64,000 bases of DNA from Candidatus Heimdallarchaeum aukensis (GTDB lineage Archaea > Asgardarchaeota > Heimdallarchaeia > Heimdallarchaeales > Heimdallarchaeaceae): the NCBI GenBank assembly GCA_021513695.1, contig CP084166.1, positions 32,001 to 96,000 on the forward strand. The letters are read 5' to 3'. The notes beneath the pieces are model-generated. The model saw only the letters and a list, made by a program, of their open reading frames with translations. It was not told the origin of the DNA and did not search any database. How positions within the stretch are numbered: position 1 is the stretch's first letter; the number at the start of each line of letters is the position of its first letter. Shown one piece after another: positions 1 to 64,000 of this stretch. The translations under genes were made by a program, and so were the position numbers.

Positions 1-115
1 TTCTCCCTCTCTTACTTTCTCTCGGTTCCTCTTTCACCAGTTTCTTAAGGAAAGGTTCATTAATGCTTATGAATTCTCTTGCTTTGTGGGGGTCTATGAT
101 CTGAAAGTAAGCCAT
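1..115 (-). CDS. Partial CDS of unknown function. Only the N-terminal 38 codons are in the window; the gene runs off the left edge.
   Basis: Reverse complement gives an ATG at 115-113. The frame stays open to position 1 (MAYFQIIDPHKAREFISINEPFLKKLVKEEPRESKRGR...). No family recognised. Confidence 0.3.
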   Translation of the reverse strand, partial: MAYFQIIDPHKAREFISINEPFLKKLVKEEPRESKRGR

Positions 116-258
116 ACTTCCGACATAAACCCCCACATTAATAAAAATTAATTTTTGGGCATGCTTCTTAAGTTGATTAATGATCTATCTTAAAATTATT
201 CTTTTTAATTATCTAATTAATAGAAAATATTAATATATAAGGTGGAAATAAACTGAAT

Positions 259-3147
259 ATGGCTATCAAAACCAAAAAAAACTCCACAAAGAAGAATTTA
301 ATTACTGTTTTTGTAATTTTCTTGGTTTGTTTTAGTTTTATAAATTGTTTAACCTCTAACTTGTTAACTGTAGTAGCTTCAGGAAGCGGAGATTTTCCAC
401 CTCCAAGTAGTGGAGAATGGACAATATCTCAAGAAACAATAGTTAATTCTGAAGTTATTTATATTAATGATTCAGTTTCAATAGAAAGTGGAGGATCTTT
501 AGTATTAGAAAATTGTGTAATAGAAATGAATGGTAATGAAGATGACAAAGCTAATTTTATAGTTAATAATAATGGTAATCTTACAATAATTAATTCTAAA
601 ATAGAAGCTTTTTCTGATTATTCATGGTACATCGAAGCAGAAGAAGGAGCTTCACTTAAAATTACTGACTCAACCCTAATAAACTTCAAAGGAAGCCAAT
701 ATACATCAGTAATTACACTCTATAACAATTATTCTGAAATTACAAACAATAGTATCTCAAACTTCAAATATAAAGCCATTTTTGCTAGATTTACTAGTCA
801 TCATAATAATATTACAAAAAACAAAATAAGTGGAGGGCTTGTTGGTTTTGAAGTAGTCGATGGATGGTACAACGAGATAAATGATAATGAGTTTCACTTA
901 CTATCACAATTTGCGATTGCTATTAATAATGGTAGTTTTTCAAATATTCTTCGAAATAAAATATTTAATGTTTCTTCTATCGCAATCAATTTCCAAAAAT
1001 CAAAGAATGTTTTATGCAATAACAACAATATTTCTACGTCTAAAACTGCAATTGAGTGCTATTCAATCTATAATAGTAGTATCTCTAATAATATGTTCTC
1101 TAATATTCATGATTATTCAATTAGAGTATATACAGGGAATAATGTCACAATATCAAACAATTCAATTGATAATAGCGATTTAGCAAAAGGCATTATTAAT
1201 TCAGCTATTAGCCTGAGTGCGTGTAATAATTTTTCTATTAATGAAAATTCAATAATAAATACCCCAAGAACAGCTCTAGAAATTTTAAGTTCAACAAATT
1301 GTAGAATTTTTAACAATGTTTTTTCCATTAATAATTACTCTATCTTTATCTCTAGTTCTAATTATCTTGAAATTAAAAACAATTTACTATCTTATTCGAA
1401 TGATTATTCTATGTGGTTTATTAAATCAGATTTTTCATTGTTTGAAAACAACACAGTTAATTTTGGTCAATCTTGTGGAATTAGACTAAGTAGCTGTAAC
1501 AATAATTCTATATTAAGGAACATCATATTCAATAATAGTAAATATGGTATCGATATTTCTTCAAGTAATAATAATACGATACTGGAAAATGTTTTTGTTT
1601 TAAACAATAATGGTTCTATTCAAGCTTATGATAATGGATTAAATAATAGCTGGTATAGTAATTTAGAATCTGTTGGTAATTTTTGGAGTGATAATAATGG
1701 ATCATCTTTCTATTTAATAAATGGTGAATCAGGTTCTATGGATATTTTTGCGAATTATTCTGATTACGATAAAGATTTTATTCCTGATTATTATGAACTT
1801 GAAGTTGGTTTAGATATAACAATAAATGATGCTAATGACGACTTAGATGGGGATGGTTTGTCAAACTTCGAAGAATTTACTCTGGGTACTTTTCCTAATG
1901 ATCCTGATAGCGATGATGATGGTTTAATTGATTCAGTAGAAGTAGACTTGAAAACTGATCCTATGTCTAATGATACAGACAATGACAACCTTATTGATGG
2001 GTTAGAAATTCAATATGGATGTGACCCCTTTTCAAATGATACAGACATGGATGGACTAGATGACTGGTCAGAGATATTCTACTACTTCACTGACCCTTTA
2101 GATTATGACACTGATGGTGATGGGTTATCTGACTCTGATGAAGTTTATGCATATAATACAGACCCATTGGACGCTGACACTGATGATGATGGCTTAAATG
2201 ATGTAACTGAAGTACTAGGTTATGGTACTGATCCCAATGATGCAGATACAGATGGAGATGGATTAACAGATTACGAAGAAGTGATTGAATATTTTACTGA
2301 TCCTACGGATGTTGATACTGATGGTGATGGTTTAACAGATTATGAAGAGGTAAAATATTATGGAACAAATCCTAGGAAAGCTGACACTGATGGTGATGGA
2401 ATTTCTGACAATGATGAATTAATTCAAGGAAAAGATCCATTAGTCAATGAGAAACAAAGAAATGTAAGGATAATAATTATTGTATTTTCTGCTTTAGGTT
2501 CTGGTATACTGTTTATAGGATTAACTGTGCTGTTGATACTATTCCTGATAGAAAAGAACAAAAATAAAGAACAAGCATTGTTATCCCTTTTCAAGAAAAA
2601 AATTAGAGAACTAGAAAAGAAAATTAATATTATTGAAACAACAAAAATTGAAGAACTTATGTCTAAGACAGAAGAAAGAGCGAAAATTGATACTTTTTTC
2701 AATGAATTCCTTGAGGTTTTAGTGGACTTCGCAACATATTTTCTGGAAAATGAGGAATTAATTGAGAATAAAAAATGGTTACAAGCCAAAAAGAAGCTAA
2801 ATGAAGAATTAGATAAAGTGAGAGATTGGATTAATAAAAATCTACGTGCTCTAAAGGAATATGATATTTATGACAAACTAGTAAACCAGATAGATGGATT
2901 AGAAAATAAAGAAGAAATTAAGATTAGCAAGTTAGAAGCTTATAAGGAGATTGAAATTGCAAAAGGTATTTTGAGAGAATTCAAAAAAGTAGTAGAGAAA
3001 ACTTCTCCTTTTATCAACAAATTTTCCTATTCTACTTTAACTAAATATTGGGAGATTACAACTGAACTTATATTTGCTAATATGACACAGCTAGAAAAAA
3101 TTGAGGAAAAAATAAAAGATCTACTGGAAAGAGAGAAAACTCTATAA
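259..3147 (+). CDS. Type I membrane surface protein. It has an N-terminal signal/anchor, right-handed parallel beta-helix repeats, a thrombospondin type-3 (TSP3) Ca-binding repeat array, a TM helix and a roughly 195-aa cytoplasmic coiled-coil tail.
   Basis: - Hydrophobic N-terminus: [18 protein letters not shown].
- Many approximately 22-aa N/I/S-rich repeats (..I.NN.IS.....I....S.NN.I.NN) typical of PbH1/NosD-type beta-helices.
- At least 10 DxDxDGLxDxxE motifs at DNA 1830-2440.
- TM segment [27 protein letters not shown] (2466-2550).
- K/E-rich heptad-like tail (2551-3144).
- SD-like AGGTGG at 239-244. Confidence 0.8.
1830..2440 (+). repeat. In-frame TSP3-type Ca-binding repeat array within CDS 259..3147.
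   Basis: Reiterated DxDxDGLxDxxE codon blocks (gat..gat..gat gg. tta ..). Confidence 0.8.
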
Positions 3148-3497
3148 TCTTAATGTTGTTTTTTTCTATTTTTCTTCTTTTACTATTTCTTTTTTAGTTA
3201 AATATTAATTTTAAACTTTGTAACTAGTTTTTCTTGAGAAAGGACTCTTCTCCAGTGAAAAAAACCATCTTCTTGGAATTTGGTCATAATAAAAACATAC
3301 TACCTTTTCGGCAATGGAAATTACCTTTTTTTCCTCTGAAAAGTGGATGCAAATTTATTTATGTGAAGTACTCATTAACCGTCCTAAACGTTTTTTCAAT
3401 GTTCTACCTATGTTTACAAAATATCAGAAATATGTAAAAAGAATAATAAAAGCAAAATAAAAGTAAAAAGAACAAGAAAAAAAGATATAAAAAGATA

Positions 3498-6400
3498 TTA
3501 TTTTCTAGATCTATTTGTTTTTATTGCAAGAATGGTCAAGCCTAAGAGTCCTAGAACGAAATAGAGGAAACTGAATGGATTTTTGGTTGTAGTCTCTTCT
3601 GGATGACTGTTTGAGTCAATAGGGTTAAAACCATTAGACGCTTCGTATCCATCAGTCCAACCATCTCCATCAGTGTCATTATTATGAGGATCAGTATTCC
3701 AATAGAATTCATCTCTATTAGTTAAACCATCTTCATCAGGATCTTCATTAGCATCATCTACTAAAGGATCTAAGTTGTTGTCTACTTCCCAACCATCAGG
3801 CATACCATCATCGTCGGTATCACTGTCAGTAGGGTCGGTGTTATTTGTATATTCTCCTAGATTTGATAAACCATCACTGTCTTTATCATCAGACCCATCA
3901 TCTGTTAATGGGTTTAATTCATATTTTAGTTCCCATCCATCGTCCATTCCATCTCCATCAGTATCTGCGTCAGTGCTTTGAGTGCCTAAAACTACATCTT
4001 CAAGGATATCATCTAAACCGTCTCCATCTATATCAGTTCCACTTATTGGATAAAGATCGACTGAAGAAGCCGTTCCTTGAATATTGGTATAAGTTCCTGT
4101 TGTTCCATTGTAGTCTGACCAATAGTTACCTACTTTTATTTCATCATTATACCATAGATTATTTGACCCATCATCTATAGCTAAAGTAATTTGGTCAAAG
4201 AATAAATAAGAAGCTGAAACGAAATAATTTTGATAGATTAGAGCATTAGAAATCGTAGAAGATAGTGAGATTAAGCAATAAATTTGCCTAATTTCTCCAT
4301 TAATATCAATTATGTCGAATATTTTATTGTACGTAATAATTGCTCCATCAATATCTCCATCTAAACGAATCCCTGCATTAGATACCGTGTTTTCTATGAT
4401 ATTTATAACATTTCTAGTAATCTCGAGATTTTCCCATTGTCCACGAATGTATATTCCTATAGTTCCTCCAGAATTTATTTCATTGTTGTCTATAACAAAA
4501 TTATTTCCTCCATCATTGGCGAAATAAATACCACTGTAAGATGATCCTAGATTTGTTGTTATTTGGTTATATGAGATAGTTATATTGTTGAAGATATTAC
4601 CACTAGCAACATAAATTCCTTTATTACAGTTGCTTATTTGGCTATTAGTTATTATTACATTGTCTACTTTTCTAGCATAATCAGCATAAAGTTCAATTCC
4701 TGAATCTACATTGGAGATGATGGTGTTATTTATTATTAAGCCGTCTGCGGCATAGACATCAATAGCGATTTCTTCATAATTTGATATTATTACATTTTTT
4801 ATTGTAAGATTTTCACTATCAAAAATATATATTGCTTTTGTTGATGTACCATCATGTAAATTTAGGTCTTCAAGAAAAACATTTTTTGAAGTATCAATAC
4901 TTATACTTCCATGTTCAATCTCTGCATTTACAAAAGTAATATTGGTAACTTCGTAAAAGTTTGAGGTACCTGAAAGGGTGTTACTTGTTATTTCGAAATT
5001 ACTAGAATAAGAAATGTAAAACGAGGTATTGGATGACAATATAGCATTATTTGTTATTTCTGTGAACTTTTCTGGCAGATTTGCAATAGTAAAAGCTCTA
5101 TCTACATTTTCAATATAATTGTTGGTAATGTATGTATTTCCTTCCAAAGCGTTACCATAAGAGGAAGTTATTGTGAAAACTTTTTCTGAATCTGAAATAT
5201 CGTTATTATCAAAAGTGACATTACCCACGTAAATTAGATCAAAAGCGGTATTATTAGCGTCTACTATCTCATTATTCACTATTGTAATATTATCATTTAT
5301 TACATAATTTGTGTTATATTTTTTATTTATATCAAGACCGTAAGATACACCTTCTATTATGTTATCTTTAAAAGTCAGAGTAATATTTGCAGTAGTAGAA
5401 TAATCTAAACACATTCCTTTATTTGCTTCATTAATAGTATTTCCTGTCACATTTAATGATTTCGTGTCATATACTATAATTCCATTATAGGCGTTGATAA
5501 ACTCGTTAGAAATTATAATTATTTCTTCATCAGCATATTGATCAATAGGATTCATAATATAAATCGCATTATCGTAAATATTTTCGAAACCGTTACCGGA
5601 AACAGTAATACTTTTTGAATCTTTAATTAAAATTCCTAAATCTGTATTTGATATAGAAAGTGATTTAATGTTAATATTAGTACAATCAATTAGAAATATC
5701 TGACCATAAATGTTAGTGTCAATATTTTTCGTATCGTTGCTAACAAAATAACCTACTTCTTTATTATTTACTTTGTTTCCCTTTACTATTATTGTATTAG
5801 CTTTTTCTTTAAGTGGTGCTAAAAACATCCCATCATTTACTAAAGTATTATTAACAATCTCAATAGTATCTGTTGTTTCCTTAGCAAGATAGATTCCATA
5901 TCCTTTATTTGACTCTATTGAATTATTTGCTATTATTTCATCATTTGATCCACCATTAATTAACAATCCAATATCATCGTTATTATTTATTGAATTATTT
6001 GCAATAGTAATAAAGTCTCCAGTAATATCTATACCTTTATTGTTGAATGAACAGTTATTTCCAGTTATAATTACGTTGTTTGAACCAGTTGAATAAATCC
6101 CTGCGTTACTATTAGATGAACAGGTATTATTTGCAATTATTGCGTTATTAACACCGTAAATGTTTATTCCATTATTACTTCCTGTTATGGTATTATTTAT
6201 TATCTTCTGACTATTAGTCATATAAACATTAATTCCATCTTCATTTCCACTTACAGTGTTTGATTCAATAGTTGCGATTCCATCAGCCACAGATACAATA
6301 TATATTCCCTTTCTAGATGCTTCAATAGAACAATTGACTATCTTAAAGTAAGCTGTTACGCTTAAACTATGAATATAAATTCCATAGTCTGATGATGTCT

Positions 6401-6614
6401 GTATTTTTAAGTTACTGATTATGTAAGGATCGTCTACTGTACCTGCTCCATCAACAACACCATTAGCTGAAGTAAAATCACTATCTGAAGCAATTACTAT
6501 TGGGTCATGTGTTGTGTATATTTTCAGTTTAGACTGTACGTTATTTAAACTTACAATCAATCCACTGCTAATTACAAGCATTATTAAAAACAATGATTTA
6601 TAGTTTTTCATCAA
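3498..6614 (-). CDS. Surface protein with a signal peptide, a long parallel beta-helix repeat region, TSP3 repeats and a C-terminal TM anchor.
   Basis: - N-terminal signal: MMKNYKSLFLIMLVISSGLIVSL.
- Dozens of beta-helix repeats (NN.I..N..GI.....SNN.I.NN.).
- DxDxDGxxDxxE motifs near the C-terminus (DNA about 3640-4030).
- C-terminal FSFLYFVLGLLGLTILAIKTNRSRK anchor. Confidence 0.8.
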   Translation of the reverse strand: MMKNYKSLFLIMLVISSGLIVSLNNVQSKLKIYTTHDPIVIASDSDFTSANGVVDGAGTVDDPYIISNLKIQTSSDYGIYIHSLSVTAYFKIVNCSIEASRKGIYIVSVADGIATIESNTVSGNEDGINVYMTNSQKIINNTITGSNNGINIYGVNNAIIANNTCSSNSNAGIYSTGSNNVIITGNNCSFNNKGIDITGDFITIANNSINNNDDIGLLINGGSNDEIIANNSIESNKGYGIYLAKETTDTIEIVNNTLVNDGMFLAPLKEKANTIIVKGNKVNNKEVGYFVSNDTKNIDTNIYGQIFLIDCTNINIKSLSISNTDLGILIKDSKSITVSGNGFENIYDNAIYIMNPIDQYADEEIIIISNEFINAYNGIIVYDTKSLNVTGNTINEANKGMCLDYSTTANITLTFKDNIIEGVSYGLDINKKYNTNYVINDNITIVNNEIVDANNTAFDLIYVGNVTFDNNDISDSEKVFTITSSYGNALEGNTYITNNYIENVDRAFTIANLPEKFTEITNNAILSSNTSFYISYSSNFEITSNTLSGTSNFYEVTNITFVNAEIEHGSISIDTSKNVFLEDLNLHDGTSTKAIYIFDSENLTIKNVIISNYEEIAIDVYAADGLIINNTIISNVDSGIELYADYARKVDNVIITNSQISNCNKGIYVASGNIFNNITISYNQITTNLGSSYSGIYFANDGGNNFVIDNNEINSGGTIGIYIRGQWENLEITRNVINIIENTVSNAGIRLDGDIDGAIITYNKIFDIIDINGEIRQIYCLISLSSTISNALIYQNYFVSASYLFFDQITLAIDDGSNNLWYNDEIKVGNYWSDYNGTTGTYTNIQGTASSVDLYPISGTDIDGDGLDDILEDVVLGTQSTDADTDGDGMDDGWELKYELNPLTDDGSDDKDSDGLSNLGEYTNNTDPTDSDTDDDGMPDGWEVDNNLDPLVDDANEDPDEDGLTNRDEFYWNTDPHNNDTDGDGWTDGYEASNGFNPIDSNSHPEETTTKNPFSFLYFVLGLLGLTILAIKTNRSRK

Positions 6615-6770
6615 TATTCATAGAAGTTCCTTTAACGTATTTTATAAAGATATTTAAAAAACAAATATATGTTTAAAAATTTTAAGACATTATCAAACAA
6701 TTATAAACTTATAACAACAAAAAAAGGCATAAAAAAAAGTTTTAATCTTTTTTTAAATTAGGTGATGTGG

Positions 6771-6790
6771 AAATAACAAATTTGTTATTT
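6771..6790. promoter_or_regulatory. Perfect 20-nt palindrome in a divergent intergenic region; a candidate operator.
   Basis: AAATAACAAATTTGTTATTT lies between the divergent genes 3498..6614(-) and 6911..7594(+). Confidence 0.3.
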
Positions 6791-6910
6791 TTATTGAAAT
6801 TTTGAACCTTCTCCCTCTAGACTAAATTTGAAGGAAATAAAAAATGGTTAAATTTCACAAGGAACAATCTTTTGTACTAAAATTTTTATAGCAATGTTAA
6901 CATTTTTTCA

Positions 6911-7594
6911 ATGATAAAAATGAATATTGAGGGAATTGATTTTCACTGGTTAGGACACGATAGTTTTCTTATCCAAGCCAAAGGTAAGAATATCTATATT
7001 GATCCTTATAAATTAACAAAAAAAGATCTTCCAGAAGCTGATATAATAATCACAACACATGATCATTTTGATCATTGTAATCCAGAAGCTATCGAACAGA
7101 TATGTGGTGAAAAAACTATTTTAGTTGGTCCTAAAGTAACAATAGATAAACTCAATGATATCTCCAAAAAGAAAAAGGTAATTGAACTTAATCCTTATGA
7201 TGAAAAGGAAATTGATGGAATAAAAATTAGTGCAATTCCTGCTTATAACACTCACCGTTTCCGTGATCCAGAAACAAAAACACCTTTTCATCCCAAGGAA
7301 TCAGGACATATAGGACCTATTATTGATGTTGATGGTGTAAAAATTTATCACGCTGGAGATACAGATAAAATACCAGAAATGGAGGACTTAAAGCCACATA
7401 TTGCATTAATTCCAGTTAGTGGTACATACGTAATGGATGTTCCAGAAGCAGTTGAAGCTGCAAAAGTAATTAGTGCTAAAATAACTATCCCAATGCATGT
7501 TGGAAGGGGAATTGGAGAATTATCTTATAGAGAAGAATTTAAAGAAAAACTTGAAAACATGGAAGTAATCCTCTTAGATTTAGAAGAAAGTTAG
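6911..7594 (+). CDS. Metallo-beta-lactamase-fold hydrolase (UPF0173-like).
   Basis: ITTHDHFDH matches the HxHxDH zinc motif. Later YHAGDT and PMH motifs are present. The roughly 225-aa size is typical. Confidence 0.7.
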   Translation: MIKMNIEGIDFHWLGHDSFLIQAKGKNIYIDPYKLTKKDLPEADIIITTHDHFDHCNPEAIEQICGEKTILVGPKVTIDKLNDISKKKKVIELNPYDEKEIDGIKISAIPAYNTHRFRDPETKTPFHPKESGHIGPIIDVDGVKIYHAGDTDKIPEMEDLKPHIALIPVSGTYVMDVPEAVEAAKVISAKITIPMHVGRGIGELSYREEFKEKLENMEVILLDLEES

Positions 7595-7680
7595 CTTCTT
7601 TTTGCTTTCTTTTTTTCTCATTTTTTTCGTTTCAAATAATTGTTTATAAATAAGCTATTTTTTTTTAATCTCGAAGTCTT

Positions 7681-9105
7681 ATGGATGATTATGTGACAGT
7701 AGTAGATAAAAATGTTGAACCTACTAAAATTGAGGCTAAAAGAACTCATTTCGGTAATGTTTTTCTATGGTCTTCCTATGATGCTGCTGATACTCTTTTT
7801 TCTCAAGGAATAATTAGTATTGTTTTTCAACCCTTTGTTTTATTATTAGCTTATGAACAAGGTATAACTAATTATTGGACTGCTTTTGCTTTAATGTCAG
7901 CATTTATGGCTTTTTCAAACTTACTTGTAGCTATTTTTGGTCCAATAATTGGATCTATTAGTGATACGATAGGAAAACGAAAATCTGCCGTTCTTATTTC
8001 AGCATCATTAATGGTTATTTCGACACTAGCTTTCCTCATTTGGAGGAACTTTTGGTGGCTTTCAATAATGTTCGTTTTTGCTAACTTTGGTTATCAAGCA
8101 GGACGAATGTTTTACGATTCAATGATACCTTTCATTTCAAAAACAGATCAAAGAGGAATAACATCTGGTATTTCTGGTTCTCTTAGTTTTATTGGGACTT
8201 TTGCTGCCATTGGATTGGCTCAAGTAGCTTATTCAATATGGGGTAAGTTCTCAGAACCTGGAAAGGTATTTGAAGAAGGTGCATCAATAAGTTATACAAG
8301 CTTAGAATGGTTGACTGTTATAGTTATAGCAGGAATATTAGTTTTTACGATACCCTTTCTATTTTCAAAAGAAAAAGAGAATCCAAATTCATTTTCCTTC
8401 AAACAGAACTTAAAACAAGCTAGACTTGAATTTAAAGACACTTTGAAAGAGATTTTCAAGTACAAGAACGCTTTATTGTTTATTTTGGGTTGGTTTTTTG
8501 TAACTGATGCAAGTAATACTACAATTTTATACATGCAACTTGTAATGATTGATGGTGTAGGAGCTGATCCTGGTCAAGCATTAATGATTATTGCAATGGG
8601 TGGACTTTTATCAATGATTGGAGCAATTATTGTAGGTGTGCTTTTAGATAAACTTGGACCAAAGAAAAATTTCATTATCAACATATTCGCTTGGTTTATT
8701 GCAGTAAGTATAGCTATTATTGCATGTATTGAGGTAGATGGAAAACACATCGTTCCTTGGCAAATAATGTTCTTAGTTGGATTCTTTATTGGAATAGGAT
8801 TCGGAGGAATATGGCTTATCGGAAGACAATTTGTTTTTGAAGTTGCTCCTCCGAAGAAAGTTACTCAATATCAAGGATTTAAACAAATTGCAGGAAGAGT
8901 AAGCGCCATTATAAGCCCAATTATGTTCTTGTTGATGCTTGGTTTAGGTGCTAAACTTGGTTTGAGTATTTCCAATCAATATGCAATTGCTCTTGCTCCT
9001 CTCTTAATATTCTTTACAATTGGACTAATAATTGTTCTAAAATATGTTGATGTTCATAAAGAATATCTAGCTGGAGAAAGAGCTCCATATAAGAAATTAC
9101 AATAA
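7681..9105 (+). CDS. MFS transporter (UMF1/Atg22-like).
   Basis: About 12 hydrophobic helices. GPIIGSISDTIGKRK is an MFS loop 2-3 motif. A central hydrophilic loop is present. Confidence 0.6.
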   Translation: MDDYVTVVDKNVEPTKIEAKRTHFGNVFLWSSYDAADTLFSQGIISIVFQPFVLLLAYEQGITNYWTAFALMSAFMAFSNLLVAIFGPIIGSISDTIGKRKSAVLISASLMVISTLAFLIWRNFWWLSIMFVFANFGYQAGRMFYDSMIPFISKTDQRGITSGISGSLSFIGTFAAIGLAQVAYSIWGKFSEPGKVFEEGASISYTSLEWLTVIVIAGILVFTIPFLFSKEKENPNSFSFKQNLKQARLEFKDTLKEIFKYKNALLFILGWFFVTDASNTTILYMQLVMIDGVGADPGQALMIIAMGGLLSMIGAIIVGVLLDKLGPKKNFIINIFAWFIAVSIAIIACIEVDGKHIVPWQIMFLVGFFIGIGFGGIWLIGRQFVFEVAPPKKVTQYQGFKQIAGRVSAIISPIMFLLMLGLGAKLGLSISNQYAIALAPLLIFFTIGLIIVLKYVDVHKEYLAGERAPYKKLQ

Positions 9106-9233
9106 TAATCTAAACCCCTTCTTTTTTTCTTTAATTTTAATTACTTTTTTCTATAGTTAAAAGATTAGGATAAGAAAATAACGTAGATTGTTTACTATTT
9201 AAAATTAGAAAAAATATGTATTTTTAAATTAAA

Positions 9234-10496
9234 TTATTTATATTCACGAATAACTGGTAGAGTAACTACGCTTTCTATCCATGGTAATTTAGCTATAGAT
9301 TTCCTTATCAAGTTGTAAGCTTTTCCAATATTTCTTAATCTTATTGAAATTATTAAATCATAAACTCCTGAAGTATAAGCGACAGATTCTATACCCCTTA
9401 TTTGAGATAATTTTTCTAAATCGATTTTCTCTCCAATTTTTATTTTAGCAAAGATCAATCCTCTAGTTTCAGACATAGATAAGGTAACTACACCTATTAA
9501 AATAAGGATCGAACCTGATATTTTAAGGATTATACCTACTATATCATTTCCTCCTGAACTGAATATTGCTGGAAACCAAATTGCAAAAATAGCTGCCAAA
9601 GGATAAGTGGAGATAACGCTTATACTGTTTAAAGCTCTTACAATAGACATCTTCCCCATCGTAAGTGCTCTAGTGTAAGCAATTACACCAAGATAAACCA
9701 ATAACATTGAGCAAATTACAGGAACTAAAGAGGGTCTCCAATTTTCTTTTATCTCATTAAAACCTACTCTGTAGATACTAGGAAGCGATGCTATTACTTG
9801 CCCTGCTGTCATAATAAAAAGTGTCCATATTCTTAGACTTAGCGTATCTATCTTTCTTCCTTTATCATTTTTTGTTACTAAAGCTTTCTTTTGAAAAACA
9901 GTATATAATGCCGAAAATAAAGCAAATGGACCAAAGATAAGTAAAATACCTATAGCATCTAATTTTCCACCAGAAATTGTAGAAATCATTACTCCTACAG
10001 CTATCATTGTAATTGATTGGATTTCAATTGCAACAGGTTTTTCTCTTTCTGAAATAGAATCAGCAATAAGCAAGTAAACGAGAACAAATTGGCTAAATGG
10101 CATTATTAGAGATGCATCATACTTTTCTAAAAGAACAAAATAGAGTATAGTGTTTCCTGTAGCAAAAAGACCAGCAAGAAGGGTATATAGTAAAACTTTG
10201 CCTTTAGGAAACATTATTCCTTGAAAATTAGGGTCAAAATAGTAACCCAGAGTTTTCTTAAATTCTTTATCTTTGTTTGGTAGAGGAATAGAAAGAATAA
10301 GTATAAGAATTATTGACACTATTAAACCTACAACCATCTCATATGCTCCAAAAAGATAAGGATCAGTAATGAAACTGTTGCCAATTGCATCTAGTACTAC
10401 CCACAGGCTAGTGATTAAACCAGATCCCAAGGCTAGTAGATAAAACGTACTTTTTCTTCTAATTTTACTAAATTCTCTATGGGCTGCAATTGACAT
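9234..10496 (-). CDS. DMT/EamA-like 10-TM membrane protein fused to a C-terminal Lrp/AsnC-type ligand-binding (RAM) domain.
   Basis: The N-terminal roughly 340 aa are polytopic. The C-terminal roughly 75 aa (KIKIGEKIDLEKLSQIRGIESVAYTSGVYDLIISIRLRNIGKAYNLIRKSIAKLPWIESVVTLPVIREYK) follow the AsnC_trans_reg pattern (..V.....tG.yDl...v...d......l...l..l.gV..t.t..v). Confidence 0.6.
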   Translation of the reverse strand: MSIAAHREFSKIRRKSTFYLLALGSGLITSLWVVLDAIGNSFITDPYLFGAYEMVVGLIVSIILILILSIPLPNKDKEFKKTLGYYFDPNFQGIMFPKGKVLLYTLLAGLFATGNTILYFVLLEKYDASLIMPFSQFVLVYLLIADSISEREKPVAIEIQSITMIAVGVMISTISGGKLDAIGILLIFGPFALFSALYTVFQKKALVTKNDKGRKIDTLSLRIWTLFIMTAGQVIASLPSIYRVGFNEIKENWRPSLVPVICSMLLVYLGVIAYTRALTMGKMSIVRALNSISVISTYPLAAIFAIWFPAIFSSGGNDIVGIILKISGSILILIGVVTLSMSETRGLIFAKIKIGEKIDLEKLSQIRGIESVAYTSGVYDLIISIRLRNIGKAYNLIRKSIAKLPWIESVVTLPVIREYK

Positions 10497-10508
10497 ATAA
10501 AACTCTCC

Positions 10509-10760
10509 TTATTCTTCTCCAATTATTTCTTTCTCTACAATACAAGTTTGTGTACTTTCAAGACCTGGGATGAGATGTATGCACTCTGAAGTAATGTTGT
10601 AAAGTTCTTCTAAATCTTTAACTTTGATAGTAGCAACAATGTCCCACTCACCAGTAACAACAGCACAACTTGTTATCGCATGAATTTTTCTTAATTCATT
10701 GACCACTTCTTGAGTCTTACCTAATTTTACTGTCATAAGAATATATGCTGTGATTATCAT
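10509..10760 (-). CDS. Stand-alone Lrp/AsnC ligand-binding (RAM) domain protein with no HTH.
   Basis: The 83-aa protein contains AYILMTVKLGKTQEVVNELRKIHAITSCAVVTGEWDIVATIKVKDLEELYNITSECIHLIPGLESTQTCIV, which is the canonical RAM pattern. Confidence 0.7.
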   Translation of the reverse strand: MIITAYILMTVKLGKTQEVVNELRKIHAITSCAVVTGEWDIVATIKVKDLEELYNITSECIHLIPGLESTQTCIVEKEIIGEE

Positions 10761-10898
10761 TAAATTTTCAAAAGACTTTTTACCCTAAAAATCTTACTTT
10801 CATTTACGAAGATAAAAATATTTTAGCCTTTATTCTTCAGAAAAAGAGTCTTCGTTATACCAATAATTACAAATATATCTAATTCTGGAGTATTTCAT

Positions 10899-12053
10899 AT
10901 GATTAATAAAAGAAAAAAAATATTGATGCTTGTTTTGAGTACAGTTAACCCCGATGTCAGAGTAGAAAAAGAAGCAAGATATTTGGCATCAAAAAATTTT
11001 GATGTTTCTGTTATTGGAATAACAAGACCAAGTTTAGATTTACCAAAAAAAGAAGAAAGAGATGGTTATACTATATATAGAGTTGAAATCAAGAAAAAAT
11101 TATTTTTCAAGTATTTTGAATTTTATCGTAAAGTAAAGAAACTTGTTGGTTCTGAAGTATATGATTATATCCATTTCCATGACCTAAATGCTTTACCAGC
11201 TATTTCTAAATTAAAGAAAAATGGAAAAATATTTGTTTATGATTCTCATGAAAACTTCCCAGAACAAATGTCTGAAACTTTTGGTTTACCCGCTCAAATA
11301 GTTTATACTTGGGTAGAACGACATTTCATCAAAAAAGTTGATTATGTTTTTACACCAGGAAAGACTTATTCAAATTTACTTGAGAAAAAATACAAAGTTA
11401 AAGCTTCAGTTATTTCTAACTATCCTTCAAAAGAGGATGTAGATAAAGGCCATGAGATTGAAATTCCTAAAGAGTTAGAAAAAAAAGCCAGATTTCGAGT
11501 AGTCTATTTTGGAGTAATGTATGCAAATTTAGGATACGATGTTACAGTAGAAGTAGCAAAACTTATACGAGATCATTATAATTTGAAGCCTTCAGATATA
11601 GATTTTCTCATAATAGGTGACGGTTCTGCATATGAACCAATGAAAAAGATGATAGAAGAAGAAAAGCTCTCTCCTTATTTTATTCTAACAGGATGGATGG
11701 ATTATCATTTAGCACTTTCTGTGTTAAGAACAAGTGATGTAGGACTCATTCTCTTCCAACCAGGAAAAAACAATTTTAGGCGAATTCCTAATAGACTATA
11801 TGAGTATTTTTCAGCTGGGGTTCCTTTTATTGGTTCAGATTTTGAAGGATTAAGAGAAGGAGCAAAGTATGATAAACAACTAGGTTTCTTTGTTAATCCT
11901 CAGTCTCCAGAAAAAATAGCAGAGAGAATAATTAAATTGTTTAAAGATACAAAAACGTTAGAACAACTAAAGAAAAACGCTGAAGAAGCATACAAAACTA
12001 GATTTAATTGGGAAACTGAAATAAAGAAAATAGATAAAATCTATAAAAAGTAA
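10899..12053 (+). CDS. Glycosyltransferase (GT-B fold, GT4-like).
   Basis: Size and layout fit the family. A C-terminal EYFSAGVPFIGSDFEGLRE motif (E-x7-E-like) is present. The N-terminal Rossmann half has an HFHD motif. Confidence 0.65.
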   Translation: MINKRKKILMLVLSTVNPDVRVEKEARYLASKNFDVSVIGITRPSLDLPKKEERDGYTIYRVEIKKKLFFKYFEFYRKVKKLVGSEVYDYIHFHDLNALPAISKLKKNGKIFVYDSHENFPEQMSETFGLPAQIVYTWVERHFIKKVDYVFTPGKTYSNLLEKKYKVKASVISNYPSKEDVDKGHEIEIPKELEKKARFRVVYFGVMYANLGYDVTVEVAKLIRDHYNLKPSDIDFLIIGDGSAYEPMKKMIEEEKLSPYFILTGWMDYHLALSVLRTSDVGLILFQPGKNNFRRIPNRLYEYFSAGVPFIGSDFEGLREGAKYDKQLGFFVNPQSPEKIAERIIKLFKDTKTLEQLKKNAEEAYKTRFNWETEIKKIDKIYKK

Positions 12054-12073
12054 AAGTTAATCAAAATACTTGT

Positions 12074-12928
12074 TTAAAACCAACTTATTACATTGTATAT
12101 TTGTTCTTCTACATCTTTTACTTTATCACTTATTTCTGATACATCATTTATTGAATCGAAGAATTTGTTCAAAATGTTTCTTATTTTTTCTATACCATGT
12201 GCAATATCTTGATATTCAAAAGGATAAGCTAGAGCAACAATACAATAATCCTTACCTTCTAATCTCTTATCTAATTGATTTTTGTCTTTAACAATATATA
12301 GAAGACTTGTAGCATAATAGTCTCTCATTTTAGGGATTCTAACAGGCCCCGAGATTATGGATGAACTTTCAAGTTTATCTATCTCTCCCATTCCAAACAA
12401 AGTGTAAAGCATAACGCCCAAGGATAAAATGACTGTTTCTTTTATGTCTTCATATTCTTCTGGAATTCTGTTTACATATATAGGTTCAGTTCCAGAGGTT
12501 CCAAAACGATAAAAAGCTAAGAATATTTTGTTTTTATCATAACGAGATTTCTTTTTTTTGATGTTTTCAATAATTTCTGGTATTTTACTGAAAAATCTTC
12601 CTCTTTTCACAATATAATCTTGAGCGCCCATTTTCATAGCTTTGACAGCTACTTCTTCAGATCCTTGTCCTGTAATTATAAGGACAGGAATATCAGTTAT
12701 TTTTCTGATCTCTTCCAAAATGTCCAAACCTGTAATGTCTCCTAAAAGATAGTCTAGCAATATTATATCGAAGTCATATTTATATTCTTGAAGAATGTTT
12801 AATGCCTCTTCTTTTGTCTGAGTTATATGTACTTCTACATCATGAAAAGCCTTAATTATATTGATTTTGATAAGAAAGGCTATGTCACTGTCATCCTCCA
12901 CAAGTAGTACACGTAGATCATTAGACAT
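12074..12928 (-). CDS. Response regulator with a CheY-like receiver domain and a roughly 150-aa C-terminal alpha/beta domain of unknown family (longin/roadblock-like pattern).
   Basis: - Receiver motifs: LLVEDD, ILLDYLLGDITG (phospho-acceptor Asp), LIITGQG, KMGAQDYIVK.
- I prefer the ATG at 12928 (GAGGA 8-12 nt upstream) over the GTG at 12958.
- The C-terminal domain has no motif I can name. Confidence 0.75.
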   Translation of the reverse strand: MSNDLRVLLVEDDSDIAFLIKINIIKAFHDVEVHITQTKEEALNILQEYKYDFDIILLDYLLGDITGLDILEEIRKITDIPVLIITGQGSEEVAVKAMKMGAQDYIVKRGRFFSKIPEIIENIKKKKSRYDKNKIFLAFYRFGTSGTEPIYVNRIPEEYEDIKETVILSLGVMLYTLFGMGEIDKLESSSIISGPVRIPKMRDYYATSLLYIVKDKNQLDKRLEGKDYCIVALAYPFEYQDIAHGIEKIRNILNKFFDSINDVSEISDKVKDVEEQIYNVISWF

Positions 12929-13100
12929 TGTTTGTTCCTCGAAGTATAAGAAATACACTTTCTTTCCTTTATAATAAAATATAAATTATAAGTTTTAACA
13001 TTTGTGGAATTTCTCATGTATTATGATTCTTTTTTTTGTAGTATGCTTCTAATCTTATGCAAAAGTGAAAGTTTTAATACTTTTTTTATTAATGAAGGCT

Positions 13101-13164
13101 GATGGGTTGAGGATTGTCATGCACTACGTTGATATGTGATAGAAGCTTAGGGATGAAACCCATC
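13101..13164. other. GC-rich hairpin-closed element in the GTPase/response-regulator intergenic region. It could be a candidate small RNA or a 24-codon small ORF on the minus strand.
   Basis: GATGGGTT (13101-13108) pairs with AACCCATC (13157-13164). This is a local GC island inside AT-rich spacer. The minus strand reads ATG GGT TTC ... CAT TAA (MGFIPKLLSHINVVHDNPQPISLH). Confidence 0.3.
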
Positions 13165-13261
13165 TTTCTATTTTAATTAATAAAGAAACTGATTTTTTCT
13201 TGTTTTAAATTTTTATTTAAATTTAGCTAACTACTTTATTTAAATAAAAGTTATTATAGGC

Positions 13262-14227
13262 TTAATGTTCAATAAATTCTTTCTCGCTTATAACTTTACA
13301 TGTTAATGTTTTAGCAGCAAAAGGTATGAAACTTTTTTCTAGCTCCTTTTTAACCTTTTCAAAAATCAAATAGCGATTTTCTTCACTTGTTAGATCCAAA
13401 GTAATGATTTCAGTTAAATTTTCTATTAATGTAAGCAAAGGACCTTTTTCTATTAGTACATACTCTGTTGTTACTAATAAAGCAATGTTATGATAACTAA
13501 TAAACAGTAGTTTATATTCCTCAAAGTTAATTTCTTCCATTGAACTAAGTTGTTTTTTGTTTGTTGAATTTAGCCACTTATTCTCATAAGCACTAATTAT
13601 GTTCTTAACTTTTTCTCTGGTTCTTGTATTATCGTGTATATGAAGATTAACTCCGTCTTTTTTAATGAAAATATCTACCGATAAAATGTTTGGCATTAAT
13701 CCTGTTTTTTTACTAACCAACTTGCTTATTAACCAATTCATCGCATCGCTTATGTATTCGCCTGTTTTGACTGAAATGAAAAAGAATCGAAAACTCATCT
13801 GACTTTCAATTGAAATTAATTTGTTAAGTTCAAATCCTTTAACAATTTCTTCAATAACTCTTTCTTTTTCTGTAATTAAGTCCATCTTATTACCTAGAAA
13901 AAGCACTGGTATATCTTTGTTTTTTATCCATTCTAAAATAGTATAGAACCATTCTTTACTTTCTGGTAAACTTTCTAAATTTGAAGCGTCAAAAATGAAA
14001 ATTAAAGCAGAGGAAAGATTAATGTAATTTTTCCAAATGTGCTTTCTGAATGCTTGGTGTCCCCCCATATCCCAAATTTGAAGGGGAAAACCTTGGTACT
14101 CGGTAAATTCTACATCAACACCTAAAGTCGGAGGAGAAGAAACAAAGGTTCCCGATAGTAACCTTTGGGTAAAGCTAGATTTTCCGGCTTGTGGAAGGCC
14201 AGTTATAGCAATAGAGAATCTTGTCAT
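13262..14227 (-). CDS. Small GTPase of the Arf/Rag-like class with a roughly 140-aa C-terminal alpha/beta extension.
   Basis: - G1: GLPQAGKSS.
- G3: WDMGGHQ (compare Arf WDVGGQ and Rag WDCGGQ).
- G4: GNKMD.
- The ATG at 14227 is preferred over the GTG at 14251 because it places the P-loop about 10 aa from the N-terminus. Confidence 0.8.
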   Translation of the reverse strand: MTRFSIAITGLPQAGKSSFTQRLLSGTFVSSPPTLGVDVEFTEYQGFPLQIWDMGGHQAFRKHIWKNYINLSSALIFIFDASNLESLPESKEWFYTILEWIKNKDIPVLFLGNKMDLITEKERVIEEIVKGFELNKLISIESQMSFRFFFISVKTGEYISDAMNWLISKLVSKKTGLMPNILSVDIFIKKDGVNLHIHDNTRTREKVKNIISAYENKWLNSTNKKQLSSMEEINFEEYKLLFISYHNIALLVTTEYVLIEKGPLLTLIENLTEIITLDLTSEENRYLIFEKVKKELEKSFIPFAAKTLTCKVISEKEFIEH

Positions 14228-14376
14228 TTTTGAGTTCACTTCAATTAGCACTAAAAACTATCTTTAATTTGTTATAAAAGTTTAGTTATTTATAATAGTA
14301 GTTCAATTAATTCTTTAAAATTCTAAATTTATCATGTTAAAGAGAACATATAATTGAAAAATAAAAAATCATAATT

Positions 14377-14844
14377 CTATAATTTAGTCTTTTGTTCAAC
14401 TTTAACATCGATGGGTATTCCTTCTTCAATACTAGTTGAAGCTATACAATAGTTTCTAAAAATTTTCAAACACTGATCTAGTTTTTGCTTATCTTCTTCT
14501 GGAATATTTAAAACAGGATTAATTTCTACTTCTATCTTTTTAATTCTCCAAAAACCTTCTTCATTTCTTTGTCTTGTGAGCTTAACTTTTGTCTTTAAAT
14601 CTTTAATTTCTGCTCTTTTTTTCATCATACAGAAAGTTAAGGATGCAGATAAGCAATTACCGACTGCTGCTGCGATTAACATTGAAGCTGTTGGTCCAAG
14701 TTCTTCTCCTCCCGGAACAGATTTATCTTCGTCCATGAGTAAGTTAGGAATAGTTTCTTTTCCAAAATCAACAATGAATTTGAAATTGCTAATTCGACTC
14801 AAATTTAGTTCATATTCAAAACTTTTTTGCTTTTTTTCAGTCAT
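14377..14844 (-). CDS. OsmC/Ohr-family protein.
   Basis: GPTASMLIAAAVGNCLSASLTFCM is the OsmC signature with its Cys. A second Cys lies in NYCIAST. Size is about 155 aa. Confidence 0.7.
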   Translation of the reverse strand: MTEKKQKSFEYELNLSRISNFKFIVDFGKETIPNLLMDEDKSVPGGEELGPTASMLIAAAVGNCLSASLTFCMMKKRAEIKDLKTKVKLTRQRNEEGFWRIKKIEVEINPVLNIPEEDKQKLDQCLKIFRNYCIASTSIEEGIPIDVKVEQKTKL

Positions 14845-14966
14845 ATGTTTGTTTTGGACATACCTTTTTTATGCATTTTGAAATTTCAAATAATGATGCT
14901 TTGAGAAATTTTTTGTTCAAAATAAATATTAAAAAGGGAGTGTTTTAACAAAAACATGAAAAGAAA

Positions 14967-15227
14967 ATGTCATTAGTTCATCCTTTCGCTAAATCAATAA
15001 TTCAGAATTGTCAAAAAGATAATAGTTGGTTGATTATGCTTAAATGGTCAAAAATTGATGAAGTAAAGAAAATACTTGAAGACAGATGCGACTTTATAAG
15101 TAGTGTTGGCAGTTTTATATTAAAATACAAGTATAAAGGAGTTGACATTTCTTTTTACAAAAATGGTAAACTTATTTTCACTAATGTAGAAAATATTGAA
15201 ATTATTATAAAAGATCTATTAGGTTAA
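14967..15227 (+). CDS. Hypothetical small protein located 4 nt upstream of iscS.
   Basis: The ORF is tightly packed with iscS. The C-terminal YKNGKLIFTN is reminiscent of the TBP-like YxSGKvlfQG motif of the RNase HIII N-domain. This is a weak by-eye similarity only. Confidence 0.4.
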   Translation: MSLVHPFAKSIIQNCQKDNSWLIMLKWSKIDEVKKILEDRCDFISSVGSFILKYKYKGVDISFYKNGKLIFTNVENIEIIIKDLLG

Positions 15228-15231
15228 AAAA

Positions 15232-16443
15232 ATGAAGAAAGTAGATGGATTGTTAGAAGAACATGGGCGTTCTAAGATAGAAGTATATGTTGACTGGGAA
15301 AATGGAAATTATGTTCCAAAAGAAGTATTTGAAGCAATGAAACCTTTTTATCTAGAGCGAGGTTTTGCTAATCCTGCCATAACACATCGTTTAGGTTGGG
15401 AAACTTACGAACTTTATGTAGAAACAAAAGAAAAATTAGTTCAACCTTTGAATATTTCTCCTCAGGATTTCTATATTACACATGGTTTAACTGAATCCAA
15501 TAATATTGCTATTCGAGGGGTTGCCAAAGCAAATAAAAAGAGAAAGAAAATAATTACTTCTTCTGTAGAACATCTAAGTGTTATTCATTCTAGCAGATTC
15601 ATGGAAAGTCAAGGATATAAGATAGAAGAGATACCTGTATATAGTAATGGAATTATTGATTTAGACAGATTACAAGACATAATTGACGAAGAAACGCTTA
15701 TAGTAAGTGTGCAGTTAGCAAATCATGAAATTGGTTCAATTCAACCATTACGCGAAGTTATTGAAATCGTGAAGGACAAGAATAAGGATATTCTTGTTCA
15801 CTCTGATATGTCTGCAGCTTTTGGAAGAATGAAAATTGATCTAAACAAATTAGATATTGATTTAGCTACATTTGACAGTTCAAAGATTTTAGGTCCTAAA
15901 GGCGTTGGAGGTCTATTCGTAAAAGAAGGGGTACATGTTAAACCATTGCTTGAAGGTCAATTAAGTGTCGAAATTCTCTCTCCTGAAGTAGAAATTATGC
16001 CCTTGATTGCAGGTTTTGCAAAAGCAGTTGAATTACAATTTGAGAACTTTGATGAACATATTTCGAGTTTAACTAAATTAAGAAACAAACTTCTATATGG
16101 TCTTTATACAACTATTCCAAAAACATTAATTAATGGAGCAGAGGGTGAAAAGAGAATAGCTGATAATGTCAATTTAAGCTTCATAGGTTGTGAGGGCGAA
16201 GCTTTAACAGTAGAATGTAGCATGAATGGTATTTATACCTCAAGTGGAAGCGCGTGTTCTAGTAGAATTCTAATGCCAAGTCATATCTTAACAGCAATAG
16301 GTAGGCGACCAGAGGAAGCCCATGGTAGCCTTTTAATGAAGATAAGTCGTCTAAATACAGAAGCGCAAATTGAGTATATTTTAGAAACAATGCCTAAAGT
16401 AGTTACAAGACTTAGAAAAATTACAGGAAGTATTGAGCTATAG
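15232..16443 (+). CDS. iscS: Cysteine desulfurase (class V aminotransferase, IscS/NifS-like).
   Basis: FDSSKILGPKGVGGLFV aligns to SGHKIYGPKGIGALYV and retains the PLP lysine. SSGSACSS is the catalytic Cys loop. The adjacent gene is iscU. Confidence 0.85.
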   Translation: MKKVDGLLEEHGRSKIEVYVDWENGNYVPKEVFEAMKPFYLERGFANPAITHRLGWETYELYVETKEKLVQPLNISPQDFYITHGLTESNNIAIRGVAKANKKRKKIITSSVEHLSVIHSSRFMESQGYKIEEIPVYSNGIIDLDRLQDIIDEETLIVSVQLANHEIGSIQPLREVIEIVKDKNKDILVHSDMSAAFGRMKIDLNKLDIDLATFDSSKILGPKGVGGLFVKEGVHVKPLLEGQLSVEILSPEVEIMPLIAGFAKAVELQFENFDEHISSLTKLRNKLLYGLYTTIPKTLINGAEGEKRIADNVNLSFIGCEGEALTVECSMNGIYTSSGSACSSRILMPSHILTAIGRRPEEAHGSLLMKISRLNTEAQIEYILETMPKVVTRLRKITGSIEL

Positions 16444-16483
16444 AAAATAATAAAAAATTAAATTAAAAGAAAAGGTGAAAAAG

Positions 16484-16987
16484 ATGTCAAGTAGAATTCC
16501 TCTACCATATTCGCAAAGAGTGATAGAACTCTTTAAGAATCCAGTAAATTTAGGAAAAATGGATGATGCAACAGTATTTGCACAAGCAGGTTCTCCAGCA
16601 TGTGGAGATATGATTGCTTTTTATCTTAAAATAGATGAAAAAAAAGAAAAAATCACAAAATCCTCTTTTGAAAGCTTTGGTTGTGCATCAAATATCGCAG
16701 CAGCAAGTGAAGTAACTATAATGATCCATAATAAAACTTTGAAAGAAGCATGGAATATCAGTTGGAAAGACGTTTCTGATGCTCTTGGAGGGTTACCAAA
16801 AATAAAAAATCACTGTGGGACTCTTGCAGTTGGTGCATTACAAAGAGCTATTAGAAAATACTATACAACCATTAAGAAAGAAATACCCGATTGGTTACCC
16901 AAAGAATACACAAAAGATGAAAAACATGCTATGGAAGAAGAAGAGTTAGCAAAGAAACTTGCCAAAAAATATAACCTTTCAATCTAG
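16484..16987 (+). CDS. iscU: IscU/NifU-like Fe-S scaffold protein.
   Basis: Three conserved Cys motifs are present: GSPACGDM, FGCASNIAA and KNHCGTLA. AGGTGA lies 6 nt upstream of the ATG at 16484. The track start at 16475 is a GTG inside that SD. Confidence 0.85.
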   Translation: MSSRIPLPYSQRVIELFKNPVNLGKMDDATVFAQAGSPACGDMIAFYLKIDEKKEKITKSSFESFGCASNIAAASEVTIMIHNKTLKEAWNISWKDVSDALGGLPKIKNHCGTLAVGALQRAIRKYYTTIKKEIPDWLPKEYTKDEKHAMEEEELAKKLAKKYNLSI

Positions 16988-17053
16988 TGTAGTTTATTTT
17001 AGTATAATGTTTTTTTTCTACTTCCAAAATTTATTTTATCGTAAATTTAAAAA

Positions 17054-17983
17054 TTAAATTGAAAGTAAAATCGAACCACAGACAATACTAACTACACCTA
17101 ATAACTGAAGTTTAGATATTTTCTCTTTTAAGAAAACAGAACCTAATAATAAAACGAAGAAAGGAGATATTGAAGAAATTGGTGTGCTTCTAGCTGCGCC
17201 AATAAGAGTAACAGCAGTGAAGAATGATATTCCTCCTGCCCCCCAAGTTACAATTCCCCCTAGTATAAGAAATGACAAATCTTTTTTGCTTGTAAGTTTT
17301 TTATCTATTTTATTAAGTTTATTTCTTAAATATGAAATACTAATCCCGATTCCAGCAATTAAAATCATTATACCATTTCTTATTCCAAGCATCGGAATAA
17401 CATTAATTCCATCAAAACTGAGAAGTATTTTAGTAAAGACTATAGTGAAACCCCATGCTAAAGCTGCTAATATTGCGAATATCATCCCTTGTAAATTATT
17501 TCTCTTTTCTTCTTGAGATTTTTCTAAACCATTTTCATCTTTTCTGTTTGTTTGAAAAGAAATAATTCCTGCACCAATCACATTTAACAATGTACCAATT
17601 ATTATTTGTGTTGTGACTTTCTCAATTCCTCCAATTAAGAGTATTATATTTGTAAATAATGGATAAGTAGCAGAAATAGGTTGTGATATTGAAGCGTCTA
17701 GTTTTTTCATTGAGAAAAGAGAAAAAAAATCGCCTAATGTAATTGTAATTGCTGAGAGAATTAACCACAAGCTTGCTTCGCCTTTAAAGAAAACTGTTAA
17801 TGATTCAATTCCATAAAGTAGAACTGATATTGTTATGATTAATGGAATAGCCACTAGTCCTCTCAAGAATGTTGCAGTTAAAGGATCAGTACTTTTTACT
17901 CCTAGTTTATATGTGATAAATCCTATTCCCCAACCAAAGGCTGCTAAAAAGGATAAACCTATTCCTAAAGCGAAGGCTGTCAT
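17054..17983 (-). CDS. EamA/DMT-family transporter.
   Basis: Ten predicted TM helices arranged as two 5-TM halves. Size is about 309 aa. Confidence 0.65.
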   Translation of the reverse strand: MTAFALGIGLSFLAAFGWGIGFITYKLGVKSTDPLTATFLRGLVAIPLIITISVLLYGIESLTVFFKGEASLWLILSAITITLGDFFSLFSMKKLDASISQPISATYPLFTNIILLIGGIEKVTTQIIIGTLLNVIGAGIISFQTNRKDENGLEKSQEEKRNNLQGMIFAILAALAWGFTIVFTKILLSFDGINVIPMLGIRNGIMILIAGIGISISYLRNKLNKIDKKLTSKKDLSFLILGGIVTWGAGGISFFTAVTLIGAARSTPISSISPFFVLLLGSVFLKEKISKLQLLGVVSIVCGSILLSI

Positions 17984-18036
17984 TTTTCAAAAAAAGAAAA
18001 AACAATTCGTTAAAAAATGTTTTGAAATAGCAAATA

Positions 18037-18612
18037 TTAGATTTTTGAAATTGAGATTATCTTTTGAACGATGTCATCTAAATTGTTACCAACTGCTAAA
18101 ATACCATGATCACGAAGAATTACAAAATCATTGCTTCCTAAAGCTTTAGTAGCTTCTCTTGCTAATTCCCAAGTTCCATATGGATAAGATTCTTTTGTGA
18201 TTGGAAATCTATTAAGTAGTTGTAATTTTTCAAGATTTGGTAGATGTAAATGTAGACAATATCTTACATCTGGACGATTTTGATAAACTTGTAAATGCAT
18301 TGGTGTTTCACTACTTGGTATCTTGGAACCATAATACCTGATAATGTCTCCACCTAGAGTATTTTCTACAACTTTAGAAAGATCTTGGGGAACCATAAGA
18401 TTCTTTAATTTTGAGCGAGTTGCAGAAATTAAAATTCCATCACTTAATCTCGCAGAAATATTTCCTGTCACTCCTTCAAGAGTCTCAGGAGGTAATTCAG
18501 AAAGAGCTTTTTGAAGTTGTAATGCTATTTCATTTAATGAACTGTTGAACTCCAATTCTCCCTCTTTCACGTGCCTAAACTTGACACCTACATATTCTTC
18601 AGTATAACCCAT
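18037..18612 (-). CDS. Class II aldolase/adducin-domain protein.
   Basis: GNISARL, SSETPMHLQVYQNRPDVRYCLHLHLP (metal-binding His cluster) and LRDHGILAVG motifs are all present. Confidence 0.75.
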   Translation of the reverse strand: MGYTEEYVGVKFRHVKEGELEFNSSLNEIALQLQKALSELPPETLEGVTGNISARLSDGILISATRSKLKNLMVPQDLSKVVENTLGGDIIRYYGSKIPSSETPMHLQVYQNRPDVRYCLHLHLPNLEKLQLLNRFPITKESYPYGTWELAREATKALGSNDFVILRDHGILAVGNNLDDIVQKIISISKI

Positions 18613-18809
18613 GTTTTATTCACCTATTTCTTTAATACGTGTTATTAATACATATTAGTTTCGGTTTACATATTAACAGCTTATATAATAAATATAATAA
18701 TATTATGATTAAGAATCATATTTATAAATTAATCTAAATCATATTTAATAAAATATGTGTGATTGTAAAAGAGTTTTTAAAGAGTGATTTATAGCTTAGT
18801 GTGATATAA

Positions 18810-19148
18810 ATGAGTAGAAAAATTCCAATGAAAGTTGAAAGAAAGGAAGAAACTCCACAATATTATGCAGAAAGTGTTCAGGTAGTTTATAATATTAGCG
18901 GATTTAAGATGATAATTTTCAATGATATTGCTGAATATTCTTCAGATTCTAGCGTGGGCCCTGAAGCATTAGTTCCTAAAACAGTGATTAAAAGAATACA
19001 AGCAGAGATCGCTCTTTCTCCACAACAGATGAAAATACTCTCTTCAGTGATAAACAATCAATTGCAAGCATATGAAAAACAATTTGGTGAAATAAAAATT
19101 CCTAATATCCAAGCGAAACATGATAGTTCAAGCGCTTCATATGTTTAA
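18810..19148 (+). CDS. DUF3467-like small protein.
   Basis: YYAESVQVVYNISGFKMIIF ... VIKRIQAEIALSPQQMKILSSVINNQLQAYEKQFGEIK follows the DUF3467 pattern (yaN...v..s..eF.ldF ... v.msp..ak.l...L...l..YE..fGeI). Confidence 0.5.
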   Translation: MSRKIPMKVERKEETPQYYAESVQVVYNISGFKMIIFNDIAEYSSDSSVGPEALVPKTVIKRIQAEIALSPQQMKILSSVINNQLQAYEKQFGEIKIPNIQAKHDSSSASYV

Positions 19149-19165
19149 AATTAAATTGTTTTCAA

Positions 19166-19564
19166 TTATTTCTCCTTTTTTCGTTTTTCTATGATTTGGT
19201 TATAAACCCTTACCAATTCATCCAAAGAGAAAGGTTTTCTTAAGAAGTATTTAATACCTAGTTCATTTACATCTTGTCTTGTTAAAGCTTCATCTGCAGT
19301 TGCAATAATTATTTGATCTTTAAGATCTGGATTTATTTCTATTATTCTCTTTGCAACTTCAATACCGGAAGTTTCAGGAATCCTATTGTCAATCAAAAAT
19401 ACTTTTTCTGAGAGTTCATCTTCTGACTCTTCAATTTTTTCTATTGCTGTTTGACCATTGTATAGTATAGTATCGACTTTTACTCCCTCTCTTTCAAATA
19501 GTAATTTATATAGATTAGTTATATCTCCTTCGTCTTCGATTATTATTAAATCTAACTTCTTCAA
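19166..19564 (-). CDS. Stand-alone CheY-like response regulator receiver.
   Basis: LIIIEDEGD, FLIDNRIPETSG (acceptor Asp), IIATAD and LRKPF motifs are present. Size is 132 aa. Confidence 0.8.
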   Translation of the reverse strand: MKKLDLIIIEDEGDITNLYKLLFEREGVKVDTILYNGQTAIEKIEESEDELSEKVFLIDNRIPETSGIEVAKRIIEINPDLKDQIIIATADEALTRQDVNELGIKYFLRKPFSLDELVRVYNQIIEKRKKEK

Positions 19565-19727
19565 TAGACCACCAGCTTCTCTAATATCGTATTACCATAA
19601 ATAGGAATATAAGATTTTCCTTTTTTTTTAACCTAATTTTAGAAAATTTAAATTCCTTTATTGATATCTATTGGAGAAAAATTAAATACTAGTTGTTTTA
19701 TTCTTCTTTGAAGTCAAAAAACTATAA

Positions 19728-20999
19728 ATGGGTTTTGCATTGAAACAAAAAAAGATTCCCAGTTTTGTAATTATTCTACTTCTTTTTTCCTCTCTCATCG
19801 TTCTTGATGTTGTACGTCAAGGAAAATTTAGATCAGAGAAAAACGAGATTATTCTACGGATGTTATATACTAGCGAAAAAAAAGCTTGGATAAACACTGT
19901 CACTGTGGATTTTCCTGAGTGGTTTTCTTCTCGGAATCCAGACCTATCTGTTCATCTGGAGTTTGAAGTTTTAGGTACTAGATCCTCTATGATTTCAATT
20001 TTGTCAGGAGAGAGTAAACCTGTTATCTGGAGTCCAGCTTCTAGTGTTTGGGTTCCCCTTCTTGATTGGTCTTGGAAGAAAAAATTTGGTTTTTCTATCA
20101 TTGATGAAGAAAAAGTGAAATCACTTGTTTCTTCTCCTATAATTATTGGTGTTTGGAAGAGTTACGCTGAAAAACATAATTTAACATCATGGTCTGACCT
20201 ATATACTTTATCCTTTAAGGACCTTAAACTTGCACATACTTCTGCACAAGAATCAAATTCTGGTTATATGGCGGTTTTATTGGAAATCGCTGCTGCTAGT
20301 GGAAAACCTCCAAATGAAATAACTTTAGATGATCTAAAAAATTCGACTATCCAAAACTGGTTAAAACAAGTAGAATCTTCTGCAGTGTTATACGGCTCTT
20401 CTACTGGCTTCTTAGCAAAACAAGCTGTTCAGTTAGGTCCTGCAGGAATAAATGTTATGATATTATATGAGAATTTAATAATTGAAACTGCAAAAGATGG
20501 CGAAGCTTATGCAAAATGGAACGATAGTATCATTGCTGTTTATCCTTCTGAAGGAACATTATGGAGCGATCATCCAATTGTATTATTGAATGCTAGTTGG
20601 GTTTCTCCTGAAGAATATTTTGCTGCAACAGAATTTGAAAAATTTTTATTAAGTAAAGAAATACAGAAAAAAGCTATTCCTTTTGGTTTTAGACCTGGAA
20701 ATCAATCAATCATTAATGATATTGATGTGTTAGAGGAAATAAACTCTATCTTTAAAGAAGAGAACGGTGTAAAACCTACACTTTCCATTCCACTTTTTAA
20801 AACACCAACTGATGGAGAAGTTCTTGACAGAATTCCTGATTTATGGCTAAAAACAAGGGCAACATCACTTGAAAGCCCAGAAAATAACACGGATGTTCAA
20901 CTAGGTTTCTCTCCTTATTCAACCTATTTAGTTTTTCTAATCGCTTTTCTACTGTTAATTCCCATAAAAAATCGAAAAAATAGGCGGGTGAAAGACTAG
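19728..20999 (+). CDS. ABC transporter substrate-binding protein (SBP_bac_11-like, oxyanion type) with an N-terminal TM/signal and a C-terminal TM anchor.
   Basis: It is the first gene of a permease/ATPase operon. It has periplasmic-binding-protein-like length, a SAQESNSGY motif and a C-terminal hydrophobic segment (YLVFLIAFLLLIPI). Confidence 0.6.
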   Translation: MGFALKQKKIPSFVIILLLFSSLIVLDVVRQGKFRSEKNEIILRMLYTSEKKAWINTVTVDFPEWFSSRNPDLSVHLEFEVLGTRSSMISILSGESKPVIWSPASSVWVPLLDWSWKKKFGFSIIDEEKVKSLVSSPIIIGVWKSYAEKHNLTSWSDLYTLSFKDLKLAHTSAQESNSGYMAVLLEIAAASGKPPNEITLDDLKNSTIQNWLKQVESSAVLYGSSTGFLAKQAVQLGPAGINVMILYENLIIETAKDGEAYAKWNDSIIAVYPSEGTLWSDHPIVLLNASWVSPEEYFAATEFEKFLLSKEIQKKAIPFGFRPGNQSIINDIDVLEEINSIFKEENGVKPTLSIPLFKTPTDGEVLDRIPDLWLKTRATSLESPENNTDVQLGFSPYSTYLVFLIAFLLLIPIKNRKNRRVKD

Positions 21000-22717
21000 T
21001 GTTTAAAACTGATAAAGAAAATATTGAACTATTCTTCAGGAAAACAAGGTTAAAGATTGAAACTTTTCTTTCGCGAAATTCAGTCTTGCTAATTGGAAAA
21101 ATAATTACAATTTCTATTTTTATTCTAATAATTATTGGACCTATTTTTTACCTACTATTACAAATTTTCTTACATTGGGGCGAAATTTATTCTAAGGTAT
21201 TTAATGACCCAATTCTAGGGAACGAAGCTTTTCTAATGATGCTTCGTTCAATAGGTTTGTCATTAAAAGTTGCTGGAATTGTTACCTTTTTCGATTTAAT
21301 TGTAGGAATACCAATAGCTTGGGTATTGGCAAGATACAATTTTAAAGGAAAAAAGATTTTGGACACTCTTGTAGATATGCCTATGGCTGTACCAACAAGT
21401 GCGCTCGGTTTTTCTATCTATCTTTTTTGGGGAACAAATAATGGTATATCACGTTTATTAAATTCTAATGTCGGATTAGTTTCTCAAGGAACTCTTTTAA
21501 TTATACTTACTCACATAGCTTTTACATTTCCGTATGTTACGAGATCTATCAAGGGAATAATTGCAGATTTAGACATTAACATAGAGAAAGCTGCAAAAAC
21601 ATTAGGAGCTCCTCCTTTTACAATTGCAAGAATGATTTCTCTTCCTATGGTTAAAGAGTCTTTATTAGCAGGGACTGTTCTGGCCTTTACTCGTTCTTTA
21701 GGAGAAACAGGTGCAACATTAATTGTGAGTGGAGTTTACCAAACAGCTCCTGTTGTAATTGTTAGTTGGATGAAAGGATTAAAGATTCCCACCACTGCTT
21801 TTCTTTCTCTGATCTTAATAATTATCAGTTTACTGTTACTTACTGCTGTTAGGTTATTTGCTCGAAAGGTAGGTCTTCCTTGGAACAAAGTTTTTCCAAG
21901 ATTTGAAAGAAAAATTAGTTCAAAAAAAGTAGCGAGAACTAGAGATAGTTTATCTATTACTCTTTTCTTTATTTTTGTCTTTATACCCGCCCTCTTTGTT
22001 GTTATTTACTTGTTTCAATGGTGGAATAAATCTCCTTTTTCTGGAGACCATGAAGCTGGGATGATTTATCAAGTGTTTCAAGCTCCAGATAAAAAAATTG
22101 ATTCAATAGTTCATGCTTTCGTTACATCAGTAGAAGTAGCATTGATAGTTACAATTGTTAATCTGGTAATTGCTACACCTATGGCTCTACTTATTTCAAA
22201 AACTAAGAATGATAAACTTAAAGGACTTCTTGATACATTGATTGATATCCCTTTAATTATTCCTAGTTCTGCACTTGGTTTTAGCATATTCTTCCTCTGG
22301 GGATCAAATGGTCTGCATCTCCTTTCACCAGGATTTATGATGATTATTGTTTCTCATATCTCTTTCACCTATGCCTATTGTGTCAGACCTCTCGTTGGTG
22401 CTTTTGATGCAATCCCAACAATGTATGATGAAGCTGCTTTCGCCTTTGGTTCATCTAGACTTACAGCTTTTAGGACAGTCACCATGCCTTTCCTAAAAAG
22501 TGGATTAATTGCAGTTTCTATTATGACTTTTACTCGCTCTATGAGTGAAACTGGTGCAACAATAATCGTTCAAGGAGTAGAAAGAACAATCCCTGTTTTG
22601 CTGGTTGATTTCTTTGAAGCTTCTACTTTTCCTGCTGCAGCTTTTGCTGCTTCTTTGTTAATATTGATTTCATTCCTTTCATTGCTTCTGCTTCGATATG
22701 TTTCTAAGGAGAGATAG
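20999..22717 (+). CDS. ABC transporter permease with two fused BPD-type permease domains.
   Basis: Two EAA-type loops are present: FTRSLGETGATLIV and FTRSMSETGATIIV. About 12 TM helices. The GTG start shares 1 nt with the upstream stop (TAGTG). Confidence 0.8.
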   Translation: MFKTDKENIELFFRKTRLKIETFLSRNSVLLIGKIITISIFILIIIGPIFYLLLQIFLHWGEIYSKVFNDPILGNEAFLMMLRSIGLSLKVAGIVTFFDLIVGIPIAWVLARYNFKGKKILDTLVDMPMAVPTSALGFSIYLFWGTNNGISRLLNSNVGLVSQGTLLIILTHIAFTFPYVTRSIKGIIADLDINIEKAAKTLGAPPFTIARMISLPMVKESLLAGTVLAFTRSLGETGATLIVSGVYQTAPVVIVSWMKGLKIPTTAFLSLILIIISLLLLTAVRLFARKVGLPWNKVFPRFERKISSKKVARTRDSLSITLFFIFVFIPALFVVIYLFQWWNKSPFSGDHEAGMIYQVFQAPDKKIDSIVHAFVTSVEVALIVTIVNLVIATPMALLISKTKNDKLKGLLDTLIDIPLIIPSSALGFSIFFLWGSNGLHLLSPGFMMIIVSHISFTYAYCVRPLVGAFDAIPTMYDEAAFAFGSSRLTAFRTVTMPFLKSGLIAVSIMTFTRSMSETGATIIVQGVERTIPVLLVDFFEASTFPAAAFAASLLILISFLSLLLLRYVSKER

Positions 22718-22720
22718 ATA

Positions 22721-23821
22721 ATGACAGAGATACAATTTAAACATGTGACAAAAATTTTTGGAAGAAAAGTAGAAGCAGTTAAGGATTTATCTTTCATCAT
22801 AGAAGATGGAGAATATGTTTCGCTCATTGGACCTTCAGGTTGTGGGAAAACAACTACTCTTCGTCTTCTGGCTGGAACAGTTTTACCAACAAGAGGAAAG
22901 ATTTTCTTTGACAATAGAGAAGTAGAGAATCTTCCAATTCAAGAAAGGAATCTAGGGTTTGTTTTCCAACATTTTGCTATTTTTCCTCATATGAATGTAT
23001 GGGAAAATATAGCTTATGGTCCAACTGTAAAAGGAAAGAAAAAAAGTGAAATTGAAGAGTTAGTAGAACATTCTCTCTCTTCTGTTCAGATGAAAGAAAG
23101 AGCAGAATCTTTTCCTTCTGAATTGTCAGCACCAGAACTACAAAAAGTAGCTTTAGCAAGAGTAATAGCTGCTGAAGCAAAAATACTTCTCTTAGATGAA
23201 CCTTTAGGAGCATTAGATCAAAAAATAAGAGAAGAATTTCAATTTTTCTTACGTGATTTTGTTAAAAAGCAAGGCCTTACAGCGATACATGTTACACATG
23301 ATCAAGCAGAAGCTCTTTCAATCAGTGATAAAGTAATAGTGTTGAATAAAGGCCAATTAGTTCAGATGGGTACTCCTGATGATCTGATATTTTCTCCAAC
23401 AAACTTGTTTACTTCATTTTTTGTTGGAGAAAGCGATTTTATTGAAGGATATGTCCTTGACGATTCTTCTCGGTTTTCAAAAGTCAGAGTAGGTTTAGAA
23501 AGTATAAATGTACAAAATGCTGGAATACATAAGGGAGAACATGTAGTTATAGCAATTAGAAGAGAGTTCTTCGATGTTAGAAAAGCAGATCAAAATAATG
23601 AGAACTTTTTAACTGGAAAAGTAATTAGTGACCAATTTTTGGGACTGTTTCGAAGAGTCAAAGTTTTATTAAAAAATCAGCAGATAATTGAAGCTAAAAT
23701 TCATGCTAAAAGTCCTTTAAAATTTGAAGAAAATGAAACAGTTCATGTTATTATAGACCCAGCTAGAACTAGATGCTTTGAATTTCCGAAAGAAGGAATA
23801 AAAAAATCATTGGAGATGTAA
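22721..23821 (+). CDS. ABC transporter ATP-binding protein 1.
   Basis: Walker A GPSGCGKTT, a degenerate signature LSAPELQKV, Walker B LLLDEP, an H-loop VTHD, and a C-terminal TOBE-like domain. Confidence 0.85.
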   Translation: MTEIQFKHVTKIFGRKVEAVKDLSFIIEDGEYVSLIGPSGCGKTTTLRLLAGTVLPTRGKIFFDNREVENLPIQERNLGFVFQHFAIFPHMNVWENIAYGPTVKGKKKSEIEELVEHSLSSVQMKERAESFPSELSAPELQKVALARVIAAEAKILLLDEPLGALDQKIREEFQFFLRDFVKKQGLTAIHVTHDQAEALSISDKVIVLNKGQLVQMGTPDDLIFSPTNLFTSFFVGESDFIEGYVLDDSSRFSKVRVGLESINVQNAGIHKGEHVVIAIRREFFDVRKADQNNENFLTGKVISDQFLGLFRRVKVLLKNQQIIEAKIHAKSPLKFEENETVHVIIDPARTRCFEFPKEGIKKSLEM

Positions 23822-23824
23822 GAA

Positions 23825-24979
23825 ATGGTTTCTGTGCGAATGGAGAACGTTACTAAAAAATACGGAAAAGTTATTGGCATCAAAGATTTATCTCTGTCTA
23901 TAAATGATGGAGAATATGTTGCCATATTAGGCCCAACTGGAGCTGGGAAAACTACAACAATGTATATTCTTGCAGGATTAATTTCTCCTTCATCAGGGAA
24001 GGTTTTTTTTGATGATGTTGATGTTACGGATGTTCCTGCTGAAGATAGACAAATTGGTTTTGTTTTTGAAGAATATAATCTCTTCCCAAGAATGAACGTG
24101 GAGAAAAATATTTTATTTGGTCCAATTGTAAAAAATCTAGATCTTTCGGTATCAAGAAAGGTTGCACTTGAATTGTTGGACTTGTTAAATATTAAAGGAA
24201 AAGAAAAGAATTATCCTAATGAAATTAGTGGAGGACAAAAACAACGTGTAGCACTAGCTCGAGCAATAGTTTCAAATGCTAAACTATTAATTATGGACGA
24301 CCCTTTACGAGCTTTAGATGCAAAAATAAGAGATATTTTACAAGTTGAACTTAGAAAGTTAGTTAAGGATCTTGGTTTAACTTGTATTCACGCTACTCAT
24401 GATACTCATGAAGCCATGAGAGTTGCTGACCGTATTCTTGTTTTTAAGGATGGGCAAATAGTTCAAGATGGAACACCCGAGGAGATCTACAATAATCCAA
24501 ATTCCATTTATGTTGCAGATTTTCTTGGAGAAAATGTTTCATTTCGAGGAGAAATCTTTGAAGAGAAAGAAGAGAGATATCTTTTAACAGAAAACAACCT
24601 AAAATTAAAAGTTCAAACAAATTATCTCACTGGAACAAAAGTTGTAGCTTTAGTTCCTTTAGAGCTTATAGATGTATATCCTAAAGAAGAATCAAATAGT
24701 TTAAACTACGATAATATCATTTCTGGTAAATTAATTAAATCAAAACTAATAGGTGAATTTTTTGAATTAATTCTTGAAATTTCAGGAATGAAAATAAAAG
24801 CTTATGAGTTAATTGGAAAGAAAAACATTCCAACAACTCCTAATTCAGATATTGTAATTGCTATGGATAAAGATGATTTCAGAATTTTTGAATTAGAAAA
24901 TGAAAAAGTAATAAATAATGAAAAAAGTATAGAGAGTGAAGAAGATGAATCAAAAAGAACTAAAAAGCTGGTTGAGTAG
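23825..24979 (+). CDS. ABC transporter ATP-binding protein 2.
   Basis: Walker A GPTGAGKTT, signature ISGGQKQRV, Walker B LIMDDP, H-loop ATHD. Confidence 0.85.
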   Translation: MVSVRMENVTKKYGKVIGIKDLSLSINDGEYVAILGPTGAGKTTTMYILAGLISPSSGKVFFDDVDVTDVPAEDRQIGFVFEEYNLFPRMNVEKNILFGPIVKNLDLSVSRKVALELLDLLNIKGKEKNYPNEISGGQKQRVALARAIVSNAKLLIMDDPLRALDAKIRDILQVELRKLVKDLGLTCIHATHDTHEAMRVADRILVFKDGQIVQDGTPEEIYNNPNSIYVADFLGENVSFRGEIFEEKEERYLLTENNLKLKVQTNYLTGTKVVALVPLELIDVYPKEESNSLNYDNIISGKLIKSKLIGEFFELILEISGMKIKAYELIGKKNIPTTPNSDIVIAMDKDDFRIFELENEKVINNEKSIESEEDESKRTKKLVE

Positions 24980-25613
24980 AAGAAGAGAATCAAGGATTTT
25001 AGATAGAATTCGTGAGCATTTAGTTCATGTAAATAATACAATTCTAAAAGCTATGGATTTCTTTCAATTTTGGTTAAAAAAAGACGAATCTGCAGCTACT
25101 CACATTTTTGATTTAATACACCAAGAGGAAAAAACAGCAGATGCTATTGAAGCAGAAATAGTTCAAATGCTTTCAGAAGGAGAAACTCCTGATTATGTAC
25201 GAACAGATTTGCTAAACTTTATTCGTTTGGCAGATAAAGCAGCTGGTGGAATAAAGAGAGGATGTGATAATTTGCTATTGATTATTAACCATACTTACCC
25301 TGAAACTATTCAAAATGTTATAAAAGAAATCTTTGATAAGTTAACTAAAGAATCTGTTAGCTTTTTCGAAGCATTTGATAACATGTTTAAACTTTCTAAA
25401 GAGCAGCTTAAAGATAAAATAACTGAAGTAGACTTGATGGAATCAGAAATAGATAAGTTATACAAACAAATGAAATATGAAATAGCATACTCCACAGAAA
25501 ATGTTCCTGCAGGAGCATTAATAATTCTAGATCATGCTATTAGAGATATAGAGGAAGTATCAGACCTGTTAGAAGATTGTGCTGACTTAATTAGAAGTAT
25601 AGCGATACTTTAG
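24936..25613 (+). CDS. DUF47 / PhoU-related protein.
   Basis: About 220 aa and all-helical. The layout resembles TIGR00153/DUF47 proteins. It overlaps the preceding ATPase gene by 44 nt; an alternative ATG lies at 24945. Confidence 0.55.
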   Translation: MKKMNQKELKSWLSRRRESRILDRIREHLVHVNNTILKAMDFFQFWLKKDESAATHIFDLIHQEEKTADAIEAEIVQMLSEGETPDYVRTDLLNFIRLADKAAGGIKRGCDNLLLIINHTYPETIQNVIKEIFDKLTKESVSFFEAFDNMFKLSKEQLKDKITEVDLMESEIDKLYKQMKYEIAYSTENVPAGALIILDHAIRDIEEVSDLLEDCADLIRSIAIL

Positions 25614-25710
25614 GCAAAAGCTTTTTTTCTTTTCTTATTTCTTCTCTGCTTCTTTAATAAATAATGTTTAAATCTGATTAATTAATTTTGAATATAAGTA
25701 GGTGAAACTT

Positions 25711-26022
25711 ATGTTTGATGATGAGCATGAAGCTGTGAACTTCAGATATGATGTACAATGTATGATAAAAGGAGAAAATCTCTCTCGAAAAGATAAGAAT
25801 CTAATAAGAGACAGAATAATGAAAGAATGCGTAGGAGATTGTCTTTTAGTAATAGGAATGCCAGGTCATATTAAAGTTCATTTCCATACAGATCAACCAG
25901 AAGAACTTTTTAAGATTCTAGAAGAATATGGAACTTTTGAAATGAAAGCAATTGAAGATATGAAAGAACAATATGAAGCTTTTAAAGCAAAGAAACAACA
26001 AGAAAAAAAAGAAAAAAGCTGA
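25711..26022 (+). CDS. Stand-alone homolog of the C-terminal segment of the DAK2-fusion protein YloV.
   Basis: GDCLLVIGMPGHIKVHFHTDQPEELFKILEEYGTFEMKAIEDMKEQ resembles the YloV C-terminus (GDSLlVvg..d.vKVHvHTndPg.vl.....G.l...kieNM..Q). AGGTGA lies just upstream of the ATG at 25711. Confidence 0.5.
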   Translation: MFDDEHEAVNFRYDVQCMIKGENLSRKDKNLIRDRIMKECVGDCLLVIGMPGHIKVHFHTDQPEELFKILEEYGTFEMKAIEDMKEQYEAFKAKKQQEKKEKS

Positions 26023-26202
26023 ATATTGATAGTATTTCCTTTTTTTATTGAAATTGTTTAATTTTTTTATTAACAATTGTTTTTTTTTAATCAATATTTA
26101 ATTATCAATTTTCTAACTGTTTAACCCTATAATACTATTCTACAATTAAATATAAAAATAAGAAAAGAATATTGTTATTAAGAGGTTACTGGAGGCAACT
26201 AT

Positions 26203-28710
26203 GTGAAAAAAGTTAATTTAGCGAGACAATGGGTGTTGTCAACAATTTTGACTGTTTCTTTTTCACTCTTTATAATAATGGGTTCAAACACTTTAATTTT
26301 AGAGACACGAATTCAAGGATTGACTCAATCTACTTTTGATAAATATCTCGAATCAAAAATTGAAAGCATGGAGCTCTCCAGTTATCAATTTGCATCTTCA
26401 ATAGATTCACTCTTTGAAGGATATATAGTCTCTCTGAATAACACAGCAAAGTATATTTCTCATCAACTTTACTCTAATGAATCACTGGAAATTTATGAAA
26501 AAAACTATTTAGAATTCACAAATAGTGATGAAACCCTATATCTAAATGGTTTAATAAATGCTAGTGTAAGGCGAGAAGAAAAAATTGGTTACTTAGACTT
26601 CTATAATGATGGAACAAACATTATGGATACTCCAGGATTAGTTATCACTGGAAAAATTAAAAATACAATCTCAATACAAGGAATTATAACAGTTCAAACA
26701 AATGCTTCATTATCTGGAGAACTTGCATTAAATTCTTCTTTGCTTCTTTTTTACTCTGAACCTAATTCTAGTTTGTTCTCTGTTGATATTTCAGATTTAT
26801 TTCAAAGTTATTTCAACAACTCATTTAATGTTACTCTTCTTGGTTCATGGAATGAAGATCCAAATTTGATTCCTCAAGTAATAAAGTCTAGGATTAATTT
26901 TACAGAGTTTAGTTTCTTTAAAGAGTATTATGTTTTAAATTCGCCTAAAATGTCAAATATTACCTTAACAAAAGAATTAGAAATCTCAAAAATTGATGGC
27001 TGTATTGAGGGTTATATCTTAGGGCAGTATAAAGGTATATTAAAAGGAAACATTAATGGAGTTTTAAGTGGTTCAATTGATTTGCGTCCTAAATATATTT
27101 ATCAACATTTTCCTTCTCTACGTCAATCTTTTTTGCAATGGGTTTATTATGCAACACCAAATTATTTTATCATTTATCCATATTATCCTAACTATTTTGA
27201 CCCTGAGCATTTATTAGCTTTAACTATCGAATTTAATTGGTTAAAAAGACCTTGGTATAATGAAATATTGGCTCAAGAAATAAATGAAACAAGAAAGGGC
27301 GTAAAAGCACATTTTTCTAGTTTAGGAGTAGACTATGTGTTAAAAAATTTATTTATTAGTCTAGGGCAAGCAATTTATAATTCCACAGATTACCAAGGCC
27401 TTTTAGTACAAGATTTCAATTTAGATTTTTTGAAAAATGCTTTAGAACTTAGGATCACTCAAGAAGATTTTAATTGGCTTGTAGACAATTCAGGAAATAT
27501 TCTTTATTCTCCTGAATACTTTGAAAAAGAGAATGTATTCATTTTAACTCCCTATCCTACTTCTAATGTTTTTAAATTAAACAACAGTGCTCTCTCTAAT
27601 TCATTTCTAGCTGCTAAAGCAGGTGAATTGTCTCATATTGAGTTAACCTTCAACGAAACATCATACTTAGTTTTTTATAGAGAACTTGCTTCGCCAGATT
27701 GGTGGATGATTCACTTTTCACCCGTGGATTTAATTCTTGAAGAAATACAACCATTAATTAATGAAATGGAGAAAAACTTCAGAAATGTAGAAGTTATGCT
27801 CTTAGTTACATTGTTTGTTATACTATCTATTGTTGGGAGTATTGAAATATTCTTGACTAGAAATTATACAAAAAACTTAACTAAACTTAGAAACGCTATA
27901 GATCGGGTTTCTAGTGGAGATTATAGCGTTTCTTTTGACTTTAATAGAGAAAAATTAAATGAAATTACTGAAGTATTCTTCCTATTTGAAGAAATGGCTA
28001 TCAAATTAAACGATTCAATTGAAAAAGAAAAACAATCGACAATTTTAGCAAACCTTGCTCTTGACTTGTTTATTCATGATATAGGCAATTATTTGCATGC
28101 TCTAAATGGTTATTTGGAATTAGTTTCATTAAGGTCGGAAACTGAAGAAATGAAATCTCTTCTAGAGAAAATACGAAGAGTATTAGAAAAGACTGAACGG
28201 TTAAGGGATAGAATAATTGTTCTCCGTTCTTTAAGCAGTAAAAAAATGACTTATGCAAAAGTGAATCTAAAACAACAAATAGTAAAAGCACTAGAAAACG
28301 TAAAAATCTTTTATCCACAATTCATGATAGATTATGTTCAGCTTTTTGAAGATGATTTTTCAATTTATGTTTGTAATTACTTCACTGATTTACTAGAAAA
28401 CATATTTGAATTCTTTGTAAAACAATCTCAAACTAAAAAAGTTTCACTTCAGATAGATGCAATAGAAAAAGAAAAACATCTAGAATTAATAATTGAAGGA
28501 AAAGGAAAAGGTTTAAGCTATAGCAGAAAAATTCAGATACAAGAAGAGTTAGCTACAGGTAGAAGACTTTCTGATTTTAATTTAATTACAGCATATATGA
28601 TTGTTAAAAGATCTGGCGGAAGTATGGTTATTGAGGATATGGTTGAAGGAAAACCAGAAGAAGGTTCTAAGCTAATTCTTAAATTACCTAAAAATACACA
28701 GAAAATATGA
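26203..28710 (+). CDS. Sensor histidine kinase with a large Cache-like extracellular domain, a TM helix, a HAMP-like linker, and DHp and HATPase domains.
   Basis: - N-terminal TM followed by a roughly 500-aa ectodomain with LKRPWYNE (Cache-type motif).
- Second TM: MLLVTLFVILSIVGSIEIFL.
- H-box: FIHDIGNYLHAL.
- C-terminal ATPase-like region, with a degenerate G-box.
- GGAGG lies 10 nt upstream of the GTG start. Confidence 0.7.
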   Translation: MKKVNLARQWVLSTILTVSFSLFIIMGSNTLILETRIQGLTQSTFDKYLESKIESMELSSYQFASSIDSLFEGYIVSLNNTAKYISHQLYSNESLEIYEKNYLEFTNSDETLYLNGLINASVRREEKIGYLDFYNDGTNIMDTPGLVITGKIKNTISIQGIITVQTNASLSGELALNSSLLLFYSEPNSSLFSVDISDLFQSYFNNSFNVTLLGSWNEDPNLIPQVIKSRINFTEFSFFKEYYVLNSPKMSNITLTKELEISKIDGCIEGYILGQYKGILKGNINGVLSGSIDLRPKYIYQHFPSLRQSFLQWVYYATPNYFIIYPYYPNYFDPEHLLALTIEFNWLKRPWYNEILAQEINETRKGVKAHFSSLGVDYVLKNLFISLGQAIYNSTDYQGLLVQDFNLDFLKNALELRITQEDFNWLVDNSGNILYSPEYFEKENVFILTPYPTSNVFKLNNSALSNSFLAAKAGELSHIELTFNETSYLVFYRELASPDWWMIHFSPVDLILEEIQPLINEMEKNFRNVEVMLLVTLFVILSIVGSIEIFLTRNYTKNLTKLRNAIDRVSSGDYSVSFDFNREKLNEITEVFFLFEEMAIKLNDSIEKEKQSTILANLALDLFIHDIGNYLHALNGYLELVSLRSETEEMKSLLEKIRRVLEKTERLRDRIIVLRSLSSKKMTYAKVNLKQQIVKALENVKIFYPQFMIDYVQLFEDDFSIYVCNYFTDLLENIFEFFVKQSQTKKVSLQIDAIEKEKHLELIIEGKGKGLSYSRKIQIQEELATGRRLSDFNLITAYMIVKRSGGSMVIEDMVEGKPEEGSKLILKLPKNTQKI

Positions 28711-29495
28711 AAAAACTAGCGATAATAGGCCTTGGTTTTATTGGAGAAACTGTAATTGATGCAATAATTAGTCAGAAAATTGATTTTGAAATACAAGCTA
28801 TTTATGATATAAATGAAAAAGTGCTAAAAAAAGTACAAAGACACTTAAAAAATGTAAGAATAATGAAAAACTTAACTGATTTTTCTGATTGTGATGTAGT
28901 AATAGAATGCGCGGTTCAATCAGTTGTTGAAGAAATATTTGATAAAGTATTGGAAGATAATATCTATTTTATACCAATGAGTATTGGTGCATTTGTAACA
29001 AATGAATCTCTTTACTTGAAGTATCAAAATTTGGATGAAGAGAAGAAAAAACTTATTCTTCTTCCTTCTGGGGCAATAGGGGGTTTTGATAGCATTGATG
29101 CAATCGCTTTGGAAGGATTAAACAGTGTTTTGTTAGAAACAAGAAAACCCTATCATGTTTTCGAAAAAAGTGCATATGCAATAAAAAATGGTATTAAATT
29201 AGATAAAAATAAAGAGACAATAATTTTTGAAGGAAACGCAAAAGAAGCAGCGAAAGAATTTCCACGTAGTATAAATGTCGCAGCTAGACTCTCGTTAGCT
29301 ACACTCGGGAGAGAAAAAACAAGAGTAAGAATTCTTTCAGATCCTTTAATTAATCAAAACATTCATCGAGTTTTTATTGAATCAAATGTTGGTTTATATG
29401 AATTCACATTTAAAAATAAACCTTCTCCTTCCAATCCAAAAACTTCTTGGTTAGCTGCTCTTTCTCTTATATCATTTTTGAAAAAGATTCAGTAA
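28707..29495 (+). CDS. nadX: L-aspartate dehydrogenase.
   Basis: N-terminal Rossmann motif LAIIGLGFIGE. GAIGGFDSIDA and NVAARLSLAT motifs are present. Size is about 262 aa. The same window carries nadA and nadC. Confidence 0.75.
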   Translation: MKKLAIIGLGFIGETVIDAIISQKIDFEIQAIYDINEKVLKKVQRHLKNVRIMKNLTDFSDCDVVIECAVQSVVEEIFDKVLEDNIYFIPMSIGAFVTNESLYLKYQNLDEEKKKLILLPSGAIGGFDSIDAIALEGLNSVLLETRKPYHVFEKSAYAIKNGIKLDKNKETIIFEGNAKEAAKEFPRSINVAARLSLATLGREKTRVRILSDPLINQNIHRVFIESNVGLYEFTFKNKPSPSNPKTSWLAALSLISFLKKIQ

Positions 29496-29502
29496 TTTTA
29501 AA

Positions 29503-29805
29503 TTAATTTGTTTTTTCTTCTTTTTCTTTTTTGAGCTGTTCGATTTCTTGCTTTATATTTCTCCGTAATGGAATTATTACACTAAATATTAGTAGAATCG
29601 TAATTAGTAAAGTAAGGTAAGACCATAGAGATTGAAAATATCCAATTCCGTTATTCAAATCGATAATGTTGAAAATTGCTGAAACAACCCAAATTGTTAG
29701 AATACTTATTGAAAGAAGGATTTTTCTAATTAATGTTATTTTCATGTATTTTTTACTGTTTCTTATATCAGCTATATTTTCTTTCTCGTTTGTGTTTTCT
29801 GCCAT
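29503..29805 (-). CDS. Small membrane protein of unknown function with two TM helices.
   Basis: Two hydrophobic segments are flanked by charged termini. No family recognised. Confidence 0.4.
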   Translation of the reverse strand: MAENTNEKENIADIRNSKKYMKITLIRKILLSISILTIWVVSAIFNIIDLNNGIGYFQSLWSYLTLLITILLIFSVIIPLRRNIKQEIEQLKKEKEEKTN

Positions 29806-29975
29806 CTTAAATTCTCTGATTTGTTTGTTAATATATATTTTTCCTTTTTGTTACTTCTAAAATATAATTTCTAAAAAAAAATATATAATGAATTTAAGCT
29901 TCTAAATTAACTATTGATTGTCAATAACAAAACGTTAAAAATAAAATTGAAAAGAATATTTTTAGGTAGATAAAA

Positions 29976-31031
29976 ATGGTAAACGAAGAATTTTTAAAAA
30001 AACTTGTTATAACACCAAGGGCTACAGGATACGAGTTTGGAGCTCAACAAATAATTAAGGAATATCTTGAGAAAGATGTAGACGAGATTTATGCAGACAG
30101 AGTGGGAAATCTTTATGCTGTTATTAATCCAGAAAGTCCATTTAAAGTGATGTTAGCAGGGCATATAGATCAAATTGGTTTCCAAATTAGCTATATCGAT
30201 GATAATGGTTTCTTATGGTTTAAACCTCTAGGTGGTTTCGATACTTCTACTTTACCTGGAAAGAGAGTAAAAGTTATAGGGAAAGGAGGGACATTTTTAG
30301 GAGTAATAGGCAAGAAAGCCATTCACTTGATGAAACCAGATGAAAGGAAGAAAGCACCTGAAATGGAAAAACTCTTCATTGATATTGGATGTAAGGATAA
30401 AGAAGAAGCTTCAACTAAAGTTCAAGTGGGAGACTTTGCTGTTTTTGATTATGGCTATGATAGATTAGGAGAACACAACTATGCAGTTTCTGCTGGTTTT
30501 GATGACTCTATAGGCTCATTTATTGTAGCAGAGATAATGAAAGAACTTGCCAAAGACAAAAACTTTTACGCTGGCGTGTATGGTGTTTCTACTGTTCAAG
30601 AAGAGATAGGATTACGCGGAGCTATTGTTGCAGCAAAGAAAATCAGTCCTGATGTGGGAATAGCTTTTGATGTAGGCTTTGCTTCTGATGCACCAGAGAT
30701 TGATAAAAAAGATGTAGGAGAAGTTAAACTTGGTGAAGGACCTATTATCTCTATTGGACCAAACCTAAACCCTGTACTAGTTAAAAGAATAATAGAAATA
30801 GCCGAGAAAAATGAAATTCCCATTCAACCTCATGCTGCTAATAGAGGAACAGGGACAGATGCAAATGCTATACAGCTATCAGGAGCAGCTACAGCTTTAG
30901 TTGGTATTCCAAATAGGTATATGCATACAGCTTCTGAAGTAATCTCTCTTGATGATGTAAAAAATATTGTAAAATTAGTAGTAGAAGTAATTAAATCAAT
31001 AACTGAAGAAGATACATTTATTCCATTCTAA
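29976..31031 (+). CDS. M42-family (TET/FrvX-type) aminopeptidase.
   Basis: GHIDQIGFQISYIDDNGFLWFKPLGGFD, FDDSIGS and TVQEEIGLRGA motifs are present. Size is about 350 aa. Confidence 0.85.
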   Translation: MVNEEFLKKLVITPRATGYEFGAQQIIKEYLEKDVDEIYADRVGNLYAVINPESPFKVMLAGHIDQIGFQISYIDDNGFLWFKPLGGFDTSTLPGKRVKVIGKGGTFLGVIGKKAIHLMKPDERKKAPEMEKLFIDIGCKDKEEASTKVQVGDFAVFDYGYDRLGEHNYAVSAGFDDSIGSFIVAEIMKELAKDKNFYAGVYGVSTVQEEIGLRGAIVAAKKISPDVGIAFDVGFASDAPEIDKKDVGEVKLGEGPIISIGPNLNPVLVKRIIEIAEKNEIPIQPHAANRGTGTDANAIQLSGAATALVGIPNRYMHTASEVISLDDVKNIVKLVVEVIKSITEEDTFIPF

Positions 31032-31043
31032 TTTCCTTTTTTT

Positions 31044-31880
31044 TTATTCAATTAGCATTGAAAGATCAAAGTTTTTTACCGAATGAGTTAAGGAACCAGA
31101 AGAAATATGGTTAACATTCTCTAATTCAAAATCTTCAATGTTGTCAATTTTTATGTTACCACTTAATTCAATAAGTATATTTTGGTTTATTTCTCTAATC
31201 TTTTTAACAACATGTTTTGCTTGTATTGGTTTAAAGTTATCAAGCATAATTATATCTGCTCCAGCTTTTGCTGCTTCAATAGCTTCCTCTTCATTTTTTA
31301 CTTCTACTTCTATTTTTTTACTAAAACTTACAGTTTCTTTTGCTTTTGCTATAGCTTCTGTTATTGAACTAAAAAGAGATAAGTGATTCTCTTTTAACAA
31401 AACCATGTCAGAAAGATTAAATCGATGAGTATCTCCACCACCTATTGTAACAGCATATTTATCATATTTTGCTAAACCAGGAACAGTCTTTCTAGTGGCG
31501 CATATTTTAAGGTTTGGGTTAATTTTTCTCGTTTTTTCTATCATTTGAGCAGTAGTTGTTGCTATTCCAGACATTCTACCAAGTATATTCAAAGCGATTC
31601 TTTCTCCTTGAAGAAGACTCTTGATGTTACCTTTGATTTCTGCAATAACTTGTTTTTTACTAACTTTTTGCCCCTCTTGCACATTTGCGTTCCATTCTGC
31701 TCCAAGAAGAGTAAAGATTTTTTCTGCAACTGTTAAACCTGCAATAATACCTTCCTGTTTAGCGAAAATTTTTGCTTTTACTTTTTTATCTGGAAGAAGA
31801 TTAGTTGTAATATCCCAATAAGGGATATCCTCTTTTAACCATTCTTTGATATCTTCTTCAATAAGAATCTCTGGTATCAT
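31044..31880 (-). CDS. nadC: Nicotinate-nucleotide pyrophosphorylase (quinolinate phosphoribosyltransferase).
   Basis: ATRKTVPGLAKYDKYAVTIGGGDTHRFNLSDMVLLKENH is the family signature. MLDNF motif is present. Confidence 0.9.
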   Translation of the reverse strand: MIPEILIEEDIKEWLKEDIPYWDITTNLLPDKKVKAKIFAKQEGIIAGLTVAEKIFTLLGAEWNANVQEGQKVSKKQVIAEIKGNIKSLLQGERIALNILGRMSGIATTTAQMIEKTRKINPNLKICATRKTVPGLAKYDKYAVTIGGGDTHRFNLSDMVLLKENHLSLFSSITEAIAKAKETVSFSKKIEVEVKNEEEAIEAAKAGADIIMLDNFKPIQAKHVVKKIREINQNILIELSGNIKIDNIEDFELENVNHISSGSLTHSVKNFDLSMLIE

Positions 31881-31899
31881 TGTGAAAACCAGATTTTTT

Positions 31900-32931
31900 C
31901 TAGTATTTTAGCATATTGTTTACTGCGTTGAAAGCTCGTTTTCTGATTCCTTCTTCAATTTCTATTATATTTTCTTCCTTTGGATTTTCTAAACACTCTA
32001 AAATATTAATAAGATTACTTTGTTTCATCATAGGGCAAATCATATTACTGTCTACAAACTTCAGATGGGGATATTCTACTTTCATTCGATCAATGAAACC
32101 TTGTTCAGTAACAAACAACACTTCTTTCGATGTCTTACTTGATTTAGAAAATCTGTGCATATCTCCTGTTCCCCCTACTAAATCAGAAATCTCAACAACT
32201 TCAGGTTTACACTCAAAATGAGAAAAAACTAAAGTGTCTTCATTTTTCTTTAGTTGCTCTAGTTTTTCTTTTGTAATTCTATCATGTGTTCTGCAATGTC
32301 CTCTGTAAGTGATAATCTTCTTTCCTGTAACTTTAGCTAAGTTTACTCCCATATTGTAATCAGGGACGAAAATAATTGTATCACTATCTAATTTCTCAAT
32401 AATTTTTCTTGCATTTGCAGAGGTACAACAGACATCAGCTTCAGCTTTTACATCAGCAGTTGTATTGACATAGCAAACAACAGGAGCTCCAGGATATTTC
32501 TTTTTTAATTTTCTAACATCCTCCCCAGTTATTGAATCTGCTAAAGTGCAACCTATTCCTCTTTTTGGAACTAAAACAGTTTTTTCAGGATTAAGAATTT
32601 TGGCTGTCTCAGCCATGAATTCTACACCACAAAAGAGAATAATGTCTTCTTTAACTTCAGTTGCTTTCTTGGATAATCCTAAACTATCTCCTACATTATC
32701 TGCAATACCAAAAATAATATCTGGAGTCTGGTAAGAATGAGCTAGAATATGTACTCCTTTTTTCTTCTTGAGTTTGTTAATTCTTAAAGTTAAAGGAGCG
32801 ATATCTAAACAGTCATTTAACGTCCATCCTAAATGACCTAGCTTTGAATATAGTCTCTGTACTTCATTTTCTATTTCATCTTGTGTAAAGCCAAATGTAA
32901 TCTGTTCAATCTGATTTTCAATAACTACCAT
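31900..32931 (-). CDS. nadA: Quinolinate synthase.
   Basis: AHSYQTPDI..IADNVGDSLGLS....ILFCGVEFMAETAKILNPEKTVL matches the NadA core. Conserved Cys residues are present. Confidence 0.9.
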   Translation of the reverse strand: MVVIENQIEQITFGFTQDEIENEVQRLYSKLGHLGWTLNDCLDIAPLTLRINKLKKKKGVHILAHSYQTPDIIFGIADNVGDSLGLSKKATEVKEDIILFCGVEFMAETAKILNPEKTVLVPKRGIGCTLADSITGEDVRKLKKKYPGAPVVCYVNTTADVKAEADVCCTSANARKIIEKLDSDTIIFVPDYNMGVNLAKVTGKKIITYRGHCRTHDRITKEKLEQLKKNEDTLVFSHFECKPEVVEISDLVGGTGDMHRFSKSSKTSKEVLFVTEQGFIDRMKVEYPHLKFVDSNMICPMMKQSNLINILECLENPKEENIIEIEEGIRKRAFNAVNNMLKY

Positions 32932-33345
32932 TTTTTAGACCAAGTAACGCTTCAATGAAGGTATATAAAGGAAATATGCTTTAGGAAAATATTACAAGAT
33001 TTTTTTGAAAAGAACTAATGTAACATAGAAAATAAATGCATTTTTAGAAAAATACAAGCAAAAATTGCCTAAATATAATAAAAAGGTGTTTTTTATTTTA
33101 AGGCATATCTAAAGAACTCTTGAGAATACTACTAATCGTTAAATTATTTAAAAATTATATACTCCCATTAGTATAAATTATAATCTTTTATTATAGGGTT
33201 ACAATTCTATAGATTTGAAGCATTGTTATTTTTTGTTATTTCTAGCTATCATTCTATTAATAATTAAACACAAGATAAATAAATAAAATTACAAACAATA
33301 AAATGATTAACTAACATAATTGTAAGTAGATTATTTGGTGTGAAA

Positions 33346-34392
33346 ATGAACATATTAATGGTTATAGCTGAAGAAGAAGTTTTTAGAAACTTTGCTGATA
33401 CAATTAAAGAACAATTAACAAGTAATTCAGATAATATCTCCTTTTCAGAAATTACAGAAAGTGAACTCGACACAACTCTACAAAACTCTACCTATACAAG
33501 AAATATTAAAACAACAGATCTTGTCATTTCTGTTGGAGATACAGGGACATTCTTAAAATCTATCTTTTTGTCAAATGGAGAAAAACCCGTTATTGCAGCT
33601 TCTTCAGAAAAGATTAGTTTCTTTACTGAAATGACACCCAACAATCTTGAGGAAGCTGTAGCTTCAATATTATCTAAAAGTTACACAATAGATGAATATA
33701 ATAGAGTAGTTCTACAAGATGCAGTGTCAAATGAATACTTGCCCGCATTAAACGAAATAGCTATTTTTCCAAATCGGTCAGCACAGCTAATGAGCTATAC
33801 ACTAACATTAGATAATAATTATATATATAGAGGAAGAGCTGATGGTATTATTGTTTCAACTCCCTTAGGTTCTACAGGCTATGCACTCTCTGCCAATGGT
33901 CCAATTGCTTATGGAAATCCAGACATTACTCTAATTGTACCTGTAAATCCTTTGAATAAAGATCACCATCCTGTTGTTGCCCCTGCGGAGTCTATCATAT
34001 CAATAACTAATTTAAAAGCGAAAACCCAAATAGAAGTTATAATAGATGGTCAAATTAGGAAGAAAATAGATGGACAAACAATTAAAATATTGAAAGCTAG
34101 AAAGAAAGCAAAAATAGTAAGAATTAGCAAAAATATAAATATTGTATCTAGATTAAGAAATAGGTTAGTAGAACTTGACCTACAATCATTAGAAGGTGTT
34201 CCTCCTTCAGCAAAATACATTTTTAAGTTACTACATACAGAGGGAGAAATGACACAAAGTGAAATAATACAAAGTACAGGTTTACCTTCAAGAACAGTTA
34301 GAAATGCACTCAAAATACTTAGTGAAAAAGGGTTAATTGGAAAAAGGAGATATCTACATGATGCAAGACAATCTATTTACTTTTTAATATGA
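33346..34392 (+). CDS. nadK: NAD kinase fused to a C-terminal winged helix-turn-helix domain.
   Basis: - VISVGDTGTFL is a degenerate GGDGT motif.
- ADGIIVSTPLGSTGYALSANGPI is the NAD kinase signature.
- The last roughly 70 aa (AKYIFKLLHTEGEMTQSEIIQSTGLPSRTVRNALKILSEKGLIGKR) read as a MarR/TrmB-type wHTH.
- The ATG at 33346 is preceded by GGTG. Confidence 0.75.
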   Translation: MNILMVIAEEEVFRNFADTIKEQLTSNSDNISFSEITESELDTTLQNSTYTRNIKTTDLVISVGDTGTFLKSIFLSNGEKPVIAASSEKISFFTEMTPNNLEEAVASILSKSYTIDEYNRVVLQDAVSNEYLPALNEIAIFPNRSAQLMSYTLTLDNNYIYRGRADGIIVSTPLGSTGYALSANGPIAYGNPDITLIVPVNPLNKDHHPVVAPAESIISITNLKAKTQIEVIIDGQIRKKIDGQTIKILKARKKAKIVRISKNINIVSRLRNRLVELDLQSLEGVPPSAKYIFKLLHTEGEMTQSEIIQSTGLPSRTVRNALKILSEKGLIGKRRYLHDARQSIYFLI

Positions 34393-34520
34393 CAAGCATA
34401 TTTATTATAAGACACCTCTCTAGAACAACATACTTTTTATTGGTTTTTAAAAATATTGTTTGTATTACTATTATTACAAAAATTATTATTTGTTTATATA
34501 CTAACAATATACCTCGAAGA

Positions 34521-34543
34521 AAGGCAAAAGACTGTTTTGCCTT
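34521..34543 (+). terminator. Perfect 9-bp stem / 5-nt loop hairpin downstream of nadK-wHTH and upstream of the giant operon.
   Basis: AAGGCAAAA-GACTG-TTTTGCCTT, followed by a T-rich tract. Whether it acts as a terminator or a regulatory element is unknown. Confidence 0.3.
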
Positions 34544-34709
34544 ACATGATTTTTAAACTTTAAATTTGACTGCTAAAAATGCAACTTTTCAAGGCTTGTA
34601 GTACATTTTATATATTAATTATCGTATAGTACTCTTTAGAGTTCTGGGATTGGAATTGGGGCTATTATTTCCTGGAGTAAGTAATTGAAAATTGAAAAGA
34701 AGTGTAAAA

Positions 34710-37700
34710 ATGAAAAAAAGTAAAATTAAAGTTATTTCTATTATCGCTATTTTTCTTCTCATCTTGAACGTCTCGACGATATACGTTCAAGGTCAGATGG
34801 TAGGTAATGAAACTAAATTAATGATGACTGGAAATCCTACAGAAGTTTATGAAGATCAGATAGCGATTCTGTATGATCCATTTAATGATATGACAAGAGA
34901 ACTAGCAAATTCGATTTATGAGACTGTTCATATGTTTTATTCTAACGTGAAAATGGTCAAAGTTTTCAATTTAGATTCATTTAACAGAGCTTTTTATGAT
35001 GATGATTGGATTAAAATCTATGTTTTCGACTCTGACTTAAAAGGAATAAAATTTGCTGGTTGGACAATGTCATGGAGAAAACTAACTGGATACTACAATG
35101 TTTTCAAAGATACAAGGCACATTGGAGTTTATGGAAACTCATACAAGATGGGTCCATATCTTAAGACTGAAAACTGTTATATAGAAAATACAGAGATTCT
35201 AGATTATCGTATTGCTTACATTCATGTATTGTGGTCATTATATGATATTTTTACAGAAAAAGAAGATGAAATTCTTCAACAAATAGGAGAAAATTTCAAA
35301 TTAATAGCAATTAAATATTTTGGAGATTCATTTGAAGAAATAATGTCTGCCGAGTTTGATCCACAAGGATTAGGTGTTGTTGACCCAAAAAAGGCAGAAG
35401 AAAGATTACAAGATTCAATGGACCAATATCCAAAGAGATTAAATAAAGTTAATCCATATACGGGTGAGTTAGTTGATCCAACAGCAGAGATTGAAGGATT
35501 TAATCCTGTAATGGATATTAAACCCAAAGCAGCGATAGATGAAGATGACATTGTTTTAGGTGAGTTTCCGTTCTTATCTTCGATTCCTGGAGCTGCAGGT
35601 GACGTTATTAAAATAATTTTAGAGTTTATAGGTGTCGAGATACCAGAAGGTTTATTGACTGTAGGTAAAGAATATGGGGGGCAGATCGTCGCAATAATTA
35701 AAGAGATACCTAAAATTATTGGTTTCTTTAAGGATCCAAGTGCAAGTAGTGCTATTGAACTATTTTTTGATGTAGCAAAAGAAATGTTTCCCAGTATAGA
35801 AGAATATAAGCCCTACTTCGATATAGTAGTGAAAGCCCTATTTTCGATAAAAGATATTGCTTCAGGGGATCTTACTCCTTTAATTGATATATCAATGGAA
35901 CTTCTACGATTTATAATTCCTGATAGTGTAGGAGATTTTGTTGACGATGTTTTTGATGCTTTAAACATATCAAGTGCCCTTTCTGATATTATTAGTGGAG
36001 TTACTAATGTTGGTGATTATCTTAAGAGTTTTCTCAATAGGCAACTAATTACAAATTTAATGAAGAAATTTATTGAACAGACTTTAGATCTAGGGGGAGA
36101 ATCCCAAAAATGGATAGATACCATTTCAGAGATTATTATGATTGCTTATGAAATTGCCAGCACTCGAGATATGGATCACATAATAGCGGATGTCTTTCCA
36201 CGATTAGGAAAATTAGTTTACAAGAACATCTTAGATATGACCTATGATGAAAATGTAGAAAATACCTTCAAAGGAATTGCTGTTGCAATTAAGATGGGTT
36301 TTGGAGCTGCTGGAATCATTGATGTTAATCTTAAGGATTCATTTATGGATTTAATAGGCTTCTTCTTCCCTGACCTCGTTGAGACAGTTAATGATGTTAA
36401 ATTCTTTGTTTCAAGTATTAGGTCTCAAATTGATTCCTTTATGGATCTTGTTAAAGATGTTTCAGAAGGTAAAAATCTAGATGTAAACAACGTTCATGAC
36501 CAAATTATATCTTTAATTACTGAGCTTAGTTCATTATCAGGTCATTCTCTCGATGCAAATAAGATAAATGTACTCTCTCAAGCTGTTTTGATGGCTTTAG
36601 CTCTAATAAATGGTGATTTTGAAGCTTTAAGTGATACTAGCTGCCTAACAAGTCTAGTTGATGGATTTCTAGAACATTTTATTGGACTAGAAGAAGGTCC
36701 TAGAGAAATTGTACAAAAGGCAATAGAAGCTGGAGCAGCTATTTTACCTTTCATTACTGGGAAAAAGAGTTTGAAAAAATATATTATGGGAAGACTTGAA
36801 GATTTTGCTGACAAATTCAAGAATCCTGGAGAAATAATTGAAAAGGTTCTTTATTATTTCCTAAGCAAGTACAACGCAAGTACTCAACTTTACCAACTTA
36901 TTGGAAAAATTGTAGGAATAGTCATTGACATCTTTTCTGGAGGATTTGACTTTTCTGTTCAAAATGTTATTCAGACAATAATCTCAATGGCAGTTGTAGT
37001 TTTGAACATGTTAGATGTCAATATTCCGTTAGAAGCAATGTACAAGAGTTTTCAACTTCTATGGGAAGAGGGGCCAGAATTTTCCAATGTTGTAAAAGTA
37101 GTTCAAGATATTATGGGATTACTTGGAGGAAGCATTGACCCAACAATTAAAACTACTGTAGAAACAGTTCTTACTTTTCTAGGAGGAGCAAAGAATATCT
37201 TCAAAGATGGAATAAAATGGATAATGAACCAACTTGTAGGTTGGGCAGCAGGGCAGATTGCTAATTTATTAAATATGCTTACTGATAAATTAAATGAACT
37301 GTTCCAATCTCTTGGTGATTTGGTAAGTTATGATTCTGAATTCCCAATTGGTTTCGGAAGTTTTACTGCCTTCCAGATGCGAGTATTCTTCTCTTTAAGT
37401 CCTGGATTCGAAATTAACCCTGAACCAATTCAAGAGCTCATTATGAGTATGATTTTTGATGGGTCAAAGGTTTTTGATCTCGATAATATCGGAGAATTGT
37501 TTAAGCTTATCTTAAAATCAATTTCAATTATTCCTATTTTCAAAGCTGGACTTGAAATCAAAGCAGGAACGTCTGGAAAGAACGACTTAATGAAGATGCT
37601 CCTTGATTCTCTTGGTCTGGAACTTTCATTCTCTGGCTCTGCAGGACTAACACTGCAATTAATGAAGATTTCTAATGGTAAAATAAGTACTAGTGATTTC

Positions 37701-40700
37701 TTCAAAGTAATAGAATTCTTCTTTAAATTCCAGATATCAATAGCTAAAACATTCCCATTAGCAGAATTTCTAGGTCCAGGAGGAGCAGTTTTAGCTAAAG
37801 TTGCAGAATTCTTAGGTTTAGGTGGAATTTACCTAAAGATAGAGTTCTTTATAGCAATAGAAATTGTTAAACGATGTGAGACACCTACTCAGAAGGCTGC
37901 AGATATTTTAACAATTGTAATAGGAATAGGTGTTTCTGTAATTATTGATATCGACTTGGTAATTGTTGGAATAAAAATAACTATAGGTTTTGTAGTGACG
38001 CTGACGTTTATCCAGGACTTCTTGGCGGACGCACCGCTGCAAGTGATACTCGAGATAGAGTTCACTGTAGCGGTGAAACTGACGTTCTTGTTCGTCGACT
38101 GGACAGGAACAGCGTCATGGGGTCCAGATCCAATTTATCTGGCAGGAGGACCGGATGATGAAAGCACAAAAGACGAAATGAGCGGCTTGGACGCAGATGG
38201 GGATGGGTTACCTGATTCATATGAGTTAGGAGTTCCAGGAATGAAAGTAGACAGCGATGACAGTGATGGAGACGGTTTATCAGACCAATTCGAAGTGAAA
38301 ACGAGTAAAACAGACCCTATCACTGCAGATTCTGACGATGATGGTCTAGATGATTACATGGAATATGAAGTCTTAAAGACCAATCCTCTACAAGTAGATA
38401 GTGACTATGATGGTTTAACTGACTATGAAGAAGTTGTTATCTATGGAACTGATCCTAATGCACAAGATACAGATGGTGATCAATTAGATGACTATTACGA
38501 AGTAAATACTGCATGGAATATCACTGGAATAACTCCAAGTGTAAGATTTGTTACAATTGGGGGAGTAGAGTATAAAGATCATACTGATCCTCTTAATCCT
38601 GATACTGATGGTGATGGACTTCTAGATGGACAAGAAGGAGAATTTGGGGCTTATTATGGACCAGAATTGTATAACACTTCAGACCCAAGTTGGGATCCCT
38701 ATCCAATATTCTACAATCAAGGATATACTCATCCATTAGATAATGATACCGATGATGATTCTTATAAACAATTAGCAAATGGAACTATAGCTCCAGATCG
38801 TCAGTTCTTAATCTATATGTCTGATAAGGTAGAAATAGATGGACAATGGGTTATTTTCATTGAAGATGATGAATTAATGGGTAGAGTAGTTAGAACTAAC
38901 CCAATTAACCCTGATACTGATGGTGATTCAGCAGTAATGGATAAATCTTGGAGAGGTGATGGGGCTCCTCTTGACTTTTTCCTGAAGTCTGATGGTTACG
39001 AACTCTGGTTAGATCCGCCGACAGACCCGAATGACGCGGATATGGACGATGATGGATTAATTGACGGTTTAGAGGGTTGGGGTAATAAGATCAGTAATCA
39101 TACTGATCCTCGTAATCCTGATACTGATGGTGATGGACTTGGAGACCTGCAAGATATTCTACTCGGTTCGGATCCTTTGAACCCTGATAGTGATATGGAT
39201 GGAATTCTAGATGGTGAGGAGTTCTTCAAGTATGGAACTAACCCCGCTTATGAAGATACAGATCATGATGGGCTTTTGGATGGTGAGGAAGTTTATCTAT
39301 TCCACACAAACCCTCTGGCGGTAGATAGCGATGGAGATGGGATAGATGATGGAATGGAGGTATTAGTTTATGGTTCAGACCCGATGGATGAAGATATGGA
39401 TAACGACGGTCTAACAGACTGGGAAGAGATTTTCTACTACTTTACCAATCCTAGAGATTACGACTCAGATGATGATGGTCTAAGTGATGCTATGGAGGTT
39501 TTAGATGAATATGCTATATACACTGACCCATTGAATTGGGACTCTGATAATGATTCAATCACATATCCTAATGAAAACGGAAATTATACTTTCCCACTTT
39601 CTGATGGAGATGAAGTACTAATTTACGGAACTGACCCATTGACAAGCGATACTGATGGAGATGGATTGCACGATTCGTTTGAACTATATCTTGGTTCAGG
39701 TTTAATTTACAACTTTACTCCTGTACCTTTGGATCCGTTATCTAACGATACTGATGGAGATGGAATATATGATGCAAATGAATACCACATTGCAAATGTC
39801 TCTAACATCATTTATCCTTATGTTAGTTTTATCATCACCCAACCTTACAATACTTCTCCAGTAGATCCAGACTCTGATGATGACGGGATTATCGATGGAG
39901 ACGAAGTCTATGTATATGGAACTATGCCAGATATGAAAGATACAGATGGAGATGGACTAGACGATTGGAGTGAACTTAATATTATGTATACTAACCCTCT
40001 GAGTTCGGATACGGACAATGACTATCTGACAGATTGGGAAGAATGGTATGCGGGTTTTGAACATCCAGGATATCTACTTGATCCTAACGACCCTGATTAT
40101 GATAATGATATGCTGCCAGATGGGCCAGAGTTACTACTTTACGGTTCTAATCCTAATAATGCCTATGAGATTGATCCAAGTTCAGGAAAAGTCGATGGTC
40201 TGTTGATGGATTGGGACCATGATGGTCTAGAAGATGGTTTAGAGTTCTTTGTATACAACACTAGTTATGTAGCAGGAGGAGGAGTCACCCAGCCAGATAG
40301 TGATAGAGATGGTTTGATGGATGGTGCAGAAGTATATGTTCATGGTACAGTCCCCACGAATTGGGATACTGACAATGATACATATAGTGATGGATTAGAA
40401 GTGATGTTAGGACTAGATCCTCTTACATATACAACAGAAGAGGAATTTATAGCAGCTCTATCTGCAAATCAAGATATGCTAGAAGCAGGAGTACTAGTTA
40501 TCTCACCAATAGAAGGTGGAATTTACTCTCCTTCTAACTATACTTTCATCCTCTATAACGTGACAGAACTACTGGGCGTACAATATCAAATGAAGAAGAA
40601 CAAACAAGATTTCGGAGACAACATGAGTATGTACTATGATGATGTTTCAAGGACGTGGATAACTCAAGGAGATTATATTGGACCTGGAGATTATATCGTC

Positions 40701-40913
40701 AGATTTTATGTGACAAAACCTGATGGAAATGTTTCGTTTATAGAACGGACGTTTTATGTCGAAGGAAGTCCAGTTGTCTCTCTACCTTGGGTCTTTGCGG
40801 GAATAGGTGGGGGAGTAGCTATTGGTGTTGCTTCAACTTTGACCGTTTATGCAGGAAGAGCAGGAAAACTGCGATTCTTAAAGAATATCTTTAAAAGAGG
40901 AGGTGCTTCATAA
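34710..40913 (+). CDS. Giant surface protein (about 2,067 aa). Domains in order: signal peptide, orphan N-terminal module of about 1,130 aa (helical then beta-rich), long TSP3 repeat array, beta-sandwich-like domain, C-terminal TM anchor.
   Basis: - The ATG at 34710 gives MKKSKIKVISIIAIFLLILNVSTIYVQG. The track start at 34692 is a TTG.
- More than 25 DxDxDGxxDxxE motifs lie at DNA about 38180-40400.
- C-terminal anchor: VFAGIGGGVAIGVASTLTVYAG.
- The stop overlaps the next start (TAATG). Confidence 0.85.
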   Translation: MKKSKIKVISIIAIFLLILNVSTIYVQGQMVGNETKLMMTGNPTEVYEDQIAILYDPFNDMTRELANSIYETVHMFYSNVKMVKVFNLDSFNRAFYDDDWIKIYVFDSDLKGIKFAGWTMSWRKLTGYYNVFKDTRHIGVYGNSYKMGPYLKTENCYIENTEILDYRIAYIHVLWSLYDIFTEKEDEILQQIGENFKLIAIKYFGDSFEEIMSAEFDPQGLGVVDPKKAEERLQDSMDQYPKRLNKVNPYTGELVDPTAEIEGFNPVMDIKPKAAIDEDDIVLGEFPFLSSIPGAAGDVIKIILEFIGVEIPEGLLTVGKEYGGQIVAIIKEIPKIIGFFKDPSASSAIELFFDVAKEMFPSIEEYKPYFDIVVKALFSIKDIASGDLTPLIDISMELLRFIIPDSVGDFVDDVFDALNISSALSDIISGVTNVGDYLKSFLNRQLITNLMKKFIEQTLDLGGESQKWIDTISEIIMIAYEIASTRDMDHIIADVFPRLGKLVYKNILDMTYDENVENTFKGIAVAIKMGFGAAGIIDVNLKDSFMDLIGFFFPDLVETVNDVKFFVSSIRSQIDSFMDLVKDVSEGKNLDVNNVHDQIISLITELSSLSGHSLDANKINVLSQAVLMALALINGDFEALSDTSCLTSLVDGFLEHFIGLEEGPREIVQKAIEAGAAILPFITGKKSLKKYIMGRLEDFADKFKNPGEIIEKVLYYFLSKYNASTQLYQLIGKIVGIVIDIFSGGFDFSVQNVIQTIISMAVVVLNMLDVNIPLEAMYKSFQLLWEEGPEFSNVVKVVQDIMGLLGGSIDPTIKTTVETVLTFLGGAKNIFKDGIKWIMNQLVGWAAGQIANLLNMLTDKLNELFQSLGDLVSYDSEFPIGFGSFTAFQMRVFFSLSPGFEINPEPIQELIMSMIFDGSKVFDLDNIGELFKLILKSISIIPIFKAGLEIKAGTSGKNDLMKMLLDSLGLELSFSGSAGLTLQLMKISNGKISTSDFFKVIEFFFKFQISIAKTFPLAEFLGPGGAVLAKVAEFLGLGGIYLKIEFFIAIEIVKRCETPTQKAADILTIVIGIGVSVIIDIDLVIVGIKITIGFVVTLTFIQDFLADAPLQVILEIEFTVAVKLTFLFVDWTGTASWGPDPIYLAGGPDDESTKDEMSGLDADGDGLPDSYELGVPGMKVDSDDSDGDGLSDQFEVKTSKTDPITADSDDDGLDDYMEYEVLKTNPLQVDSDYDGLTDYEEVVIYGTDPNAQDTDGDQLDDYYEVNTAWNITGITPSVRFVTIGGVEYKDHTDPLNPDTDGDGLLDGQEGEFGAYYGPELYNTSDPSWDPYPIFYNQGYTHPLDNDTDDDSYKQLANGTIAPDRQFLIYMSDKVEIDGQWVIFIEDDELMGRVVRTNPINPDTDGDSAVMDKSWRGDGAPLDFFLKSDGYELWLDPPTDPNDADMDDDGLIDGLEGWGNKISNHTDPRNPDTDGDGLGDLQDILLGSDPLNPDSDMDGILDGEEFFKYGTNPAYEDTDHDGLLDGEEVYLFHTNPLAVDSDGDGIDDGMEVLVYGSDPMDEDMDNDGLTDWEEIFYYFTNPRDYDSDDDGLSDAMEVLDEYAIYTDPLNWDSDNDSITYPNENGNYTFPLSDGDEVLIYGTDPLTSDTDGDGLHDSFELYLGSGLIYNFTPVPLDPLSNDTDGDGIYDANEYHIANVSNIIYPYVSFIITQPYNTSPVDPDSDDDGIIDGDEVYVYGTMPDMKDTDGDGLDDWSELNIMYTNPLSSDTDNDYLTDWEEWYAGFEHPGYLLDPNDPDYDNDMLPDGPELLLYGSNPNNAYEIDPSSGKVDGLLMDWDHDGLEDGLEFFVYNTSYVAGGGVTQPDSDRDGLMDGAEVYVHGTVPTNWDTDNDTYSDGLEVMLGLDPLTYTTEEEFIAALSANQDMLEAGVLVISPIEGGIYSPSNYTFILYNVTELLGVQYQMKKNKQDFGDNMSMYYDDVSRTWITQGDYIGPGDYIVRFYVTKPDGNVSFIERTFYVEGSPVVSLPWVFAGIGGGVAIGVASTLTVYAGRAGKLRFLKNIFKRGGAS
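38180..40400 (+). repeat. In-frame TSP3-type Ca-binding repeat array within the giant CDS 34710..40913.
   Basis: More than 25 DxDxDGxxDxxE units, interrupted by short non-repeat inserts. Confidence 0.8.
40897..40905 (+). promoter_or_regulatory. Shine-Dalgarno sequence for the second giant gene. It lies inside the 3' end of the first gene, and the stop and start overlap (TAATG).
   Basis: GAGGAGGTG lies 7 nt upstream of the ATG at 40913. The TAA at 40911-40913 shares its last A with the ATG. Confidence 0.7.
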
Positions 40914-43900
40914 TGCACGTAAAAAATAATTTAATTTGGAAGAAAGTATTAATCCTTTCTTTATTAGCTATAATGATTAGTTCACTAGTAGTAGGAATGC
41001 CCAATGCTCCGTTTGTTAATGCAGAAACTAATTCTGCACAATCTTTGCCTGATACAATAAGTTTAGAGGAAGCTAAACAACTAATGCAACAAATAAATGA
41101 AGGCAATGGTGGGGGCAACTTTGCTTCTGTTGAGCAACAAATCATTGATCCTGATTTAGATTTAAGTAGGTTATTAGCTGATAATCCTAATGAATATCAA
41201 CAAACATATCAACCTTGGAAATCTCAAGCTGCTGTTAGAAGTATAACCATCTCTGATGATTATGAATTTATGGCAGTAGGGGGAGGATATCTCTTTGACA
41301 ACGAAGTACAAGTATATCGATGGAACCCTGATATTAATCAATATGCTAAAGTTTGGGTGAGTGGAGATTCAGTTATTAAAGGCGATGTAATAGATGTCGA
41401 TTTTGGAGATACTGATAATAATGATTTCTTAGAAATTATTGCCACATCTTCTGACGGGTATTTCTACGTCTTTGAACAAGAACATATTTTTGACCCTGTA
41501 ACAAATACAGAAAATAGATTTGATCTTGTTTACACTAGTCCTTATTTAGGTCAAGTGTGGGGTGTAGAAGTTAATGATACAGATTTAGATCATCTAGACG
41601 ATATAATTGTCGTAAGTTGGGATCACAAAGTACATGTTTATGAATATTGGTTACACTCTGGTTATCCATTCAATTCAGAACATTGGATTACATATAGAGA
41701 AAAATGGCAAAGTCATGATACAGGTTATCATTTGTCTTCTTTAGTTGTTGGAGATACAAACTATAATGGTCTTCCAGACTTTGTTGTGGGAACGAGAGAA
41801 GGAGCTATTCTAGTTTTCGAAAATAATGGAACTATTTTAGATATCCAAGGACAACCTTATCCTCTTGCCCAAGATAATAGTTACAAATTAATTTATGCTG
41901 ATAATGAGTCAATTTGGAGACCAATTTACTCTATGGATATAGGTAATCTAGATAACTCTCCAGGAGATGAAGTAGTAATAGCTTCCTTTGCTTTTAATGG
42001 ATACATTCTAAGGTATGATGATTATAAAGGATATTACTTACAGAAGCTGATAAAAGACTTTGAATCTTGGACTTTGAAAGACTTTTATCCTGCAGATCAT
42101 TATGTAGATAATGGAACAGCAGGACAAAATGTATATTTCCAAGATCCAAATTATACAGGAACAACAGTTGAAGAGCCTATTTTGCAAAGTAATCCTGCAT
42201 TTATAAAAGGAAACTATCCCTATAATACTGGAGCTGCGCAAAATAATGATACATGTTATACTCATTTCGAATCTAATAGTACTCATGCTGCATGGGAAGT
42301 ATATGATTTTGGAGCAGATGAAGAGGGAACAGGAAATGGGAATGATGCTGCAGACATATTATTAAAATTCAAAACTTTACTATTTGATTACATATATAGA
42401 GATGATTTTATTATTTCTATCTCTCCAGACTATGAACATTGGGTAACTGTTGATCCTTCTCTTATTAATACATTTAATGTTGCCGCATCAACAAAATATC
42501 TCAGAATTAATGTAGATCCAATTTTAATTGAAAATAAATGGAATTACTTCAGATACATCAATGTAACAGTAATTTCTAATTCTACCAAAGATTATAACTT
42601 GTTATCTATAGAATTGCCTTATGTTTACCAAACTGTTTCAACAGCTTTAAGTGCTGAAGTGGGAACTTTAATGACCAGTACAGATACTAATGAAGAAGTT
42701 ATCCATGCAATTTTAGGAACAGTTGATGGCCGTCTTGTAGCTTTTAAATATGATGCCACTTCAGACTCGTTTGTTTTATCTTGGGATAGCTGGGTAGATG
42801 ATAGATTTACTGTTGGAATAAACATATGGGATATAGAACAAGTTAAGAATCTAGGCTCTATGCCTATGATATACGGAGTTACTGATTTGGAAACAGGTTA
42901 TCAACTTAGGATAAGTCCCTCTCCAGGAAGCCAAATTTCACAAGTGATTTTTGATTATACATTGTTCAATATTGATGGAGATTCTCCAGTTACAGGCGAA
43001 TTTGCAATTGTGGGTGGTAATGGAGATGTGTATTACTTTGATAATGGATTTGATTATGATGCTGCACAAACAACCCAATACTTCTCTTCGATCAACGATT
43101 ATGCAACTTATACAGGAAATATATCAATAGGTGCAGTAGAAATTGATACAGACTATTCCCAAGAAGAATTACTTATCGGTCATTACGATCCAAGTCTTTC
43201 TAATCAATACGATGACTTTGAAGATGATTCTTCAGATGTACTTCCAGCAGATATAAAAATATGGACACAAGTATCTTCAAAATATGAGTTAAATATATCA
43301 CTTTATAGTTTGGAAACAACTGGTCAACTTCGTGAAATATTAAAAAGTGCTCAATCAATTCCTTCAGCAGAAGGAGAGGATATTGATGGGGACGGAGATG
43401 TTGATATTGTTGTTTGTATTGAGAATCTATATCTACTTTGGAACATAGGAACACCAAGTAATCCAGAATTTATTTTGGATTCTGATTACTTTAAAGATAT
43501 AAATGAAGTAAAAGGAAGAAGACAATTCCTACATCCTCAATTTGTGGAATTTGAAATGGATGGAATTTATGATCTATCGATTGGCTACTCAAATAGAGTG
43601 GGAGCAACATATTTTGATAATTATGGAACTGCTCTTGCTCCTAAATGGGAAGAAAGAAAAGAGTTAGTTAACAACTTTGATGAAGAAGCTACAATAAATG
43701 TCTATAACTTTACTAGACCTCTCTGGATAAAATATTCAGAATTTGATGAATATTCTACTTTGTTATTAGAACATAATACAGGAAAGAGCTACTATGACAA
43801 GTACTACATATATACAATGCTAGATGATAGAAATGGTGACATGGTTTACTTCATGATTTCAAATAAAATACAAACTAGCTTCATGGTAGCATCTAATCCT

Positions 43901-46900
43901 ACTGTATCTAGAATCGAAGTTAACACCTTCAAATCTGAAGAATATGGAGGGATCTATAAGTGGAGGAATTTTGGATTTAGGGCAATTATAAGCTGGACGA
44001 CAGCAATAGATCTCTATAATTGGACTTTGACTGTAGATTCTGGAGATTTAGACCAAGATGGGAAAGGAGAAATTATAGTAGGAGACTATGATAGTAATGT
44101 ATACATCTTTGAGCATATGACTAATAATACTTACAAACGTGCATTCAGGTCTCCTGATATGCTCCAGTATGTTCCAACTGATGAAACACCTTATAGTTGG
44201 GACAAATTTGGAGGATATGAAGGAGAGTTTAATCAGACAATTTGGAACCATGTGAGCTATTTGCTTGTGAATGCTGATAGTGATGGAGACGGTTATCTTG
44301 AGTTAGCTGCTCTTGCAGGAACAGTTCTGTATGTATTTGAAGACACGGGAATAGATGATACATACTCATACATGTATAGACTAGATGTTTTAAGGAGTTC
44401 AGCAGGAGAATACTTGAAAGAAAATGGTTTTCTTACACCTTCTGGTTTAACATGGGCTCAAGATTTAGATTTAGATGGTTATGGAGAGTTCATAATAGCC
44501 TTTGAAAAACAAGTATTTGTTTATGAACCTTATTCTGGAACACTCTATGAACTGTTTGGTAATGTTGCATCTGATGACCCTGAAACAGGACACTATAATA
44601 TTTTAGGAAATGCTAGGGTATTTGATAATATTACAATAAATGGAATGTTATGTTCTGACATTAATGAAAATGGAAGAGAAGAACTTTTCATTTATGGTTC
44701 TGTAGATGTTGATCTTCTTGATTATGAAGAAGGATTTATTGTAATGATTGAAAGCATCGATCTAGGCTATAAGATAATCTGGCAAGGACCAACAGAGTTA
44801 GTTAGTAGAAATATTATTACAGACCTTGAAATTGCTGACCAGGACTATGATGGTTTCAAAGAATTGATCATTGGTGGAAGTAAAGGTGTAAGTATTTACG
44901 AATTTGTTGGAGGAACAACTGCTAGCTTTACTCAAGAGGGACTAATTACAGGACACATGAATTATCCCCAAATGGCAGCTCATTCACTATTTGGAAAATA
45001 TAGTTACAATGATGATTATGACTATAGAAAACAGAGGTCTCATGATATAAGACAGATAGTTTACAGTGGAGGTTCAAATAATCATTCATATATTTCTGCT
45101 TTTAGTGAGTATAACGATACAATGGGTGCATATGCTATATATCAAAAAGTAAGTCATGACGGAGTAAATTGGTTATCGAGCAAACTTATAGCTTATTGGT
45201 ATTCTGGTGGTTACATAAGTTTATACTTCCCCTCACTTACACAGACAAGTAATTACTCTCTCTGGTTAGCAGTTACTTGTAAATTTTATAGCGTAGGTTT
45301 AGGTTCCGTATATGGCGTTCTTCTATATCGTTCAGATGATTATGGGGCAAATTGGGTATTCGTAGATGGATTGGCTTCAGAATATATAGAAGAAGGTTCA
45401 ACAAATCCGATATATTCACCCACAATATTCCCAACAGGACCTAATTCAATAGGTTTAGTGTATATTTTCAGACCAAATAACACTTATTCAGAATTATACT
45501 ATGGAGGGTTATTTGATAATGGAACAGTAATACCTCAAACAAAAATCGAGGGTTTTGATGATTTCATGTTCAACGGTGTTGATGTTGATTCAAAACCTGA
45601 TAATAGTGGAGTATATGCTGCTGCTTTTAGTGCTAAAAAGTATATTGAAGAAAAAGATGATTACGATATCTGGTACTGTGAATTTAATTCAACCTATGGA
45701 TTAATACTTGAACCAAGAAGACTATTTACTTCATTCTCTGTTGAGCATACTCCTAGTATTACTTATGTCCACAATGATGCCTATTCTAGACTTCTAACAT
45801 TTGATTCTTCTGGATTACAAAAGGCGATGACTTTATCATATGGAATGGTTTCTGATGATGGAATACATTGGTCTGACCCAGATATACTTGCTGAATATCC
45901 AGAGTATATTATTCCTCCAACTAAGTCAAACCCCTATCCAAAGATATCTGGTTTCTCTAACAGTTGGAGTATATATGATCTAGGTTTCAGAGCTCCAAAA
46001 GTTGCTCCAACCTACGATGGTAAATTCATATTACTTACAAAATTTGATGCAACTATTGTCTACTTCTCATTCCCAATCTTCTATATATATTATTATAATG
46101 ACTACGTAAGCCAAATTTATCCATTGAACTTTACAAGTTTTGTAGGGTTAAACACTGTAACAGATCTTGCTGTTGGAGACTCGGATAGAGATGGTAGAAA
46201 AGAGATAATGATAGCTGATGGATATCGAGCAGAAATGTTTGAGTTACTTAACACAAAAAATAGGAAGCAACTTTATACAAGCAAATGGTATAGTCCTGAG
46301 CATGATAATCCTGTTTCCGATGTAACTATGTTTGACACAAATGGTAACGGTTTTCCTGAACTAATTTACAGCGTTCAAGGCGAAGACATTTATGTATATG
46401 ATGTTGTAAATATTCATTTACCAAAGGCAGATTTACATAAATTACAATCAACTACTTTAGACTTATCTGGTGCTGGAAAGGTTATAACTAGAATTAAATC
46501 AGATCTAAATGATGACGGAATAAATGACATGGTGGTTTATTGCGAAGGAGGAAAAATGTATGGAATCTTAGGTAATAACCTGTCAATTTTATGGACTTTG
46601 GAAGATTCATTAGTTTCTCCAAATTGGTTCCTCGAAGAATCAATTTATCATGGTAATAGTGCTCTAATTTTTGTAAATAGTAATGGAACAACTTTGTGGA
46701 TAGACAAGAAAACAGGACAAGTTATAACCTCTCTTGATTTAGGTGAAGGAAGTTATACCTTAAATCCAATAGCAACAATGCTTAACTATACAAAGGATAA
46801 CACCATGGACATTGCCATTAAAGGTGATGCTCCTGGACATATTTATCTCTTTGACGGGAATAATGGTTCGCTTCTAAAGGATCTCACTTTCGACACTGAA

Positions 46901-48922
46901 AGATATGTGCAAGAAATTGAAGTAGCACATGAGCAAGGAGAGGATTATCTCATAGTTTCTTATTATTGGATAGAATATAAAGACCTAGGTGGCGGTATTA
47001 TTGTATGGATATTCCATGGAAAGATTACTGCTTACAACTTATCTTCGTCCTCACTAGATCAAATATGGGAAGTTAACTCTTACTATGCTGGAGGATTTAG
47101 AGGGGCAAATTTAATAGTAGATGATATTAATGGAGATGGAGATTCAGAAATATATGCATTTGGTGGTGGAATAAAATTACTTGATGCTAATGGTACTGAA
47201 TATTGGCGGGCTTACAACTATTTCTACTCTTATGATGCTGTTATATTTGATATAAATGATGATGGAATTAAAGATATAATTACTTCTTCAGGACAGAATA
47301 GTAAAGTTACAGCTCTTGATGGAAAAGATGGAAATGTTACTTGGAGTAATATACCCACCCAGAATATCTATGACTTAGAGATTAGTGACCCAGAAGGAGA
47401 AGATCCAATCCTTTATCTAGCTAACTCTAGAACAGATTATCAAGGAATAATTTTCTTAAACATTAGGAATGGTGGGTTCTTAGGTTACTATTACGACACA
47501 AGTAGTGATTTTCTAAATGATAACGCATTGGTACCAACCACTGTGGATTCAAAACCTGCAGTCTTAGCAGTTGATTATGACGCAGAGAAAATTTATCAAG
47601 TTCAAATAAATGAAACAGAACAAGTTTATGAGCATGATATTATACCTAAACTCTCCTTTGATCAAATACTTAAAACTGGAAAGAATGTTAACCCCGATAC
47701 TGTTATTTATGACAATCTAAACGACGATGAGTATGTAGAAATTTTCTATATACAAAATGGAAATGAGTCATTCATCTATAATCCAATCAAAGGTGAGTAT
47801 ATTGAAGAATATACTATCCCTACAAATGGGAGTGTTCTTTATGCTTTCAAAGCTAATTTATCTGACACTTCATTCTATGATTCTATTTTTATAATTACCT
47901 CTGAATACAAGGTAGGTGTTTTAGATCTCACTTCAATGAGTTATAAAAAGATATTGGACTTATCAGGTTATGTAGATGAAATTGCTTCATATGCTTACTT
48001 GGATATTACTGAAGATGTATTTATTTTAGGTTTCTTTGACTATACAAAGAAAGCATGGTACGTAGGCGCATGGAATATTAAAGGAGAAGAGGTATTCTCA
48101 CCTATTTACCAAGGTTCTCATAAACCAGATCAAATAAATGCAGGTAAATTACTTGATAAAGCCACGTATGAAGAAGGAGCAGCTTTTGTAATAACAAGCT
48201 TTGGTGCATACATATATGCTTATGATCTTAAGGGAACACAACTAGCTATGATTAAACAAGATGGACCTGCAGGTTTCACAGCTTTAGGAGAACTGAAAAA
48301 AGGATTAGGTTTTGAGTTTGTTTACTATAGGTTTGGAGATAAATTCTACTGTTATAACCTTAATACCATGACTGATGAATGGTCATCTACTTTAAGAAAT
48401 GACAATGAACTATTATCTATTGCTGTAGGATATATTGATAGCTCTACTAATCCTGATTATGCTAAAGTATTTGTTTCGCAGAGCGGTACAGGAATTTATG
48501 CATTTGATGATGTAGATAAAGAGTTATGGTATCACAGACATAATTCTTTTGTTGCTAAATTCCTTCATGTGATCAATGATGAAGCTTTAGGCAAGGTTCT
48601 TCAAGTTACAGATTATCATAGAACATTCTACATCAATGGAACAACTGCTGAAGTTTTATATGCTACAAGTACCTTGATGAAACAAGTTCTTTGGGTAGGA
48701 ACATGGTCTTCTCCAGACTCTGCATATGACTCAATAGCATTCTTTGATGGAAACTCATTCTATAGTCGAGGAATAGATGTTTCTTCTTCAGGAGCTTCAA
48801 CAGTGCAAGATCATATGGAAATCTCTGCAGAAAGGTTAACAAGACTTAGTACTCCAATAATTATAATGATGAGTGTAATGGTAACCATAATCACTCTTGT
48901 CTTCAGAAAAAATAAAAGTTAA
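40913..48922 (+). CDS. Giant surface protein (2,669 aa). Domains: signal peptide, multiple FG-GAP/VCBS-type propeller repeats, an Asp-box (BNR) region, PQQ/BamB-like repeats, C-terminal TM anchor.
   Basis: - Strong SD GAGGAGGTG at 40897-40905.
- FG-GAP-like units: LVVGDTNYNGLPDFVVGTREGAILVFEN, DSGDLDQDGKGEIIVGDYDSNVYIFE, LAVGDSDRDGRKEIMIADGY, VDDINGDGDSEIYAFGGG.
- Asp-box-like motifs: SHDGVNW, SDDYGANW, SDDGIHW (DNA about 45150-45875).
- PQQ-like unit: ALDGKDGNVTWS.
- C-terminal anchor: IIIMMSVMVTIITLVF. Confidence 0.85.
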   Translation: MHVKNNLIWKKVLILSLLAIMISSLVVGMPNAPFVNAETNSAQSLPDTISLEEAKQLMQQINEGNGGGNFASVEQQIIDPDLDLSRLLADNPNEYQQTYQPWKSQAAVRSITISDDYEFMAVGGGYLFDNEVQVYRWNPDINQYAKVWVSGDSVIKGDVIDVDFGDTDNNDFLEIIATSSDGYFYVFEQEHIFDPVTNTENRFDLVYTSPYLGQVWGVEVNDTDLDHLDDIIVVSWDHKVHVYEYWLHSGYPFNSEHWITYREKWQSHDTGYHLSSLVVGDTNYNGLPDFVVGTREGAILVFENNGTILDIQGQPYPLAQDNSYKLIYADNESIWRPIYSMDIGNLDNSPGDEVVIASFAFNGYILRYDDYKGYYLQKLIKDFESWTLKDFYPADHYVDNGTAGQNVYFQDPNYTGTTVEEPILQSNPAFIKGNYPYNTGAAQNNDTCYTHFESNSTHAAWEVYDFGADEEGTGNGNDAADILLKFKTLLFDYIYRDDFIISISPDYEHWVTVDPSLINTFNVAASTKYLRINVDPILIENKWNYFRYINVTVISNSTKDYNLLSIELPYVYQTVSTALSAEVGTLMTSTDTNEEVIHAILGTVDGRLVAFKYDATSDSFVLSWDSWVDDRFTVGINIWDIEQVKNLGSMPMIYGVTDLETGYQLRISPSPGSQISQVIFDYTLFNIDGDSPVTGEFAIVGGNGDVYYFDNGFDYDAAQTTQYFSSINDYATYTGNISIGAVEIDTDYSQEELLIGHYDPSLSNQYDDFEDDSSDVLPADIKIWTQVSSKYELNISLYSLETTGQLREILKSAQSIPSAEGEDIDGDGDVDIVVCIENLYLLWNIGTPSNPEFILDSDYFKDINEVKGRRQFLHPQFVEFEMDGIYDLSIGYSNRVGATYFDNYGTALAPKWEERKELVNNFDEEATINVYNFTRPLWIKYSEFDEYSTLLLEHNTGKSYYDKYYIYTMLDDRNGDMVYFMISNKIQTSFMVASNPTVSRIEVNTFKSEEYGGIYKWRNFGFRAIISWTTAIDLYNWTLTVDSGDLDQDGKGEIIVGDYDSNVYIFEHMTNNTYKRAFRSPDMLQYVPTDETPYSWDKFGGYEGEFNQTIWNHVSYLLVNADSDGDGYLELAALAGTVLYVFEDTGIDDTYSYMYRLDVLRSSAGEYLKENGFLTPSGLTWAQDLDLDGYGEFIIAFEKQVFVYEPYSGTLYELFGNVASDDPETGHYNILGNARVFDNITINGMLCSDINENGREELFIYGSVDVDLLDYEEGFIVMIESIDLGYKIIWQGPTELVSRNIITDLEIADQDYDGFKELIIGGSKGVSIYEFVGGTTASFTQEGLITGHMNYPQMAAHSLFGKYSYNDDYDYRKQRSHDIRQIVYSGGSNNHSYISAFSEYNDTMGAYAIYQKVSHDGVNWLSSKLIAYWYSGGYISLYFPSLTQTSNYSLWLAVTCKFYSVGLGSVYGVLLYRSDDYGANWVFVDGLASEYIEEGSTNPIYSPTIFPTGPNSIGLVYIFRPNNTYSELYYGGLFDNGTVIPQTKIEGFDDFMFNGVDVDSKPDNSGVYAAAFSAKKYIEEKDDYDIWYCEFNSTYGLILEPRRLFTSFSVEHTPSITYVHNDAYSRLLTFDSSGLQKAMTLSYGMVSDDGIHWSDPDILAEYPEYIIPPTKSNPYPKISGFSNSWSIYDLGFRAPKVAPTYDGKFILLTKFDATIVYFSFPIFYIYYYNDYVSQIYPLNFTSFVGLNTVTDLAVGDSDRDGRKEIMIADGYRAEMFELLNTKNRKQLYTSKWYSPEHDNPVSDVTMFDTNGNGFPELIYSVQGEDIYVYDVVNIHLPKADLHKLQSTTLDLSGAGKVITRIKSDLNDDGINDMVVYCEGGKMYGILGNNLSILWTLEDSLVSPNWFLEESIYHGNSALIFVNSNGTTLWIDKKTGQVITSLDLGEGSYTLNPIATMLNYTKDNTMDIAIKGDAPGHIYLFDGNNGSLLKDLTFDTERYVQEIEVAHEQGEDYLIVSYYWIEYKDLGGGIIVWIFHGKITAYNLSSSSLDQIWEVNSYYAGGFRGANLIVDDINGDGDSEIYAFGGGIKLLDANGTEYWRAYNYFYSYDAVIFDINDDGIKDIITSSGQNSKVTALDGKDGNVTWSNIPTQNIYDLEISDPEGEDPILYLANSRTDYQGIIFLNIRNGGFLGYYYDTSSDFLNDNALVPTTVDSKPAVLAVDYDAEKIYQVQINETEQVYEHDIIPKLSFDQILKTGKNVNPDTVIYDNLNDDEYVEIFYIQNGNESFIYNPIKGEYIEEYTIPTNGSVLYAFKANLSDTSFYDSIFIITSEYKVGVLDLTSMSYKKILDLSGYVDEIASYAYLDITEDVFILGFFDYTKKAWYVGAWNIKGEEVFSPIYQGSHKPDQINAGKLLDKATYEEGAAFVITSFGAYIYAYDLKGTQLAMIKQDGPAGFTALGELKKGLGFEFVYYRFGDKFYCYNLNTMTDEWSSTLRNDNELLSIAVGYIDSSTNPDYAKVFVSQSGTGIYAFDDVDKELWYHRHNSFVAKFLHVINDEALGKVLQVTDYHRTFYINGTTAEVLYATSTLMKQVLWVGTWSSPDSAYDSIAFFDGNSFYSRGIDVSSSGASTVQDHMEISAERLTRLSTPIIIMMSVMVTIITLVFRKNKS

Positions 48923-48980
48923 ACATTTTTTTCCTTTTTTTATTTTTTAAAATAGTAAATTTAAAATTTTATAAATTCAA

Positions 48981-49025
48981 TTTTCTTCATTTTTGTCGGC
49001 TAATTATTCATTTTCTTCATTTTTG
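48981..49025. repeat. Direct repeat of the 15-mer TTTTCTTCATTTTTG, spaced exactly 30 nt apart, upstream of the Rab-like GTPase gene.
   Basis: Identical 15-mers lie at 48981-48995 and 49011-49025. Their flanks are similar (..TTCA[A] / [T]CGG). Confidence 0.7.
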
Positions 49026-49113
49026 CGGATAGAATTACCAATTATCTTATAAAAAGCCATGCGACAGTTAGAATGATAGACCACTAAAAGGTCATAAACT
49101 TGGGGGTTTAAGA

Positions 49114-49791
49114 ATGTTGATGGTACCTACTCAGATGAAAAAAATAACCATACTAGGGACAACTGGTAGTGGAAAGACCACCTTTTTAGAAGCTTTATTT
49201 GGTGATTTTGAAAAAAATGATGTTAAAAGAGATTTGAGTAAAGAAAAAAGTTCAAATTGTGATTTTATTCCTTTGAAAAATAATACATTCAAAGAAAGTA
49301 CAACAACAATAAGTTTGAATGTCATTAATTCATTGCTTTATTTGACTACATTTAATCGATTAGGTTTAGAAAAGTTCGAAAATAGAGACAATATTGACTT
49401 TGAAAATGTTGAAGAGATTTATCAAATAGTTTTCAATGATCCTGCAGGACAAGAAAGATTTGATTTCATGCAAGAGATAGCAGTAAGAGGAGCAAACCTA
49501 GTAATTATAATGGCTGATGGCACAAATATCTCGAGTTTAGAAAAAGTAGTTCATTATATTTCGTTGGTAAAAATTGAAGAAAATCTATCTAAAAAGAAAA
49601 TACCGACTATTATTTTCATCAACAAATCTGATTTAAAGGAAAAGGGTGTTTATTTAGGAAAAAATGTAGCTGAGCAGATTATTTATTCAAGCATTCTTGA
49701 TGAGAAATTACTTATTTATGAAACTTCTAACCTTAAGAGAGAAACATATGATGAACCTTTGAGGATTATTTTTAACTATCTTTCATACTAA
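49114..49791 (+). CDS. Small GTPase (Rab/Ras-like) with an extended switch-I region.
   Basis: - G1: GTTGSGKTT.
- G3: DPAGQERF (Rab/Ras-type DxxGQE).
- G4: NKSD.
- About 75 aa separate G1 and G3, which is longer than in canonical Ras-family proteins.
- GGGGGT lies 7 nt upstream of the start. Confidence 0.8.
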   Translation: MLMVPTQMKKITILGTTGSGKTTFLEALFGDFEKNDVKRDLSKEKSSNCDFIPLKNNTFKESTTTISLNVINSLLYLTTFNRLGLEKFENRDNIDFENVEEIYQIVFNDPAGQERFDFMQEIAVRGANLVIIMADGTNISSLEKVVHYISLVKIEENLSKKKIPTIIFINKSDLKEKGVYLGKNVAEQIIYSSILDEKLLIYETSNLKRETYDEPLRIIFNYLSY

Positions 49792-49843
49792 ATATTTTTT
49801 GTTGATGAAAAAACCTTTTATTTTATAAATCTATTTCTAAGTT

Positions 49844-50818
49844 ATGAGCGTAAAAATAACCTCAGAATATATAGAGCTGCTGAATAAAGCAGTTGCAAGA
49901 GAATTACAAGTTTCTGTTCAATATTTTCTACAACACGCTAAAATTGAAAAAATAATGAGAAAAGTTAAAGCTGAAAATATTTTACTTGATTCCACAACTT
50001 ACGACCAGATAGGTCAGATTTTAAAGAAACTAGCAATAGAAGAAATGAAACATGCAGGATCAATCGTTGAGAGAATTTATTATTTGGGAGGCAAGGCAAC
50101 AACTAAAGCTTTTAAACCTAAAATAGGAGAAAATATGCAAGAATTTATGAAATATGGCTTTGAAGCTGAAGAAGAAGCTTTAGAATTATATCGTGAAATA
50201 ATCCGCGAGGCAGGTAAATTAGGAGATTATGATACTAAAGAACTCTTTAGGAAAATCTATAGAGAGGAAGAAGAACATCTTTATACGTTTCAAGAATATT
50301 TAACAATTAATATTAGTGAACCTGGAGAGACAGCACCAAAGTCCGAATGGAGAAAAGTTTTTGACGACGAATACTTTGCTCTATTAAACAAAGCCTTAGC
50401 TTCAGAACTGTCTGCTATTATTCAGTACATAACCCAACATGAAAAAGCGAGTGCAATCAATCTTAGGAAAAAAGAAACGCCTTTAGAAGTAATTACCAAT
50501 ACAAACAAAGCGCAAGTTATTAGTAACATGTTAAAGAAAATCTTTATGCAAGAAATGGAACATTACGAAAAGATTTCTGAAAGAATATACATGTTGGATG
50601 GAGAATGTACATTGGATCCTGATCCTTTGCCAAAAGTTGGTGAGAGCGTAGAAGATTTCTTGAAACTGGGTCATCAAGCTGAAGATGAAGCTATTGTTCT
50701 TTATCGTAAAATCATAGAAGAAGCTACTAAGAAGGGAGATATAACTACTAAGAAGATGTTTGAAGAAATATTGATGGAAGAAGAAGAACATTACTGGATG
50801 TTTGATGACTACTTGTAA
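49844..50818 (+). CDS. Tandem ferritin-like (bacterioferritin/rubrerythrin-type) di-iron protein with two four-helix-bundle halves in one chain.
   Basis: - First half: ELQVSVQY, EEMKHAGS, EAEEEALE, EEEEHLYTF.
- Second half: ELSAIIQY, QEMEHYEK, AEDEAIV, EEEEHYWMF.
- Together this gives two complete E..ExxH..E..ExxH ligand sets. Confidence 0.75.
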   Translation: MSVKITSEYIELLNKAVARELQVSVQYFLQHAKIEKIMRKVKAENILLDSTTYDQIGQILKKLAIEEMKHAGSIVERIYYLGGKATTKAFKPKIGENMQEFMKYGFEAEEEALELYREIIREAGKLGDYDTKELFRKIYREEEEHLYTFQEYLTINISEPGETAPKSEWRKVFDDEYFALLNKALASELSAIIQYITQHEKASAINLRKKETPLEVITNTNKAQVISNMLKKIFMQEMEHYEKISERIYMLDGECTLDPDPLPKVGESVEDFLKLGHQAEDEAIVLYRKIIEEATKKGDITTKKMFEEILMEEEEHYWMFDDYL

Positions 50819-50888
50819 TCTAAAACTAAAATATTTTTTCTCTTTTTTGGAAAAGGATTATAAGCTGTAAGGTTGAAGTAATTTAAGA

Positions 50889-51254
50889 ATGAGTAATATA
50901 AAGAAACTCACTTTTTCTGTAAATCAAAGTAGAAGAGTGATTCGTGCAGCAGAAAACAAGAAAATTGAACCTAAAGAATTGCTTAAAGGTTATGAGCTTA
51001 TGGTAAATACCCTCTTTAAGCATTGGAAAGAAGAATATGCTGAAACTATGGAAATTGACTTTCAAACATTTTTTTATGAAATAATGAAATATGCTGAAGT
51101 TAAATATAGATTAGAAAAGACCAAGTCTGATCTAAAAAAAATAAAAGAAATGTCAGAGTTGTTAAACGAAGCCATTGAAGAATATAAAGAAGATTATACA
51201 ATTTTGAAGGCTATAGAAGATAGTTTGAGAAATATGGGTGTTGAGTGGGTTTAA
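50889..51254 (+). CDS. Hypothetical helical protein, first gene of the recombinase islet.
   Basis: The ORF has K/E-rich coiled-coil character. The next ATG starts immediately after its stop codon (TAA 51252-51254, ATG 51255-51257), so the genes abut with no overlap. No family recognised. Confidence 0.4.
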   Translation: MSNIKKLTFSVNQSRRVIRAAENKKIEPKELLKGYELMVNTLFKHWKEEYAETMEIDFQTFFYEIMKYAEVKYRLEKTKSDLKKIKEMSELLNEAIEEYKEDYTILKAIEDSLRNMGVEWV

Positions 51255-51704
51255 ATGAAATTGAATATTACCCAATTTAAGATTAAATTCAAGGATAAAA
51301 TAGAAATTGAAAATGAAGAGAAATTTGCAGATAATATAATCTATTATTATCCGTTTTTTCAATCTTTAGATAAAAATGAGTTAGAGAAGTCTCTTCAATC
51401 AATAAGAGAAGAAAAAAAAGTCTTGGAGAAAAAATTCAAAAAAATAAAAGAAGAGTTCTCAGATATACTGGGAGAGATAGCAAAAATACGTTTCACAGCT
51501 AATGAATTATATAATCAAAATAGGGTTATAGCTCTGACTACAGGGTTATTAAGACATAAGCTGATAGATTTACATAATAATAATGTTGAACTTCCTTTTG
51601 ATTATGAGGAAACACTTAAGTTTGTAGAACATTTTATTTATAGATATTTAACTAAAAAAGAAGATAAAAGACTTGTTGCCCAGCTACCTTTTAAAGAGAT
51701 TTGA
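51255..51704 (+). CDS. Hypothetical helical protein.
   Basis: The ORF is contiguous with the previous gene and is coiled-coil-like. No family recognised. Confidence 0.4.
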   Translation: MKLNITQFKIKFKDKIEIENEEKFADNIIYYYPFFQSLDKNELEKSLQSIREEKKVLEKKFKKIKEEFSDILGEIAKIRFTANELYNQNRVIALTTGLLRHKLIDLHNNNVELPFDYEETLKFVEHFIYRYLTKKEDKRLVAQLPFKEI

Positions 51705-51783
51705 GAAAATTCACACTTTTTCTATTTGGAATAGTAATACTAAGTTTTATATTAAAAATAGAGAACCTTATTGCAAGGTCAAA

Positions 51784-52506
51784 ATGATTCGTTGTGTTAT
51801 TTATGCTCGTACATCTACAGCTGATCAAACTAGTGGGTTAGAAACACAGATTGAAGATGTAACGGCTAAGATATATCAAGCTGGAGATAGAGCAATAGTA
51901 AGAATAATTAAAGATCAAGATATTGCAGGCGATAGTGACCCTGAATATAGACCCGGATTTAAAGAAATCCTAGAAATGGCAAAGAATAATCAATTTGATG
52001 AGTTATGGTCTCAATCAAGAGACAGATTGTCAAGAGACGTTGATATTTTGGGTTATATTCGCATTCTTCTAAAAAAGAATAATGTTTCTATAGTTTGTTT
52101 AGATGATGAAGAAAACAAGGTTATTTCTAGAGTTAAAGACCTATTTGGTGAAATGGAACTTCAAAAATATAGAGAAAAAAGATACAAAGGAATGATGAGA
52201 AGACTAAAGGAACAAAAAGTAATGTCAAGACCTCCTTTTGGTTATAAAGTGAATGAGGAAGGAAAATTAGTTGTAGATGAGGAAAAAGCAGCAATAATTA
52301 GAAGGCTCTTTTCTGAATTTGACAACCCTTTGGCTTCTTTGAAAAGTTTAAGTTTGAAATATAATTTATCTGTCTCTACACTGCGAAATATTCGTTCAAA
52401 CCCAATTTATCGAACTGGTGAAGTACGTTGGGCAGGAAAAATTGCTTATTATGTTGATCCTATTGTCCCTGAAAATAAAGATCAAAAACTTAAGTTAGAC
52501 GACTAA
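51784..52506 (+). CDS. Serine recombinase: a resolvase-type catalytic domain plus a partial 'recombinase' domain. It is short, about 240 aa.
   Basis: - MIRCVIYARTSTADQ matches the YxRxSTxxQ catalytic-serine motif right after the ATG at 51784.
- RDRLSRD motif is present.
- RPPFGYKVNEEGKLVVDEEKAAIIRRLF resembles the large-serine-recombinase domain.
- A TATA-like TTTATATTAAAAAT lies about 35 nt upstream. Confidence 0.8.
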   Translation: MIRCVIYARTSTADQTSGLETQIEDVTAKIYQAGDRAIVRIIKDQDIAGDSDPEYRPGFKEILEMAKNNQFDELWSQSRDRLSRDVDILGYIRILLKKNNVSIVCLDDEENKVISRVKDLFGEMELQKYREKRYKGMMRRLKEQKVMSRPPFGYKVNEEGKLVVDEEKAAIIRRLFSEFDNPLASLKSLSLKYNLSVSTLRNIRSNPIYRTGEVRWAGKIAYYVDPIVPENKDQKLKLDD

Positions 52507-52520
52507 TTTTAGTATTTAGA

Positions 52521-53429
52521 TTAACTATACACCTTTTTTATGATATTTTCAGAAAGAGTATACTTTTCTCCTATAGGTTTTTTGTTAAGTCCTTTCTCAC
52601 TTATGTATCCACTTATTAGCTCTCGAGGGATTTTCTCAAAATGAACATCAACTACTTCCAAATTGGGATCATACTCTGTATTCCACAAATCAGTGCTTTC
52701 TGAAGGCATTATTTTGCCTATTACATCTATTTCTTTGAGCATAACCTTTTTCGCTGTTGCACCCACAATGAAAGGAATACTGTATTCTTCAGCTAACTTT
52801 GCCAAAATGTAACTCCCCGCCTTGTTAACTACTTCTCCTTGAGGAAAGATACTGTCTGCTCCAATAATTGCTAAAGTAGGTTTATATTTGTCAAACATAA
52901 CCTTCATTGCTGCATCAAAACTATAACGAACTTTATGTCCTATTTTCAGTAGTTCCTCTGCTAATGTTTTGCCTTCTTTCTTTGGACTAGATTCAAATAT
53001 AATAACTTCTAGTGGCTGTTTATAGAGTTCTTTTCCTACTCTTAACGATTCAAGTACAGTGCTTGCTCTGGAAAAAGTAATTATTGTCTTCTCTTCGAAG
53101 ATATGTTTAGAAATGTTTTGAGCGAGTATTTTCTTACTATTGTTTAATTTTTCAAGTTGTATAGACGGTATTTTCTCTAATTCTACTCCATTTTCCAGAA
53201 GTGACAAAAATTCTAGAACCAAATTTCGGAGGATAATCATATTTTTATTAATGTTAATGATCGGTAATAACTGATCAATTTTCTCATTTGTTGAATAATT
53301 ATCCCAAAGAGTAAAGTTTTTTTCAATTTCTTCTTTTAATATGAGTAAAACTTTTTCTGTTATTTCCATTGCTCCACTTGTTTTATCATCTCTTAAACTT
53401 TCAATCTCTTTGAAAAAGAATCCACTCAT
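52521..53429 (-). CDS. eIF-2B alpha/beta/delta-family protein (sugar-phosphate isomerase type, for example ribose-1,5-bisphosphate or MTR-1-P isomerase-like).
   Basis: AIIGADSIFPQGEVVNKAGSYILAKLAEEYSIPFIV matches the family core (GAD.i..nG.v.NKiGT..lAl.Ak....Pf.V). Confidence 0.7.
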   Translation of the reverse strand: MSGFFFKEIESLRDDKTSGAMEITEKVLLILKEEIEKNFTLWDNYSTNEKIDQLLPIININKNMIILRNLVLEFLSLLENGVELEKIPSIQLEKLNNSKKILAQNISKHIFEEKTIITFSRASTVLESLRVGKELYKQPLEVIIFESSPKKEGKTLAEELLKIGHKVRYSFDAAMKVMFDKYKPTLAIIGADSIFPQGEVVNKAGSYILAKLAEEYSIPFIVGATAKKVMLKEIDVIGKIMPSESTDLWNTEYDPNLEVVDVHFEKIPRELISGYISEKGLNKKPIGEKYTLSENIIKKVYS

Positions 53430-53562
53430 ATAAAGATTAGATTAAGATAAAATAAAAAAGGTTACTAATTTTTTTTCTTATTTTTTAAATTGTCCAGATT
53501 TTTTGAGTGAACGTTTTAAATAAAAATTTAAAAGTAAGCGTTAATGAACGAACTCTAGAAAA

Positions 53563-54327
53563 ATGAAACAAGAAAACTCTGTTCCTTTCTTCACTGTTGC
53601 TGCAGGATTTAGCAATTATACTCGAGAATATCCTGCATATGTTGAAAAATTTGGAAAAGAAAATGTAGAATGGGCTTGTTATGCTGATAAATATACAACT
53701 GAAGAGCATATTGAGGAAATAAAGACACATTTTCCAAATGGTCGTCCATTTATTTTAATTGGTCATTCCTTAGGTGGATCATTAATTATTGAGATGTTGG
53801 CTAGAGAAAAGATGCCATCTGAGTGTAAAGGTATTGTTTTAGTAGGTGCAAGTAGAAGATTGTATCCTCACCCTGCTTTGAATTTTGCCTTCAGGTTGCC
53901 TGTTCCTCTCATTTATGCTTTCTCAGCTTTTCTTATGTTGATTTTTCCAATATTTTTAGTTGCTTACAAGTTCAACTTGCATAAAGCTTTTCATGCATCT
54001 TTTGAGGGATTTTGGAGATTAGTTGAAAATGGAGCAAAAAGGATGAAGAAAGAGTTTAACTATTGTTTGAGAGATATAGGAAAAAATGTTAGCGATATTC
54101 TTGAAGAAAATAAACACATTCCTGTACTTTTCATCAGATTAAAAAAAGACATAATGATAAGAGAAGAGGACGTTGAAGAAACAAAAAGCTTTTTCCACAA
54201 GCACAAAGAAAGAATTATTCCAATTGACACTATACATCTAAACCACGAGTTTGATAGTGTTGTAGCTGACATAATCAATGAAGAATTACCCTTTTTTGGT
54301 TTTGAAAGTTTCCAAAAAGGGAACTAA
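53563..54327 (+). CDS. Alpha/beta-fold hydrolase.
   Basis: ILIGHSLGG nucleophile elbow (GxSxG). A C-terminal H in IDTIHLNHEF. Size is about 254 aa. Confidence 0.65.
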   Translation: MKQENSVPFFTVAAGFSNYTREYPAYVEKFGKENVEWACYADKYTTEEHIEEIKTHFPNGRPFILIGHSLGGSLIIEMLAREKMPSECKGIVLVGASRRLYPHPALNFAFRLPVPLIYAFSAFLMLIFPIFLVAYKFNLHKAFHASFEGFWRLVENGAKRMKKEFNYCLRDIGKNVSDILEENKHIPVLFIRLKKDIMIREEDVEETKSFFHKHKERIIPIDTIHLNHEFDSVVADIINEELPFFGFESFQKGN

Positions 54328-54480
54328 ATAATAATCAGGTTAAAAGAAACTCAACCCCTTAAATTGAAAATTAAATATAATTACAAATTCCATTTCTTTT
54401 TTTTAAATTTGAAAATCAATATTTAGTTACCGCTTTACTCTTTCAGAAAAAGTAAAAAAGCCCATCGAAATTTGAATTTA

Positions 54481-55401
54481 ATGGTTTCTATAACTTTCAT
54501 ACTTGCAATAATTTTTGGACTGATCTCTTATGCAGCTTATAACTTAGGTTTTGCATTGGAAAAAGAAGTTGTTGATAAAATAGATGAAAAAGATAAGAAA
54601 CCATTTTCAAAATACTTACTGCGTTTATTGAAAGAAAAAAGATGGCTAGCTGGCCTTTTCTTGACTTTCTTAAGTGTTCCATTTTATTATATTGCTTTGA
54701 TTTGGGTTCCTTTAGTAGCTATCTCCCCCTTATCTGGTTTTGGACTGGTTGTGTTAGCTATATATGCTCATGTTAAAGTTAAAGAAAAAATTAGTGTAGT
54801 TGAATTAAGTGCAATAGTTTCTGCTATAATAGGTATAAGCTTATCTTCTATTATTACAAGTAAGTATTCGATTACAATTACCCACGATGAATGGACAAAT
54901 TCTGTAATATCGCTTAAAGGTTTATTTTTAGGAATAAGCGTTTTAATATCTTTTCTGCTTTGCGCTCTTGTTTCGATATTTTCTAAAAAAAATAACTTAA
55001 AATTAATTTCTTTAGCACTGATTTCTGGATTATCTGCTGGAATTCAAGCAATAATTGTTAAAGGCATAGGTTCTTTAATTTATGATTATGGATTGACTAA
55101 TGTTTTTCTGTTATTTGTTTATTTAGCTCTATTAATTATTACTGCAGCTATTTCTACTTTAGTTCTTCAAATAGCTTTTAAATATGGAAAGGTTTCCACT
55201 TCTATGGCAATTTATAATGGACTAGTAACTATTTTACCAATCTGTTTTGCAGGTATTTTGTTAAACGAATGGCGACCAATTCCTTTGCTTTCTAAATTTA
55301 TTCTGGCTATTGCAATTTCTTTGACTGTCTTTGCTATCGTCTTATTAAGTTTAAGCCACTTAAAACACAATAATAGTGAAGAAAAAACCAAAAAAAAATG
55401 A
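54481..55401 (+). CDS. DMT-superfamily membrane protein (NIPA/EamA-like).
   Basis: About 9-10 TM helices. KRWLAGLFLTFLSVPFYYIALIWVPLVAISPLSG resembles the NIPA pattern (Ww.G....g...nf.Ay.fAP..lV.PLg). The ATG at 54481 is preferred to the TTG at 54472. Confidence 0.5.
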   Translation: MVSITFILAIIFGLISYAAYNLGFALEKEVVDKIDEKDKKPFSKYLLRLLKEKRWLAGLFLTFLSVPFYYIALIWVPLVAISPLSGFGLVVLAIYAHVKVKEKISVVELSAIVSAIIGISLSSIITSKYSITITHDEWTNSVISLKGLFLGISVLISFLLCALVSIFSKKNNLKLISLALISGLSAGIQAIIVKGIGSLIYDYGLTNVFLLFVYLALLIITAAISTLVLQIAFKYGKVSTSMAIYNGLVTILPICFAGILLNEWRPIPLLSKFILAIAISLTVFAIVLLSLSHLKHNNSEEKTKKK

Positions 55402-55417
55402 TTGAATTAAAAAAGAA

Positions 55418-56776
55418 CTAGTCATCTTCTTTTTTTAGCAATCTTAATGTTTTTTTCTCTACCTCTTCTAGCACTTTTTCAATAATAATGGAATCAAAGT
55501 CATAATTCTTAATGACTATTTTTCCATTAACAATTACGTTTTTTATTTCTGAACCATTCATTGAATAAGCAAAATGACTCAATAATGAATCAGAAGAGAT
55601 AGCAGGAGTTAAATGTGGTTTTTTAAGATCAATTGTAACAATATCTGCGAGTGAATCTTGTTCTAAACTTCCTATACCCTTCCATCTTAAAGCTTTTGCT
55701 CCTCCAATCGTAGCTAACCAAAATGTATCCTTTGCTTTTATTACTTCTGGGTCAGAAAGTAATCCCTTATAAAATAAAGCTAAATACCTTACAGTATCAA
55801 AAATATTTAATGTATTGTTACTTGCTGGTCCATCAGTCCCTAATCCCAAATTTTCTATTTTTCTTATCATCTTATCCAATGGAGGCATATGATTTCCAAG
55901 TTTTGAGTTAGATAAAGGATTTACAATAACTCTAACTTTGTTTTTTCGAAGTTTAACGATATCTTCTCTTGAAACATGAATACAGTGGGCAGTTAACAGG
56001 TATTCATGTAATAATCCTATTTTTTCCATTAATTCTACTGAAGAATTGACATCAGGAAAATCTTCATTTTTATTGAGGTTAAACTTTTTAGCTTGAGTTA
56101 ATTCATCTTCTGGTTCTGCTAAATGGGTATGGATGAGTAATTTGTCTACATCTTCGCATTCTTGATTTCTGTTTAGTATATATTCATTTGCTTCAACAAA
56201 GTCAGAAATTGTTACTGTATAAGGAGAATGCAAAGATAAAGCAGCTCGGACTCTTCCTTTCTCTGAATTATGAAGTTTAGTTGCAAGAGAAAGAGAATTT
56301 TTCAGATTATTCATCCCAGAAATAACAGGAGGACCAACCATTCCTCTTATTAGAGTATCTTTAATTGCCTTTGCTTCTTCTTCAGGATACCAATACATTG
56401 AATTGATTGTAGTTACTCCAGCAAGTAAAGATTCTATAGCTCCTAATTTGGCACCATAATAAACATCTTCTGCTGTCAATTTTCTTTCCATTGGCCAAAT
56501 ATGATCTTGAAGCCAGATATTAAGAGGTAAGTCATCAGCTATTCCTCTAAACAAAGTCATTGCCAAATGGGTATGGCCATTAATTAACCCAGGGATAAGT
56601 AATTGATTTTCATCTCCTACTTTGTCATGTCCTACAACATCTTTTTTGACTTCAGAATATTTTCCTATATTTACAATCCTTTCTTGTTCAACCACTATTC
56701 CAGGATCTTCAATAAAATGGAGTTTTAAATCTGAAGAAAAGTAGAGAGCATATTTTCCTCTTATTACTAGTTCCAT
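55418..56776 (-). CDS. mtaD: 5-methylthioadenosine/S-adenosylhomocysteine deaminase-type amidohydrolase.
   Basis: PGLINGHTHLAMTLFRGIADDLPLNIWLQDHIWPME is the classic MtaD/TRZ-ATZ N-terminal motif. HTHLAE, LGTDG and downstream His/Asp ligands are present. Confidence 0.8.
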   Translation of the reverse strand: MELVIRGKYALYFSSDLKLHFIEDPGIVVEQERIVNIGKYSEVKKDVVGHDKVGDENQLLIPGLINGHTHLAMTLFRGIADDLPLNIWLQDHIWPMERKLTAEDVYYGAKLGAIESLLAGVTTINSMYWYPEEEAKAIKDTLIRGMVGPPVISGMNNLKNSLSLATKLHNSEKGRVRAALSLHSPYTVTISDFVEANEYILNRNQECEDVDKLLIHTHLAEPEDELTQAKKFNLNKNEDFPDVNSSVELMEKIGLLHEYLLTAHCIHVSREDIVKLRKNKVRVIVNPLSNSKLGNHMPPLDKMIRKIENLGLGTDGPASNNTLNIFDTVRYLALFYKGLLSDPEVIKAKDTFWLATIGGAKALRWKGIGSLEQDSLADIVTIDLKKPHLTPAISSDSLLSHFAYSMNGSEIKNVIVNGKIVIKNYDFDSIIIEKVLEEVEKKTLRLLKKEDD

Positions 56777-56912
56777 AAATTCTATTTATTCTACTTTTTT
56801 CAAAAATTTTTGGGTAAAAAATATTTAAGTTGTATAACATTCGGTTGCCTTTGAACAAATAATTAAATATGTTTTAACTATAATACTATATAGAAATTTC
56901 AGAGATGATTTT

Positions 56913-58769
56913 ATGAATAAAATAAATATTATATTAACCTATTTAGTGGTTTCTAGTTTTCTTATCCTCTCTGGATCTGTTTATGCTGCCGATGTTTCTG
57001 GTTCAACAATTGAAGCTTCACCTTCTGATATTTATGAGTATCAGATAACTAGTATTACTGTTACTTCAAAGAATGGAGTAGGTACTGCACTTGGAGGAGT
57101 AACTGTAAATATCTCTGCTCAAGAAGGTTCCTTTGTTGAAAATGAGATGAAGTACATAATCTTAACTACAAATGACAATGGTATTGCTTCCGCTGATTGG
57201 AAAGCTCCTGAAGCTAAGAGTGCAGTAGAAGCTAAAGAAGTTACAATAACTGCTGTATTCACTTCTGGTAGTGATACAGCTACAAAAGAATTAAATGTAA
57301 CTGTTCATCCTCTTTCTTTTGATACAAGTACTATAACTATAAGCCCAGATCCAGTTTACGAGACACAGAATTCAACTATTGAGATAACTGCAAAAGGTAC
57401 ATACGGAACCATTGCAGAAGCAAATGTTCATCTAACTTGTGACGATGGAGTGTTTCCAGATTCTGATACTTTCGAGATAGATGTCCAAACAGATTCAGAT
57501 GGAAAAGTTCAAGTTATCTGGAATGCTGATTTAACTACATTAGTTTCTGAACTAAACTATGTTAACTTTACTGCTACAGTAACTTATAGCGGTTCTACAG
57601 CCACTAAAGACTTGACTGGAACTATTTATGTTAATGAACTAGATTTGAGTAGTTCAACAATGGTTGCGTCAAGTACGGATGTAGGAGGAGGGACACATGT
57701 TTCTATTGTTGTTACTGCAGAGGGAGCTTTAGGAGTGATTTCTAACGCAAGAGTAGAGTTAGACGCTCTTGATGGTAAATTCTCCAATAACGAACAAGAT
57801 ATTACAGGATATACTAACTCTTCAGGAATGTATGAGACAGAATGGATAGCTCCTGATGTTTCAAATGCTATTGACATTATAATCTCAGGAACAGTTTCTG
57901 TTGATAACACTCTCGCAACTAAGGATCTAGATGATATAACAATTACTGTTAATCCTATAGTTCACAACTTCACAATAAGTTTAGATGCAAATGCTACAGA
58001 AATAACAGCTGGAGAACCTGTAGAATTAACTGTAACTTTGACTAATGAATTAGGTTATACTGTAGAAGATGCAGAGATTACTTTCAATGCTATGGAAGGA
58101 GAATTTGTAGGTTTTGATGCTCTAACTGCTAAGATTAACAGTTCATCTGAAGGAATTGCTTCTGTAGTATGGAATACAACTGATTTATCTCCACCAATAC
58201 CTAATGGACAGGATTATCCTATAACTATTAATATAGTTAAAGAATTCTATAATTCTGAAGAAGATTCAATAGATATACATGTTAATCCTATTATCCTTAA
58301 ACTAAGCTCTAGCACTACTCCAGATAAGACAACTATAACTCAAGGAGAAAATGTTACATTTACTGTTTTTGTTAGTGCTGGAGAACAAGGAGTAGAAGGA
58401 GCAACTGTAACTATAACCGCTCTAGCAGGTACTTTTGCCAGCAGTGGGAATCAAATTACTTCACTAGAAACAAATTCCACTGGATATGTTACTTTTGTAT
58501 GGATAACAGAAGATATGACAGTAACAACTGCAAAGAACTATACATTTACTATCGATGCAGCCCTTCCAGGATATGATTCATCAGAACAAGAAACAGTTAC
58601 TATATTAGTTAATCCAGTTGATACAGGAGGAGCAGAACCTACACAAACTACTACTCCTACAGGAGGATTGTCTACAATGACTAAACTAGGTATCCTTCTT
58701 GGAGCACTTGGAGGAGTGGTTCTATTAGGAGGTTTAGGTTACTTCTTAATTAGTAGACGAGGTATATAA
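56913..58769 (+). CDS. Secreted surface protein made of about six Ig-like (Big_1/invasin-type) domains, with a Thr/Pro linker and a C-terminal TM anchor.
   Basis: - Signal peptide: ILTYLVVSSFLILSGSVYA.
- Repeating units of about 100 aa: S.i.asp..v...q.s.I.vta....G..v.gA.V.l....G.f.......TdsdG.a...W.AP....
- C-terminus: PTQTTTPTGG + LGILLGALGGVVLLGGLGYFLI. Confidence 0.7.
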   Translation: MNKINIILTYLVVSSFLILSGSVYAADVSGSTIEASPSDIYEYQITSITVTSKNGVGTALGGVTVNISAQEGSFVENEMKYIILTTNDNGIASADWKAPEAKSAVEAKEVTITAVFTSGSDTATKELNVTVHPLSFDTSTITISPDPVYETQNSTIEITAKGTYGTIAEANVHLTCDDGVFPDSDTFEIDVQTDSDGKVQVIWNADLTTLVSELNYVNFTATVTYSGSTATKDLTGTIYVNELDLSSSTMVASSTDVGGGTHVSIVVTAEGALGVISNARVELDALDGKFSNNEQDITGYTNSSGMYETEWIAPDVSNAIDIIISGTVSVDNTLATKDLDDITITVNPIVHNFTISLDANATEITAGEPVELTVTLTNELGYTVEDAEITFNAMEGEFVGFDALTAKINSSSEGIASVVWNTTDLSPPIPNGQDYPITINIVKEFYNSEEDSIDIHVNPIILKLSSSTTPDKTTITQGENVTFTVFVSAGEQGVEGATVTITALAGTFASSGNQITSLETNSTGYVTFVWITEDMTVTTAKNYTFTIDAALPGYDSSEQETVTILVNPVDTGGAEPTQTTTPTGGLSTMTKLGILLGALGGVVLLGGLGYFLISRRGI

Positions 58770-58770
58770 T

Positions 58771-61494
58771 ATGTTTAGGAAGAAGAGAGGAGTTTCTCCT
58801 GTAATTGCAGTTGTTCTGATACTTGGTCTTACCTTAGCTGCAACTGCAATTGTTTTTCTAGTTGTACTTCCAATGGTAAATCAAAGAAATGCTCCTGAGT
58901 TATACATTGATGAGACTTCAGCACCTTTGTTTATGGATTACGATAATGATGGAAAATGTGACTATATAACTGTCCAAGTTGGAAATATCGGTGGGAGTGC
59001 GTTTAATGTTACTAATATAACGATCGTAGCTTCCAAAGATAGTTCGTCCAACTTCTACACTTGGGAGTTAATGGATAATGTAAATGGGACAATAGGTGTA
59101 AATGATCGTGTTCTATTAAAGATGAGGGCTGCTGTAGATGATACTGATGAAATAGATGATGGTTCAAGTCTAATTTTAACACTAATAAATGACCAATATA
59201 TTGTAGGTCTAGAACTTGGGACAATTACTGTTGAACAAGGAGAACCACTATCTATTGAATTTACTGATTCTTCAGGAGATCCTGTTGTTGGTTCTAATAT
59301 TTATTTCTACTATTCCACAGGAGAATTTGCTTACACAGGGGAACCAACATCTGTTAGTGGTGTTTCAAACACTTATCTATTTCCAGGGACTTACTATGCA
59401 AAAGCTCAATCTGGAATGCAATTCTACACCACAGATGTTTTTATTCATCCAGGAACACCCCAATTACATTTAGAGATGTCTGGAGGAACTTTAACTGTTA
59501 AAGTTAAATCAGGTACAACACCTTTAAGTGGTGTAAGAACTTATTTGTATGATACCTATAGCCATTATTTGAATAAATACTCTGATACTAATGTTGATGG
59601 ACTAGCTACTTATTCTCTTGATGATGGAGTGTATAAGATCAGAGCAGATGTTTCTGGAATAGTCTATTATTCAGAAAATATAAACTTCCCAAATACAACT
59701 TATATAGAAATTGACACAGGAGGAGGTACTGTTTATGCTCACGTAATTGATGGAGGAAATAATCCAATAGTCAACACTCGTGTCTATCTTTTCACCTCAA
59801 GTGGAAGCTACACTGGTAAATACGGTAACACCAATGCTACAGGGTATGCTGAATTTGCTGCAGTTTCAGGAGGAACTAATTATAAGTTTAGAGTAGATTA
59901 CTTGGCTTATAGAATCTGGAGTCAAACCTTTGGAGCTTCAGATGGGGCAGTTATTGATGTTAATGTAGGAGGAGGAACAATATATGTCAATGTAACTGAT
60001 GGTGACGGCAATCCAATAAAGAACACTCGTACATATCTCTTTACTTCAAGCGGAAGTTATACTGGTAAATACTCGAATACAAATACAAGTGGAATAGCCA
60101 CTTACAGCTCTATAGCTGCTGGAGATTACAAGATTAGAATTGACTATCTTGCTCAAAGATTCTGGAGCCCAGTTTTCACTGCTTCAAATGGATTAATAGT
60201 TAATGCATCTATAGGAGGAGGAACACTTTATGGAAATATTACTGTGGCTGGAAATGCTTTAGTTAACACTCGTGTTTATCTTTTCACTTCAAGTGGAAGT
60301 TATACCGGTAAATATGGAAATACAAATGCTTCTGGAATAGTAACATTTGTTGGAATAGGCACTTCTAACTATAAGTTAAGGGTAGATTACCAAGCAGATC
60401 GTCATTGGTCAGATGTTTTCTATTTCAATGAAACAATGGTTTATCACTTTGAACTAGGTGGAGGAACAGTTTATGCCAATGTCACTGCTGGAGGGGTACC
60501 AGTTGTCAATACTAGAGTCTATGTATTCACTGATAGCGGAAGTTATACAGGAACTTATGCAAACACTAATGCTTCAGGAATAGCAACATTCAACACATTA
60601 AGCAGTGGAGACTACAAATTCAGAGTTGACTACCTCGCAAAAAGATTCTGGAGTGATGTATTCACTGCCAGTGATGGTTTAGTTGTAGATGTTGATTTAG
60701 GTGGAGGAACAATATATGTCCATTTGACTAATACCTATGGTGTAGATATTGCTAATGTACGTCTCTATCTCTTCACTTCAAGTGGAAGCTACACAGGTAA
60801 GTATACAAACACAAATGCTACGGGTTGGGGAGTTTTTGCAGGAATAGGAGAATCAGACTATAAAGTACGTGCAGACTATCTAGCAAAAAGATACTGGTCA
60901 AACGTATTTACTGCAACCGACGGATTAAATGTAGATTTCAATATAGGTGGAGGAATAGTTTGGTTACATGTGTTTGACGGAAGTGGGACAAATATAAGCG
61001 GACCAAGAGCTTATCTCTTTACTGAGAGCGGAAGTTATACTGGAATCTACAGAAACCTGGATGCTAATGGATATCTGAACTTTACTGGAATAGGTGATGG
61101 TAACTTCAAATGGAGAGTCGACTATCTTGCAAAAAGATTCTGGTCTGATGTTTTCTCTGCGACAAACGGTACAACTTTAGAATTCAACATCGGTGGAGGA
61201 ACAATATACGTTCATCTAACAGTTAATGGTGCTGATGTTAATAACGGAAGAATATACTTGTTTACAGATACTGGTAGTTATACTGGAAAATATGCAAATA
61301 CAAACTCTACAGGTTGGGCAGTGTTCTATGGAATTGGAGCAGGAGATTATAAGTTGAGATATGATTATGATGGAACACGTTATTGGAAGAATTTCTCCGC
61401 AGATGCAGATTTACAGGTAGGGTTTGCTATTGTAACCACAATGACCCTTTCTGTATTAACAGTTCAACCTTCTAAGTCAAAAGAAAATTATTAA
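58771..61494 (+). CDS. Protein with an archaeal class III (type IV pilin-like) signal peptide, followed by about nine tandem 81-83-aa beta-sandwich (CarboxypepD_reg/Cna-B-like) repeats.
   Basis: - MFRKKRGVSPVIAVVLILGLTLAATAIVFLVV matches the archaeal pilin/DUF1628 N-terminus ([KR]G-[VA]SPVIA..L).
- Repeat consensus: GGGTIYV.VTDG.GNPI.NTRVYLFTSSGSYTGKY.NTNATG.A.F..I..GDYK.RVDYLAKRFWSDVFTASDGL.VD..
- The ATG lies 1 nt after the upstream stop. Confidence 0.8.
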   Translation: MFRKKRGVSPVIAVVLILGLTLAATAIVFLVVLPMVNQRNAPELYIDETSAPLFMDYDNDGKCDYITVQVGNIGGSAFNVTNITIVASKDSSSNFYTWELMDNVNGTIGVNDRVLLKMRAAVDDTDEIDDGSSLILTLINDQYIVGLELGTITVEQGEPLSIEFTDSSGDPVVGSNIYFYYSTGEFAYTGEPTSVSGVSNTYLFPGTYYAKAQSGMQFYTTDVFIHPGTPQLHLEMSGGTLTVKVKSGTTPLSGVRTYLYDTYSHYLNKYSDTNVDGLATYSLDDGVYKIRADVSGIVYYSENINFPNTTYIEIDTGGGTVYAHVIDGGNNPIVNTRVYLFTSSGSYTGKYGNTNATGYAEFAAVSGGTNYKFRVDYLAYRIWSQTFGASDGAVIDVNVGGGTIYVNVTDGDGNPIKNTRTYLFTSSGSYTGKYSNTNTSGIATYSSIAAGDYKIRIDYLAQRFWSPVFTASNGLIVNASIGGGTLYGNITVAGNALVNTRVYLFTSSGSYTGKYGNTNASGIVTFVGIGTSNYKLRVDYQADRHWSDVFYFNETMVYHFELGGGTVYANVTAGGVPVVNTRVYVFTDSGSYTGTYANTNASGIATFNTLSSGDYKFRVDYLAKRFWSDVFTASDGLVVDVDLGGGTIYVHLTNTYGVDIANVRLYLFTSSGSYTGKYTNTNATGWGVFAGIGESDYKVRADYLAKRYWSNVFTATDGLNVDFNIGGGIVWLHVFDGSGTNISGPRAYLFTESGSYTGIYRNLDANGYLNFTGIGDGNFKWRVDYLAKRFWSDVFSATNGTTLEFNIGGGTIYVHLTVNGADVNNGRIYLFTDTGSYTGKYANTNSTGWAVFYGIGAGDYKLRYDYDGTRYWKNFSADADLQVGFAIVTTMTLSVLTVQPSKSKENY
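59479..61440 (+). repeat. Tandem coding repeats with a period of 240-249 nt: one diverged copy starting at 59479, then seven well-conserved copies.
   Basis: GG(A/T)GGAGG(A/T)AC(A/T) repeat starts fall at 59479, 59719, 59968, 60214, 60457, 60700, 60946 and 61192 (hand-indexed). Confidence 0.85.
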
Positions 61495-61570
61495 TTATCT
61501 CTTTCTTTTTTCTTTTTTCCTTTTGCAATTCTATTTATAAGAAATTGTTTGTTATAAATTCTCTTAAAAA

Positions 61571-62638
61571 TTAATTTTTGTTTTTGATTTCGTTTACTCT
61601 TCTATAGGGGTAAATAGGTATTTCTTCTAAACAGTTAGGACATTTTAAATCTACTGTCATATTGGTATAAGTTACTGACATTAGATCTCTCTTTACTAAA
61701 AGTTCAGAGCAAATAGGACAAAAAGTATTCTGTAGAGGATGACCAGGAACATTTCCGAGATAAACATACTTCAATCCTTCATTTTTTGCAATAGAATGAA
61801 CTTTTTGAAGAGTATCTATTGGAGTTGCAGGTATTTCAAACAAATAATGTGGAAAATATCTAATAAAATGAACTGGTGTATAAATTGAAAGATTTTGTTT
61901 TATTTTTTCTACAAATTCTATAATTTGTTCTTCTTCATCGTTAAATTCTGGAATAACTAGATATACAATCTCTATATGGACGCCAGATTGATAGGCTGAT
62001 TTAACATTTTTCCAGATTTTTTCAAATTTAACATCAAGATTATGTTCTATTTTTTCACTAATTCCCTTAAAAGAGACCGTCATTCCGTTCATTCCAGCAT
62101 CTATGAGTAAATCTAAAGCATAAGGTGACATATATCCATTTGTCACATAGTGTTTGTAATAGGTAGGATCAATATTCTTGAAAACATCAACAGTATATTC
62201 TAATGAGAGCGTAGGCTCATTGAAAGAAAAAGAAATTCCTTGAATACTAGGGTTTGTTCTAATAGTTTCAATGACTCTCTCAATAGAAAGAAGACTAGAA
62301 TTAAGAAAATCTTGCGGAGGAGGACGTTTTGAAATTTCAAAATTCTGGCAAAATTCACAAGGAAAATTACATCCCCAAGAACCAAGAGTAAGAGCTGTGG
62401 ACGTTGGATAGTAATGATAAGCAGGTTTTTTTTCTATTGGATTTAAGTTATAGCTTGAAATATCTGAATATTCAATACTATATAGCTTTCCTTCATAATT
62501 TGCTCTTACCTTGCAGTAACCTAGTTCTCCTTTTTCTATAATGCAAAATCTGTTACAAGTTAGACACTGTACTTTAGAATCATCGAGTTTTTTGTATAAG
62601 TAAGCTTCTTTAATTCTTGGGTCAGTCATAGAGTTCAT
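61571..62638 (-). CDS. Radical SAM enzyme of the AmmeMemoRadiSam / PFL-activase-like type.
   Basis: The CNFPCEFCQN (CxxxCxxC) cluster is present. The N-terminus (YKKLDDSKVQCLTCNRFCIIEKGELGYCKVRANYEGKLYS) is typical of the AmmeMemoRadiSam radical SAM family. Confidence 0.75.
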   Translation of the reverse strand: MNSMTDPRIKEAYLYKKLDDSKVQCLTCNRFCIIEKGELGYCKVRANYEGKLYSIEYSDISSYNLNPIEKKPAYHYYPTSTALTLGSWGCNFPCEFCQNFEISKRPPPQDFLNSSLLSIERVIETIRTNPSIQGISFSFNEPTLSLEYTVDVFKNIDPTYYKHYVTNGYMSPYALDLLIDAGMNGMTVSFKGISEKIEHNLDVKFEKIWKNVKSAYQSGVHIEIVYLVIPEFNDEEEQIIEFVEKIKQNLSIYTPVHFIRYFPHYLFEIPATPIDTLQKVHSIAKNEGLKYVYLGNVPGHPLQNTFCPICSELLVKRDLMSVTYTNMTVDLKCPNCLEEIPIYPYRRVNEIKNKN

Positions 62639-62786
62639 TCAAATAAACAGTAAAGAAAAATGATATTTAAATCAATTGTTCAACTTTGTTTTCTAAAAAA
62701 TCCATTAACTTTTTCTTTATAGAAAGAAGTAAAAACAGCAAGCTCTATTCTGAGTAACAAAAGAAAAAAAGTGTTAATTAGTAAGA

Positions 62787-63404
62787 TTATCTGGCTTTTC
62801 TAATCATTCCCCATACTTGAACATTTGAATTAGGAATCTTTTCAGAAATAGCAACCTCGAAACCAAAATGCTCGTAGAGTGAAATGTTTTCCTCGTTTTC
62901 TGTTTCTAAATAACAAATCTCCTTTTGGGAATCAAAGAAATCTAATGCAGGTCTTAGCAACTTTGAAGCGAATCCTTTGTTCTGGTGCGGAGGATCTACA
63001 GCAATTGAATTTAAATACCAGTGTGGACTATCTATTGCTCTTTCATGTATTTCATCAATAAACTTTTGCATTTTCATTGGTTTTCTCCAATTCATAATAA
63101 AAGGGATGATATATCCTTTACTCTTTAATAAAGCCAAAATGTTGTCTTTCTCTTTTTTTGGAGGAGTTAGAACCATTAAACCTTCAATTTTTTTGGATGT
63201 AGCCACAATATAACCATAATTCATCGCGTAATTTAAGCTGACGTAAAACATGTAGTACATTTTTTTTCTTTTTTTAATGTTAGGAAATAGGTACTTAAAT
63301 AAAGGATCTTCAAAAAAAGCCCTTGTTAGAACGGTACAAGCTTTTTTAATATCTTTTTTTTTGACCGTGTATAGAGAGTCAAAAAATAATGAATTATTTT
63401 TCAT
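62787..63404 (-). CDS. GNAT-family N-acetyltransferase.
   Basis: VDPPHQNKGFASKLL is the acetyl-CoA-binding Q/RxxGxG/A motif. The YLETENEENISLYEHFGF tail is present. Confidence 0.7.
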   Translation of the reverse strand: MKNNSLFFDSLYTVKKKDIKKACTVLTRAFFEDPLFKYLFPNIKKRKKMYYMFYVSLNYAMNYGYIVATSKKIEGLMVLTPPKKEKDNILALLKSKGYIIPFIMNWRKPMKMQKFIDEIHERAIDSPHWYLNSIAVDPPHQNKGFASKLLRPALDFFDSQKEICYLETENEENISLYEHFGFEVAISEKIPNSNVQVWGMIRKAR

Positions 63405-63488
63405 TAATTTAATTTCTCTTCTTAAAATAATAAACTGTTCCTTGAAATGAAATTATTTAAATCAAAAATAAAAAAAAGAAAAGTGTTA

Positions 63489-64000
63489 TTAGTTCAGATA
63501 GAAGTAAGCACCTGTGTTTCCGTCAAATTGTTGGGGTGTGTCTCCACCGCTGTAAGGATAAGCGTTGAGGGCATAGTTGAATATTGTTTCTAATGCTGTA
63601 GAAGAAGATCCTCCGTAGTAGTTAATCCAGGAGTATTCCAAGAAGTAATATGTCCATGCTCCATTTTGATGTGTAGAATCATCATATCCATAACCGTTTT
63701 CTGTACAAGTTGTTGTTAAGTAAACGTTGCTTTTATTGGGCATGTTCATTAAGTTATCTCCAAAACCGCCACTGAAACAATGATCCAAGAAAACGAATAT
63801 TTTCTCAGCTACTGCATCATCTAGTATTACAGCTAGTTCGGTATCATAAAGGCTACCATCTTCTCCGTTTTCTCCAGAGTTGCAGTCCCACATGCATAAG
63901 TAAGAGCTTCCAGAACCATCTCCAGAACCATGTCCTGAGCTTATGTAAGCAATAACATCATCTGCATCAGCGGTGCCAACTAGCCAGTTTAGAGCTTGTT
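63489..64000 (-). CDS. Clan CD (caspase/legumain/gingipain-fold) cysteine peptidase-like protein. The CDS is partial; its N-terminus lies beyond the window.
   Basis: My hand translation shows the frame stays open upstream of the track's Met to position 64000 (...QALNWLVGTADADDVIAYISSGHGSGDGSGSSYLCMWDC...). YISSGHG (His) and FLDHCFSGGF (Cys) lie about 51 aa apart, which resembles the His-Cys dyad. Confidence 0.5.
   Translation of the reverse strand, partial: QALNWLVGTADADDVIAYISSGHGSGDGSGSSYLCMWDCNSGENGEDGSLYDTELAVILDDAVAEKIFVFLDHCFSGGFGDNLMNMPNKSNVYLTTTCTENGYGYDDSTHQNGAWTYYFLEYSWINYYGGSSSTALETIFNYALNAYPYSGGDTPQQFDGNTGAYFYLN

Follow-up and report, generated by a model that had tools for sequence, protein, structure and literature searches.

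A young GC-rich island in the coding sequence of a giant Heimdallarchaeum surface protein, probably an RNA-level signal

The host gene and its GC/CpG island

We analysed a 64,000-nt stretch of the genome of Candidatus Heimdallarchaeum aukensis (contig CP084166.1, positions 32,001 to 96,000; the window, with positions counted from its first letter), in which one gene on the forward strand encodes a giant surface protein of this Asgard archaeon. The gene is delimited by the ORF list, its translation, a Pfam search and orthologs found in synteny across Heimdallarchaeaceae, and its product comprises a signal peptide, an N-terminal module of about 1130 aa without family assignment, a TSP3_bac repeat array with inserts (Pfam, 3.7e-23), a C-terminal beta domain and a C-terminal TM anchor. 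An Aloposon giant gene, which would encode 3000–6000 aa and adjoin a tRNA site (PMC8813620), could be ruled out, since Aragorn found no tRNA or tmRNA gene in the 64 kb and the upstream synteny (M42 peptidase, QRPTase, NadA, NAD kinase) is kept in distant genomes. The neighbouring giant gene shows no paralogy with the host gene. The features of the gene considered here are:

34692–40913, forward strand: host coding sequence, 2073 aa
37991–38210, forward strand: GC/CpG island, 51.8% GC, 15 CpG, CpG o/e 1.07, window-wide maximum of GC and CpG
37992–38111, forward strand: GC3 core, 40 codons, GC3 0.70, strongest rare-codon cluster among 37 ORFs
38121–38150, forward strand: conserved linker GPDPIYLAGG, alignment anchor for all orthologs
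38190–38207, forward strand: first DxDxDG (TSP3-type calcium-binding) motif, aa 1167–1172, from motif map and Pfam; the repeat array begins here
38893–39360, forward strand: second, weaker GC patch, maximum 46.8% GC at 38947, specific to the window's lineage

The preliminary description of this DNA had counted 114 G+C in the 220 nt of the island by hand, which is exact, and had put the surroundings at about 30%, close to the 31.6% of the whole window (220-nt windows: mean 31.5%, sd 4.7%). The global maximum of GC (52.7%, in the 220-nt window starting at 37995) and that of CpG (15 compared with a mean of 2.5, starting at 37973) both fall here, and CpG o/e amounts to 1.07 in the island and 1.25 in the core as against 0.45 window-wide. 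A GC content of at least 45% is reached by two clusters only, 37929–38364 and 38893–39360, and a binomial model expects about 2e-5 such windows per 64 kb. The spike is unique in the 64 kb, contrary to the possibility that comparable spikes might be common in the coding sequences of this genome. Low-stringency blastn of the island against the window and all ortholog loci revealed no further copy. As a post hoc observation, 4 of the 16 copies of a GACGC/GCGTC motif lie inside the island, two of them being the closing stem P1 described below.

The GC spike is located at synonymous sites. Over the 40 codons from 37992, GC3 is 0.70 compared with a gene mean of 0.26, a mean of 0.206 (sd 0.072) over all ORF windows and 0.50 in the best window outside the island (37 ORFs), while nothing is unusual about the encoded peptide, which aligns colinearly with all orthologs. 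The core contains 28 GC-ending codons, compared with 9.8 predicted by amino-acid composition (P<5e-5), an excess beyond composition that makes it a rare-codon cluster, and it is the lowest codon-adaptation window among 3468. The codons concerned are rare elsewhere, as had been stated for those containing CpG: ACG, CTG and GCG each make up 4% of their families, CCG 3% and GTG 7% (reference set: 37 ORFs with 18,678 codons). Of the unusual codons in the island, roughly half have C as the third base.

It had also been suggested that the island coincides exactly with a domain boundary, which holds approximately, not exactly, according to Pfam, the motif map and a low-confidence AlphaFold model. The GC3 core codes for what are predicted to be the final two long beta-strands of the N-terminal module (aa ~1092–1132), and the remainder of the island codes for the linker and the first DxDxDG motif (aa 1167, nt 38190); the model of aa 861–1260 has a pLDDT of 49 and was used solely for secondary-structure limits.

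This position brings to mind the rare-codon clusters within coding sequences that have been linked to co-translational folding at domain ends (PMC5438181, PMC2833160), which the island resembles as a dense run of the rarest codons near the end of a large module, kept in a sister species (Ca. H. endolithica, two assemblies). The cluster itself could have been selected for pausing during co-translational folding or export of the N-terminal module, with any RNA structure as a side effect. Its rank among the 37 ORFs and its location over the final ~40 codons of the module are consistent with this, as are the second patch, which lies at the transition from a folded insert back to TSP3 repeats, and the described conservation of rare-codon clusters by position (PMC5438181). 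A slight excess of GC-ending codons is also found at the core position in outgroups; it is significant over 75 codons only for the ortholog L005 (28 vs 17 expected, P=0.001), the other P values being 0.06–0.40 for the core, and an old, family-wide weak rare-codon signal was dropped as mostly accounted for by amino-acid composition. However, the amplitude of the island is extreme for such a cluster (GC3 0.70 vs 0.21), and distant homologs with the same domain boundary do without it. Since tRNAs with GNN anticodons normally decode NNC as well as NNU, about half of the unusual codons need not be slow. A third GC3 patch (codons 1951–1980) lies inside a domain, with which the idea that all GC3 patches mark module junctions fails. 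Pausing by codons alone moreover does not predict a stability beyond that of shuffles with the same codon set, as the island codon order displays (see below), and we consider this explanation improbable.

Distribution and age of the island

Besides the window, the island is carried by Ca. H. endolithica PR6 (L003, CP084167.1) and by an independent metagenome contig (L007, Ga0180301_10006506), the carriers being 94–97% identical over the island. Four more distant Heimdallarchaeaceae orthologs share the domain architecture and lack the island. The full-length orthologs L003, L004 and L005 have a common arrangement of N-terminal module, linker and TSP3 array, and the ortholog alignment of 2029 columns shows no indel at the island, with L004 (2066 aa) and L005 (2048 aa) both lacking it. 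Since distant orthologs have the junction without the island, the junction must be older than the island; with carriers found within the genus, the island is genus-specific and constitutes neither a fusion seam nor a misassembly. An intact ORF with the island in three independent assemblies likewise excludes a chimeric assembly. The proposals of a recombination or horizontal-acquisition seam, read as a fusion scar, and of a misassembly are consequently abandoned. That orthologs might lack the island had been named as evidence against it, and this is the case beyond the genus only, two carriers in the genus possessing it.

Within the genus, nucleotide identity to PR6 is 97% in the island and 91–94% in the 1.5-kb neighbourhood. 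We judged this difference unexceptional and dropped raised nucleotide conservation as a sign of constraint. The amino-acid derived fraction of 0.10–0.12, with a gene mean of 0.10, corresponds to ordinary divergence. A locally different selective constraint, another of the initial suggestions, is compatible with these data and unspecific.

The direction of the changes is that of a conversion tract, the island having G/C-ending codons where the outgroups have A/T-ending ones. A non-adaptive event in the genus ancestor would leave such a trace if ~120–220 nt were rewritten, either by conversion or import from some unsampled ortholog of higher GC or through GC-biased repair at a recombination spot, and the fold described below would then be incidental. 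The sharp 5' edge of the GC3 step and a length typical of conversion tracts fit this, and DNA exchange between the two species is evident from a near-identical tract of 497 nt at 41534–42030. Directional W/S clusters between the two genomes also occur elsewhere (18:0 at 27568, 10:23 at 47878), although at a far lower amplitude (GC 0.35 vs 0.24).

A one-directional shift is also seen in the second patch. It had been described as a smaller patch of the same character at about 38990–39070; a patch is indeed present, yet it falls short of the island in strength and differs from it in kind, resulting partly from amino-acid composition (GC1 0.6–0.65) and partly from a GC3 of 0.40–0.50. Polarised with three outgroups, the window's lineage shows a burst of ~10 W->S and 0 S->W synonymous changes there. 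This is exactly the short, one-directional, silent AT->GC shift of GC-biased conversion or import tracts, in a single lineage, and the island resembles it. No fold signal is detected in the patch (z +0.6 to +2.6), and the gain of GC without structure counts against a fold-driven reading of the island.

On the other hand, searches of 5.8 billion proteins, GTDB representative genomes and JGI metagenomes, a thin sampling, yielded no GC-rich homolog or donor; all homologs found belong to low-GC Heimdallarchaeaceae (33–38% GC over the DNA compared per locus), and no local phylogenetic incongruence was found. Ordinary amino-acid divergence also speaks against such a tract, and an incidental fold should resemble synonymous shuffles, which the island surpasses. 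We therefore regard a GC-raising tract of this kind as rather unlikely, though worth weighing seriously.

The predicted RNA fold

The sense strand at 37995–38118 is predicted to form a four-way junction of 124 nt, in which an 8-bp closing stem P1 encloses three hairpins (A, 27 nt; B, 44 nt; C, 27 nt). Its elements are:

37995–38002, forward strand: P1 5' strand (GUGACGCU), pairing with 38111–38118 in the MFE structure; base-pair probability 0.97–0.98 (window, L003, L007)
38005–38031, forward strand: hairpin A, 5+5 bp with an internal loop, the least robust arm; base-pair probability 0.94 (window), 0.81 (L003) and 0.48 (L007)
38032–38075, forward strand: hairpin B, 10+4+4 bp with two 1-nt bulges and a 6-nt loop, the most robust arm; base-pair probability 0.96 in window, L003 and L007
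38084–38110, forward strand: hairpin C, 11 bp including 3 G.U pairs, 5-nt loop
38111–38118, forward strand: P1 3' strand (AGCGUCAU)

For the segment of 301 nt, we obtained -104.4 kcal/mol with z -5.1 in sense and z -1.9 in antisense orientation, the sense fold containing about eight G.U pairs which cannot form in antisense. At 171 nt the z-score is -5.6 against dinucleotide shuffles. For 129 nt, the energy of -60.0 kcal/mol compares with -40.3 (sd 4.3) for synonymous-codon shuffles, in which both protein and codon composition are kept (z -4.6), and none of 1000 such shuffles folds equally well. In a 170-nt scan over both strands (1500 window-strands), the sense strand of the island ranks first by z, and its MFE of -70.7 is by far the lowest, the next outside the island being -48.8. 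As shown in silico, fold stability thus stems from the arrangement of the codons, beyond composition alone. Some observations stand against a selected structure: taken singly, the hairpins are weak (B z -2.2, C z -0.5), and third positions inside the junction are high in GC when unpaired (6/10) as well as when paired (23/32; Fisher P=0.70), so that pairing alone is insufficient to explain the GC enrichment, a point in favour of the GC-raising tract.

The four-way junction is the MFE structure in the window, PR6 and L007, with probabilities of 0.96–0.98 for P1 and hairpin B. Seven sites vary among the three carriers, of which one falls in a bulge, three are swaps between Watson-Crick and G.U pairs and three break pairs at helix ends. 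In PR6, C->T at 38113 in the 3' strand of P1 turns G-C into G.U, and hairpin C carries a U-A in place of a U.G pair (G->A at 38106) and lacks one pair (A->T at 38109). In hairpin B, U-A is replaced by U.G owing to A->G at 38069, a further A->G (38042) being situated in a bulge; of the seven substitutions, two strike end pairs of hairpin A. The proportion of pair-preserving substitutions at paired sites (3/6) is not significant among three carriers that are 94–97% identical, and the lack of covariation support follows from the carriers being only three and near-identical. In a six-sequence alignment 76% of the cells pair, and the outgroups give the fold no energetic support: the window's structure imposed on the distant orthologs has a positive energy of +13 to +23 kcal/mol. 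The element, if functional, is therefore dispensable in close relatives with the same protein. Of the embedded RNA structure initially suggested, the thermodynamic part is thus borne out, whereas covariation does not add to it.

Compact junctions with a closing stem are typical of stand-alone RNAs, and in AT-rich genomes of archaea the genes for structured RNAs stand out as GC-rich islands, a property exploited in screens for ncRNAs by GC content. The island shares with these ~52% local G+C in a genome of 31.6% and a strong predicted structure. An independent gene overlapping the coding sequence, either a sense sRNA of ~125 nt or a short ORF in another frame or in antisense, was hence considered; by sequence inspection, a frame from 37991 is open across the island to a TGA at 38157, and antisense ORFs of 44–62 aa are present. 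However, the element lies inside and in frame with a conserved coding sequence, and Rfam 15 gave no match at gathering thresholds in the whole window. An E-value search of 37850–38350 reached at best 13–14 bits against thresholds of 36–55, which is chance level (C/D-box sR2 13.4 bits vs 42; snR67 13.6 vs 55). An archaeal C/D-box sRNA was rejected, the sR2 match at 38151–38217 being below threshold and its GAUGAUGA deriving from Asp-Asp-Glu codons. A tRNA or tmRNA cloverleaf was likewise ruled out by the Aragorn result, the junction measuring 124 nt. An exact-pattern scan of IMG/VR viral contigs with the 5' arm of hairpin B returned no match. None of the overlapping ORFs is convincing, since the alternative sense frame lacks a start codon, the antisense ORFs are of low complexity, and all three core differences to PR6 that are synonymous in the main frame fall on codon position 1 of the alternative frame. 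The host organism also differs from GC-marked ncRNA systems in growing at 37–40 °C (PMC8813620). We judge an overlapping gene to be very improbable.

Compared with the outgroups, the two arms of hairpin B have become complementary through changes in each of them (TTG->CTC with TTG->GAG, and TCA->GCG opposite CACCGC). Such clustered changes, some of them non-synonymous, could also arise from intra-strand template switching, i.e. quasi-palindrome correction in multi-nucleotide events, which would yield stable hairpins devoid of function. P1 constitutes a near-perfect 8-nt inverted repeat (TGACGCTG/CAGCGTCA) with a distance of 108 nt, as would suit this mechanism. However, a single copy event should not leave the two bulges and the wobble that distinguish the arms of hairpin B, at least four separate helices would each need an event of their own, and the G/C enrichment as well as the raised GC3 at unpaired sites would be left unexplained. 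Template switching is accordingly the explanation to which we give the least credence.

Proposed role and biological meaning

We propose that the island is probably a young RNA-level signal in coding sequence, neither a fusion scar nor an assembly error, a genus-specific element at the nucleotide level which would overlie an older, conserved protein segment. Judging from the alignment, the ancestor shared by Ca. H. endolithica and the window's species would have gained G/C in place of A/T at ~18 or more third positions within ~40 codons, together with several replacement changes (e.g. Ser AGT->Thr ACG, Ser TCA->Ala GCG, Leu TTG->Glu GAG). These changes appear so arranged that the sense strand at 37995–38118 is predicted to form the stable four-way junction (-60 kcal/mol, 129 nt). 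Our preferred reading, which we hold tentatively as one that may well be correct, is that an mRNA structure, together with its rare-codon cluster, has been selected where the N-terminal module ends. This structure would be kept by selection and act in cis on the 6.2-kb message, most plausibly as a local obstacle that slows ribosomes once the ~1130-aa N-terminal module is complete and before the TSP3 array is reached; the codons clustered there, the rarest of the genome, would reinforce this slowing. Alternatively, the site may affect processing or stability of the mRNA. Put more specifically, an RNA element of ~125 nt with a four-way junction could have arisen de novo in Heimdallarchaeum through concerted synonymous and some non-synonymous changes, as a cis-regulatory translation brake or processing/stability site at a module boundary or as a released sRNA, which we consider possible, with somewhat greater doubt.

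With the ribosome-slowing mRNA structures located inside ORFs, such as frameshift stimulators and structure-dependent pauses, the island has in common a stable, G/C-rich, multi-helix structure predicted for the sense strand. It differs from hairpin or pseudoknot stimulators in being a four-way junction. A programmed -1 frameshift signal was rejected, inspection of 37965–38090 showing no slippery X XXY YYZ heptamer 5–8 nt upstream of P1, hairpin B or hairpin C, and no alternative-frame product is predicted. The island is set apart from rare-codon clusters and from GC-biased conversion tracts by a codon order that folds far more stably than shuffles of the same codons, and, as regards conversion, no donor or incongruence was found.

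Orthologs should be checked before a GC3 or CpG spike like this one is taken for a fusion scar or a chimeric join. Should the island be a GC-biased conversion tract after all, it would provide, together with the second patch, concrete evidence that GC-biased processes can act strongly and locally in an archaeon. Provided that the structure is functional, a single stretch of DNA would hold two overlapping codes, one for a protein beta-hairpin and one for an RNA four-way junction, and the birth of the second code would be datable to one genus, with the ancestral states visible in sister lineages. Asgard archaea are the closest known relatives of eukaryotes. The locus would then represent a datable case of a functional RNA structure born within an ORF of an Asgard archaeon, and such cases may help to study how RNA elements originate in coding DNA and how the synthesis of very long secreted proteins is paced in these organisms.

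Composition, codon usage and position in the host protein

Recounting of the GC-rich island at 37991–38210 reproduced the hand count of 114 G+C in 220 nt (51.8%), and 15 CpG were found in it. As the preliminary description had stated for a background of about 30%, the island lies far above its surroundings: G+C is 31.6% over the whole window, 220-nt windows average 31.5% (sd 4.7%), and the maximum among all of them in the 64 kb starts at 37995 (52.7%). The CpG maximum of 220-nt windows also falls here (15 at start 37973, mean 2.5), with an island CpG observed/expected ratio of 1.07, compared with 0.45 over the whole window. Since at least 45% G+C is reached at only one other place, a second patch at 38893–39360 (maximum 46.8%), the concern that comparable spikes might be common in coding sequences does not apply to this window, in which the island is real and statistically extreme.

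The spike is a synonymous-site phenomenon. GC3 climbs from 0.15–0.20 to 0.70 across 40 codons from 37992 (the GC3 core, 37992–38111), with GC1 and GC2 nearly flat; 40-codon windows of 37 ORFs (18,678 codons) average 0.206 (sd 0.072), and the best one outside the island reaches 0.50. The core holds 28 G/C-ending codons against 9.8 expected from the amino acids of the peptide. The density of rare CpG codons remarked on earlier was confirmed, ACG, GCG and CCG, together with CTG, GTG, GTC and CTC, each making up 3–7% of their family in the 37 ORFs; ribosome pausing through such codons alone is a doubtful account of the island. The 3' half (38112–38210) owes more to amino-acid composition, with GC1 of about 0.65 through Gly, Pro, Asp and Ala and moderately raised GC3 (0.35–0.47). 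Of the windows with the highest GC3 in the 64 kb, almost all belong to the host gene, which is organized as follows.

34692..40913, + strand: host ORF of 2073 codons, containing the island
N-terminus: signal peptide
N-terminal part: long module without Pfam match
38121–38150: conserved linker GPDPIYLAGG, after the GC3 core
38190: first calcium-binding motif, after the linker
from aa 1167 on: TSP3_bac repeat array with DxDxDG motifs (Pfam, E 3.7e-23)
C-terminus: C-terminal domain and membrane anchor

In a low-confidence AlphaFold model (pLDDT 49), the last long beta-strands lie at aa ~1092–1109 and 1117–1132 with disorder past aa ~1133, so that the GC3 core (aa 1101–1140) would lie where the N-terminal module ends. 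The exact coincidence with a domain boundary claimed earlier stands as far as the core lies at this predicted end, followed by linker and first DxDxDG motif, and the second patch sits at the end of a folded insert, where the repeats resume. However, a third patch (codons 1951–1980, 40542–40631; GC3 0.53 over 30 codons, no fold signal) lies within a domain, the C-terminal one, and the association of GC3 patches with module boundaries is therefore only suggestive.

Genes nearby include one for a small GTPase of the Ras/Arf/Roc-like type (49114..49791) and, after it, an ORF (49844..50818) encoding two ferritin-like domains; an Asgard archaeal protein with a double ferritin fold is the subject of a 2026 preprint in which Heimdallarchaeum is mentioned.

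Orthologs and the age of the island

The DNA nearest to the window is that of Ca. Heimdallarchaeum endolithica PR6 (CP084167.1), with 85% identity over 21.7 kb; PR6 and its published sister species Ca. H. aukensis have 88% ANI (PMC8813620), and both species were enriched at 37–40 °C. PR6 and an independent JGI metagenome contig (L007, Ga0180301_10006506, 98.4% identical to PR6) carry the island, and this agreement of three assemblies excludes a chimeric join, the misassembly that was to be checked for. The island peptide is colinear, without indels, in every ortholog found. At the homologous place in the more distant Heimdallarchaeaceae loci L004, L005, L001/L006 and L008 the island is missing (GC3 0.25–0.45, CpG 3–8 against 15), so that orthologs lack it further out but not among close relatives; the small GC3 excess in these loci is mostly not significant once corrected for amino-acid composition. 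L004 and L005 (57% and 52% aa identity) are full-length and have the whole architecture in common over 2029 aligned columns. With the same architecture present where the island is not, the domain junction is old and the island young, dating from the Heimdallarchaeum stem lineage. The recombination or horizontal-acquisition seam first proposed for the junction is rejected as a fusion scar, since these distant full-length orthologs are colinear and lack the island. Conservation by itself is uninformative: identity to PR6 is 97% in the island and 91–94% in the surrounding 1.5 kb, judged not higher.

In L008 (Ga0366834_1003874, 1–1250) the gene is broken ~60 codons upstream of the island position by a ~24-aa deletion and a frameshift, giving a 191-aa partial ORF and then a separate 954-aa TSP3 ORF, which could be a real split, a pseudogene or an assembly error. 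Two public contigs, L001/L006, stop right at the first TSP3 motif, shortly past the island-equivalent position, and a further ortholog contig (L002) ends at aa 919; this gene tends to break short-read assemblies.

Predicted fold of the sense strand

The embedded RNA structure suggested earlier is supported thermodynamically by predicted folding. For the sense strand of 37950–38250 (301 nt) the energy is -104.4 kcal/mol, whereas its dinucleotide shuffles average -80.5 (sd 4.7), so that z is -5.1; on the antisense strand z is -1.9. The compositionally homogeneous core gives z -5.6 over 171 nt and -4.2 over 120 nt. The 129-nt core 37992–38120 reaches -60.0 against -40.3 (sd 4.3; z -4.6), a stability attained by none of 1000 synonymous-codon shuffles preserving both protein and local codon set; over 171 nt, 2 of 1000 are as stable. 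When the window was scanned on both strands (170-nt windows, step 85, 1500 window-strands), the island sense strand ranked first by z and lowest in energy (-70.7; next outside the island -48.8), z < -4 occurring in ~0.6% of scan windows outside it. A four-way junction is predicted:

37995–38002 with 38111–38118, + strand: P1, closing stem
38005–38031, + strand: hairpin A
38032–38075, + strand: hairpin B
38084–38110, + strand: hairpin C

Its ~8 G.U pairs fit the sense-strand preference. The minimum-energy folds of PR6 and L007 have identical architecture, with base-pair probabilities of 0.96–0.98 for P1 and B. The seven variable sites among the three carriers (one in a bulge, three Watson-Crick/wobble exchanges, three broken helix-end pairs) are compatible with constraint, though not significant. 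Placed on distant orthologs, the fold has positive energy, which indicates that the structure is not ancient. Compared with the outgroups, hairpin B changed on both arms. The changes jointly create pairing and were paid for with replaced amino acids: TTG->CTC faces TTG->GAG (Leu->Glu), while the partner of TCA->GCG (Ser->Ala) is CACCGC. Template switching is the least probable of the origins considered for the island. Rfam and Aragorn assigned the island to no described RNA family, and an embedded sRNA or overlapping ORF is very unlikely.

The 64-kb window holds no tRNA gene and no RNA at Rfam gathering level. Stable 170-nt folds elsewhere, at 21162–21331 (z -5.3/-4.05, both strands), 16487–16656 (-4.9), 22607–22776 (-4.4), 18357–18526 (-4.15) and 82–251 (-4.2), are neither GC-rich nor matched at gathering level. 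By a post hoc count, 4 of the 16 GACGC/GCGTC copies in the window lie in the island (37997, 38028, 38112 on the minus strand, 38190); two of these make up P1, and there is a direct repeat of GGACGCA, in two copies.

GC enrichment without structure and the preferred reading

As an account of how the island arose, GC-biased conversion or an import tract is the strongest competitor, which we consider possible but rather unlikely. An explanation by structure alone is opposed by the junction itself, where third positions are often G/C at unpaired sites too (6/10 against 23/32 paired) and hairpins B and C are each not significantly stable alone, and by the second patch. The latter, described earlier at about 38990–39070 as similar in character, is present but differs in kind, folding no better than shuffles (z +0.6 to +2.6). 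At 38980–39070, ~10 codons end in G/C in the window and in A/T in PR6, L007 and three outgroups, with no reverse case, so these synonymous changes are confined to the window's lineage. A/T versus G/C differences to PR6 are symmetric in total (1094:1094), with directional clusters of lower amplitude elsewhere, in both directions; local composition drifts patchwise between the two genomes. A GC-raising process needing no structure is thus at work in this lineage. Against such an origin of the island stand its stability beyond all 1000 synonymous shuffles (129 nt) and the lack of a GC-rich homolog in 5.8 billion proteins, GTDB representative genomes and JGI metagenomes.

The strongest directional cluster, 27568–27718 in ORF 26203..28710, comprises 18 sites at which the window has G/C and PR6 has A/T, and none reversed (GC 0.35 against 0.24); an opposite cluster lies at 47878. 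The 497-nt tract 41534–42030, within a second giant gene with FG-GAP repeats (40913..48922), has a single mismatch to PR6 (41662), against a regional average of 85% and an expected longest identical run of ~50 nt; the two species have probably recombined here recently. The 170-nt window at 41987 has an unusually stable fold (z -4.4 minus, -3.4 plus strand).

We tentatively favour the reading of the island as a genus-specific mRNA structural element under selection, formed from a cluster of rare codons that also accompanies it. Selection would maintain the fold, which may work in cis where the N-terminal module ends, slowing ribosomes or affecting the fate of the mRNA. We class the element as a new, uncharacterised case of mRNA structure inside a gene together with clustered rare codons.

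Follow-up and report, generated by a model that had tools for sequence, protein, structure and literature searches.

A probable diverged Asp-box propeller domain, most likely non-catalytic, in a giant predicted surface protein of Heimdallarchaeia

The window analysed here, a 64-kb stretch of Candidatus Heimdallarchaeum aukensis DNA, encodes a giant protein, near the middle of which lies a segment of about 409 aa that we consider to be, with reasonable probability, a very diverged six-bladed Asp-box (BNR/sialidase-fold) β-propeller, most likely with a binding or scaffolding role at the cell surface and no catalytic one. As judged by sequence searches, the family to which this domain belongs is found only in Heimdallarchaeial giant proteins. 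The domain implies no new mechanism and is an interesting but fairly ordinary addition to a known fold family. The coordinates of the features discussed are collected in Table 1.

Table 1. Features of the giant-protein locus, in window coordinates
Feature	Position	Strand	Residues and evidence
TSP3 partner gene	34692..40913	+	2,073 aa; bacterial TSP3 repeats, Pfam TSP3_bac E 3.7e-23
Giant predicted surface protein gene	40913..48922	+	ORF list and translation; product 2,669 aa, UJG40918.1
Putative N-terminal signal or anchor segment KKVLILSLLAIMISSLVVGMPNAPFVNA	40940..41023	+	hydrophobic window from aa 10-13, then VNA-E cleavage-like site
FG-GAP repeats upstream of insert	44000..44947	+	Ca-loop motifs at aa 1045, 1122, 1184, 1249, 1309; FG-GAP_3
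Candidate diverged six-bladed Asp-box (BNR/sialidase-fold) β-propeller domain	44948..46174	+	aa 1346-1754, ~409 aa
Q-R-S-H-D-I motif	45032..45049	+	aa 1374-1379, start of blade 1; R1375 invariant
s-Asp-box 1, SHDGVNW	45152..45172	+	aa 1414-1420, blade 1; s-Asp-box consensus (PMC2716378); 11/11 orthologues
Regular Asp-box 2, SDDYGANW	45332..45355	+	aa 1474-1481, blade 2; 11/11 orthologues; Pfam BNR_6 E 0.013-0.014
Conserved acidic loop KDDYDIW	45653..45673	+	aa 1581-1587, blade 4 strand 2-3 loop (model, pLDDT 70-84)
Invariant VEHTPSI	45740..45760	+	aa 1610-1616, start of blade 5 inner strand
s-Asp-box 3, SDDGIHW	45851..45871	+	aa 1647-1653, blade 5; 11/11 orthologues
Two canonical FG-GAP repeats right after insert	46175..46498	+	Ca loops at aa 1756, 1808
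Hybrid FG-GAP/PQQ_2 (BamB-like) propeller region	46460..47692	+	aa 1850-2260; Pfam scans
Predicted C-terminal transmembrane helix TPIIIMMSVMVTIITLVF	48851..48904	+	hydropathy peak at aa 2645-2647

The giant protein and its TSP3 neighbour

The record that matches the giant sequence exactly (UJG40918.1) is annotated as 'hypothetical protein K9W45_00320' of Ca. Heimdallarchaeum aukensis, and the only labels found for the protein in the databases are 'hypothetical protein' and 'VCBS repeat-containing protein'. Full-length orthologues are present in eight Heimdallarchaeial genomes. The putative signal or anchor segment at the N-terminus, together with a C-terminal transmembrane helix that is followed by a short basic tail (RKNKS), suggests that the giant is a type-I membrane-anchored protein exposed at the cell surface. 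One region of it, aa 385-605, is an orphan that has no match in PDB or Pfam.

The stop codon of the TSP3 gene overlaps the start of the giant gene (TAATG), and the TSP3 protein has signal and C-terminal transmembrane segments of its own. This tandem arrangement is kept in at least six divergent Heimdallarchaeial genomes (L001, L002, L004, L005, L006 and L008) at 40-57% identity, and the co-transcribed TSP3 protein is probably a partner of the giant. Genes for an NAD kinase and an M42 peptidase lie upstream of the tandem, a resolvase-domain gene is situated 2.7 kb downstream, and no glycan-utilisation genes were seen in the neighbourhood of the giant.

The Asp-box motifs

The three Asp-box-like motifs reported in the sequence-only reading lie exactly where that reading placed them in the ORF, starting at aa 1414, 1474 and 1647. 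The pattern S.D.{0,1}G..W matches the giant three times, always within the same 240 aa, and, with all six reading frames searched, has no other match in the window; in shuffled versions of the giant sequence it occurs 0.054 times on average, and none of 20,000 shuffles has three or more matches. A looser published s-Asp-box pattern matches the giant nine times where 8.5 matches are expected and is not enriched by itself, so that the significance of the motifs rests on their strict form and on their conservation. The latter is considerable: all three motifs fall in identical alignment columns in each of 11 orthologues (38-90% identity), and the invariant residues among these are S, D, G and W in box 1, S, G and W in box 2, and S, D and W in box 3, although the last box reads SSDYLEW in most orthologues.

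Of the three, the middle motif alone is a complete Asp-box of eight residues, for which the consensus is (S/t)-x-(D/n)-x-G-x-(T/s)-(W/f/y), whereas boxes 1 and 3 are one residue shorter and correspond to the s-Asp-box consensus S/t-x-D/n-x-x-x-W/f/y (PMC2716378). Membership of the Asp-box superfamily calls for at least two consensus motifs and for a fold closest to known Asp-box propellers; the domain has one regular and two short boxes, and its AF2 model is closest to such propellers. The boxes start at positions 69, 129 and 302 of the domain, with a degenerate FDNG near position 190. Two further segments hinted at as Asp-boxes by a MAFFT alignment, KDDYDIW and TYDGKF, were rejected, as they lie in strand 2-3 and strand 1-2 loops of the model respectively and break the consensus.

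Sequence relationships of the domain

The domain on its own has no phmmer match in PDB and no homologue in a word-indexed protein database, and a profile of 11 sequences searched against the latter found a single fragment, itself of the same family. When PDB was searched with the family profile, mouse NEU1 (8du5; E-value, 5.4e-5) and NanH (8um0; E-value, 0.0018) were found, and 14 of the 18 matches are to sialidase/BNR proteins rather than to FG-GAP or PQQ proteins. Within Pfam, BNR_2 has weak matches in eight of 11 orthologues (best E-value, 1.5e-4) and none in the window sequence itself, BNR_6 scores 16 bits in the giant against a threshold of 27, and no score for BNR, BNR_2 or BNR_6 reaches its gathering threshold; Beta-prop_BT_1020 appears with an E-value of 4.7e-6 in the family scan. 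The BNR/sialidase-fold propeller proposed from the motifs is thus supported by the PDB profile matches, the weak BNR_2 matches and the similarities of the AlphaFold model, and the result that would have counted against it, a lack of any such match, was not obtained.

Alignment with known GH33 enzymes is less straightforward. When the family was compared with four GH33 sequences by hhalign in local mode, Asp-box 2 was paired with the GH33 Asp-box 2 and no other box was aligned, and an HMM of the four GH33 sequences aligned the blades in shifting registers, so that the blade register is not fixed by sequence alone.

A targeted search revealed a homologous domain at the same position in a distant relative, L013 (30 bits; E-value, 3e-11), that has neither the regular Asp-box nor the otherwise invariant EHTP motif, the position aligned with VEHTPSI being QLYPDMD. 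The acidic loop KDDYDIW, around which E234, D238, D240 and W242 (domain numbering) are invariant, is partly kept in this relative as KADYDIY. Two repeat-rich matches of an exhaustive search, P0005 and P0007, proved on inspection to contain unrelated tandem repeats and were judged to be false positives.

Predicted fold

An AF2 model of the domain, built from a four-sequence alignment, contains about 23 strands, arranged as six groups of four, with a pTM of 0.61 and a mean pLDDT of 50, residues 264-409 being below 50; prediction from the single sequence gave a pLDDT of 32. Foldseek places the GH93 structure 3a71 and P. gingivalis sialidases at the top of its matches (E-values, 2e-7 to 1e-6), and two independent structure-comparison methods rank six-bladed propellers of the sialidase clan (GH93/GH33) first, with identities of about 10% in the structural alignments with GH33. 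The Asp-box motifs may themselves have guided AlphaFold towards such a model.

The expectation that the motifs sit on blade loops is borne out in the model for two of them, box 1 lying in the strand 3-4 hairpin between strands 60-69 and 78-82 (pLDDT 42-48 over the box) and box 2 in that between strands 119-130 and 135-148 (pLDDT 59-73 over the box); box 3, whose hairpin position is putative, falls together with blades 5-6 in the part with pLDDT below 50.

The flanking repeats

The giant contains 12 Ca-loop motifs of the form D-x-[DN]-x-[DN]-G at a spacing of about 60 aa, and a motif scan found none of them inside aa 1346-1754. FG-GAP_3 scores 60.6 bits over the whole giant against a cutoff of 26.9, with 32.4 bits at aa 1046-1131 upstream and 31.4 bits at aa 1756-1818 downstream of the domain. 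The domain had been placed at the border between FG-GAP and PQQ-like propellers, but canonical FG-GAP repeats above the Pfam threshold flank it on both sides.

The PQQ-like repeats lie farther downstream, and the motifs assigned to them are present at the positions given (ILWTLED, 46586; TLWIDKKTGQV, 46691; LFDGNNGSLL, 46847; ALDGKDGNVTWS, 47312). Both FG-GAP_3 (best E-value, 2e-9) and PQQ_2 (best E-value, 3.9e-7) are found in all six orthologues scanned, although PQQ_2 in the window protein scores 18-23.4 bits, under its cutoff of 27.6; the PQQ-like character is therefore weakly evident in the orthologues, and the region is better described as an FG-GAP/PQQ_2 hybrid, sub-threshold in the giant, than as a plain PQQ propeller. 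Its PDB matches, to the PL11 enzymes YesW/YesX, a PQQ-propeller kinase and BamB, are weak.

The arrangement raises the possibility, which we regard as doubtful, that the Asp-box propeller is nested within a seven-bladed FG-GAP propeller, between its blades 5 and 6. On the two sides of the insert together there are exactly seven canonical FG-GAP Ca-loop repeats (aa 1045, 1122, 1184, 1249 and 1309, then 1756 and 1808), removal of about 390 aa restores the repeat period of about 60 aa across it, the linkers on either side are highly conserved, aa 1755-1850 are conserved like the upstream repeats and unlike the more variable C-terminal propeller, and the homologous insert of L013 is situated at the corresponding point. 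Further degenerate repeats occur at aa 823, about 881 and about 975, and other blade counts are therefore possible. A PDB profile search with the joined FG-GAP flanks gave no match, integrin included, and nothing relevant was found in the literature on Asgard archaea together with FG-GAP, integrin or propeller. Were the nested arrangement correct, the archaeal lineage closest to eukaryotes would possess, in this giant, a head like that of integrin alpha, and the giant might form an adhesion receptor of two chains with the co-encoded TSP3 transmembrane protein.

Catalytic hallmarks

The domain had been suggested to confer glycosidase capacity, but no support for this was obtained, and several hallmarks of a sialidase are absent. 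The R-[IVL]-P signature is not found in any of the 11 orthologues and is present in all four control GH33 sequences. When 11 family members and the four GH33 sequences are aligned by MAFFT, the arginine of the Q-R-S-H-D-I motif (R30 in domain numbering, that is R1375) aligns with that of FRIP; R30, H32 and D33 are invariant in the 11 orthologues, and the distance from R1375 to box 1 is 39 aa as against 36-37 aa in GH33, so R1375 may be the equivalent of the sialidase F-R-I-P arginine. The acid/base loop (D225 in P. distasonis numbering) falls in a five-residue gap of this low-identity alignment; in GH33 the acid/base Asp lies about 25 aa past the first Arg, and D57 of the domain is not conserved among orthologues. 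G-x-G-x-G is absent from the giant and from seven of the 11 orthologues, the other four carrying G[IF]GFG at a similar point along the chain. The third Arg of GH33 lies eight residues ahead of the blade-5 box; eight residues ahead of box 3 the family has Met or Ile. The C-terminal half of the MAFFT alignment with GH33 is unreliable and conflicts with the blade register of the model, no conserved Tyr can be placed as the nucleophile, and neither a third Arg nor the Tyr/Glu pair of GH33 was located. Asp-boxes, moreover, are structural and lie on the side opposite the sugar site (PMC2716378).

The starts of inner strands do carry R, H, D and E residues that are invariant in the 11 orthologues. 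The predicted ligand face has eight invariant positions out of 47 and the opposite face two out of 38 (Fisher p 0.17); the idea of a specially conserved top-face pocket was accordingly dropped for want of significance (Fisher p 0.17 and 0.81), and the conservation of the faces does not in itself speak for a binding pocket.

Alternative explanations

It seems to us unlikely that the domain is instead a working enzyme, a glycoside hydrolase of the sialidase clan (GH33/GH93-like) that has diverged strongly, is held at the cell surface and relies on non-canonical catalytic residues. In favour of such an enzyme, every one of the top fold matches is a glycosidase (GH93 exo-arabinanase or GH33 sialidases), and besides R1375 with its FRIP alignment, R257, R348, E234, D238, D240, E266, H267 and D286 (domain numbering) are invariant at inner-strand starts or in strand 2-3 loops, which is where the catalytic residues of Asp-box glycosidases reside (PMC2716378). 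Weighing against activity are the missing R-I/V-P, G-x-G-x-G and acid/base loop, the Met rather than Arg before box 3, the want of a placeable Tyr, the loss of both EHTP and the regular Asp-box in L013, the lack of glycan-utilisation genes nearby, and the lack of a significant excess of conservation on the top face over the bottom one. We give still less credence to the view that the region is some other β-rich domain or a degenerate FG-GAP/PQQ propeller, with convergent motifs and a sialidase-like model that is an artefact of a shallow alignment. The sub-threshold BNR-family scores, the model pLDDT of 50, the single box paired by hhalign and the chance frequency of s-Asp-box patterns elsewhere in the giant agree with such a view, and convergence of motifs this short is accepted in the literature; on the other hand, three motifs with blade-like spacing in 11 of 11 orthologues, profile matches nearly all to sialidases, the want of an FG-GAP Ca loop within aa 1346-1754 and the agreement of the two structure-comparison methods argue for an Asp-box propeller.

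A different kind of alternative concerns the locus rather than the domain. Tandem giant genes, Otus and Ephialtes, are known from these Heimdallarchaeum genomes (Wu et al., 2022; PMC8813620), and since a resolvase-domain gene follows the giant, one might suppose the tandem to be an 'aloposon' and the propeller protein to be mobile-element cargo, not a host surface protein. This is highly improbable, and membership is effectively refuted by size, position and synteny: aloposon giants are of 3,000-6,000 aa, adjoin a tRNA integration site and follow a MinD/ParA ATPase gene (PMC8813620), whereas the two proteins here are of 2,073 and 2,669 aa, no tRNA is present in the window, the upstream genes are those for NAD kinase and M42 peptidase, and the tandem is syntenic in the divergent genomes listed above.

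Proposed role of the domain

In the non-catalytic reading that we prefer, the regular Asp-box of blade 2 and the s-Asp-boxes of blades 1 and 5 would staple the propeller, acting as structural clips from blade to blade and not as sugar-binding sites. The propeller would be set at a blade boundary within an integrin-alpha-like FG-GAP run of the ectodomain, to be followed by two FG-GAP repeats and then by the FG-GAP/PQQ_2-like hybrid propeller, and could act as a ligand-recognition module (possibly for glycans) or as a scaffold in an adhesin-like surface assembly.

Heimdallarchaeia are the archaeal group placed closest to eukaryotes and are thought to live in close partnerships, and large surface proteins with FG-GAP and TSP3 repeats are plausible mediators of contact between cells or between cell and substrate. 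The cryptic propeller provides a first structural map of a giant that is conserved across Heimdallarchaeia, and the TSP3-giant locus offers adhesion research a definite target once these archaea can be cultured or imaged. The case would also illustrate that an Asp-box propeller can drift beneath every curated profile threshold and retain no more than its hairpin staples.

Comparison with known systems

The closest likeness is to the Asp-box superfamily (Quistgaard & Thirup, 2009), which includes GH33, GH58, GH74 and Vps10-D, with s-Asp-boxes in GH32/GH43. The domain appears to share with it the irregular blades, the strand 3-4 position of the motif for boxes 1 and 2 as modelled, and the best matches in both sequence and fold, but differs in lying under the Pfam BNR thresholds and in forming a Heimdallarchaeial family of its own. 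Its combination of a regular box with two short ones, in a propeller of probably six blades, is represented in the 2009 survey by single examples only. With the GH33 exo-sialidases (NanH of C. perfringens, 8um0; mouse NEU1, 8du5; P. gingivalis PG_0352) the domain shares the predicted six-bladed fold, and its box spacing matches blades 1, 2, (3) and 5, the GH33 boxes being in blades 1, 2, 3 and 5; it has R-S-H-D where GH33 has R-I/V-P, and is without the acid/base Asp loop and the G-x-G-x-G bulge. The GH93 exo-arabinanases (Abnx of P. chrysogenum, 3a71/3a72; Arb93A of F. graminearum, 2w5n) have no detectable sequence similarity to the domain and are secreted single-domain enzymes of fungi, whereas the domain is part of an archaeal giant that is predicted to be membrane-anchored.

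Integrin alpha has its alpha-I domain as an insertion between blades 2 and 3, and the giant has an insert of about 400 aa at an FG-GAP blade boundary, with five canonical FG-GAP repeats before it and two after. The D-x-D-x-D-G Ca loops on both sides and the apparent type-I anchoring with a short cytoplasmic tail are as in integrin alpha, although the insert of the giant would be a propeller where that of integrin alpha is a von Willebrand A domain. The combination of propeller classes in one chain had been called a rare architecture, which overstates the case, since Asp-box repeats are reported in combination with 70 or more other domains and also in between kelch, PQQ and Reg_prop repeats (PMC2716378). 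The putative hybrid Asp-box proteins described there resemble the giant in having Asp-boxes between other propeller repeats of a single chain; the Asp-box part of the giant looks like a separate and complete propeller rather than hybrid blades, and its partner repeat, FG-GAP, is one that the survey does not mention.

Asp-box motifs and their setting

The 2,669-aa protein UJG40918.1 contains a conserved module of about 409 aa with Asp-box staples, set within an array of FG-GAP repeats and encoded in tandem with a protein of thrombospondin type-3 (TSP3) repeats. The three motifs reported in the sequence-only reading lie exactly where it placed them, SHDGVNW (box 1) at aa 1414 (nt 45152), SDDYGANW (box 2) at aa 1474 (nt 45332) and SDDGIHW (box 3) at aa 1647 (nt 45851), as do the repeat strings that it quoted from farther downstream. 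When the giant protein was searched with the pattern S.D.{0,1}G..W, three matches were found, all inside 240 aa, and a six-frame search of the rest of the 64-kb window found none; shuffled versions of the protein contain a mean of 0.054 matches, and none of 20,000 contained three. Box 2 follows the consensus of regular Asp-boxes, (S/t)-x-(D/n)-x-G-x-(T/s)-(W/f/y). With one residue fewer, boxes 1 and 3 match the s-Asp-box (S/t-x-D/n-x-x-x-W/f/y), a structural variant that occupies the same site, the strand 3-4 loop of a blade (Quistgaard and Thirup, PMC2716378). The loose short s-Asp-box pattern occurs in the giant at chance frequency (9 matches, 8.5 expected), and the evidence therefore lies in the strict form, the context and the conservation, all three boxes being kept in each of the 11 sequences of the orthologue alignment.

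The region had been described as lying between FG-GAP and PQQ-like propellers, but Pfam FG-GAP_3 is over threshold directly on either side of it (aa 1046-1131 and aa 1756-1818); the insert begins where one FG-GAP blade has just completed its fourth strand and runs up to the first strand of the following one. Farther downstream (aa 1850-2260), all six orthologues tested match both FG-GAP_3 (best E 2e-9) and PQQ_2 (best E 3.9e-7); in the giant itself PQQ_2 is under threshold, and its weak PDB matches are a mixture of PL11 lyases, a PQQ-propeller kinase and BamB. That FG-GAP units blend into PQQ-like repeats is a fair description, although the segment is a FG-GAP/PQQ_2 hybrid and not a clean third propeller class. 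The proposed rarity of the architecture also has to be narrowed: proteins mixing Asp-boxes with other repeats have already been noted, but not with FG-GAP. Between the FG-GAP-like repeats of the N-terminal propeller region, a further segment of about 220 aa (aa 385-605, nt 42065-42727) is conserved among orthologues (45-76 % identity). Searches of Pfam and the PDB, including those with a 6-sequence profile, gave no match for it, and the segment may be a second domain foreign to the array.

Features of the giant-protein locus and of a distant relative (window coordinates unless stated)
Feature	Position	Strand	Remarks
835-aa ORF	26203-28710	+	
NAD kinase (N- and C-terminal domains)	33340-34392	+	fused to C-terminal MarR/TrmB-type winged helix, aa 286-345
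Probable partner, 2,073 aa	34692-40913	+	bacterial TSP3 Ca-binding repeats, E 3.7e-23
Giant ORF, 2,669 aa	40913..48922	+	ORF list and translation
FG-GAP Ca-loop motifs (D-x-[DNT]-x-[DN]-G) before insert	aa 281, 823, 1045, 1122, 1184, 1249, 1309		variant loop at aa 165
Asp-box domain (insert)	aa 1346 (TGHMNYP) to aa 1754, nt 44948-46174	+	FG-GAP repeats on both sides
FG-GAP Ca-loop motifs (D-x-[DNT]-x-[DN]-G) after insert	aa 1756, 1808, 1864, 2071, 2113		
Ras/Arf-like small GTPase	49114-49791	+	190 nt downstream of giant gene, same strand
324-aa protein	49844-50818	+	two ferritin-like domains
277-aa protein	51673-52506	+	serine-recombinase (Resolvase N-terminal) domain
L013 relative of giant	744-6300 (JGI metagenome 3300040952)		three called genes, split by apparent frameshifts or assembly errors

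Fold of the domain

A PDB search with the single domain sequence gave no match. With a 4-sequence profile the best match was mouse sialidase NEU1 (E 5.4e-5), followed by BNR/Asp-box proteins, and an 11-sequence profile gave 18 matches at E up to 10, of which 14 are sialidases or BNR proteins, with Clostridium perfringens NanH at the top (E 0.0018). In a Pfam scan of 11 orthologues, BNR_2 was found in eight (best 1.5e-4) and Beta-prop_BT_1020 (best 4.7e-6), BNR and BNR_6 in three each; the window sequence's own matches to BNR_6 and Beta-prop_BT_1020 are under the curated cutoffs. AlphaFold without an alignment gave a pLDDT of 32; with a 4-sequence alignment this was 50 (pTM 0.61), residues 90-260 reaching 60-84. 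The model has about 23 strands in six four-stranded blades, in which box 1 (blade 1) and box 2 (blade 2) separate strand 3 from strand 4, while box 3 falls within the poorly predicted C-terminal third. Foldseek placed the GH93 arabinanase 3a71 and Porphyromonas gingivalis sialidases first in the PDB (E 2e-7 to 1e-6, TM about 0.5). In domain numbering the boxes fall at 69, 129 and 302, with a degenerate FDNG near 190, and these distances agree with those in the GH33 enzymes retrieved for comparison, whose boxes are in blades 1, 2, 3 and 5; several blades often have no Asp-box (PMC2716378). These lines of evidence are each weak but agree in supporting the BNR/sialidase-fold propeller suggested earlier, here a diverged six-bladed one.

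Distribution

An exhaustive HMMER scan with aa 1330-1746 as query, covering 1.84 billion representative proteins, returned four full or partial relatives, all giant proteins matching at the same relative position; its other matches were two short fragments and two false positives rich in repeats. A word-indexed protein database added only one further fragment. Eight loci at 38-90 % identity were found among 185,579 species genomes, all in Heimdallarchaeota or 'Promethearchaeati' MAGs. With so few relatives, this is a narrow, lineage-specific domain family within a conserved giant protein, whose orthologues preserve architecture and length throughout. UJG40918.1 itself is annotated 'hypothetical protein K9W45_00320' (Candidatus Heimdallarchaeum aukensis), and the H. 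endolithica orthologue only as a 'VCBS repeat-containing protein'. L013, a more distant relative, comes from a metagenome contig in which it is frameshifted, and is 36 % identical in the FG-GAP flanks; its insert, homologous and located at the same blade boundary, scored 30 bits (E 3e-11) with the family HMM in a targeted search. L013 has lost both the regular Asp-box and the otherwise invariant EHTP motif, and box 3 reads SSTKGALW, its Asp-boxes being largely decayed.

Catalytic hallmarks

Glycosidase capacity, which had also been suggested, finds no support. The R-I/V-P motif is absent from all 11 orthologues and present in all four GH33 controls (sequences of P. distasonis, B. finegoldii, P. 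massiliensis and S. rimosus from plasmid records); the GH33 acid/base Asp loop falls in a gap of the family in the MAFFT alignment, and the G-x-G-x-G bulge is missing from the giant and from 7/11 orthologues. An invariant Arg of the Q-R-S-H-D motif, R1375, precedes box 1 by 39 aa, compared with 36-37 aa for the FRIP Arg in GH33 enzymes; MAFFT pairs the two residues, and when the NanH profile alignment is extended gap-free the FRIP Arg falls one residue from R1375 (NanH numbering checked against PMC11525138). Eight positions before the blade-5 box, where GH33 enzymes have their third Arg, the family has Met or Ile. The C-terminal half of the sequence alignment with GH33 is unreliable and at odds with the blade register of the model, and the matches of blade-level HMMs shift from one blade to another. 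Invariant loop positions show no significant concentration on the predicted ligand face relative to the other, either in the confident part of the model (8/47 vs 2/38, p 0.17) or overall (16/98 vs 7/50, p 0.81). On this evidence we do not file the domain under GH33; a divergent enzyme seems unlikely, and a non-catalytic role is the rather more probable reading. Asp-boxes in general serve as blade-to-blade clips on the face opposite the active site, and so are not themselves sugar-binding (PMC2716378).

Probable partner protein and neighbouring genes

At its N-terminus the giant has a signal-like segment, and at its C-terminus a TM helix and the short tail RKNKS; its propellers are therefore predicted to be extracellular. 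The upstream partner likewise carries a signal-like segment at its N-terminus and a TM helix at its C-terminus, as well as a hydrophobic stretch near aa 1069-1090, and its stop codon overlaps the giant start (TAATG). Since the tandem is kept in six Heimdallarchaeial loci (partner identity 52-95 %), it points to a surface assembly of the two proteins. The 3′ half of the partner gene coincides with a G+C peak (0.40 at 38001-40000, about 0.30 elsewhere in the window), and GC skew is positive throughout 34-52 kb.

The aloposon, a giant-gene mobile element of Heimdallarchaeum genomes, was ruled out by the wrong sizes and by the absence of a tRNA in the window and of a MinD/ParA gene. A Ras-like GTPase homologue also follows the giant gene in three related loci (L001, L002 and L004). 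A protein 95 % identical to the double-ferritin one is encoded at the corresponding position of the H. endolithica locus (L001), and for that organism a 2026 bioRxiv preprint (10.64898/2026.08.25.747088) reports a dodecameric double-ferritin-fold protein structure. The 277-aa recombinase is syntenic with the giant and 75-91 % identical in L001, L004, L006 and L007, as against about 40 % for the giant, which is unusual for a recombinase of a mobile element. Just upstream of the giant-gene pair, the NAD kinase gene is an enzyme-regulator fusion; the 835-aa ORF has no Pfam match at E <= 0.01.

Proposed arrangement

The giant would be displayed on the cell surface together with its TSP3-repeat partner, and the Asp-box domain would act as a non-catalytic binding or scaffold module. 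The domain implies no new mechanism; it is a new, highly diverged family inside a known superfamily, in an unannotated host protein of an evolutionarily interesting lineage. More tentatively, the canonical FG-GAP repeats on either side of the insert, seven in all, might form one ring, other blade counts being possible, from which the Asp-box propeller is looped out, an arrangement analogous to the alpha-I insertion of integrins.

Follow-up and report, generated by a model that had tools for sequence, protein, structure and literature searches.

The gene studied here very probably encodes a Rab-like small GTPase, which, judging from its sequence and predicted structure, belongs to a discrete orthologous family whose named members are almost all from Heimdallarchaeia, carries insertions on both flanks of switch I, and is independent of the two giant genes preceding it on the chromosome. 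Although undescribed, the family is well conserved, and it is a variant within the large and diverse Rab-like repertoire of the Asgard archaea.

Identification of the Gene and Its G Motifs

The gene lies in the window, that is, the whole 64-kb stretch of DNA from Candidatus Heimdallarchaeum aukensis that was analyzed (G+C content about 30%, in keeping with this origin). The coordinates of all the features discussed here are given in Table 1. The product of the open reading frame is 100% identical to UJG40919.1 (UniRef A0A9Y1FLK1) from the 3.08-Mb genome of this organism, which is annotated just as "GTPase domain-containing protein" and the NCBI start codon of which, at 49120, is two codons downstream of the start of the open reading frame (49114). 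Since 136 homologs were retrieved in the homolog search (the E values of the 120 matches listed range from 4e-137 to about 1e-39), nearly all of them 225–245 aa long, this is a real gene and not a chance open reading frame.

Table 1. Positions in the window of the GTPase gene, its sequence elements and the neighboring genes.
Feature	Position	Strand	Remarks
Giant gene 1, 2073 aa	34692–40913	+	TSP3 repeats; upstream of the GTPase gene
Giant gene 2, 2669 aa	40913–48922	+	FG-GAP/beta-propeller; N-terminal signal-like segment and C-terminal hydrophobic segment
Spacer between giant gene 2 and the GTPase gene	48923–49113	+	191 bp
GTPase open reading frame	49114–49791	+	Complete, 225 aa plus stop codon; predicted Rab-like small GTPase
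G1/P-loop, GTTGSGKTT	49156–49182	+	aa 15–23; family-invariant G15, T16, G18, G20, K21, T22
Insertion 1, between helix alpha1 and switch I	49201–49296	+	aa 30–61; exceeds its Rab counterpart by about 25 aa
Switch I/G2 block, STTTIS	49297–49314	+	aa 62–67; T64 and T65 invariant
Strand beta2	49315–49347	+	aa 68–78; T78 invariant, as is N69, which corresponds to the D of Rab IGxDF
Insertion 2, tip of the beta2-beta3 interswitch hairpin	49348–49407	+	aa 79–98, about 20 aa; from alignment and AF2
Strand beta3 and G3/start of switch II	49408–49461	+	DPAGQERF at aa 109–116; from alignment and sequence
G4, NKSD	49621–49632	+	aa 170–173; guanine-specificity motif
G5, ETS	49720–49728	+	aa 203–205; equivalent to Ras/Rab ETSA(K)
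Ferritin-like gene, 324 aa	49844–50818	+	Two ferritin/rubrerythrin-like domains; between the GTPase gene and the 121-aa gene
121-aa helical protein, 149-aa coiled-coil protein (overlapping start/stop) and serine recombinase	50889–52506	+	

All five G motifs are present in the protein, and G1, G3, G4, and G5 occur in the order typical of the Ras superfamily and are conserved across the family. The motifs GTTGSGKTT, DPAGQERF, and NKSD are located where the first-pass annotation of this DNA had placed them (aa 15–23, 109–116, and 170–173). In the G3 region, D109, G112, Q113 (at the position of the catalytic Gln), and R115 are invariant.

A Rab-Like Core

The Pfam Ras profile matches the protein with 43.3 bits (threshold 21.6), the match being limited to aa 100–214, and the TIGR00231 profile ("small_GTP") matches it with 47.9 bits. 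The protein combines a curated Ras-superfamily profile match above threshold with a predicted Ras-like fold. When a profile based on 26 members of the family was compared with all the PDB sequences, the top matches were Rabs, namely Rab11 (58.8 bits), followed by Ypt7/Rab7, Ypt1/Rab1, and Rab8, and the Rab of Thorarchaeota (7EZB) scored 43.5 bits. These matches always consist of two blocks, the P-loop and the part running from beta3 to alpha5, and positions 34 to 100 or thereabouts align to nothing.

With the 26-sequence alignment as input, AF2 yielded a model with a mean pLDDT of 83.3 and a pTM of 0.80, in which the canonical G fold with six strands and five helices is predicted confidently; with a 112-sequence alignment, the topology was unchanged and the confidence at aa 30–67 was no better. 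Foldseek likewise indicated a Rab-like agreement, with query-normalized TM values of 0.51–0.59, which imply that the extra segments are not covered by any solved structure. The term "Rab-like" is used here to denote similarity, since it is based on the ranking of the best matches in the PDB profile search and in the fold searches, and it does not imply monophyly with the Rabs.

The Rab family motifs RabF1–F5, as Pereira-Leal and Seabra reportedly defined them in 2000, read IGVDF, KLQIW, RFrsiT, YYRGA, and LVYDIT. Their counterparts in the present protein are ISLNV, QIVFN, RFDFMQ, AVRGA, and IIMADGT, in which about half of the positions are kept when the sequence is read against these definitions.

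The protein ends with IFNYLSY and its sole Cys is C49, so that none of the prenylatable C-terminal Cys arrangements of the Rabs (CC, CxC, or CaaX) is present. The lack of a prenylation motif had been pointed out previously and is correct; it does not distinguish this protein, however, because the absence of a C-terminal Cys is the rule among Asgard small GTPases: the small GTPases of MK-D1 and Thor-Rab have no terminal cysteines either (Tran et al., 2024; PMC10933270).

Two Insertions Flanking Switch I

The distance from the P-loop Lys to the G3 Asp (K21 to D109) is 88 residues, and 85 residues separate the last position of the P-loop motif from D109. The unusually long G1-G3 spacer noted in the first-pass annotation is thus confirmed, although the size of about 75 aa proposed there was too low. 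When 1.84 billion cluster representatives were searched exhaustively with an HMM, the median of the Lys-to-Asp distance was 88 in the 121 sequences in the range of the family, 81 of which have exactly this value; the canonical Ras/Rab-like proteins retrieved by the same search, about 100 in number, have a distance of 42.

The insert quoted in the annotation is present (aa 35–101), but it does not replace switch I as had been assumed. The block S62-T-T-T65-x-S67-x-N69 occurs in 122 of the 123 full-length members and directly precedes the predicted strand beta2, in register with the Rab sequence T40-I-G-x-D-F. The sequence register and the secondary structure predicted by AF2 suggest that T65 is the G2 threonine contacting Mg2+ and the gamma-phosphate; the switch-I Thr (T64/T65) ahead of an antiparallel beta2 strand, which is typical of the Ras superfamily, is found here, the contact with the nucleotide being a prediction. 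In Rab and Ras proteins, about 19 residues separate the P-loop Lys from the G2 Thr and about 23 separate the latter from the G3 Asp. The distances from K21 to T65 and from T65 to D109 both amount to 44 residues in the present protein. Since the STTT block is in the Rab register and both half-distances are enlarged, the 46 extra residues correspond to two insertions flanking an intact G2.

Insertion 1 has a fixed length, and residues R39 and E44 are 100% invariant, while V37, F51, and F59 are nearly so. The confidence of the AF2 model is low at aa 30–67, a region which includes this insertion (pLDDT 54–71), so that R39 and E44 are placed with little confidence. Insertion 2, which also has a fixed length, was modeled with an extra strand (aa 83–87) and a short helix (aa 88–93), both with a pLDDT of 85–90; N81 is invariant and the other positions are variable. 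A structural model had been suggested as a means of seeing where the insert folds, and it gave a confident answer in the case of insertion 2 and a low-confidence one in that of insertion 1. The mean gap frequency is about 0.01 in both insertions, among sequences with identities down to about 40%. The fixed length, the near-zero gap frequency, and the invariant residues indicate that both insertions are constrained structural elements rather than loose loops.

Distribution of the Family

In the exhaustive search, only 12 clusters (at 50% identity) were recovered at E < 1e-30, all of them full length and matched in a single stretch. Below this level, the scores fell abruptly to those of fragments and ordinary Ras-like proteins of about 200 aa, which were matched in two stretches skipping the insert. 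The taxonomic distribution rests on the minority of homologs bearing source names. These labels include Heimdallarchaeaceae, mostly with 57–66% identity to the protein in the window, Kariarchaeaceae, with about 45% identity, and further "Heimdallarchaeota"; the named members of the divergent clusters belong to Hodarchaeota and Candidatus Hodarchaeum mangrovi, and one locus in a Hodarchaeota genome was also found. Single records are labeled Odinarchaeota, "Asgard group", and Methanobacteriota, the last possibly being a mislabeled MAG. The restriction of the family to Heimdallarchaeia may therefore not be strict, or the Odinarchaeota and Methanobacteriota labels may be those of mislabeled MAGs. 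Wherever this could be seen, there was one family match per genome, and the one complete genome represented contains a single match.

A search with a profile of the insert alone had four Heimdallarchaeota fragments among the matches listed and did not return the more than 100 full-length members, which makes it a weak negative. Among the loci retrieved from GTDB genomes, at least six in number, one from Desulfurococcaceae was discarded as spurious, since it matched over aa 1–90 only. No eukaryotic counterpart of the family was found in these searches: the eukaryotic proteins P0263 and P0267, which gave single-stretch matches, are Rabs with low-complexity inserts and a C-terminal Cys, and are not relatives.

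Two further sequences are of separate interest. P0137, a 179-aa protein encoded on a single 703-bp ENA contig, is Rab-like and of canonical length, with a G1-G3 spacing of 42 and an ATIG switch I. It resembles the Hodarchaeum member P0128 in its last 126 residues (57% identity) but is unrelated to it at the N-terminus, so that it represents either an assembly chimera or a recombinant that lacks the insert naturally. P0150 (228 aa, on a 2.5-kb contig) is a distant relative matched in a single stretch (E = 1.4e-14), with a long G1-G3 interval, an EVNR motif, and a G3 reading GTPGQ, which is devoid of the Asp and MglA-like. Its sequence hints that small GTPases with a long spacer may form a broader group in archaea.

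The members of the family are named "GTPase domain-containing protein", "GTP-binding protein", or "Rab family GTPase" in the databases, and the family was not singled out in the searchable literature, namely PMC8813620, PMC10933270, and Liu et al. In the H. aukensis genome paper, all the small GTPases were pooled into one family (PMC8813620). Tran et al. (2024) sorted 74 GTPase-related MK-D1 sequences into Rab-, Rag-, and MglA-like ones, and the sole insert mentioned by these authors is located in switch II of proteins in which a GTPase is fused to Roadblock (PMC10933270). Liu et al. listed 94 small-GTPase asCOGs with a patchy distribution. The first-pass annotation was to count as refuted if the insert turned out to be common in a known prokaryotic GTPase family; it was found instead throughout a family that is undescribed.

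Possible Function

The GTPase would be expected to bind GTP or GDP together with Mg2+ via T22 and T65, and to hydrolyze GTP with Q113 in the Rab fashion. The insertions would remodel the surfaces reporting the state of the nucleotide, that is, switch I and the interswitch: insertion 1 would lengthen switch I, and its invariant R39 and E44 may touch the nucleotide pocket or a regulator, while insertion 2 would add a strand and a helix, resulting in a family-specific docking surface. Because the state-reporting surfaces would be rebuilt, the GTPase probably recognizes a family-specific effector or regulator and not the partners of the Rab type, and because it has neither a lipid anchor nor an amphipathic N-terminus, it is probably soluble or recruited by a protein. 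The gene would form its own transcription unit, and its location behind the giant genes would be an accident of a lineage-specific insertion.

By analogy with MglA and Galpha, one might speculate that R39, perhaps positioned by E44, acts in cis on the nucleotide. The AF2 model based on 112 sequences contains short strands at aa 36–38 and 63–65, and it hints, with low confidence, that these two strands are close together. A bolder reading would make the protein a "timer" GTPase, in which the longer switch I would bring R39, positioned by E44, into the protein's own active site as a cis arginine finger, an independent, Rab-derived reinvention of that of Galpha and MglA, and the enlarged hairpin would be a nucleotide-dependent docking platform for an Asgard-specific effector. 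We consider this reading rather unlikely. If it were true, a self-contained GTPase would be conserved across Heimdallarchaeia, including the Hodarchaeales, which are the proposed closest relatives of eukaryotes.

Asgard archaea have dozens of small GTPases, which are central to the arguments about the origin of the eukaryotic membrane and signaling systems. Most of the Asgard GTPase families are patchy, whereas the present one is sharply bounded and has been kept across Heimdallarchaeia. It is a tractable target, since it involves one protein, a sharp set of orthologs, invariant residues in and around the inserts (R39, E44, T65, and N81), and a predicted new surface. Its significance is limited, as the core is that of an ordinary Rab-like protein and many GTPase variants confined to single lineages occur in Asgards.

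Genomic Context

All-against-all BLAST clustering of the genes in 16 loci carrying members of the family detected no conserved neighbor, and in the ten loci from Kariarchaeaceae, Hodarchaeota, and others, the GTPase gene was the only one in common. A check on the conservation of the insert and of the neighborhood, which had been recommended in the first-pass annotation, therefore has two outcomes: the insert is family-wide and of fixed length, whereas the neighborhood is not conserved.

The ferritin-like gene downstream of the GTPase gene is missing from this position in four other loci (L001, L005, L006, and L007), and it is therefore an insertion specific to the window. The next block, which consists of the genes encoding the 121-aa protein, the 149-aa protein, and the serine recombinase, has retained its chromosomal position in L001, L006, and L007. 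Known relatives of the 121-aa and 149-aa proteins were not found. The recombinase (resolvase) matches a PHROG integrase at 1e-34, and its stable synteny suggests that it is a domesticated or fixed element. The GTPase might form a conserved cassette with these three genes, for example a domesticated mobile or DNA-rearrangement module in which it regulates the recombinase. In addition to the integrase match, the organization of the locus can be quoted in favor of such a cassette: the 121-aa gene is present in the window and lies 41–114 bp downstream of the GTPase gene in four other Heimdallarchaeaceae loci, and the 149-aa and resolvase genes follow in three to four loci. Synteny between these genomes extends over more than 20 kb on and around this locus, however, so that this co-linearity is to be expected from relatedness alone. 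The cassette is absent beside the GTPase gene in all the Kariarchaeaceae, Hodarchaeota, and other loci, the ferritin-like gene parts the GTPase gene from the 121-aa gene in the window, and the PADLOC and PHROG matches of the GTPase and the 121-aa and 149-aa proteins amount to P-loop noise at most. We therefore find this association improbable. A defense or phage module was rejected on the grounds that neither PADLOC nor PHROGs gave anything above P-loop noise.

MglA has a lengthened switch I with an extra strand, an intrinsic arginine finger, the Arg of which immediately precedes the G2 Thr, and a GAP of the Roadblock type, MglB, which is usually encoded by an adjacent gene. That the present protein is an MglA-like polarity GTPase seems quite improbable, since the residues preceding T65 are S-T-T, the family's invariant Arg occupies position 39, and the adjacent small genes tested showed no Roadblock match, nor is there any neighbor shared by the 16 loci. 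More generally, no Roadblock, longin, or DENN signature was detected in the adjacent small genes tested, using Pfam and the PDB sequence search. An MglA/Roadblock pair was therefore discarded, in the absence of any Roadblock or longin gene among the adjacent small genes tested and of any Arg beside the G2 Thr.

Some neighbors recur on a small scale. A gene encoding a DRG/Obg-type GTPase (MMR_HSR1 plus TGS) lies 58–80 bp upstream of the family GTPase gene, on the same strand, in only two related Kariarchaeaceae-like loci (L002, 6812–7921, and L013, 3833–4942). A TPR protein is encoded near the family GTPase in three loci.

The location of the GTPase gene directly after the giant genes had led to the proposal that its product is a cytoplasmic partner or regulator of these two surface proteins, forming a single functional module with them. 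The position itself is as described, since the GTPase gene starts 191 bp after the stop codon of giant gene 2, on the same strand, and the same arrangement (a TSP3-repeat giant, an FG-GAP giant, and the GTPase) occurs in L005, a relative with 72% identity. The functional tie did not stand up to the test of neighborhood conservation that had been proposed along with it, since this adjacency is not conserved across lineages but restricted to the window and L005. In the Heimdallarchaeaceae loci L001 (65% identity) and L006 (61%), the order of the genes is QRPTase, NadA, NAD kinase, GTPase, 122-aa protein, 149-aa protein, resolvase, and IF-2B, which is that of the window without the giant pair, the NAD kinase gene directly preceding the GTPase gene. 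The absence of the giant pair from these otherwise syntenic loci indicates that it was inserted, as a segment of about 14.5 kb, between the NAD kinase and GTPase genes. Giant genes were not found near the GTPase gene in any of the ten further loci (Kariarchaeaceae, Hodarchaeota, and others), and the distribution of the GTPase family is much wider than that of the giant pair.

The spacer points in the same direction. The stop codon of giant gene 2 is followed by TTTTTTTCCTTTTTTTATTTTTT, with oligo-T runs, and the GTPase gene is preceded by a TATA-like element, TTATAAAAA, at about 49047, and by GGGGG, resembling a Shine-Dalgarno sequence, at 49103. By inference from the sequence only, the spacer would contain a terminator and the GTPase gene's own promoter and ribosome-binding site; the oligo-T runs after the giant gene and the gene's own TATA-like and GGGGG elements argue for an independent transcription unit. 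The partnership with the giant proteins is thus most improbable, and the gene should not be read into the giant surface-protein locus.

The spacer also contains an exact 16-bp direct repeat, ATTTTCTTCATTTTTG, at 48980–48995 and 49010–49025, 30 bp apart, which could be either a regulator-binding site or a scar left by the insertion of the giant genes. The giant pair is reminiscent of the aloposons described in the H. aukensis paper, which have twin giant genes and a tRNA integration site downstream (PMC8813620), but the genes are smaller here. No tRNA was found in the 64-kb window and no direct repeats flanking the giant pair were detected, the internal repeats of the pair being only coding repeats of the TSP3 type.

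Comparison with Known GTPases

GPN-loop proteins are characterized by a GTxGSGKTT P-loop, about 85 residues up to DTPGQ, NKxD, and a Gly-Pro-Asn loop located between G2 and G3. That the present protein is a GPN-loop or SIMIBI-type protein is scarcely credible: it shares with Npa3/GPN1 and PAB0955 the wording of the P-loop, the 85–90 residues between G1 and G3, D-x-x-G-Q, and NKxD, and Pfam ATP_bind_1 matches it marginally (29.6 bits versus a cut-off of 27, over just aa 100–177; this match is also precomputed in many homologs), but it differs from them in that it has no GPN tripeptide, has a switch-I Thr of the TRAFAC type at G2, and shows a Ras-like predicted topology, its neighbors in the fold and profile searches being Rabs, with no GPN-loop proteins among the top fold matches.

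In comparison with MglA, the inserts are much longer here and the second one is located in the interswitch hairpin. The insert of Galpha is a helical domain with a length of about 120 aa, three residues separate the position of its Arg from that of the G2 Thr further on, and its G3 is an Arf-like DVGGQ. The size of the insert, the position of the Arg, and the G3 motif of the present GTPase all differ from these, and a common descent of the inserts is unsupported. The N-terminal amphipathic helix, the DxGGQ G3, and the short interswitch toggle of the Arf/ArfR proteins are not present either.

The closest likeness is to the Asgard Rab-like proteins (7EZB) and the eukaryotic Rabs (Rab11, Rab7/Ypt7, Rab1/Ypt1, and Rab6), with which the present GTPase shares the G-domain fold and the sequence from beta3 to alpha5, including the motifs DxAGQERF, R/KGA, xDxT(N), NKxD, and ETS; like the other Asgard Rabs, it has no C-terminal Cys (PMC10933270). 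It differs from the Rabs in its P-loop (GTTGSGKTT versus GDSGVGKS/T) and, according to the Rab motifs given above, in having ISLNV in place of IGVDF, AVRGA in place of YYRGA, and no Trp preceding the G3 Asp, and it stands apart from them by the 46 additional residues that its G1-G3 interval carries in two fixed insertions.

What the first reader, a model, noticed from the sequence alone, without database searches (positions are those of the whole stretch)
56913..61494. Two-gene surface operon: a Big-domain protein plus a pilin-signal protein carrying about nine tandem beta-sandwich repeats
- The second gene starts 1 nt after the stop of the first.
- Its product begins with a textbook archaeal class III signal, KRG|VSPVIAVVLILGLTLAA. 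This is the substrate motif of the prepilin peptidase PibD/EppA.
- It is 907 aa long, far larger than typical archaeal pilins in my general knowledge. It consists almost entirely of repeats that each carry a conserved YLFTSSGSYTGKY..TNATG and DYLAKRFWSDVF core.
- Seven copies remain recognisable at the DNA level with a 243-249 nt period, which implies recent expansion or concerted evolution.
- The partner protein has six Ig-like domains and a conventional C-terminal anchor.
- Together they could form a pilus-tip or fibre adhesin, or a sheath. No pilus assembly ATPase or PilC-like gene is present in the window.
Basis: partly seen in the sequence, partly recalled or inferred. Interest (0 to 1): 0.6.

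Follow-up and report, generated by a model that had tools for sequence, protein, structure and literature searches.

The report
Asgard modular pilin with anchored partner
A Heimdallarchaeum (Asgard archaeon) gene pair encodes a membrane-anchored rod of five Ig-like domains and a 907-residue protein that joins a genuine archaeal pilin head to a rod of nine beta-sandwich domains; it is an old, stable surface-protein cassette of a known general kind, not a recently expanded repeat.

Summary
The two ORFs exist as described: 56913-58769 (618 aa) and 58771-61494 (907 aa), 1 nt apart. The source is a Heimdallarchaeum. The closest orthologue (93% identity) is already annotated "type IV pilin".

**P2**
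- Residues 1-157 form a complete archaeal pilin module. It has a KRG|VSPV class III signal and scores above the Pfam Pilin_N cutoff.
- The AF2 model (pLDDT 92) has a helix plus a beta-sandwich, and its best structural matches are archaellins and archaeal type IV pilins.
- Nine CarboxypepD_reg-like domains follow, seven clear and two degenerate.

- P1 has five MG/Ig-like domains, not six, and no Pfam Big hit above cutoff.
- The repeats are not recent. DNA identity averages 59%, dS is saturated, and each repeat is closer to its positional counterpart in other species (65-78%) than to its neighbours (47-50%).
- Large pilin-headed proteins are common: 76 of 118 relatives exceed 200 aa.

**Context**
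- The P1-P2 pair is conserved across Heimdallarchaeaceae.
- No assembly ATPase, platform protein or prepilin peptidase lies within 10 kb of any orthologue or of any short Heimdall pilin examined.

**Best reading (0.55):** P2 is a modular minor or tip pilin displaying a roughly 30 nm rod, co-expressed with an anchored partner. **Main rival (0.3):** a non-filament surface coat.

The parts
56777..56912 (+). AT-rich intergenic region shared with the divergent amidohydrolase gene. It is the presumed promoter region of the P1-P2 unit and carries a GAGATGA Shine-Dalgarno-like element 5-11 nt before the ATG.
   Evidence: Sequence read. Promoter function is inferred, not tested.
56913..58769 (+). P1 gene (618 aa): a Sec-type signal, five MG/Ig-like beta-sandwich domains, a Thr/Pro-rich linker and a C-terminal TM anchor.
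   Evidence: ORF. AF2 model pLDDT 84.6. Domain HMM finds exactly 5 copies. Foldseek matches the MG-domain arrays of C3 and alpha2-macroglobulin. Orthologues appear.
56913..56987 (+). P1 signal peptide (aa 1-25, ...SGSVYA|AD).
   Evidence: Model helix 3-19 followed by a low-pLDDT segment. The AxA-type site is read from the sequence. Cleavage is inferred.
56991..58616 (+). Five tandem ~108 aa beta-sandwich domains of P1: D1 56991-57311, D2 57312-57641, D3 57642-57956, D4 57957-58289, D5 58290-58616. They are 16-34% identical to one another.
58617..58766 (+). P1 disordered Thr/Pro-rich linker (aa 569-588), TM helix (aa 589-613) and basic tail SRRGI.
   Evidence: pLDDT below 50 for aa 572-593 and helix 589-613. 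No PGF-CTERM or other sorting-signal family found in NCBIfam.
58752..58770 (+). Gene junction. A GAGGT Shine-Dalgarno-like element lies inside the P1 3' end, followed by the TAA stop, one base, then the P2 ATG.
   Evidence: Translational coupling is inferred.
58771..61494 (+). P2 gene (907 aa): a modular archaeal type IV pilin-like protein.
58771..58791 (+). Class III signal leader MFRKKRG (aa 1-7). The predicted prepilin-peptidase cut is between G7 and V8.
   Evidence: Pilin_N and TIGR02537 score above cutoff. The [KR][GA][VI]SPV motif is present in 25 of 25 orthologues. Cleavage itself was not tested.
58792..58887 (+). Hydrophobic N-terminal alpha-helix of the pilin module (aa 8-39).
   Evidence: AF2 helix 10-39. 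It is about 68% identical to the N-terminus of a 135 aa stand-alone Heimdall pilin.
58888..59241 (+). Pilin head: an eight-strand beta-sandwich (aa 40-157).
58936..58962 (+). Invariant DYDNDGKCD loop (aa 56-64), a DxDxDGxxD motif like the Ca2+-binding loop of FG-GAP repeats.
   Evidence: D56, Y57, D58, D60, G61 and D64 are invariant in 20 sequences. The profile cross-hits FG-GAP repeat proteins through this segment. Metal binding is inferred.
59242..59718 (+). Two degenerate beta-sandwich repeats: R1 (aa 158-236) and R2 (aa 237-316).
   Evidence: Repeat HMM gives 32 bits for R2 in the window. R1 is detected in orthologues and aligned.
59719..61431 (+). Seven canonical 81-83 aa CarboxypepD_reg-like repeats, R3-R9, with boundaries at 59719, 59968, 60214, 60457, 60700, 60946 and 61192.
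   Evidence: CarboxypepD_reg scores 56.8 bits against a 32.3 cutoff, with 6 matched stretches. A single repeat covers profile positions 2-78 of 82.
61432..61491 (+). Moderately hydrophobic C-terminal tail (aa 888-907). Its sequence varies among orthologues.
   Evidence: Function unknown.
61497..61526 (+). T-rich tract (about 3 copies of TTTCTTT) immediately after the P2 stop. It looks like an archaeal oligo-T terminator.
   Evidence: Function is inferred.
58652..58988 (+). A 337 nt patch with 1 mismatch to Ca. H. endolithica, against 12.9% divergence across the two genes. It spans the P1 anchor, the junction and P2 aa 1-73.
   Evidence: RNA fold z = -1.26. No consistent synonymous constraint in deeper orthologues.

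Best explanation
The locus is a conserved two-gene surface-protein cassette of Heimdallarchaeaceae.

P2 is a modular archaeal type IV pilin.
- A seven-residue class III leader is removed by a prepilin peptidase encoded elsewhere (inferred).
- The mature protein keeps a hydrophobic N-terminal helix and a beta-sandwich pilin head with a conserved DxDxDGxxD loop (shown by model and fold comparison).
- Through this module it is extracted from the membrane and inserted into a type IV filament built mainly of the ~135-150 aa stand-alone pilins of the same family, whose N-terminal helices are nearly identical (inferred).
- A 750-residue appendage cannot be packed at every subunit. P2 would therefore be a low-abundance or tip subunit.
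- It would present a rigid rod of nine transthyretin-like beta-sandwich domains. The rod length of about 30 nm is estimated from about 3.5 nm per domain and was not measured.
- The rod would serve as an adhesive or spacing fibril.

P1 is exported by Sec and stays in the membrane through its C-terminal helix. Its five MG/Ig-like domains would stand up from the surface on a flexible Thr/Pro stalk. It is co-transcribed, and in Heimdallarchaeum probably translationally coupled, so the two are made together and probably act together at the surface (inferred).

The repeat array is ancient and its length is conserved.
For: Pilin identity of the N-terminus:
- Pilin_N scores 37.3 against 25.2 and TIGR02537 scores 21.4 against 20.
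- The AF2 model has pLDDT 91.8, with helix 10-39 and 8 strands.
- The Foldseek top 11 hits are archaellin filament subunits aligned over the full length.

Selection on the cleavage motif:
- [KR][GA][VI]SPV is present in 25 of 25 orthologues, and S9 and P10 are invariant.

Potential filament partners:
- 132-157 aa stand-alone pilins of Heimdallarchaeota match the module at E 1e-10 to 1e-17.
- The one read in full, P0137, has a near-identical N-terminal helix.

The architecture recurs:
- Of 59 large relatives, 46 carry Pilin_N, 11 CarboxypepD_reg, 9 Big_1 and 5 MG4.
- Bacterial precedent: modular pilins polymerise through the pilin module and are modelled at the filament tip (PMC8179133).

The cassette is conserved:
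- P1 followed by P2 was found in every lineage checked, with gaps of 1 to about 216 nt.
- The most distant partner is a 4-domain P1 homologue (hhalign probability 100%, E 6e-47).

Purifying selection:
- dN/dS is 0.08 for P2 and 0.11 for P1.

The array is stable:
-.

Literature:
- Asgard genomes mostly show core filament machinery in one place and candidate pilins elsewhere (bioRxiv 10.64898/2026.04.22.720090).
Against: - No ATPase, platform protein or A24 peptidase was found in the 64 kb window, nor within 10 kb of P2 orthologues or of seven short Heimdall pilins.
- I could not check whether this genome encodes them at all.
- The cited preprint says type IV filament systems are rare in Asgard archaea and that only 'a few' Heimdallarchaea have a simple system.
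- Cleavage, polymerisation, location in a filament and any P1-P2 contact are all inferred.
- A C-terminally anchored partner fits a cell-coat role at least as well as a pilus role.
- No ligand-binding or lectin module was identified. The distal repeat R9 evolves only moderately faster than the rest (dN/dS 0.21).
Confidence: 0.55

Rival explanations
1. P1 and P2 form a non-filament surface coat. After class III processing, P2 stays in the membrane through its N-terminal helix. This resembles the class-III-signal sugar-binding proteins of Sulfolobus, or a very short pseudopilus stub. P1 is held by its C-terminal helix. Together the two rods would form a glycosylated canopy about 20-30 nm thick, standing in for an S-layer. 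The conserved number of domains would set the thickness of that canopy.
For: - No assembly machinery lies near any orthologue or any short pilin.
- P1 has a classical envelope-protein layout: a signal, Ig-like domains, a Thr/Pro stalk and a TM anchor.
- The domain number (9) is kept even in lineages where the inner repeats were homogenised (P0016 up to 96% identity, P0024 up to 83%). This suggests selection on length.
- N-glycosylation sequons are somewhat frequent: 19 in P2 and 12 in P1.
- Filament systems are reported as scarce in Asgard archaea.
Against: - P2 keeps a complete, strongly conserved pilin head with an invariant loop, not only a signal and anchor. From my own knowledge, not checked here, the Sulfolobus class-III sugar-binding proteins lack such a head.
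- Short pilins with the same helix exist in the same clade.
- No lattice-forming features were identified.
Confidence: 0.3
2. The N-terminus acts as an ordinary uncleaved signal anchor. P2 would then be a type II membrane protein with no link to type IV filament biology.
For: - The hydrophobic helix could anchor the protein by itself.
- No peptidase was located (all context calls).
Against: - K/R at -2, G/A at -1, S at +2 and P at +3 are conserved in 25 of 25 orthologues and in 118 of 133 more distant relatives. A plain anchor does not need this.
- The module has the fold of filament subunits.
Confidence: 0.07
3. The repeat array is a recently expanded or concertedly evolving contingency region whose copy number varies between strains.
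For: - The spacing is a regular 243-249 nt.
- Distant lineages do show homogenised inner repeats (P0016 up to 96%, P0027 up to 79%).
Against: - In the window, repeat DNA identity is 51-66% and dS is 0.8 to saturated.
- Each repeat is closer to its positional counterpart in other species (diagonal 65-78%) than to its neighbours (47-50%).
- Full-length orthologues of 903-933 aa share the same domain count.
- The window protein and its 93% relative are both exactly 907 aa. The window protein was recovered identically on short-read contigs from two other runs.
Confidence: 0.03
4. P2 is an enzyme or enzyme regulator, as the name 'carboxypeptidase regulatory-like' might suggest.
For: Only the Pfam family name.
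Against: - No catalytic domain is found in Pfam, NCBIfam or PDB sequence searches.
- The whole protein is accounted for by the pilin module plus nine beta-sandwiches.
Confidence: 0.01

Closest known systems
Bacterial modular type IV pilins, such as Streptococcus sanguinis PilB and PilC (Raynaud et al. 2021, PMC8179133)
   Same: - A class III signal and a small pilin module at the N-terminus.
- A bulky non-pilin module grafted on C-terminally.
- Multi-repeat examples exist, for instance an 860 aa protein with 12 repeats.
- Expected to be minor or tip subunits.
   Different: - The pilin module here is the archaeal type (Pilin_N, with an archaellin-like beta-sandwich head), not the bacterial IPR012902 alpha/beta pilin.
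- The passenger is a long rod of transthyretin-like domains with no recognised ligand-binding module.
- No experimental evidence exists.
- The gene is not in a pilus locus.
Archaeal type IV pilins and archaellins (Pfam PF07790 Pilin_N; structures 5tfy, 8fk7, 8fjs, 8q30, 9eq7)
   Same: - The signal motif.
- The N-terminal helix plus beta-sandwich head.
- Family score above the curated cutoff.
   Different: - Classical subunits are about 130-200 aa, whereas P2 carries an extra 750 aa.
- Sequence identity to solved subunits is only 8-17%.
Large Ig-fold 'adhesin-like' proteins that accompany archaeal type IV filament loci (bioRxiv 10.64898/2026.04.22.720090)
   Same: Multi-Ig or beta-sandwich surface proteins associated with pilins. 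Some are class-III-signal proteins with extra domains.
   Different: Those are described inside machinery loci of Thermoproteota and Euryarchaeota. The P1-P2 cassette is stand-alone and restricted to Heimdallarchaeaceae.
Class-III-signal sugar-binding proteins of the Sulfolobus bindosome
   Same: A large functional protein exported with a class III signal. The system is mentioned.
   Different: - From my own knowledge, not checked here, those proteins have a substrate-binding domain and no pilin head.
- P2 has a full pilin head and no binding-protein domain.
MG-domain arrays of alpha2-macroglobulin and complement C3 (for P1)
   Same: A tandem string of ~100 aa MG-type beta-sandwiches. Foldseek E is 1e-17 to 1e-15, and there is a sub-threshold Pfam MG4 hit.
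   Different: - No thioester, bait or CUB domains, and only one Cys.
- TM-scores are only about 0.2, because just the individual domains match.
- P1 is a simple anchored rod.
N-terminal CarboxypepD_reg repeat arrays of bacterial Rhs/YD-repeat proteins (Desulfobacterota)
   Same: The same repeat subtype, 9-13 copies, 30-35% identity over about 80% of P2.
   Different: These are bacterial. They have no pilin module and carry an Rhs core or toxin C-terminally.

Membership tests
Archaeal type IV pilin / Pilin_N (PF07790, TIGR02537) | An N-terminal class III signal: a short charged leader ending in [KR][GA], followed by a hydrophobic stretch. | tested here: met
   MFRKKRG|VSPVIAVVLILGLTLAATAIVFLVVLP. 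PF07790 scores 37.3 bits (cutoff 25.2) and TIGR02537 scores 21.4 (cutoff 20). The motif is in 25 of 25 orthologues.
Archaeal type IV pilin / Pilin_N (PF07790, TIGR02537) | An N-terminal alpha-helix followed by a beta-sandwich head, as in solved archaeal filament subunits. | tested here: met
Archaeal type IV pilin / Pilin_N (PF07790, TIGR02537) | The leader is removed by an A24-family prepilin peptidase (PibD, EppA or FlaK). | not testable with these tools
   No peptidase gene was found in the window or in any fetched locus. The rest of the genome could not be searched.
Archaeal type IV pilin / Pilin_N (PF07790, TIGR02537) | Polymerised into a filament by a dedicated ATPase and platform protein. 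| tested here: inconclusive
   No T2SSE or T2SSF gene lies within 10 kb of P2 orthologues or of 7 short Heimdall pilins. The literature reports core machinery elsewhere in some Heimdallarchaea.
Modular type IV pilin (sensu Raynaud et al. 2021) | A pilin module fused to an additional module that is not specific to filament biology. | tested here: met
   The pilin module is aa 1-157. Nine CarboxypepD_reg-like domains cover aa 158-887.
Modular type IV pilin (sensu Raynaud et al. 2021) | Present as a minor subunit in filaments, with the extra module mediating a filament function. | not testable with these tools
   This requires purified filaments or imaging.
CarboxypepD_reg (PF13620) repeat protein | A match to the family model above the gathering score. 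| tested here: met
   The whole protein scores 56.8 bits against 32.3, with 6 matched stretches. Single repeats score 24-26 bits but cover profile positions 2-78 of 82.
   P1 has no family above cutoff. aBig_2 scores 12.2 against 27 and MG4 scores 22.5 against 24.7. The fold is nonetheless Ig/MG-like.
Alpha2-macroglobulin / complement thioester proteins (for P1) | A thioester domain with a CGEQ motif in addition to the MG domains. | tested here: not met
   P1 consists of 5 MG-like domains plus an anchor only, with one Cys and no further domain.
Archaeosortase substrates (PGF-CTERM and related) | A C-terminal tripartite sorting signal recognised by NCBIfam models. | tested here: not met
   There is no NCBIfam hit at E <= 1 apart from an unrelated weak domain. 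The C-terminus has no PGF motif.

The most novel reading that the evidence does not exclude
The P1-P2 cassette encodes the main surface appendage or coat of Heimdallarchaeaceae. P2 would be a length-calibrated rod of nine domains, delivered by type IV filament machinery that is unlinked in the genome. P1 would be its anchored partner. This structure would mediate contact with syntrophic partners. It would be a lineage-specific envelope solution in the archaeal group closest to eukaryotes. The shared repeat type with Desulfobacterota Rhs proteins might hint at exchange between partners.
Probability: 0.15. Interest if true: 0.65.

Novelty: new member of a known kind. Interest (0 to 1): 0.35.

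Why it matters
The cell surface of Asgard archaea is almost unknown. Type IV filament systems are reported as sparse in this group, with pilins unlinked from machinery.

A strongly conserved cassette under purifying selection gives concrete, testable candidates for what Heimdallarchaeial cells display on their surface. It pairs a real pilin module carrying a nine-domain rod with an anchored five-domain partner. These candidates suit antibody, cryo-ET or proteomic work on enrichment cultures.

The protein class itself is already recognised: modular pilins, and archaeal Pilin_N proteins with Ig-like passengers. The closest orthologue is already annotated as a type IV pilin. The finding therefore extends a known kind rather than revealing a new one.

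Tried and rejected
- **Tandem Repeats Finder on the DNA:** no array with a period of about 245 nt.
- **Rfam and tRNA scans of the window:** nothing found.
- **PDB sequence searches:** no significant match with full P2 or with the repeat profile (best E 0.042, NOMO2).
- **Search for machinery next to pilin genes:** none found across three P2 orthologue loci and seven short-pilin loci.
- **Unannotated neighbours as candidate prepilin peptidases:** a ~233-241 aa gene lies downstream of the 132-142 aa pilins, and a ~266-277 aa gene lies divergent from the ~150 aa pilins. They have no A24 hit, and the two that were translated are soluble proteins.
- **RNA-structure explanation of the 337 nt ultra-conserved patch:** z = -1.26, not significant. 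Deeper orthologues show no consistent synonymous constraint.
- **Literature:** Wu et al. 2022 (PMC8813620) does not mention pili, pilins, archaella, S-layer, surface or adhesion. The archaeal filament preprint has no supplementary tables held as text.
- **Genome-wide check for PibD, PilB or PilC in Ca. H. endolithica:** I could not run this.
- **FlaFind/PilFind:** not available. Pfam and NCBIfam models served as the formal test.
- **Structure of one repeat or of full-length P2:** The rod length is therefore an estimate.
Full report
**1. What is there**

The window has about 30% GC. It encodes Ras/Arf-family small GTPases and archaeal housekeeping genes.

ORF listing confirms P1 at 56913-58769 (+, 618 aa) and P2 at 58771-61494 (+, 907 aa). 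A single base separates them, and a GAGGT Shine-Dalgarno-like element sits inside the end of P1. A T-rich tract follows the P2 stop.

The exact P2 protein occurs on contigs from runs SRR15988958 and SRR15988959. The nearest database relative is 93% identical and also 907 aa. It is annotated "type IV pilin" in the complete genome of Candidatus Heimdallarchaeum endolithica, CP084167.1. The window therefore comes from a sister Heimdallarchaeum lineage, an Asgard archaeon.

**2. The P2 N-terminus is a whole pilin module, not just a signal**

- Pfam Pilin_N scores 37.3 bits (cutoff 25.2) over residues 6-90, and NCBIfam TIGR02537 scores 21.4 (cutoff 20).
- All 25 orthologues inspected carry [KR][GA][VI]SPV 4-18 residues from the start.
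- In a 20-sequence alignment S9, P10, V11, A13, L20, V32, P34, D56, Y57, D58, D60, G61, D64 and W98 are invariant.
- An AlphaFold2 model of residues 1-160 is confident (pLDDT 91.8). It shows a helix at 10-39 followed by an eight-strand beta-sandwich.
- With Foldseek against the PDB, the eleven best matches are all archaellin filament subunits, aligned over essentially the full length (E 2e-5 to 5e-4).
- The invariant DYDNDGxCD loop lies between two strands. It makes the profile cross-hit FG-GAP repeat proteins. From established knowledge of FG-GAP repeats, this motif is a Ca2+-binding loop. Metal binding here is inferred.

**3. The rest of P2**

- A repeat HMM built from the seven clear units finds eight units in the window protein. 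In orthologues it also finds a ninth, weaker unit at residues ~158-236. The nine units align with one another.
- The protein is therefore a pilin module (1-157), nine beta-sandwich domains (158-887) and a 20-residue tail.
- CarboxypepD_reg is the best family. It scores 56.8 bits against 32.3, and a single repeat spans profile positions 2-78 of 82.
- Big_1 also passes its cutoff on the same segments.
- No enzyme family matches, and no PDB sequence matches significantly.

**4. The repeats are old**

The seven-copy DNA family with 243-249 nt spacing is real, but TRF does not report it.

| Measure | Value |
|---|---|
| Whole-unit DNA identity | 51-66% (mean 59%) |
| Amino-acid identity between repeats | mean 54% |
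| dS between repeats | 0.8 to saturated |
| Same-position identity, window vs orthologues at 73%, 63% and 58% overall identity | 78%, 71%, 65% |
| Different-position identity in the same comparisons | 47-50% |

- The array therefore predates these lineages and has not been homogenised in them.
- The domain count is the same in nearly all full-length orthologues of 903-933 aa.
- More distant lineages do show within-protein homogenisation: P0016 up to 96%, P0024 up to 83%, P0027 up to 79%. They still end up with about nine domains. This points to selection on rod length.

**5. P1**

- The AlphaFold2 model (pLDDT 84.6) has a signal helix, an all-beta region at 32-567, a disordered Thr/Pro segment and a TM helix at 589-613.
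- The beta region divides into five ~108 aa domains, not six. They are 16-34% identical to one another, and a domain HMM finds exactly five.
- No Pfam family passes its cutoff.
- Foldseek matches the tandem MG domains of complement C3 and alpha2-macroglobulin. TM-scores are low because only individual domains superpose.
- There is no thioester domain and no archaeosortase-type sorting signal.

**6. Conservation and context**

- P1 homologues are few (10 protein clusters; 4 species representatives in the genome collection) and all are Heimdallarchaeal.
- In every lineage examined a P1 homologue lies directly upstream of the P2 homologue on the same strand. The gaps are 1 nt (Heimdallarchaeum), 78, 82, 212 and about 216 nt, while the flanking genes differ.
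- The most distant partner is a four-domain P1 homologue (hhalign probability 100%, E 6e-47).
- Both genes are under purifying selection: dN/dS is 0.08 and 0.11 against Ca. H. endolithica. The distal repeat R9 is the fastest-evolving part of P2 at 0.21.
- No filament ATPase, platform protein or A24 peptidase is in the window or within 10 kb of the orthologues.

**7. Relatives of the pilin module**

- A profile of the module finds many 132-157 aa stand-alone "type IV pilins" of Heimdallarchaeota and other Asgard archaea (E 1e-10 to 1e-17).
- The one read in full (P0137, 135 aa) has an N-terminus that nearly matches P2: KRGVSPVIATVLLIALVTAAAAIVFLVVIPM against KRGVSPVIAVVLILGLTLAATAIVFLVVLPM.
- These short pilins are also stand-alone, in conserved housekeeping neighbourhoods without machinery.
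- The exhaustive profile search gives 1,270 proteins at E <= 0.001.
- Of 118 representatives with the class III motif, 42 are <=200 aa, 34 are 201-400, 21 are 401-800 and 21 are >800 aa.
- Among 59 large ones, 46 hit Pilin_N, 11 CarboxypepD_reg, 9 Big_1 and 5 MG4.
- A pilin head carrying beta-sandwich arrays is therefore a recurrent archaeal architecture, and P2's size is not exceptional within it.

**8. Literature**

- A 2026 preprint on archaeal type IV filament systems states that such systems are widespread except in Asgard archaea. It also states that a few Heimdallarchaea have a simple core system, and that in most Asgard genomes the core machinery and candidate pilins are found separately (bioRxiv 10.64898/2026.04.22.720090). 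This matches what I see.
- Bacterial modular pilins give the closest functional precedent. They have a pilin module plus a grafted module, polymerise through the pilin module, and are modelled at the filament tip (PMC8179133).
- The genome paper for Heimdallarchaeum does not discuss surface structures.

**9. Interpretation**

*Shown:*
- Gene structure.
- The pilin module, by family score and predicted fold.
- Nine transthyretin-like domains.
- The five-domain anchored partner.
- Conservation of the pair.
- The antiquity of the repeats.

*Inferred:*
- Cleavage at G7|V8.
- Insertion into filaments made of the short pilins.
- A minor or tip position.
- A rod length of about 30 nm.
- Cooperation with P1.

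The main rival is a non-filament coat. It is favoured by the absence of linked machinery and by P1's envelope-protein layout. It is disfavoured by the retention of a complete, highly conserved pilin head. I put the modular-pilin reading at 0.55, the coat at 0.30, and the others together below 0.15.

**10. Verdict**

The class is known and the closest orthologue is already annotated as a type IV pilin. What is new is the description of a Heimdallarchaeaceae-specific two-gene cassette with a conserved nine-domain rod. Interest is moderate (0.35), mainly because so little is known about Asgard cell surfaces.

Noticed in passing
window 58652-58988: A 337 nt stretch has a single mismatch to Ca. H. 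endolithica, against 12.9% divergence over the two genes. dS is 0 for P2 codons 1-39 and 0.024 for the P1 anchor, compared with about 0.55 gene-wide. It spans the P1 anchor, the junction and P2 residues 1-73. The RNA fold is not significant, and deeper orthologues show no consistent synonymous constraint. A recent recombination patch between co-occurring lineages seems most likely.
   Followed up: partly
P0016, P0024, P0026, P0027 (distant P2 orthologues; L007 for P0024): In these lineages the inner repeats are homogenised within the protein (up to 96% identity in P0016), unlike in the window's clade. The total nonetheless stays at about nine domains, which suggests selection on rod length.
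   Followed up: partly
window 58936-58962 (P2 aa 56-64): An invariant DYDNDGxCD loop in the pilin head resembles the DxDxDGxxD Ca2+-binding loop of FG-GAP repeats. The module profile cross-hits FG-GAP proteins through this segment.
   Followed up: partly
P0019-P0060 (bacterial hits to P2): Rhs/YD-repeat proteins, mostly from Desulfobacterota, carry 9-13 copies of the same repeat subtype N-terminal to the Rhs core. They are 30-35% identical over about 80% of P2. Common descent versus transfer was not examined.
   Followed up: no
window 49844-50818 (+): A 324 aa protein has two ferritin-like stretches. It appears to be the double-ferritin-fold type recently described from Ca. Heimdallarchaeum endolithica (bioRxiv 10.64898/2026.08.25.747088, seen).
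   Followed up: no
window 34692-40913 (+) and 40913-48922 (+): Two abutting giant ORFs of 2,073 aa (TSP3 repeats) and 2,669 aa (FG-GAP repeats) share base 40913. The GC content is locally raised to 0.37-0.40. They are probably further surface proteins.
   Followed up: no
window 259-3147 (+) and 3498-6614 (-): Two large proteins combine a right-handed beta-helix/NosD region with TSP3 repeats. They are also likely to be surface proteins.
   Followed up: no
window 49114-49791 (+) and 13262-14251 (-): These are Ras/Arf-family small GTPases, typical of Asgard archaea. An Arf-like GTPase also recurs near the short-pilin loci (L008, L010, L012).
   Followed up: no
window 50889-52506 (+): Two small ORFs with no family match are followed by a serine recombinase (Resolvase, 51673-52506) whose start overlaps the preceding ORF. 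This may be a small mobile element.
   Followed up: no
window 26203-28710 (+): An 835 aa ORF has no Pfam family at E <= 0.001. It overlaps the start of the downstream aspartate dehydrogenase gene by 4 nt.
   Followed up: no
L008, L010-L013 (132-142 aa pilins); L014, L015, L020, L021 (~150 aa pilins): Two groups of short Heimdall pilins each sit in their own conserved neighbourhood. One lies between succinyl-CoA ligase and GDPD/AdoHcyase. The other lies between DUF389 and a Band_7 protein near the A-type ATPase. Each group has conserved unannotated neighbours of unknown function.
   Followed up: partly
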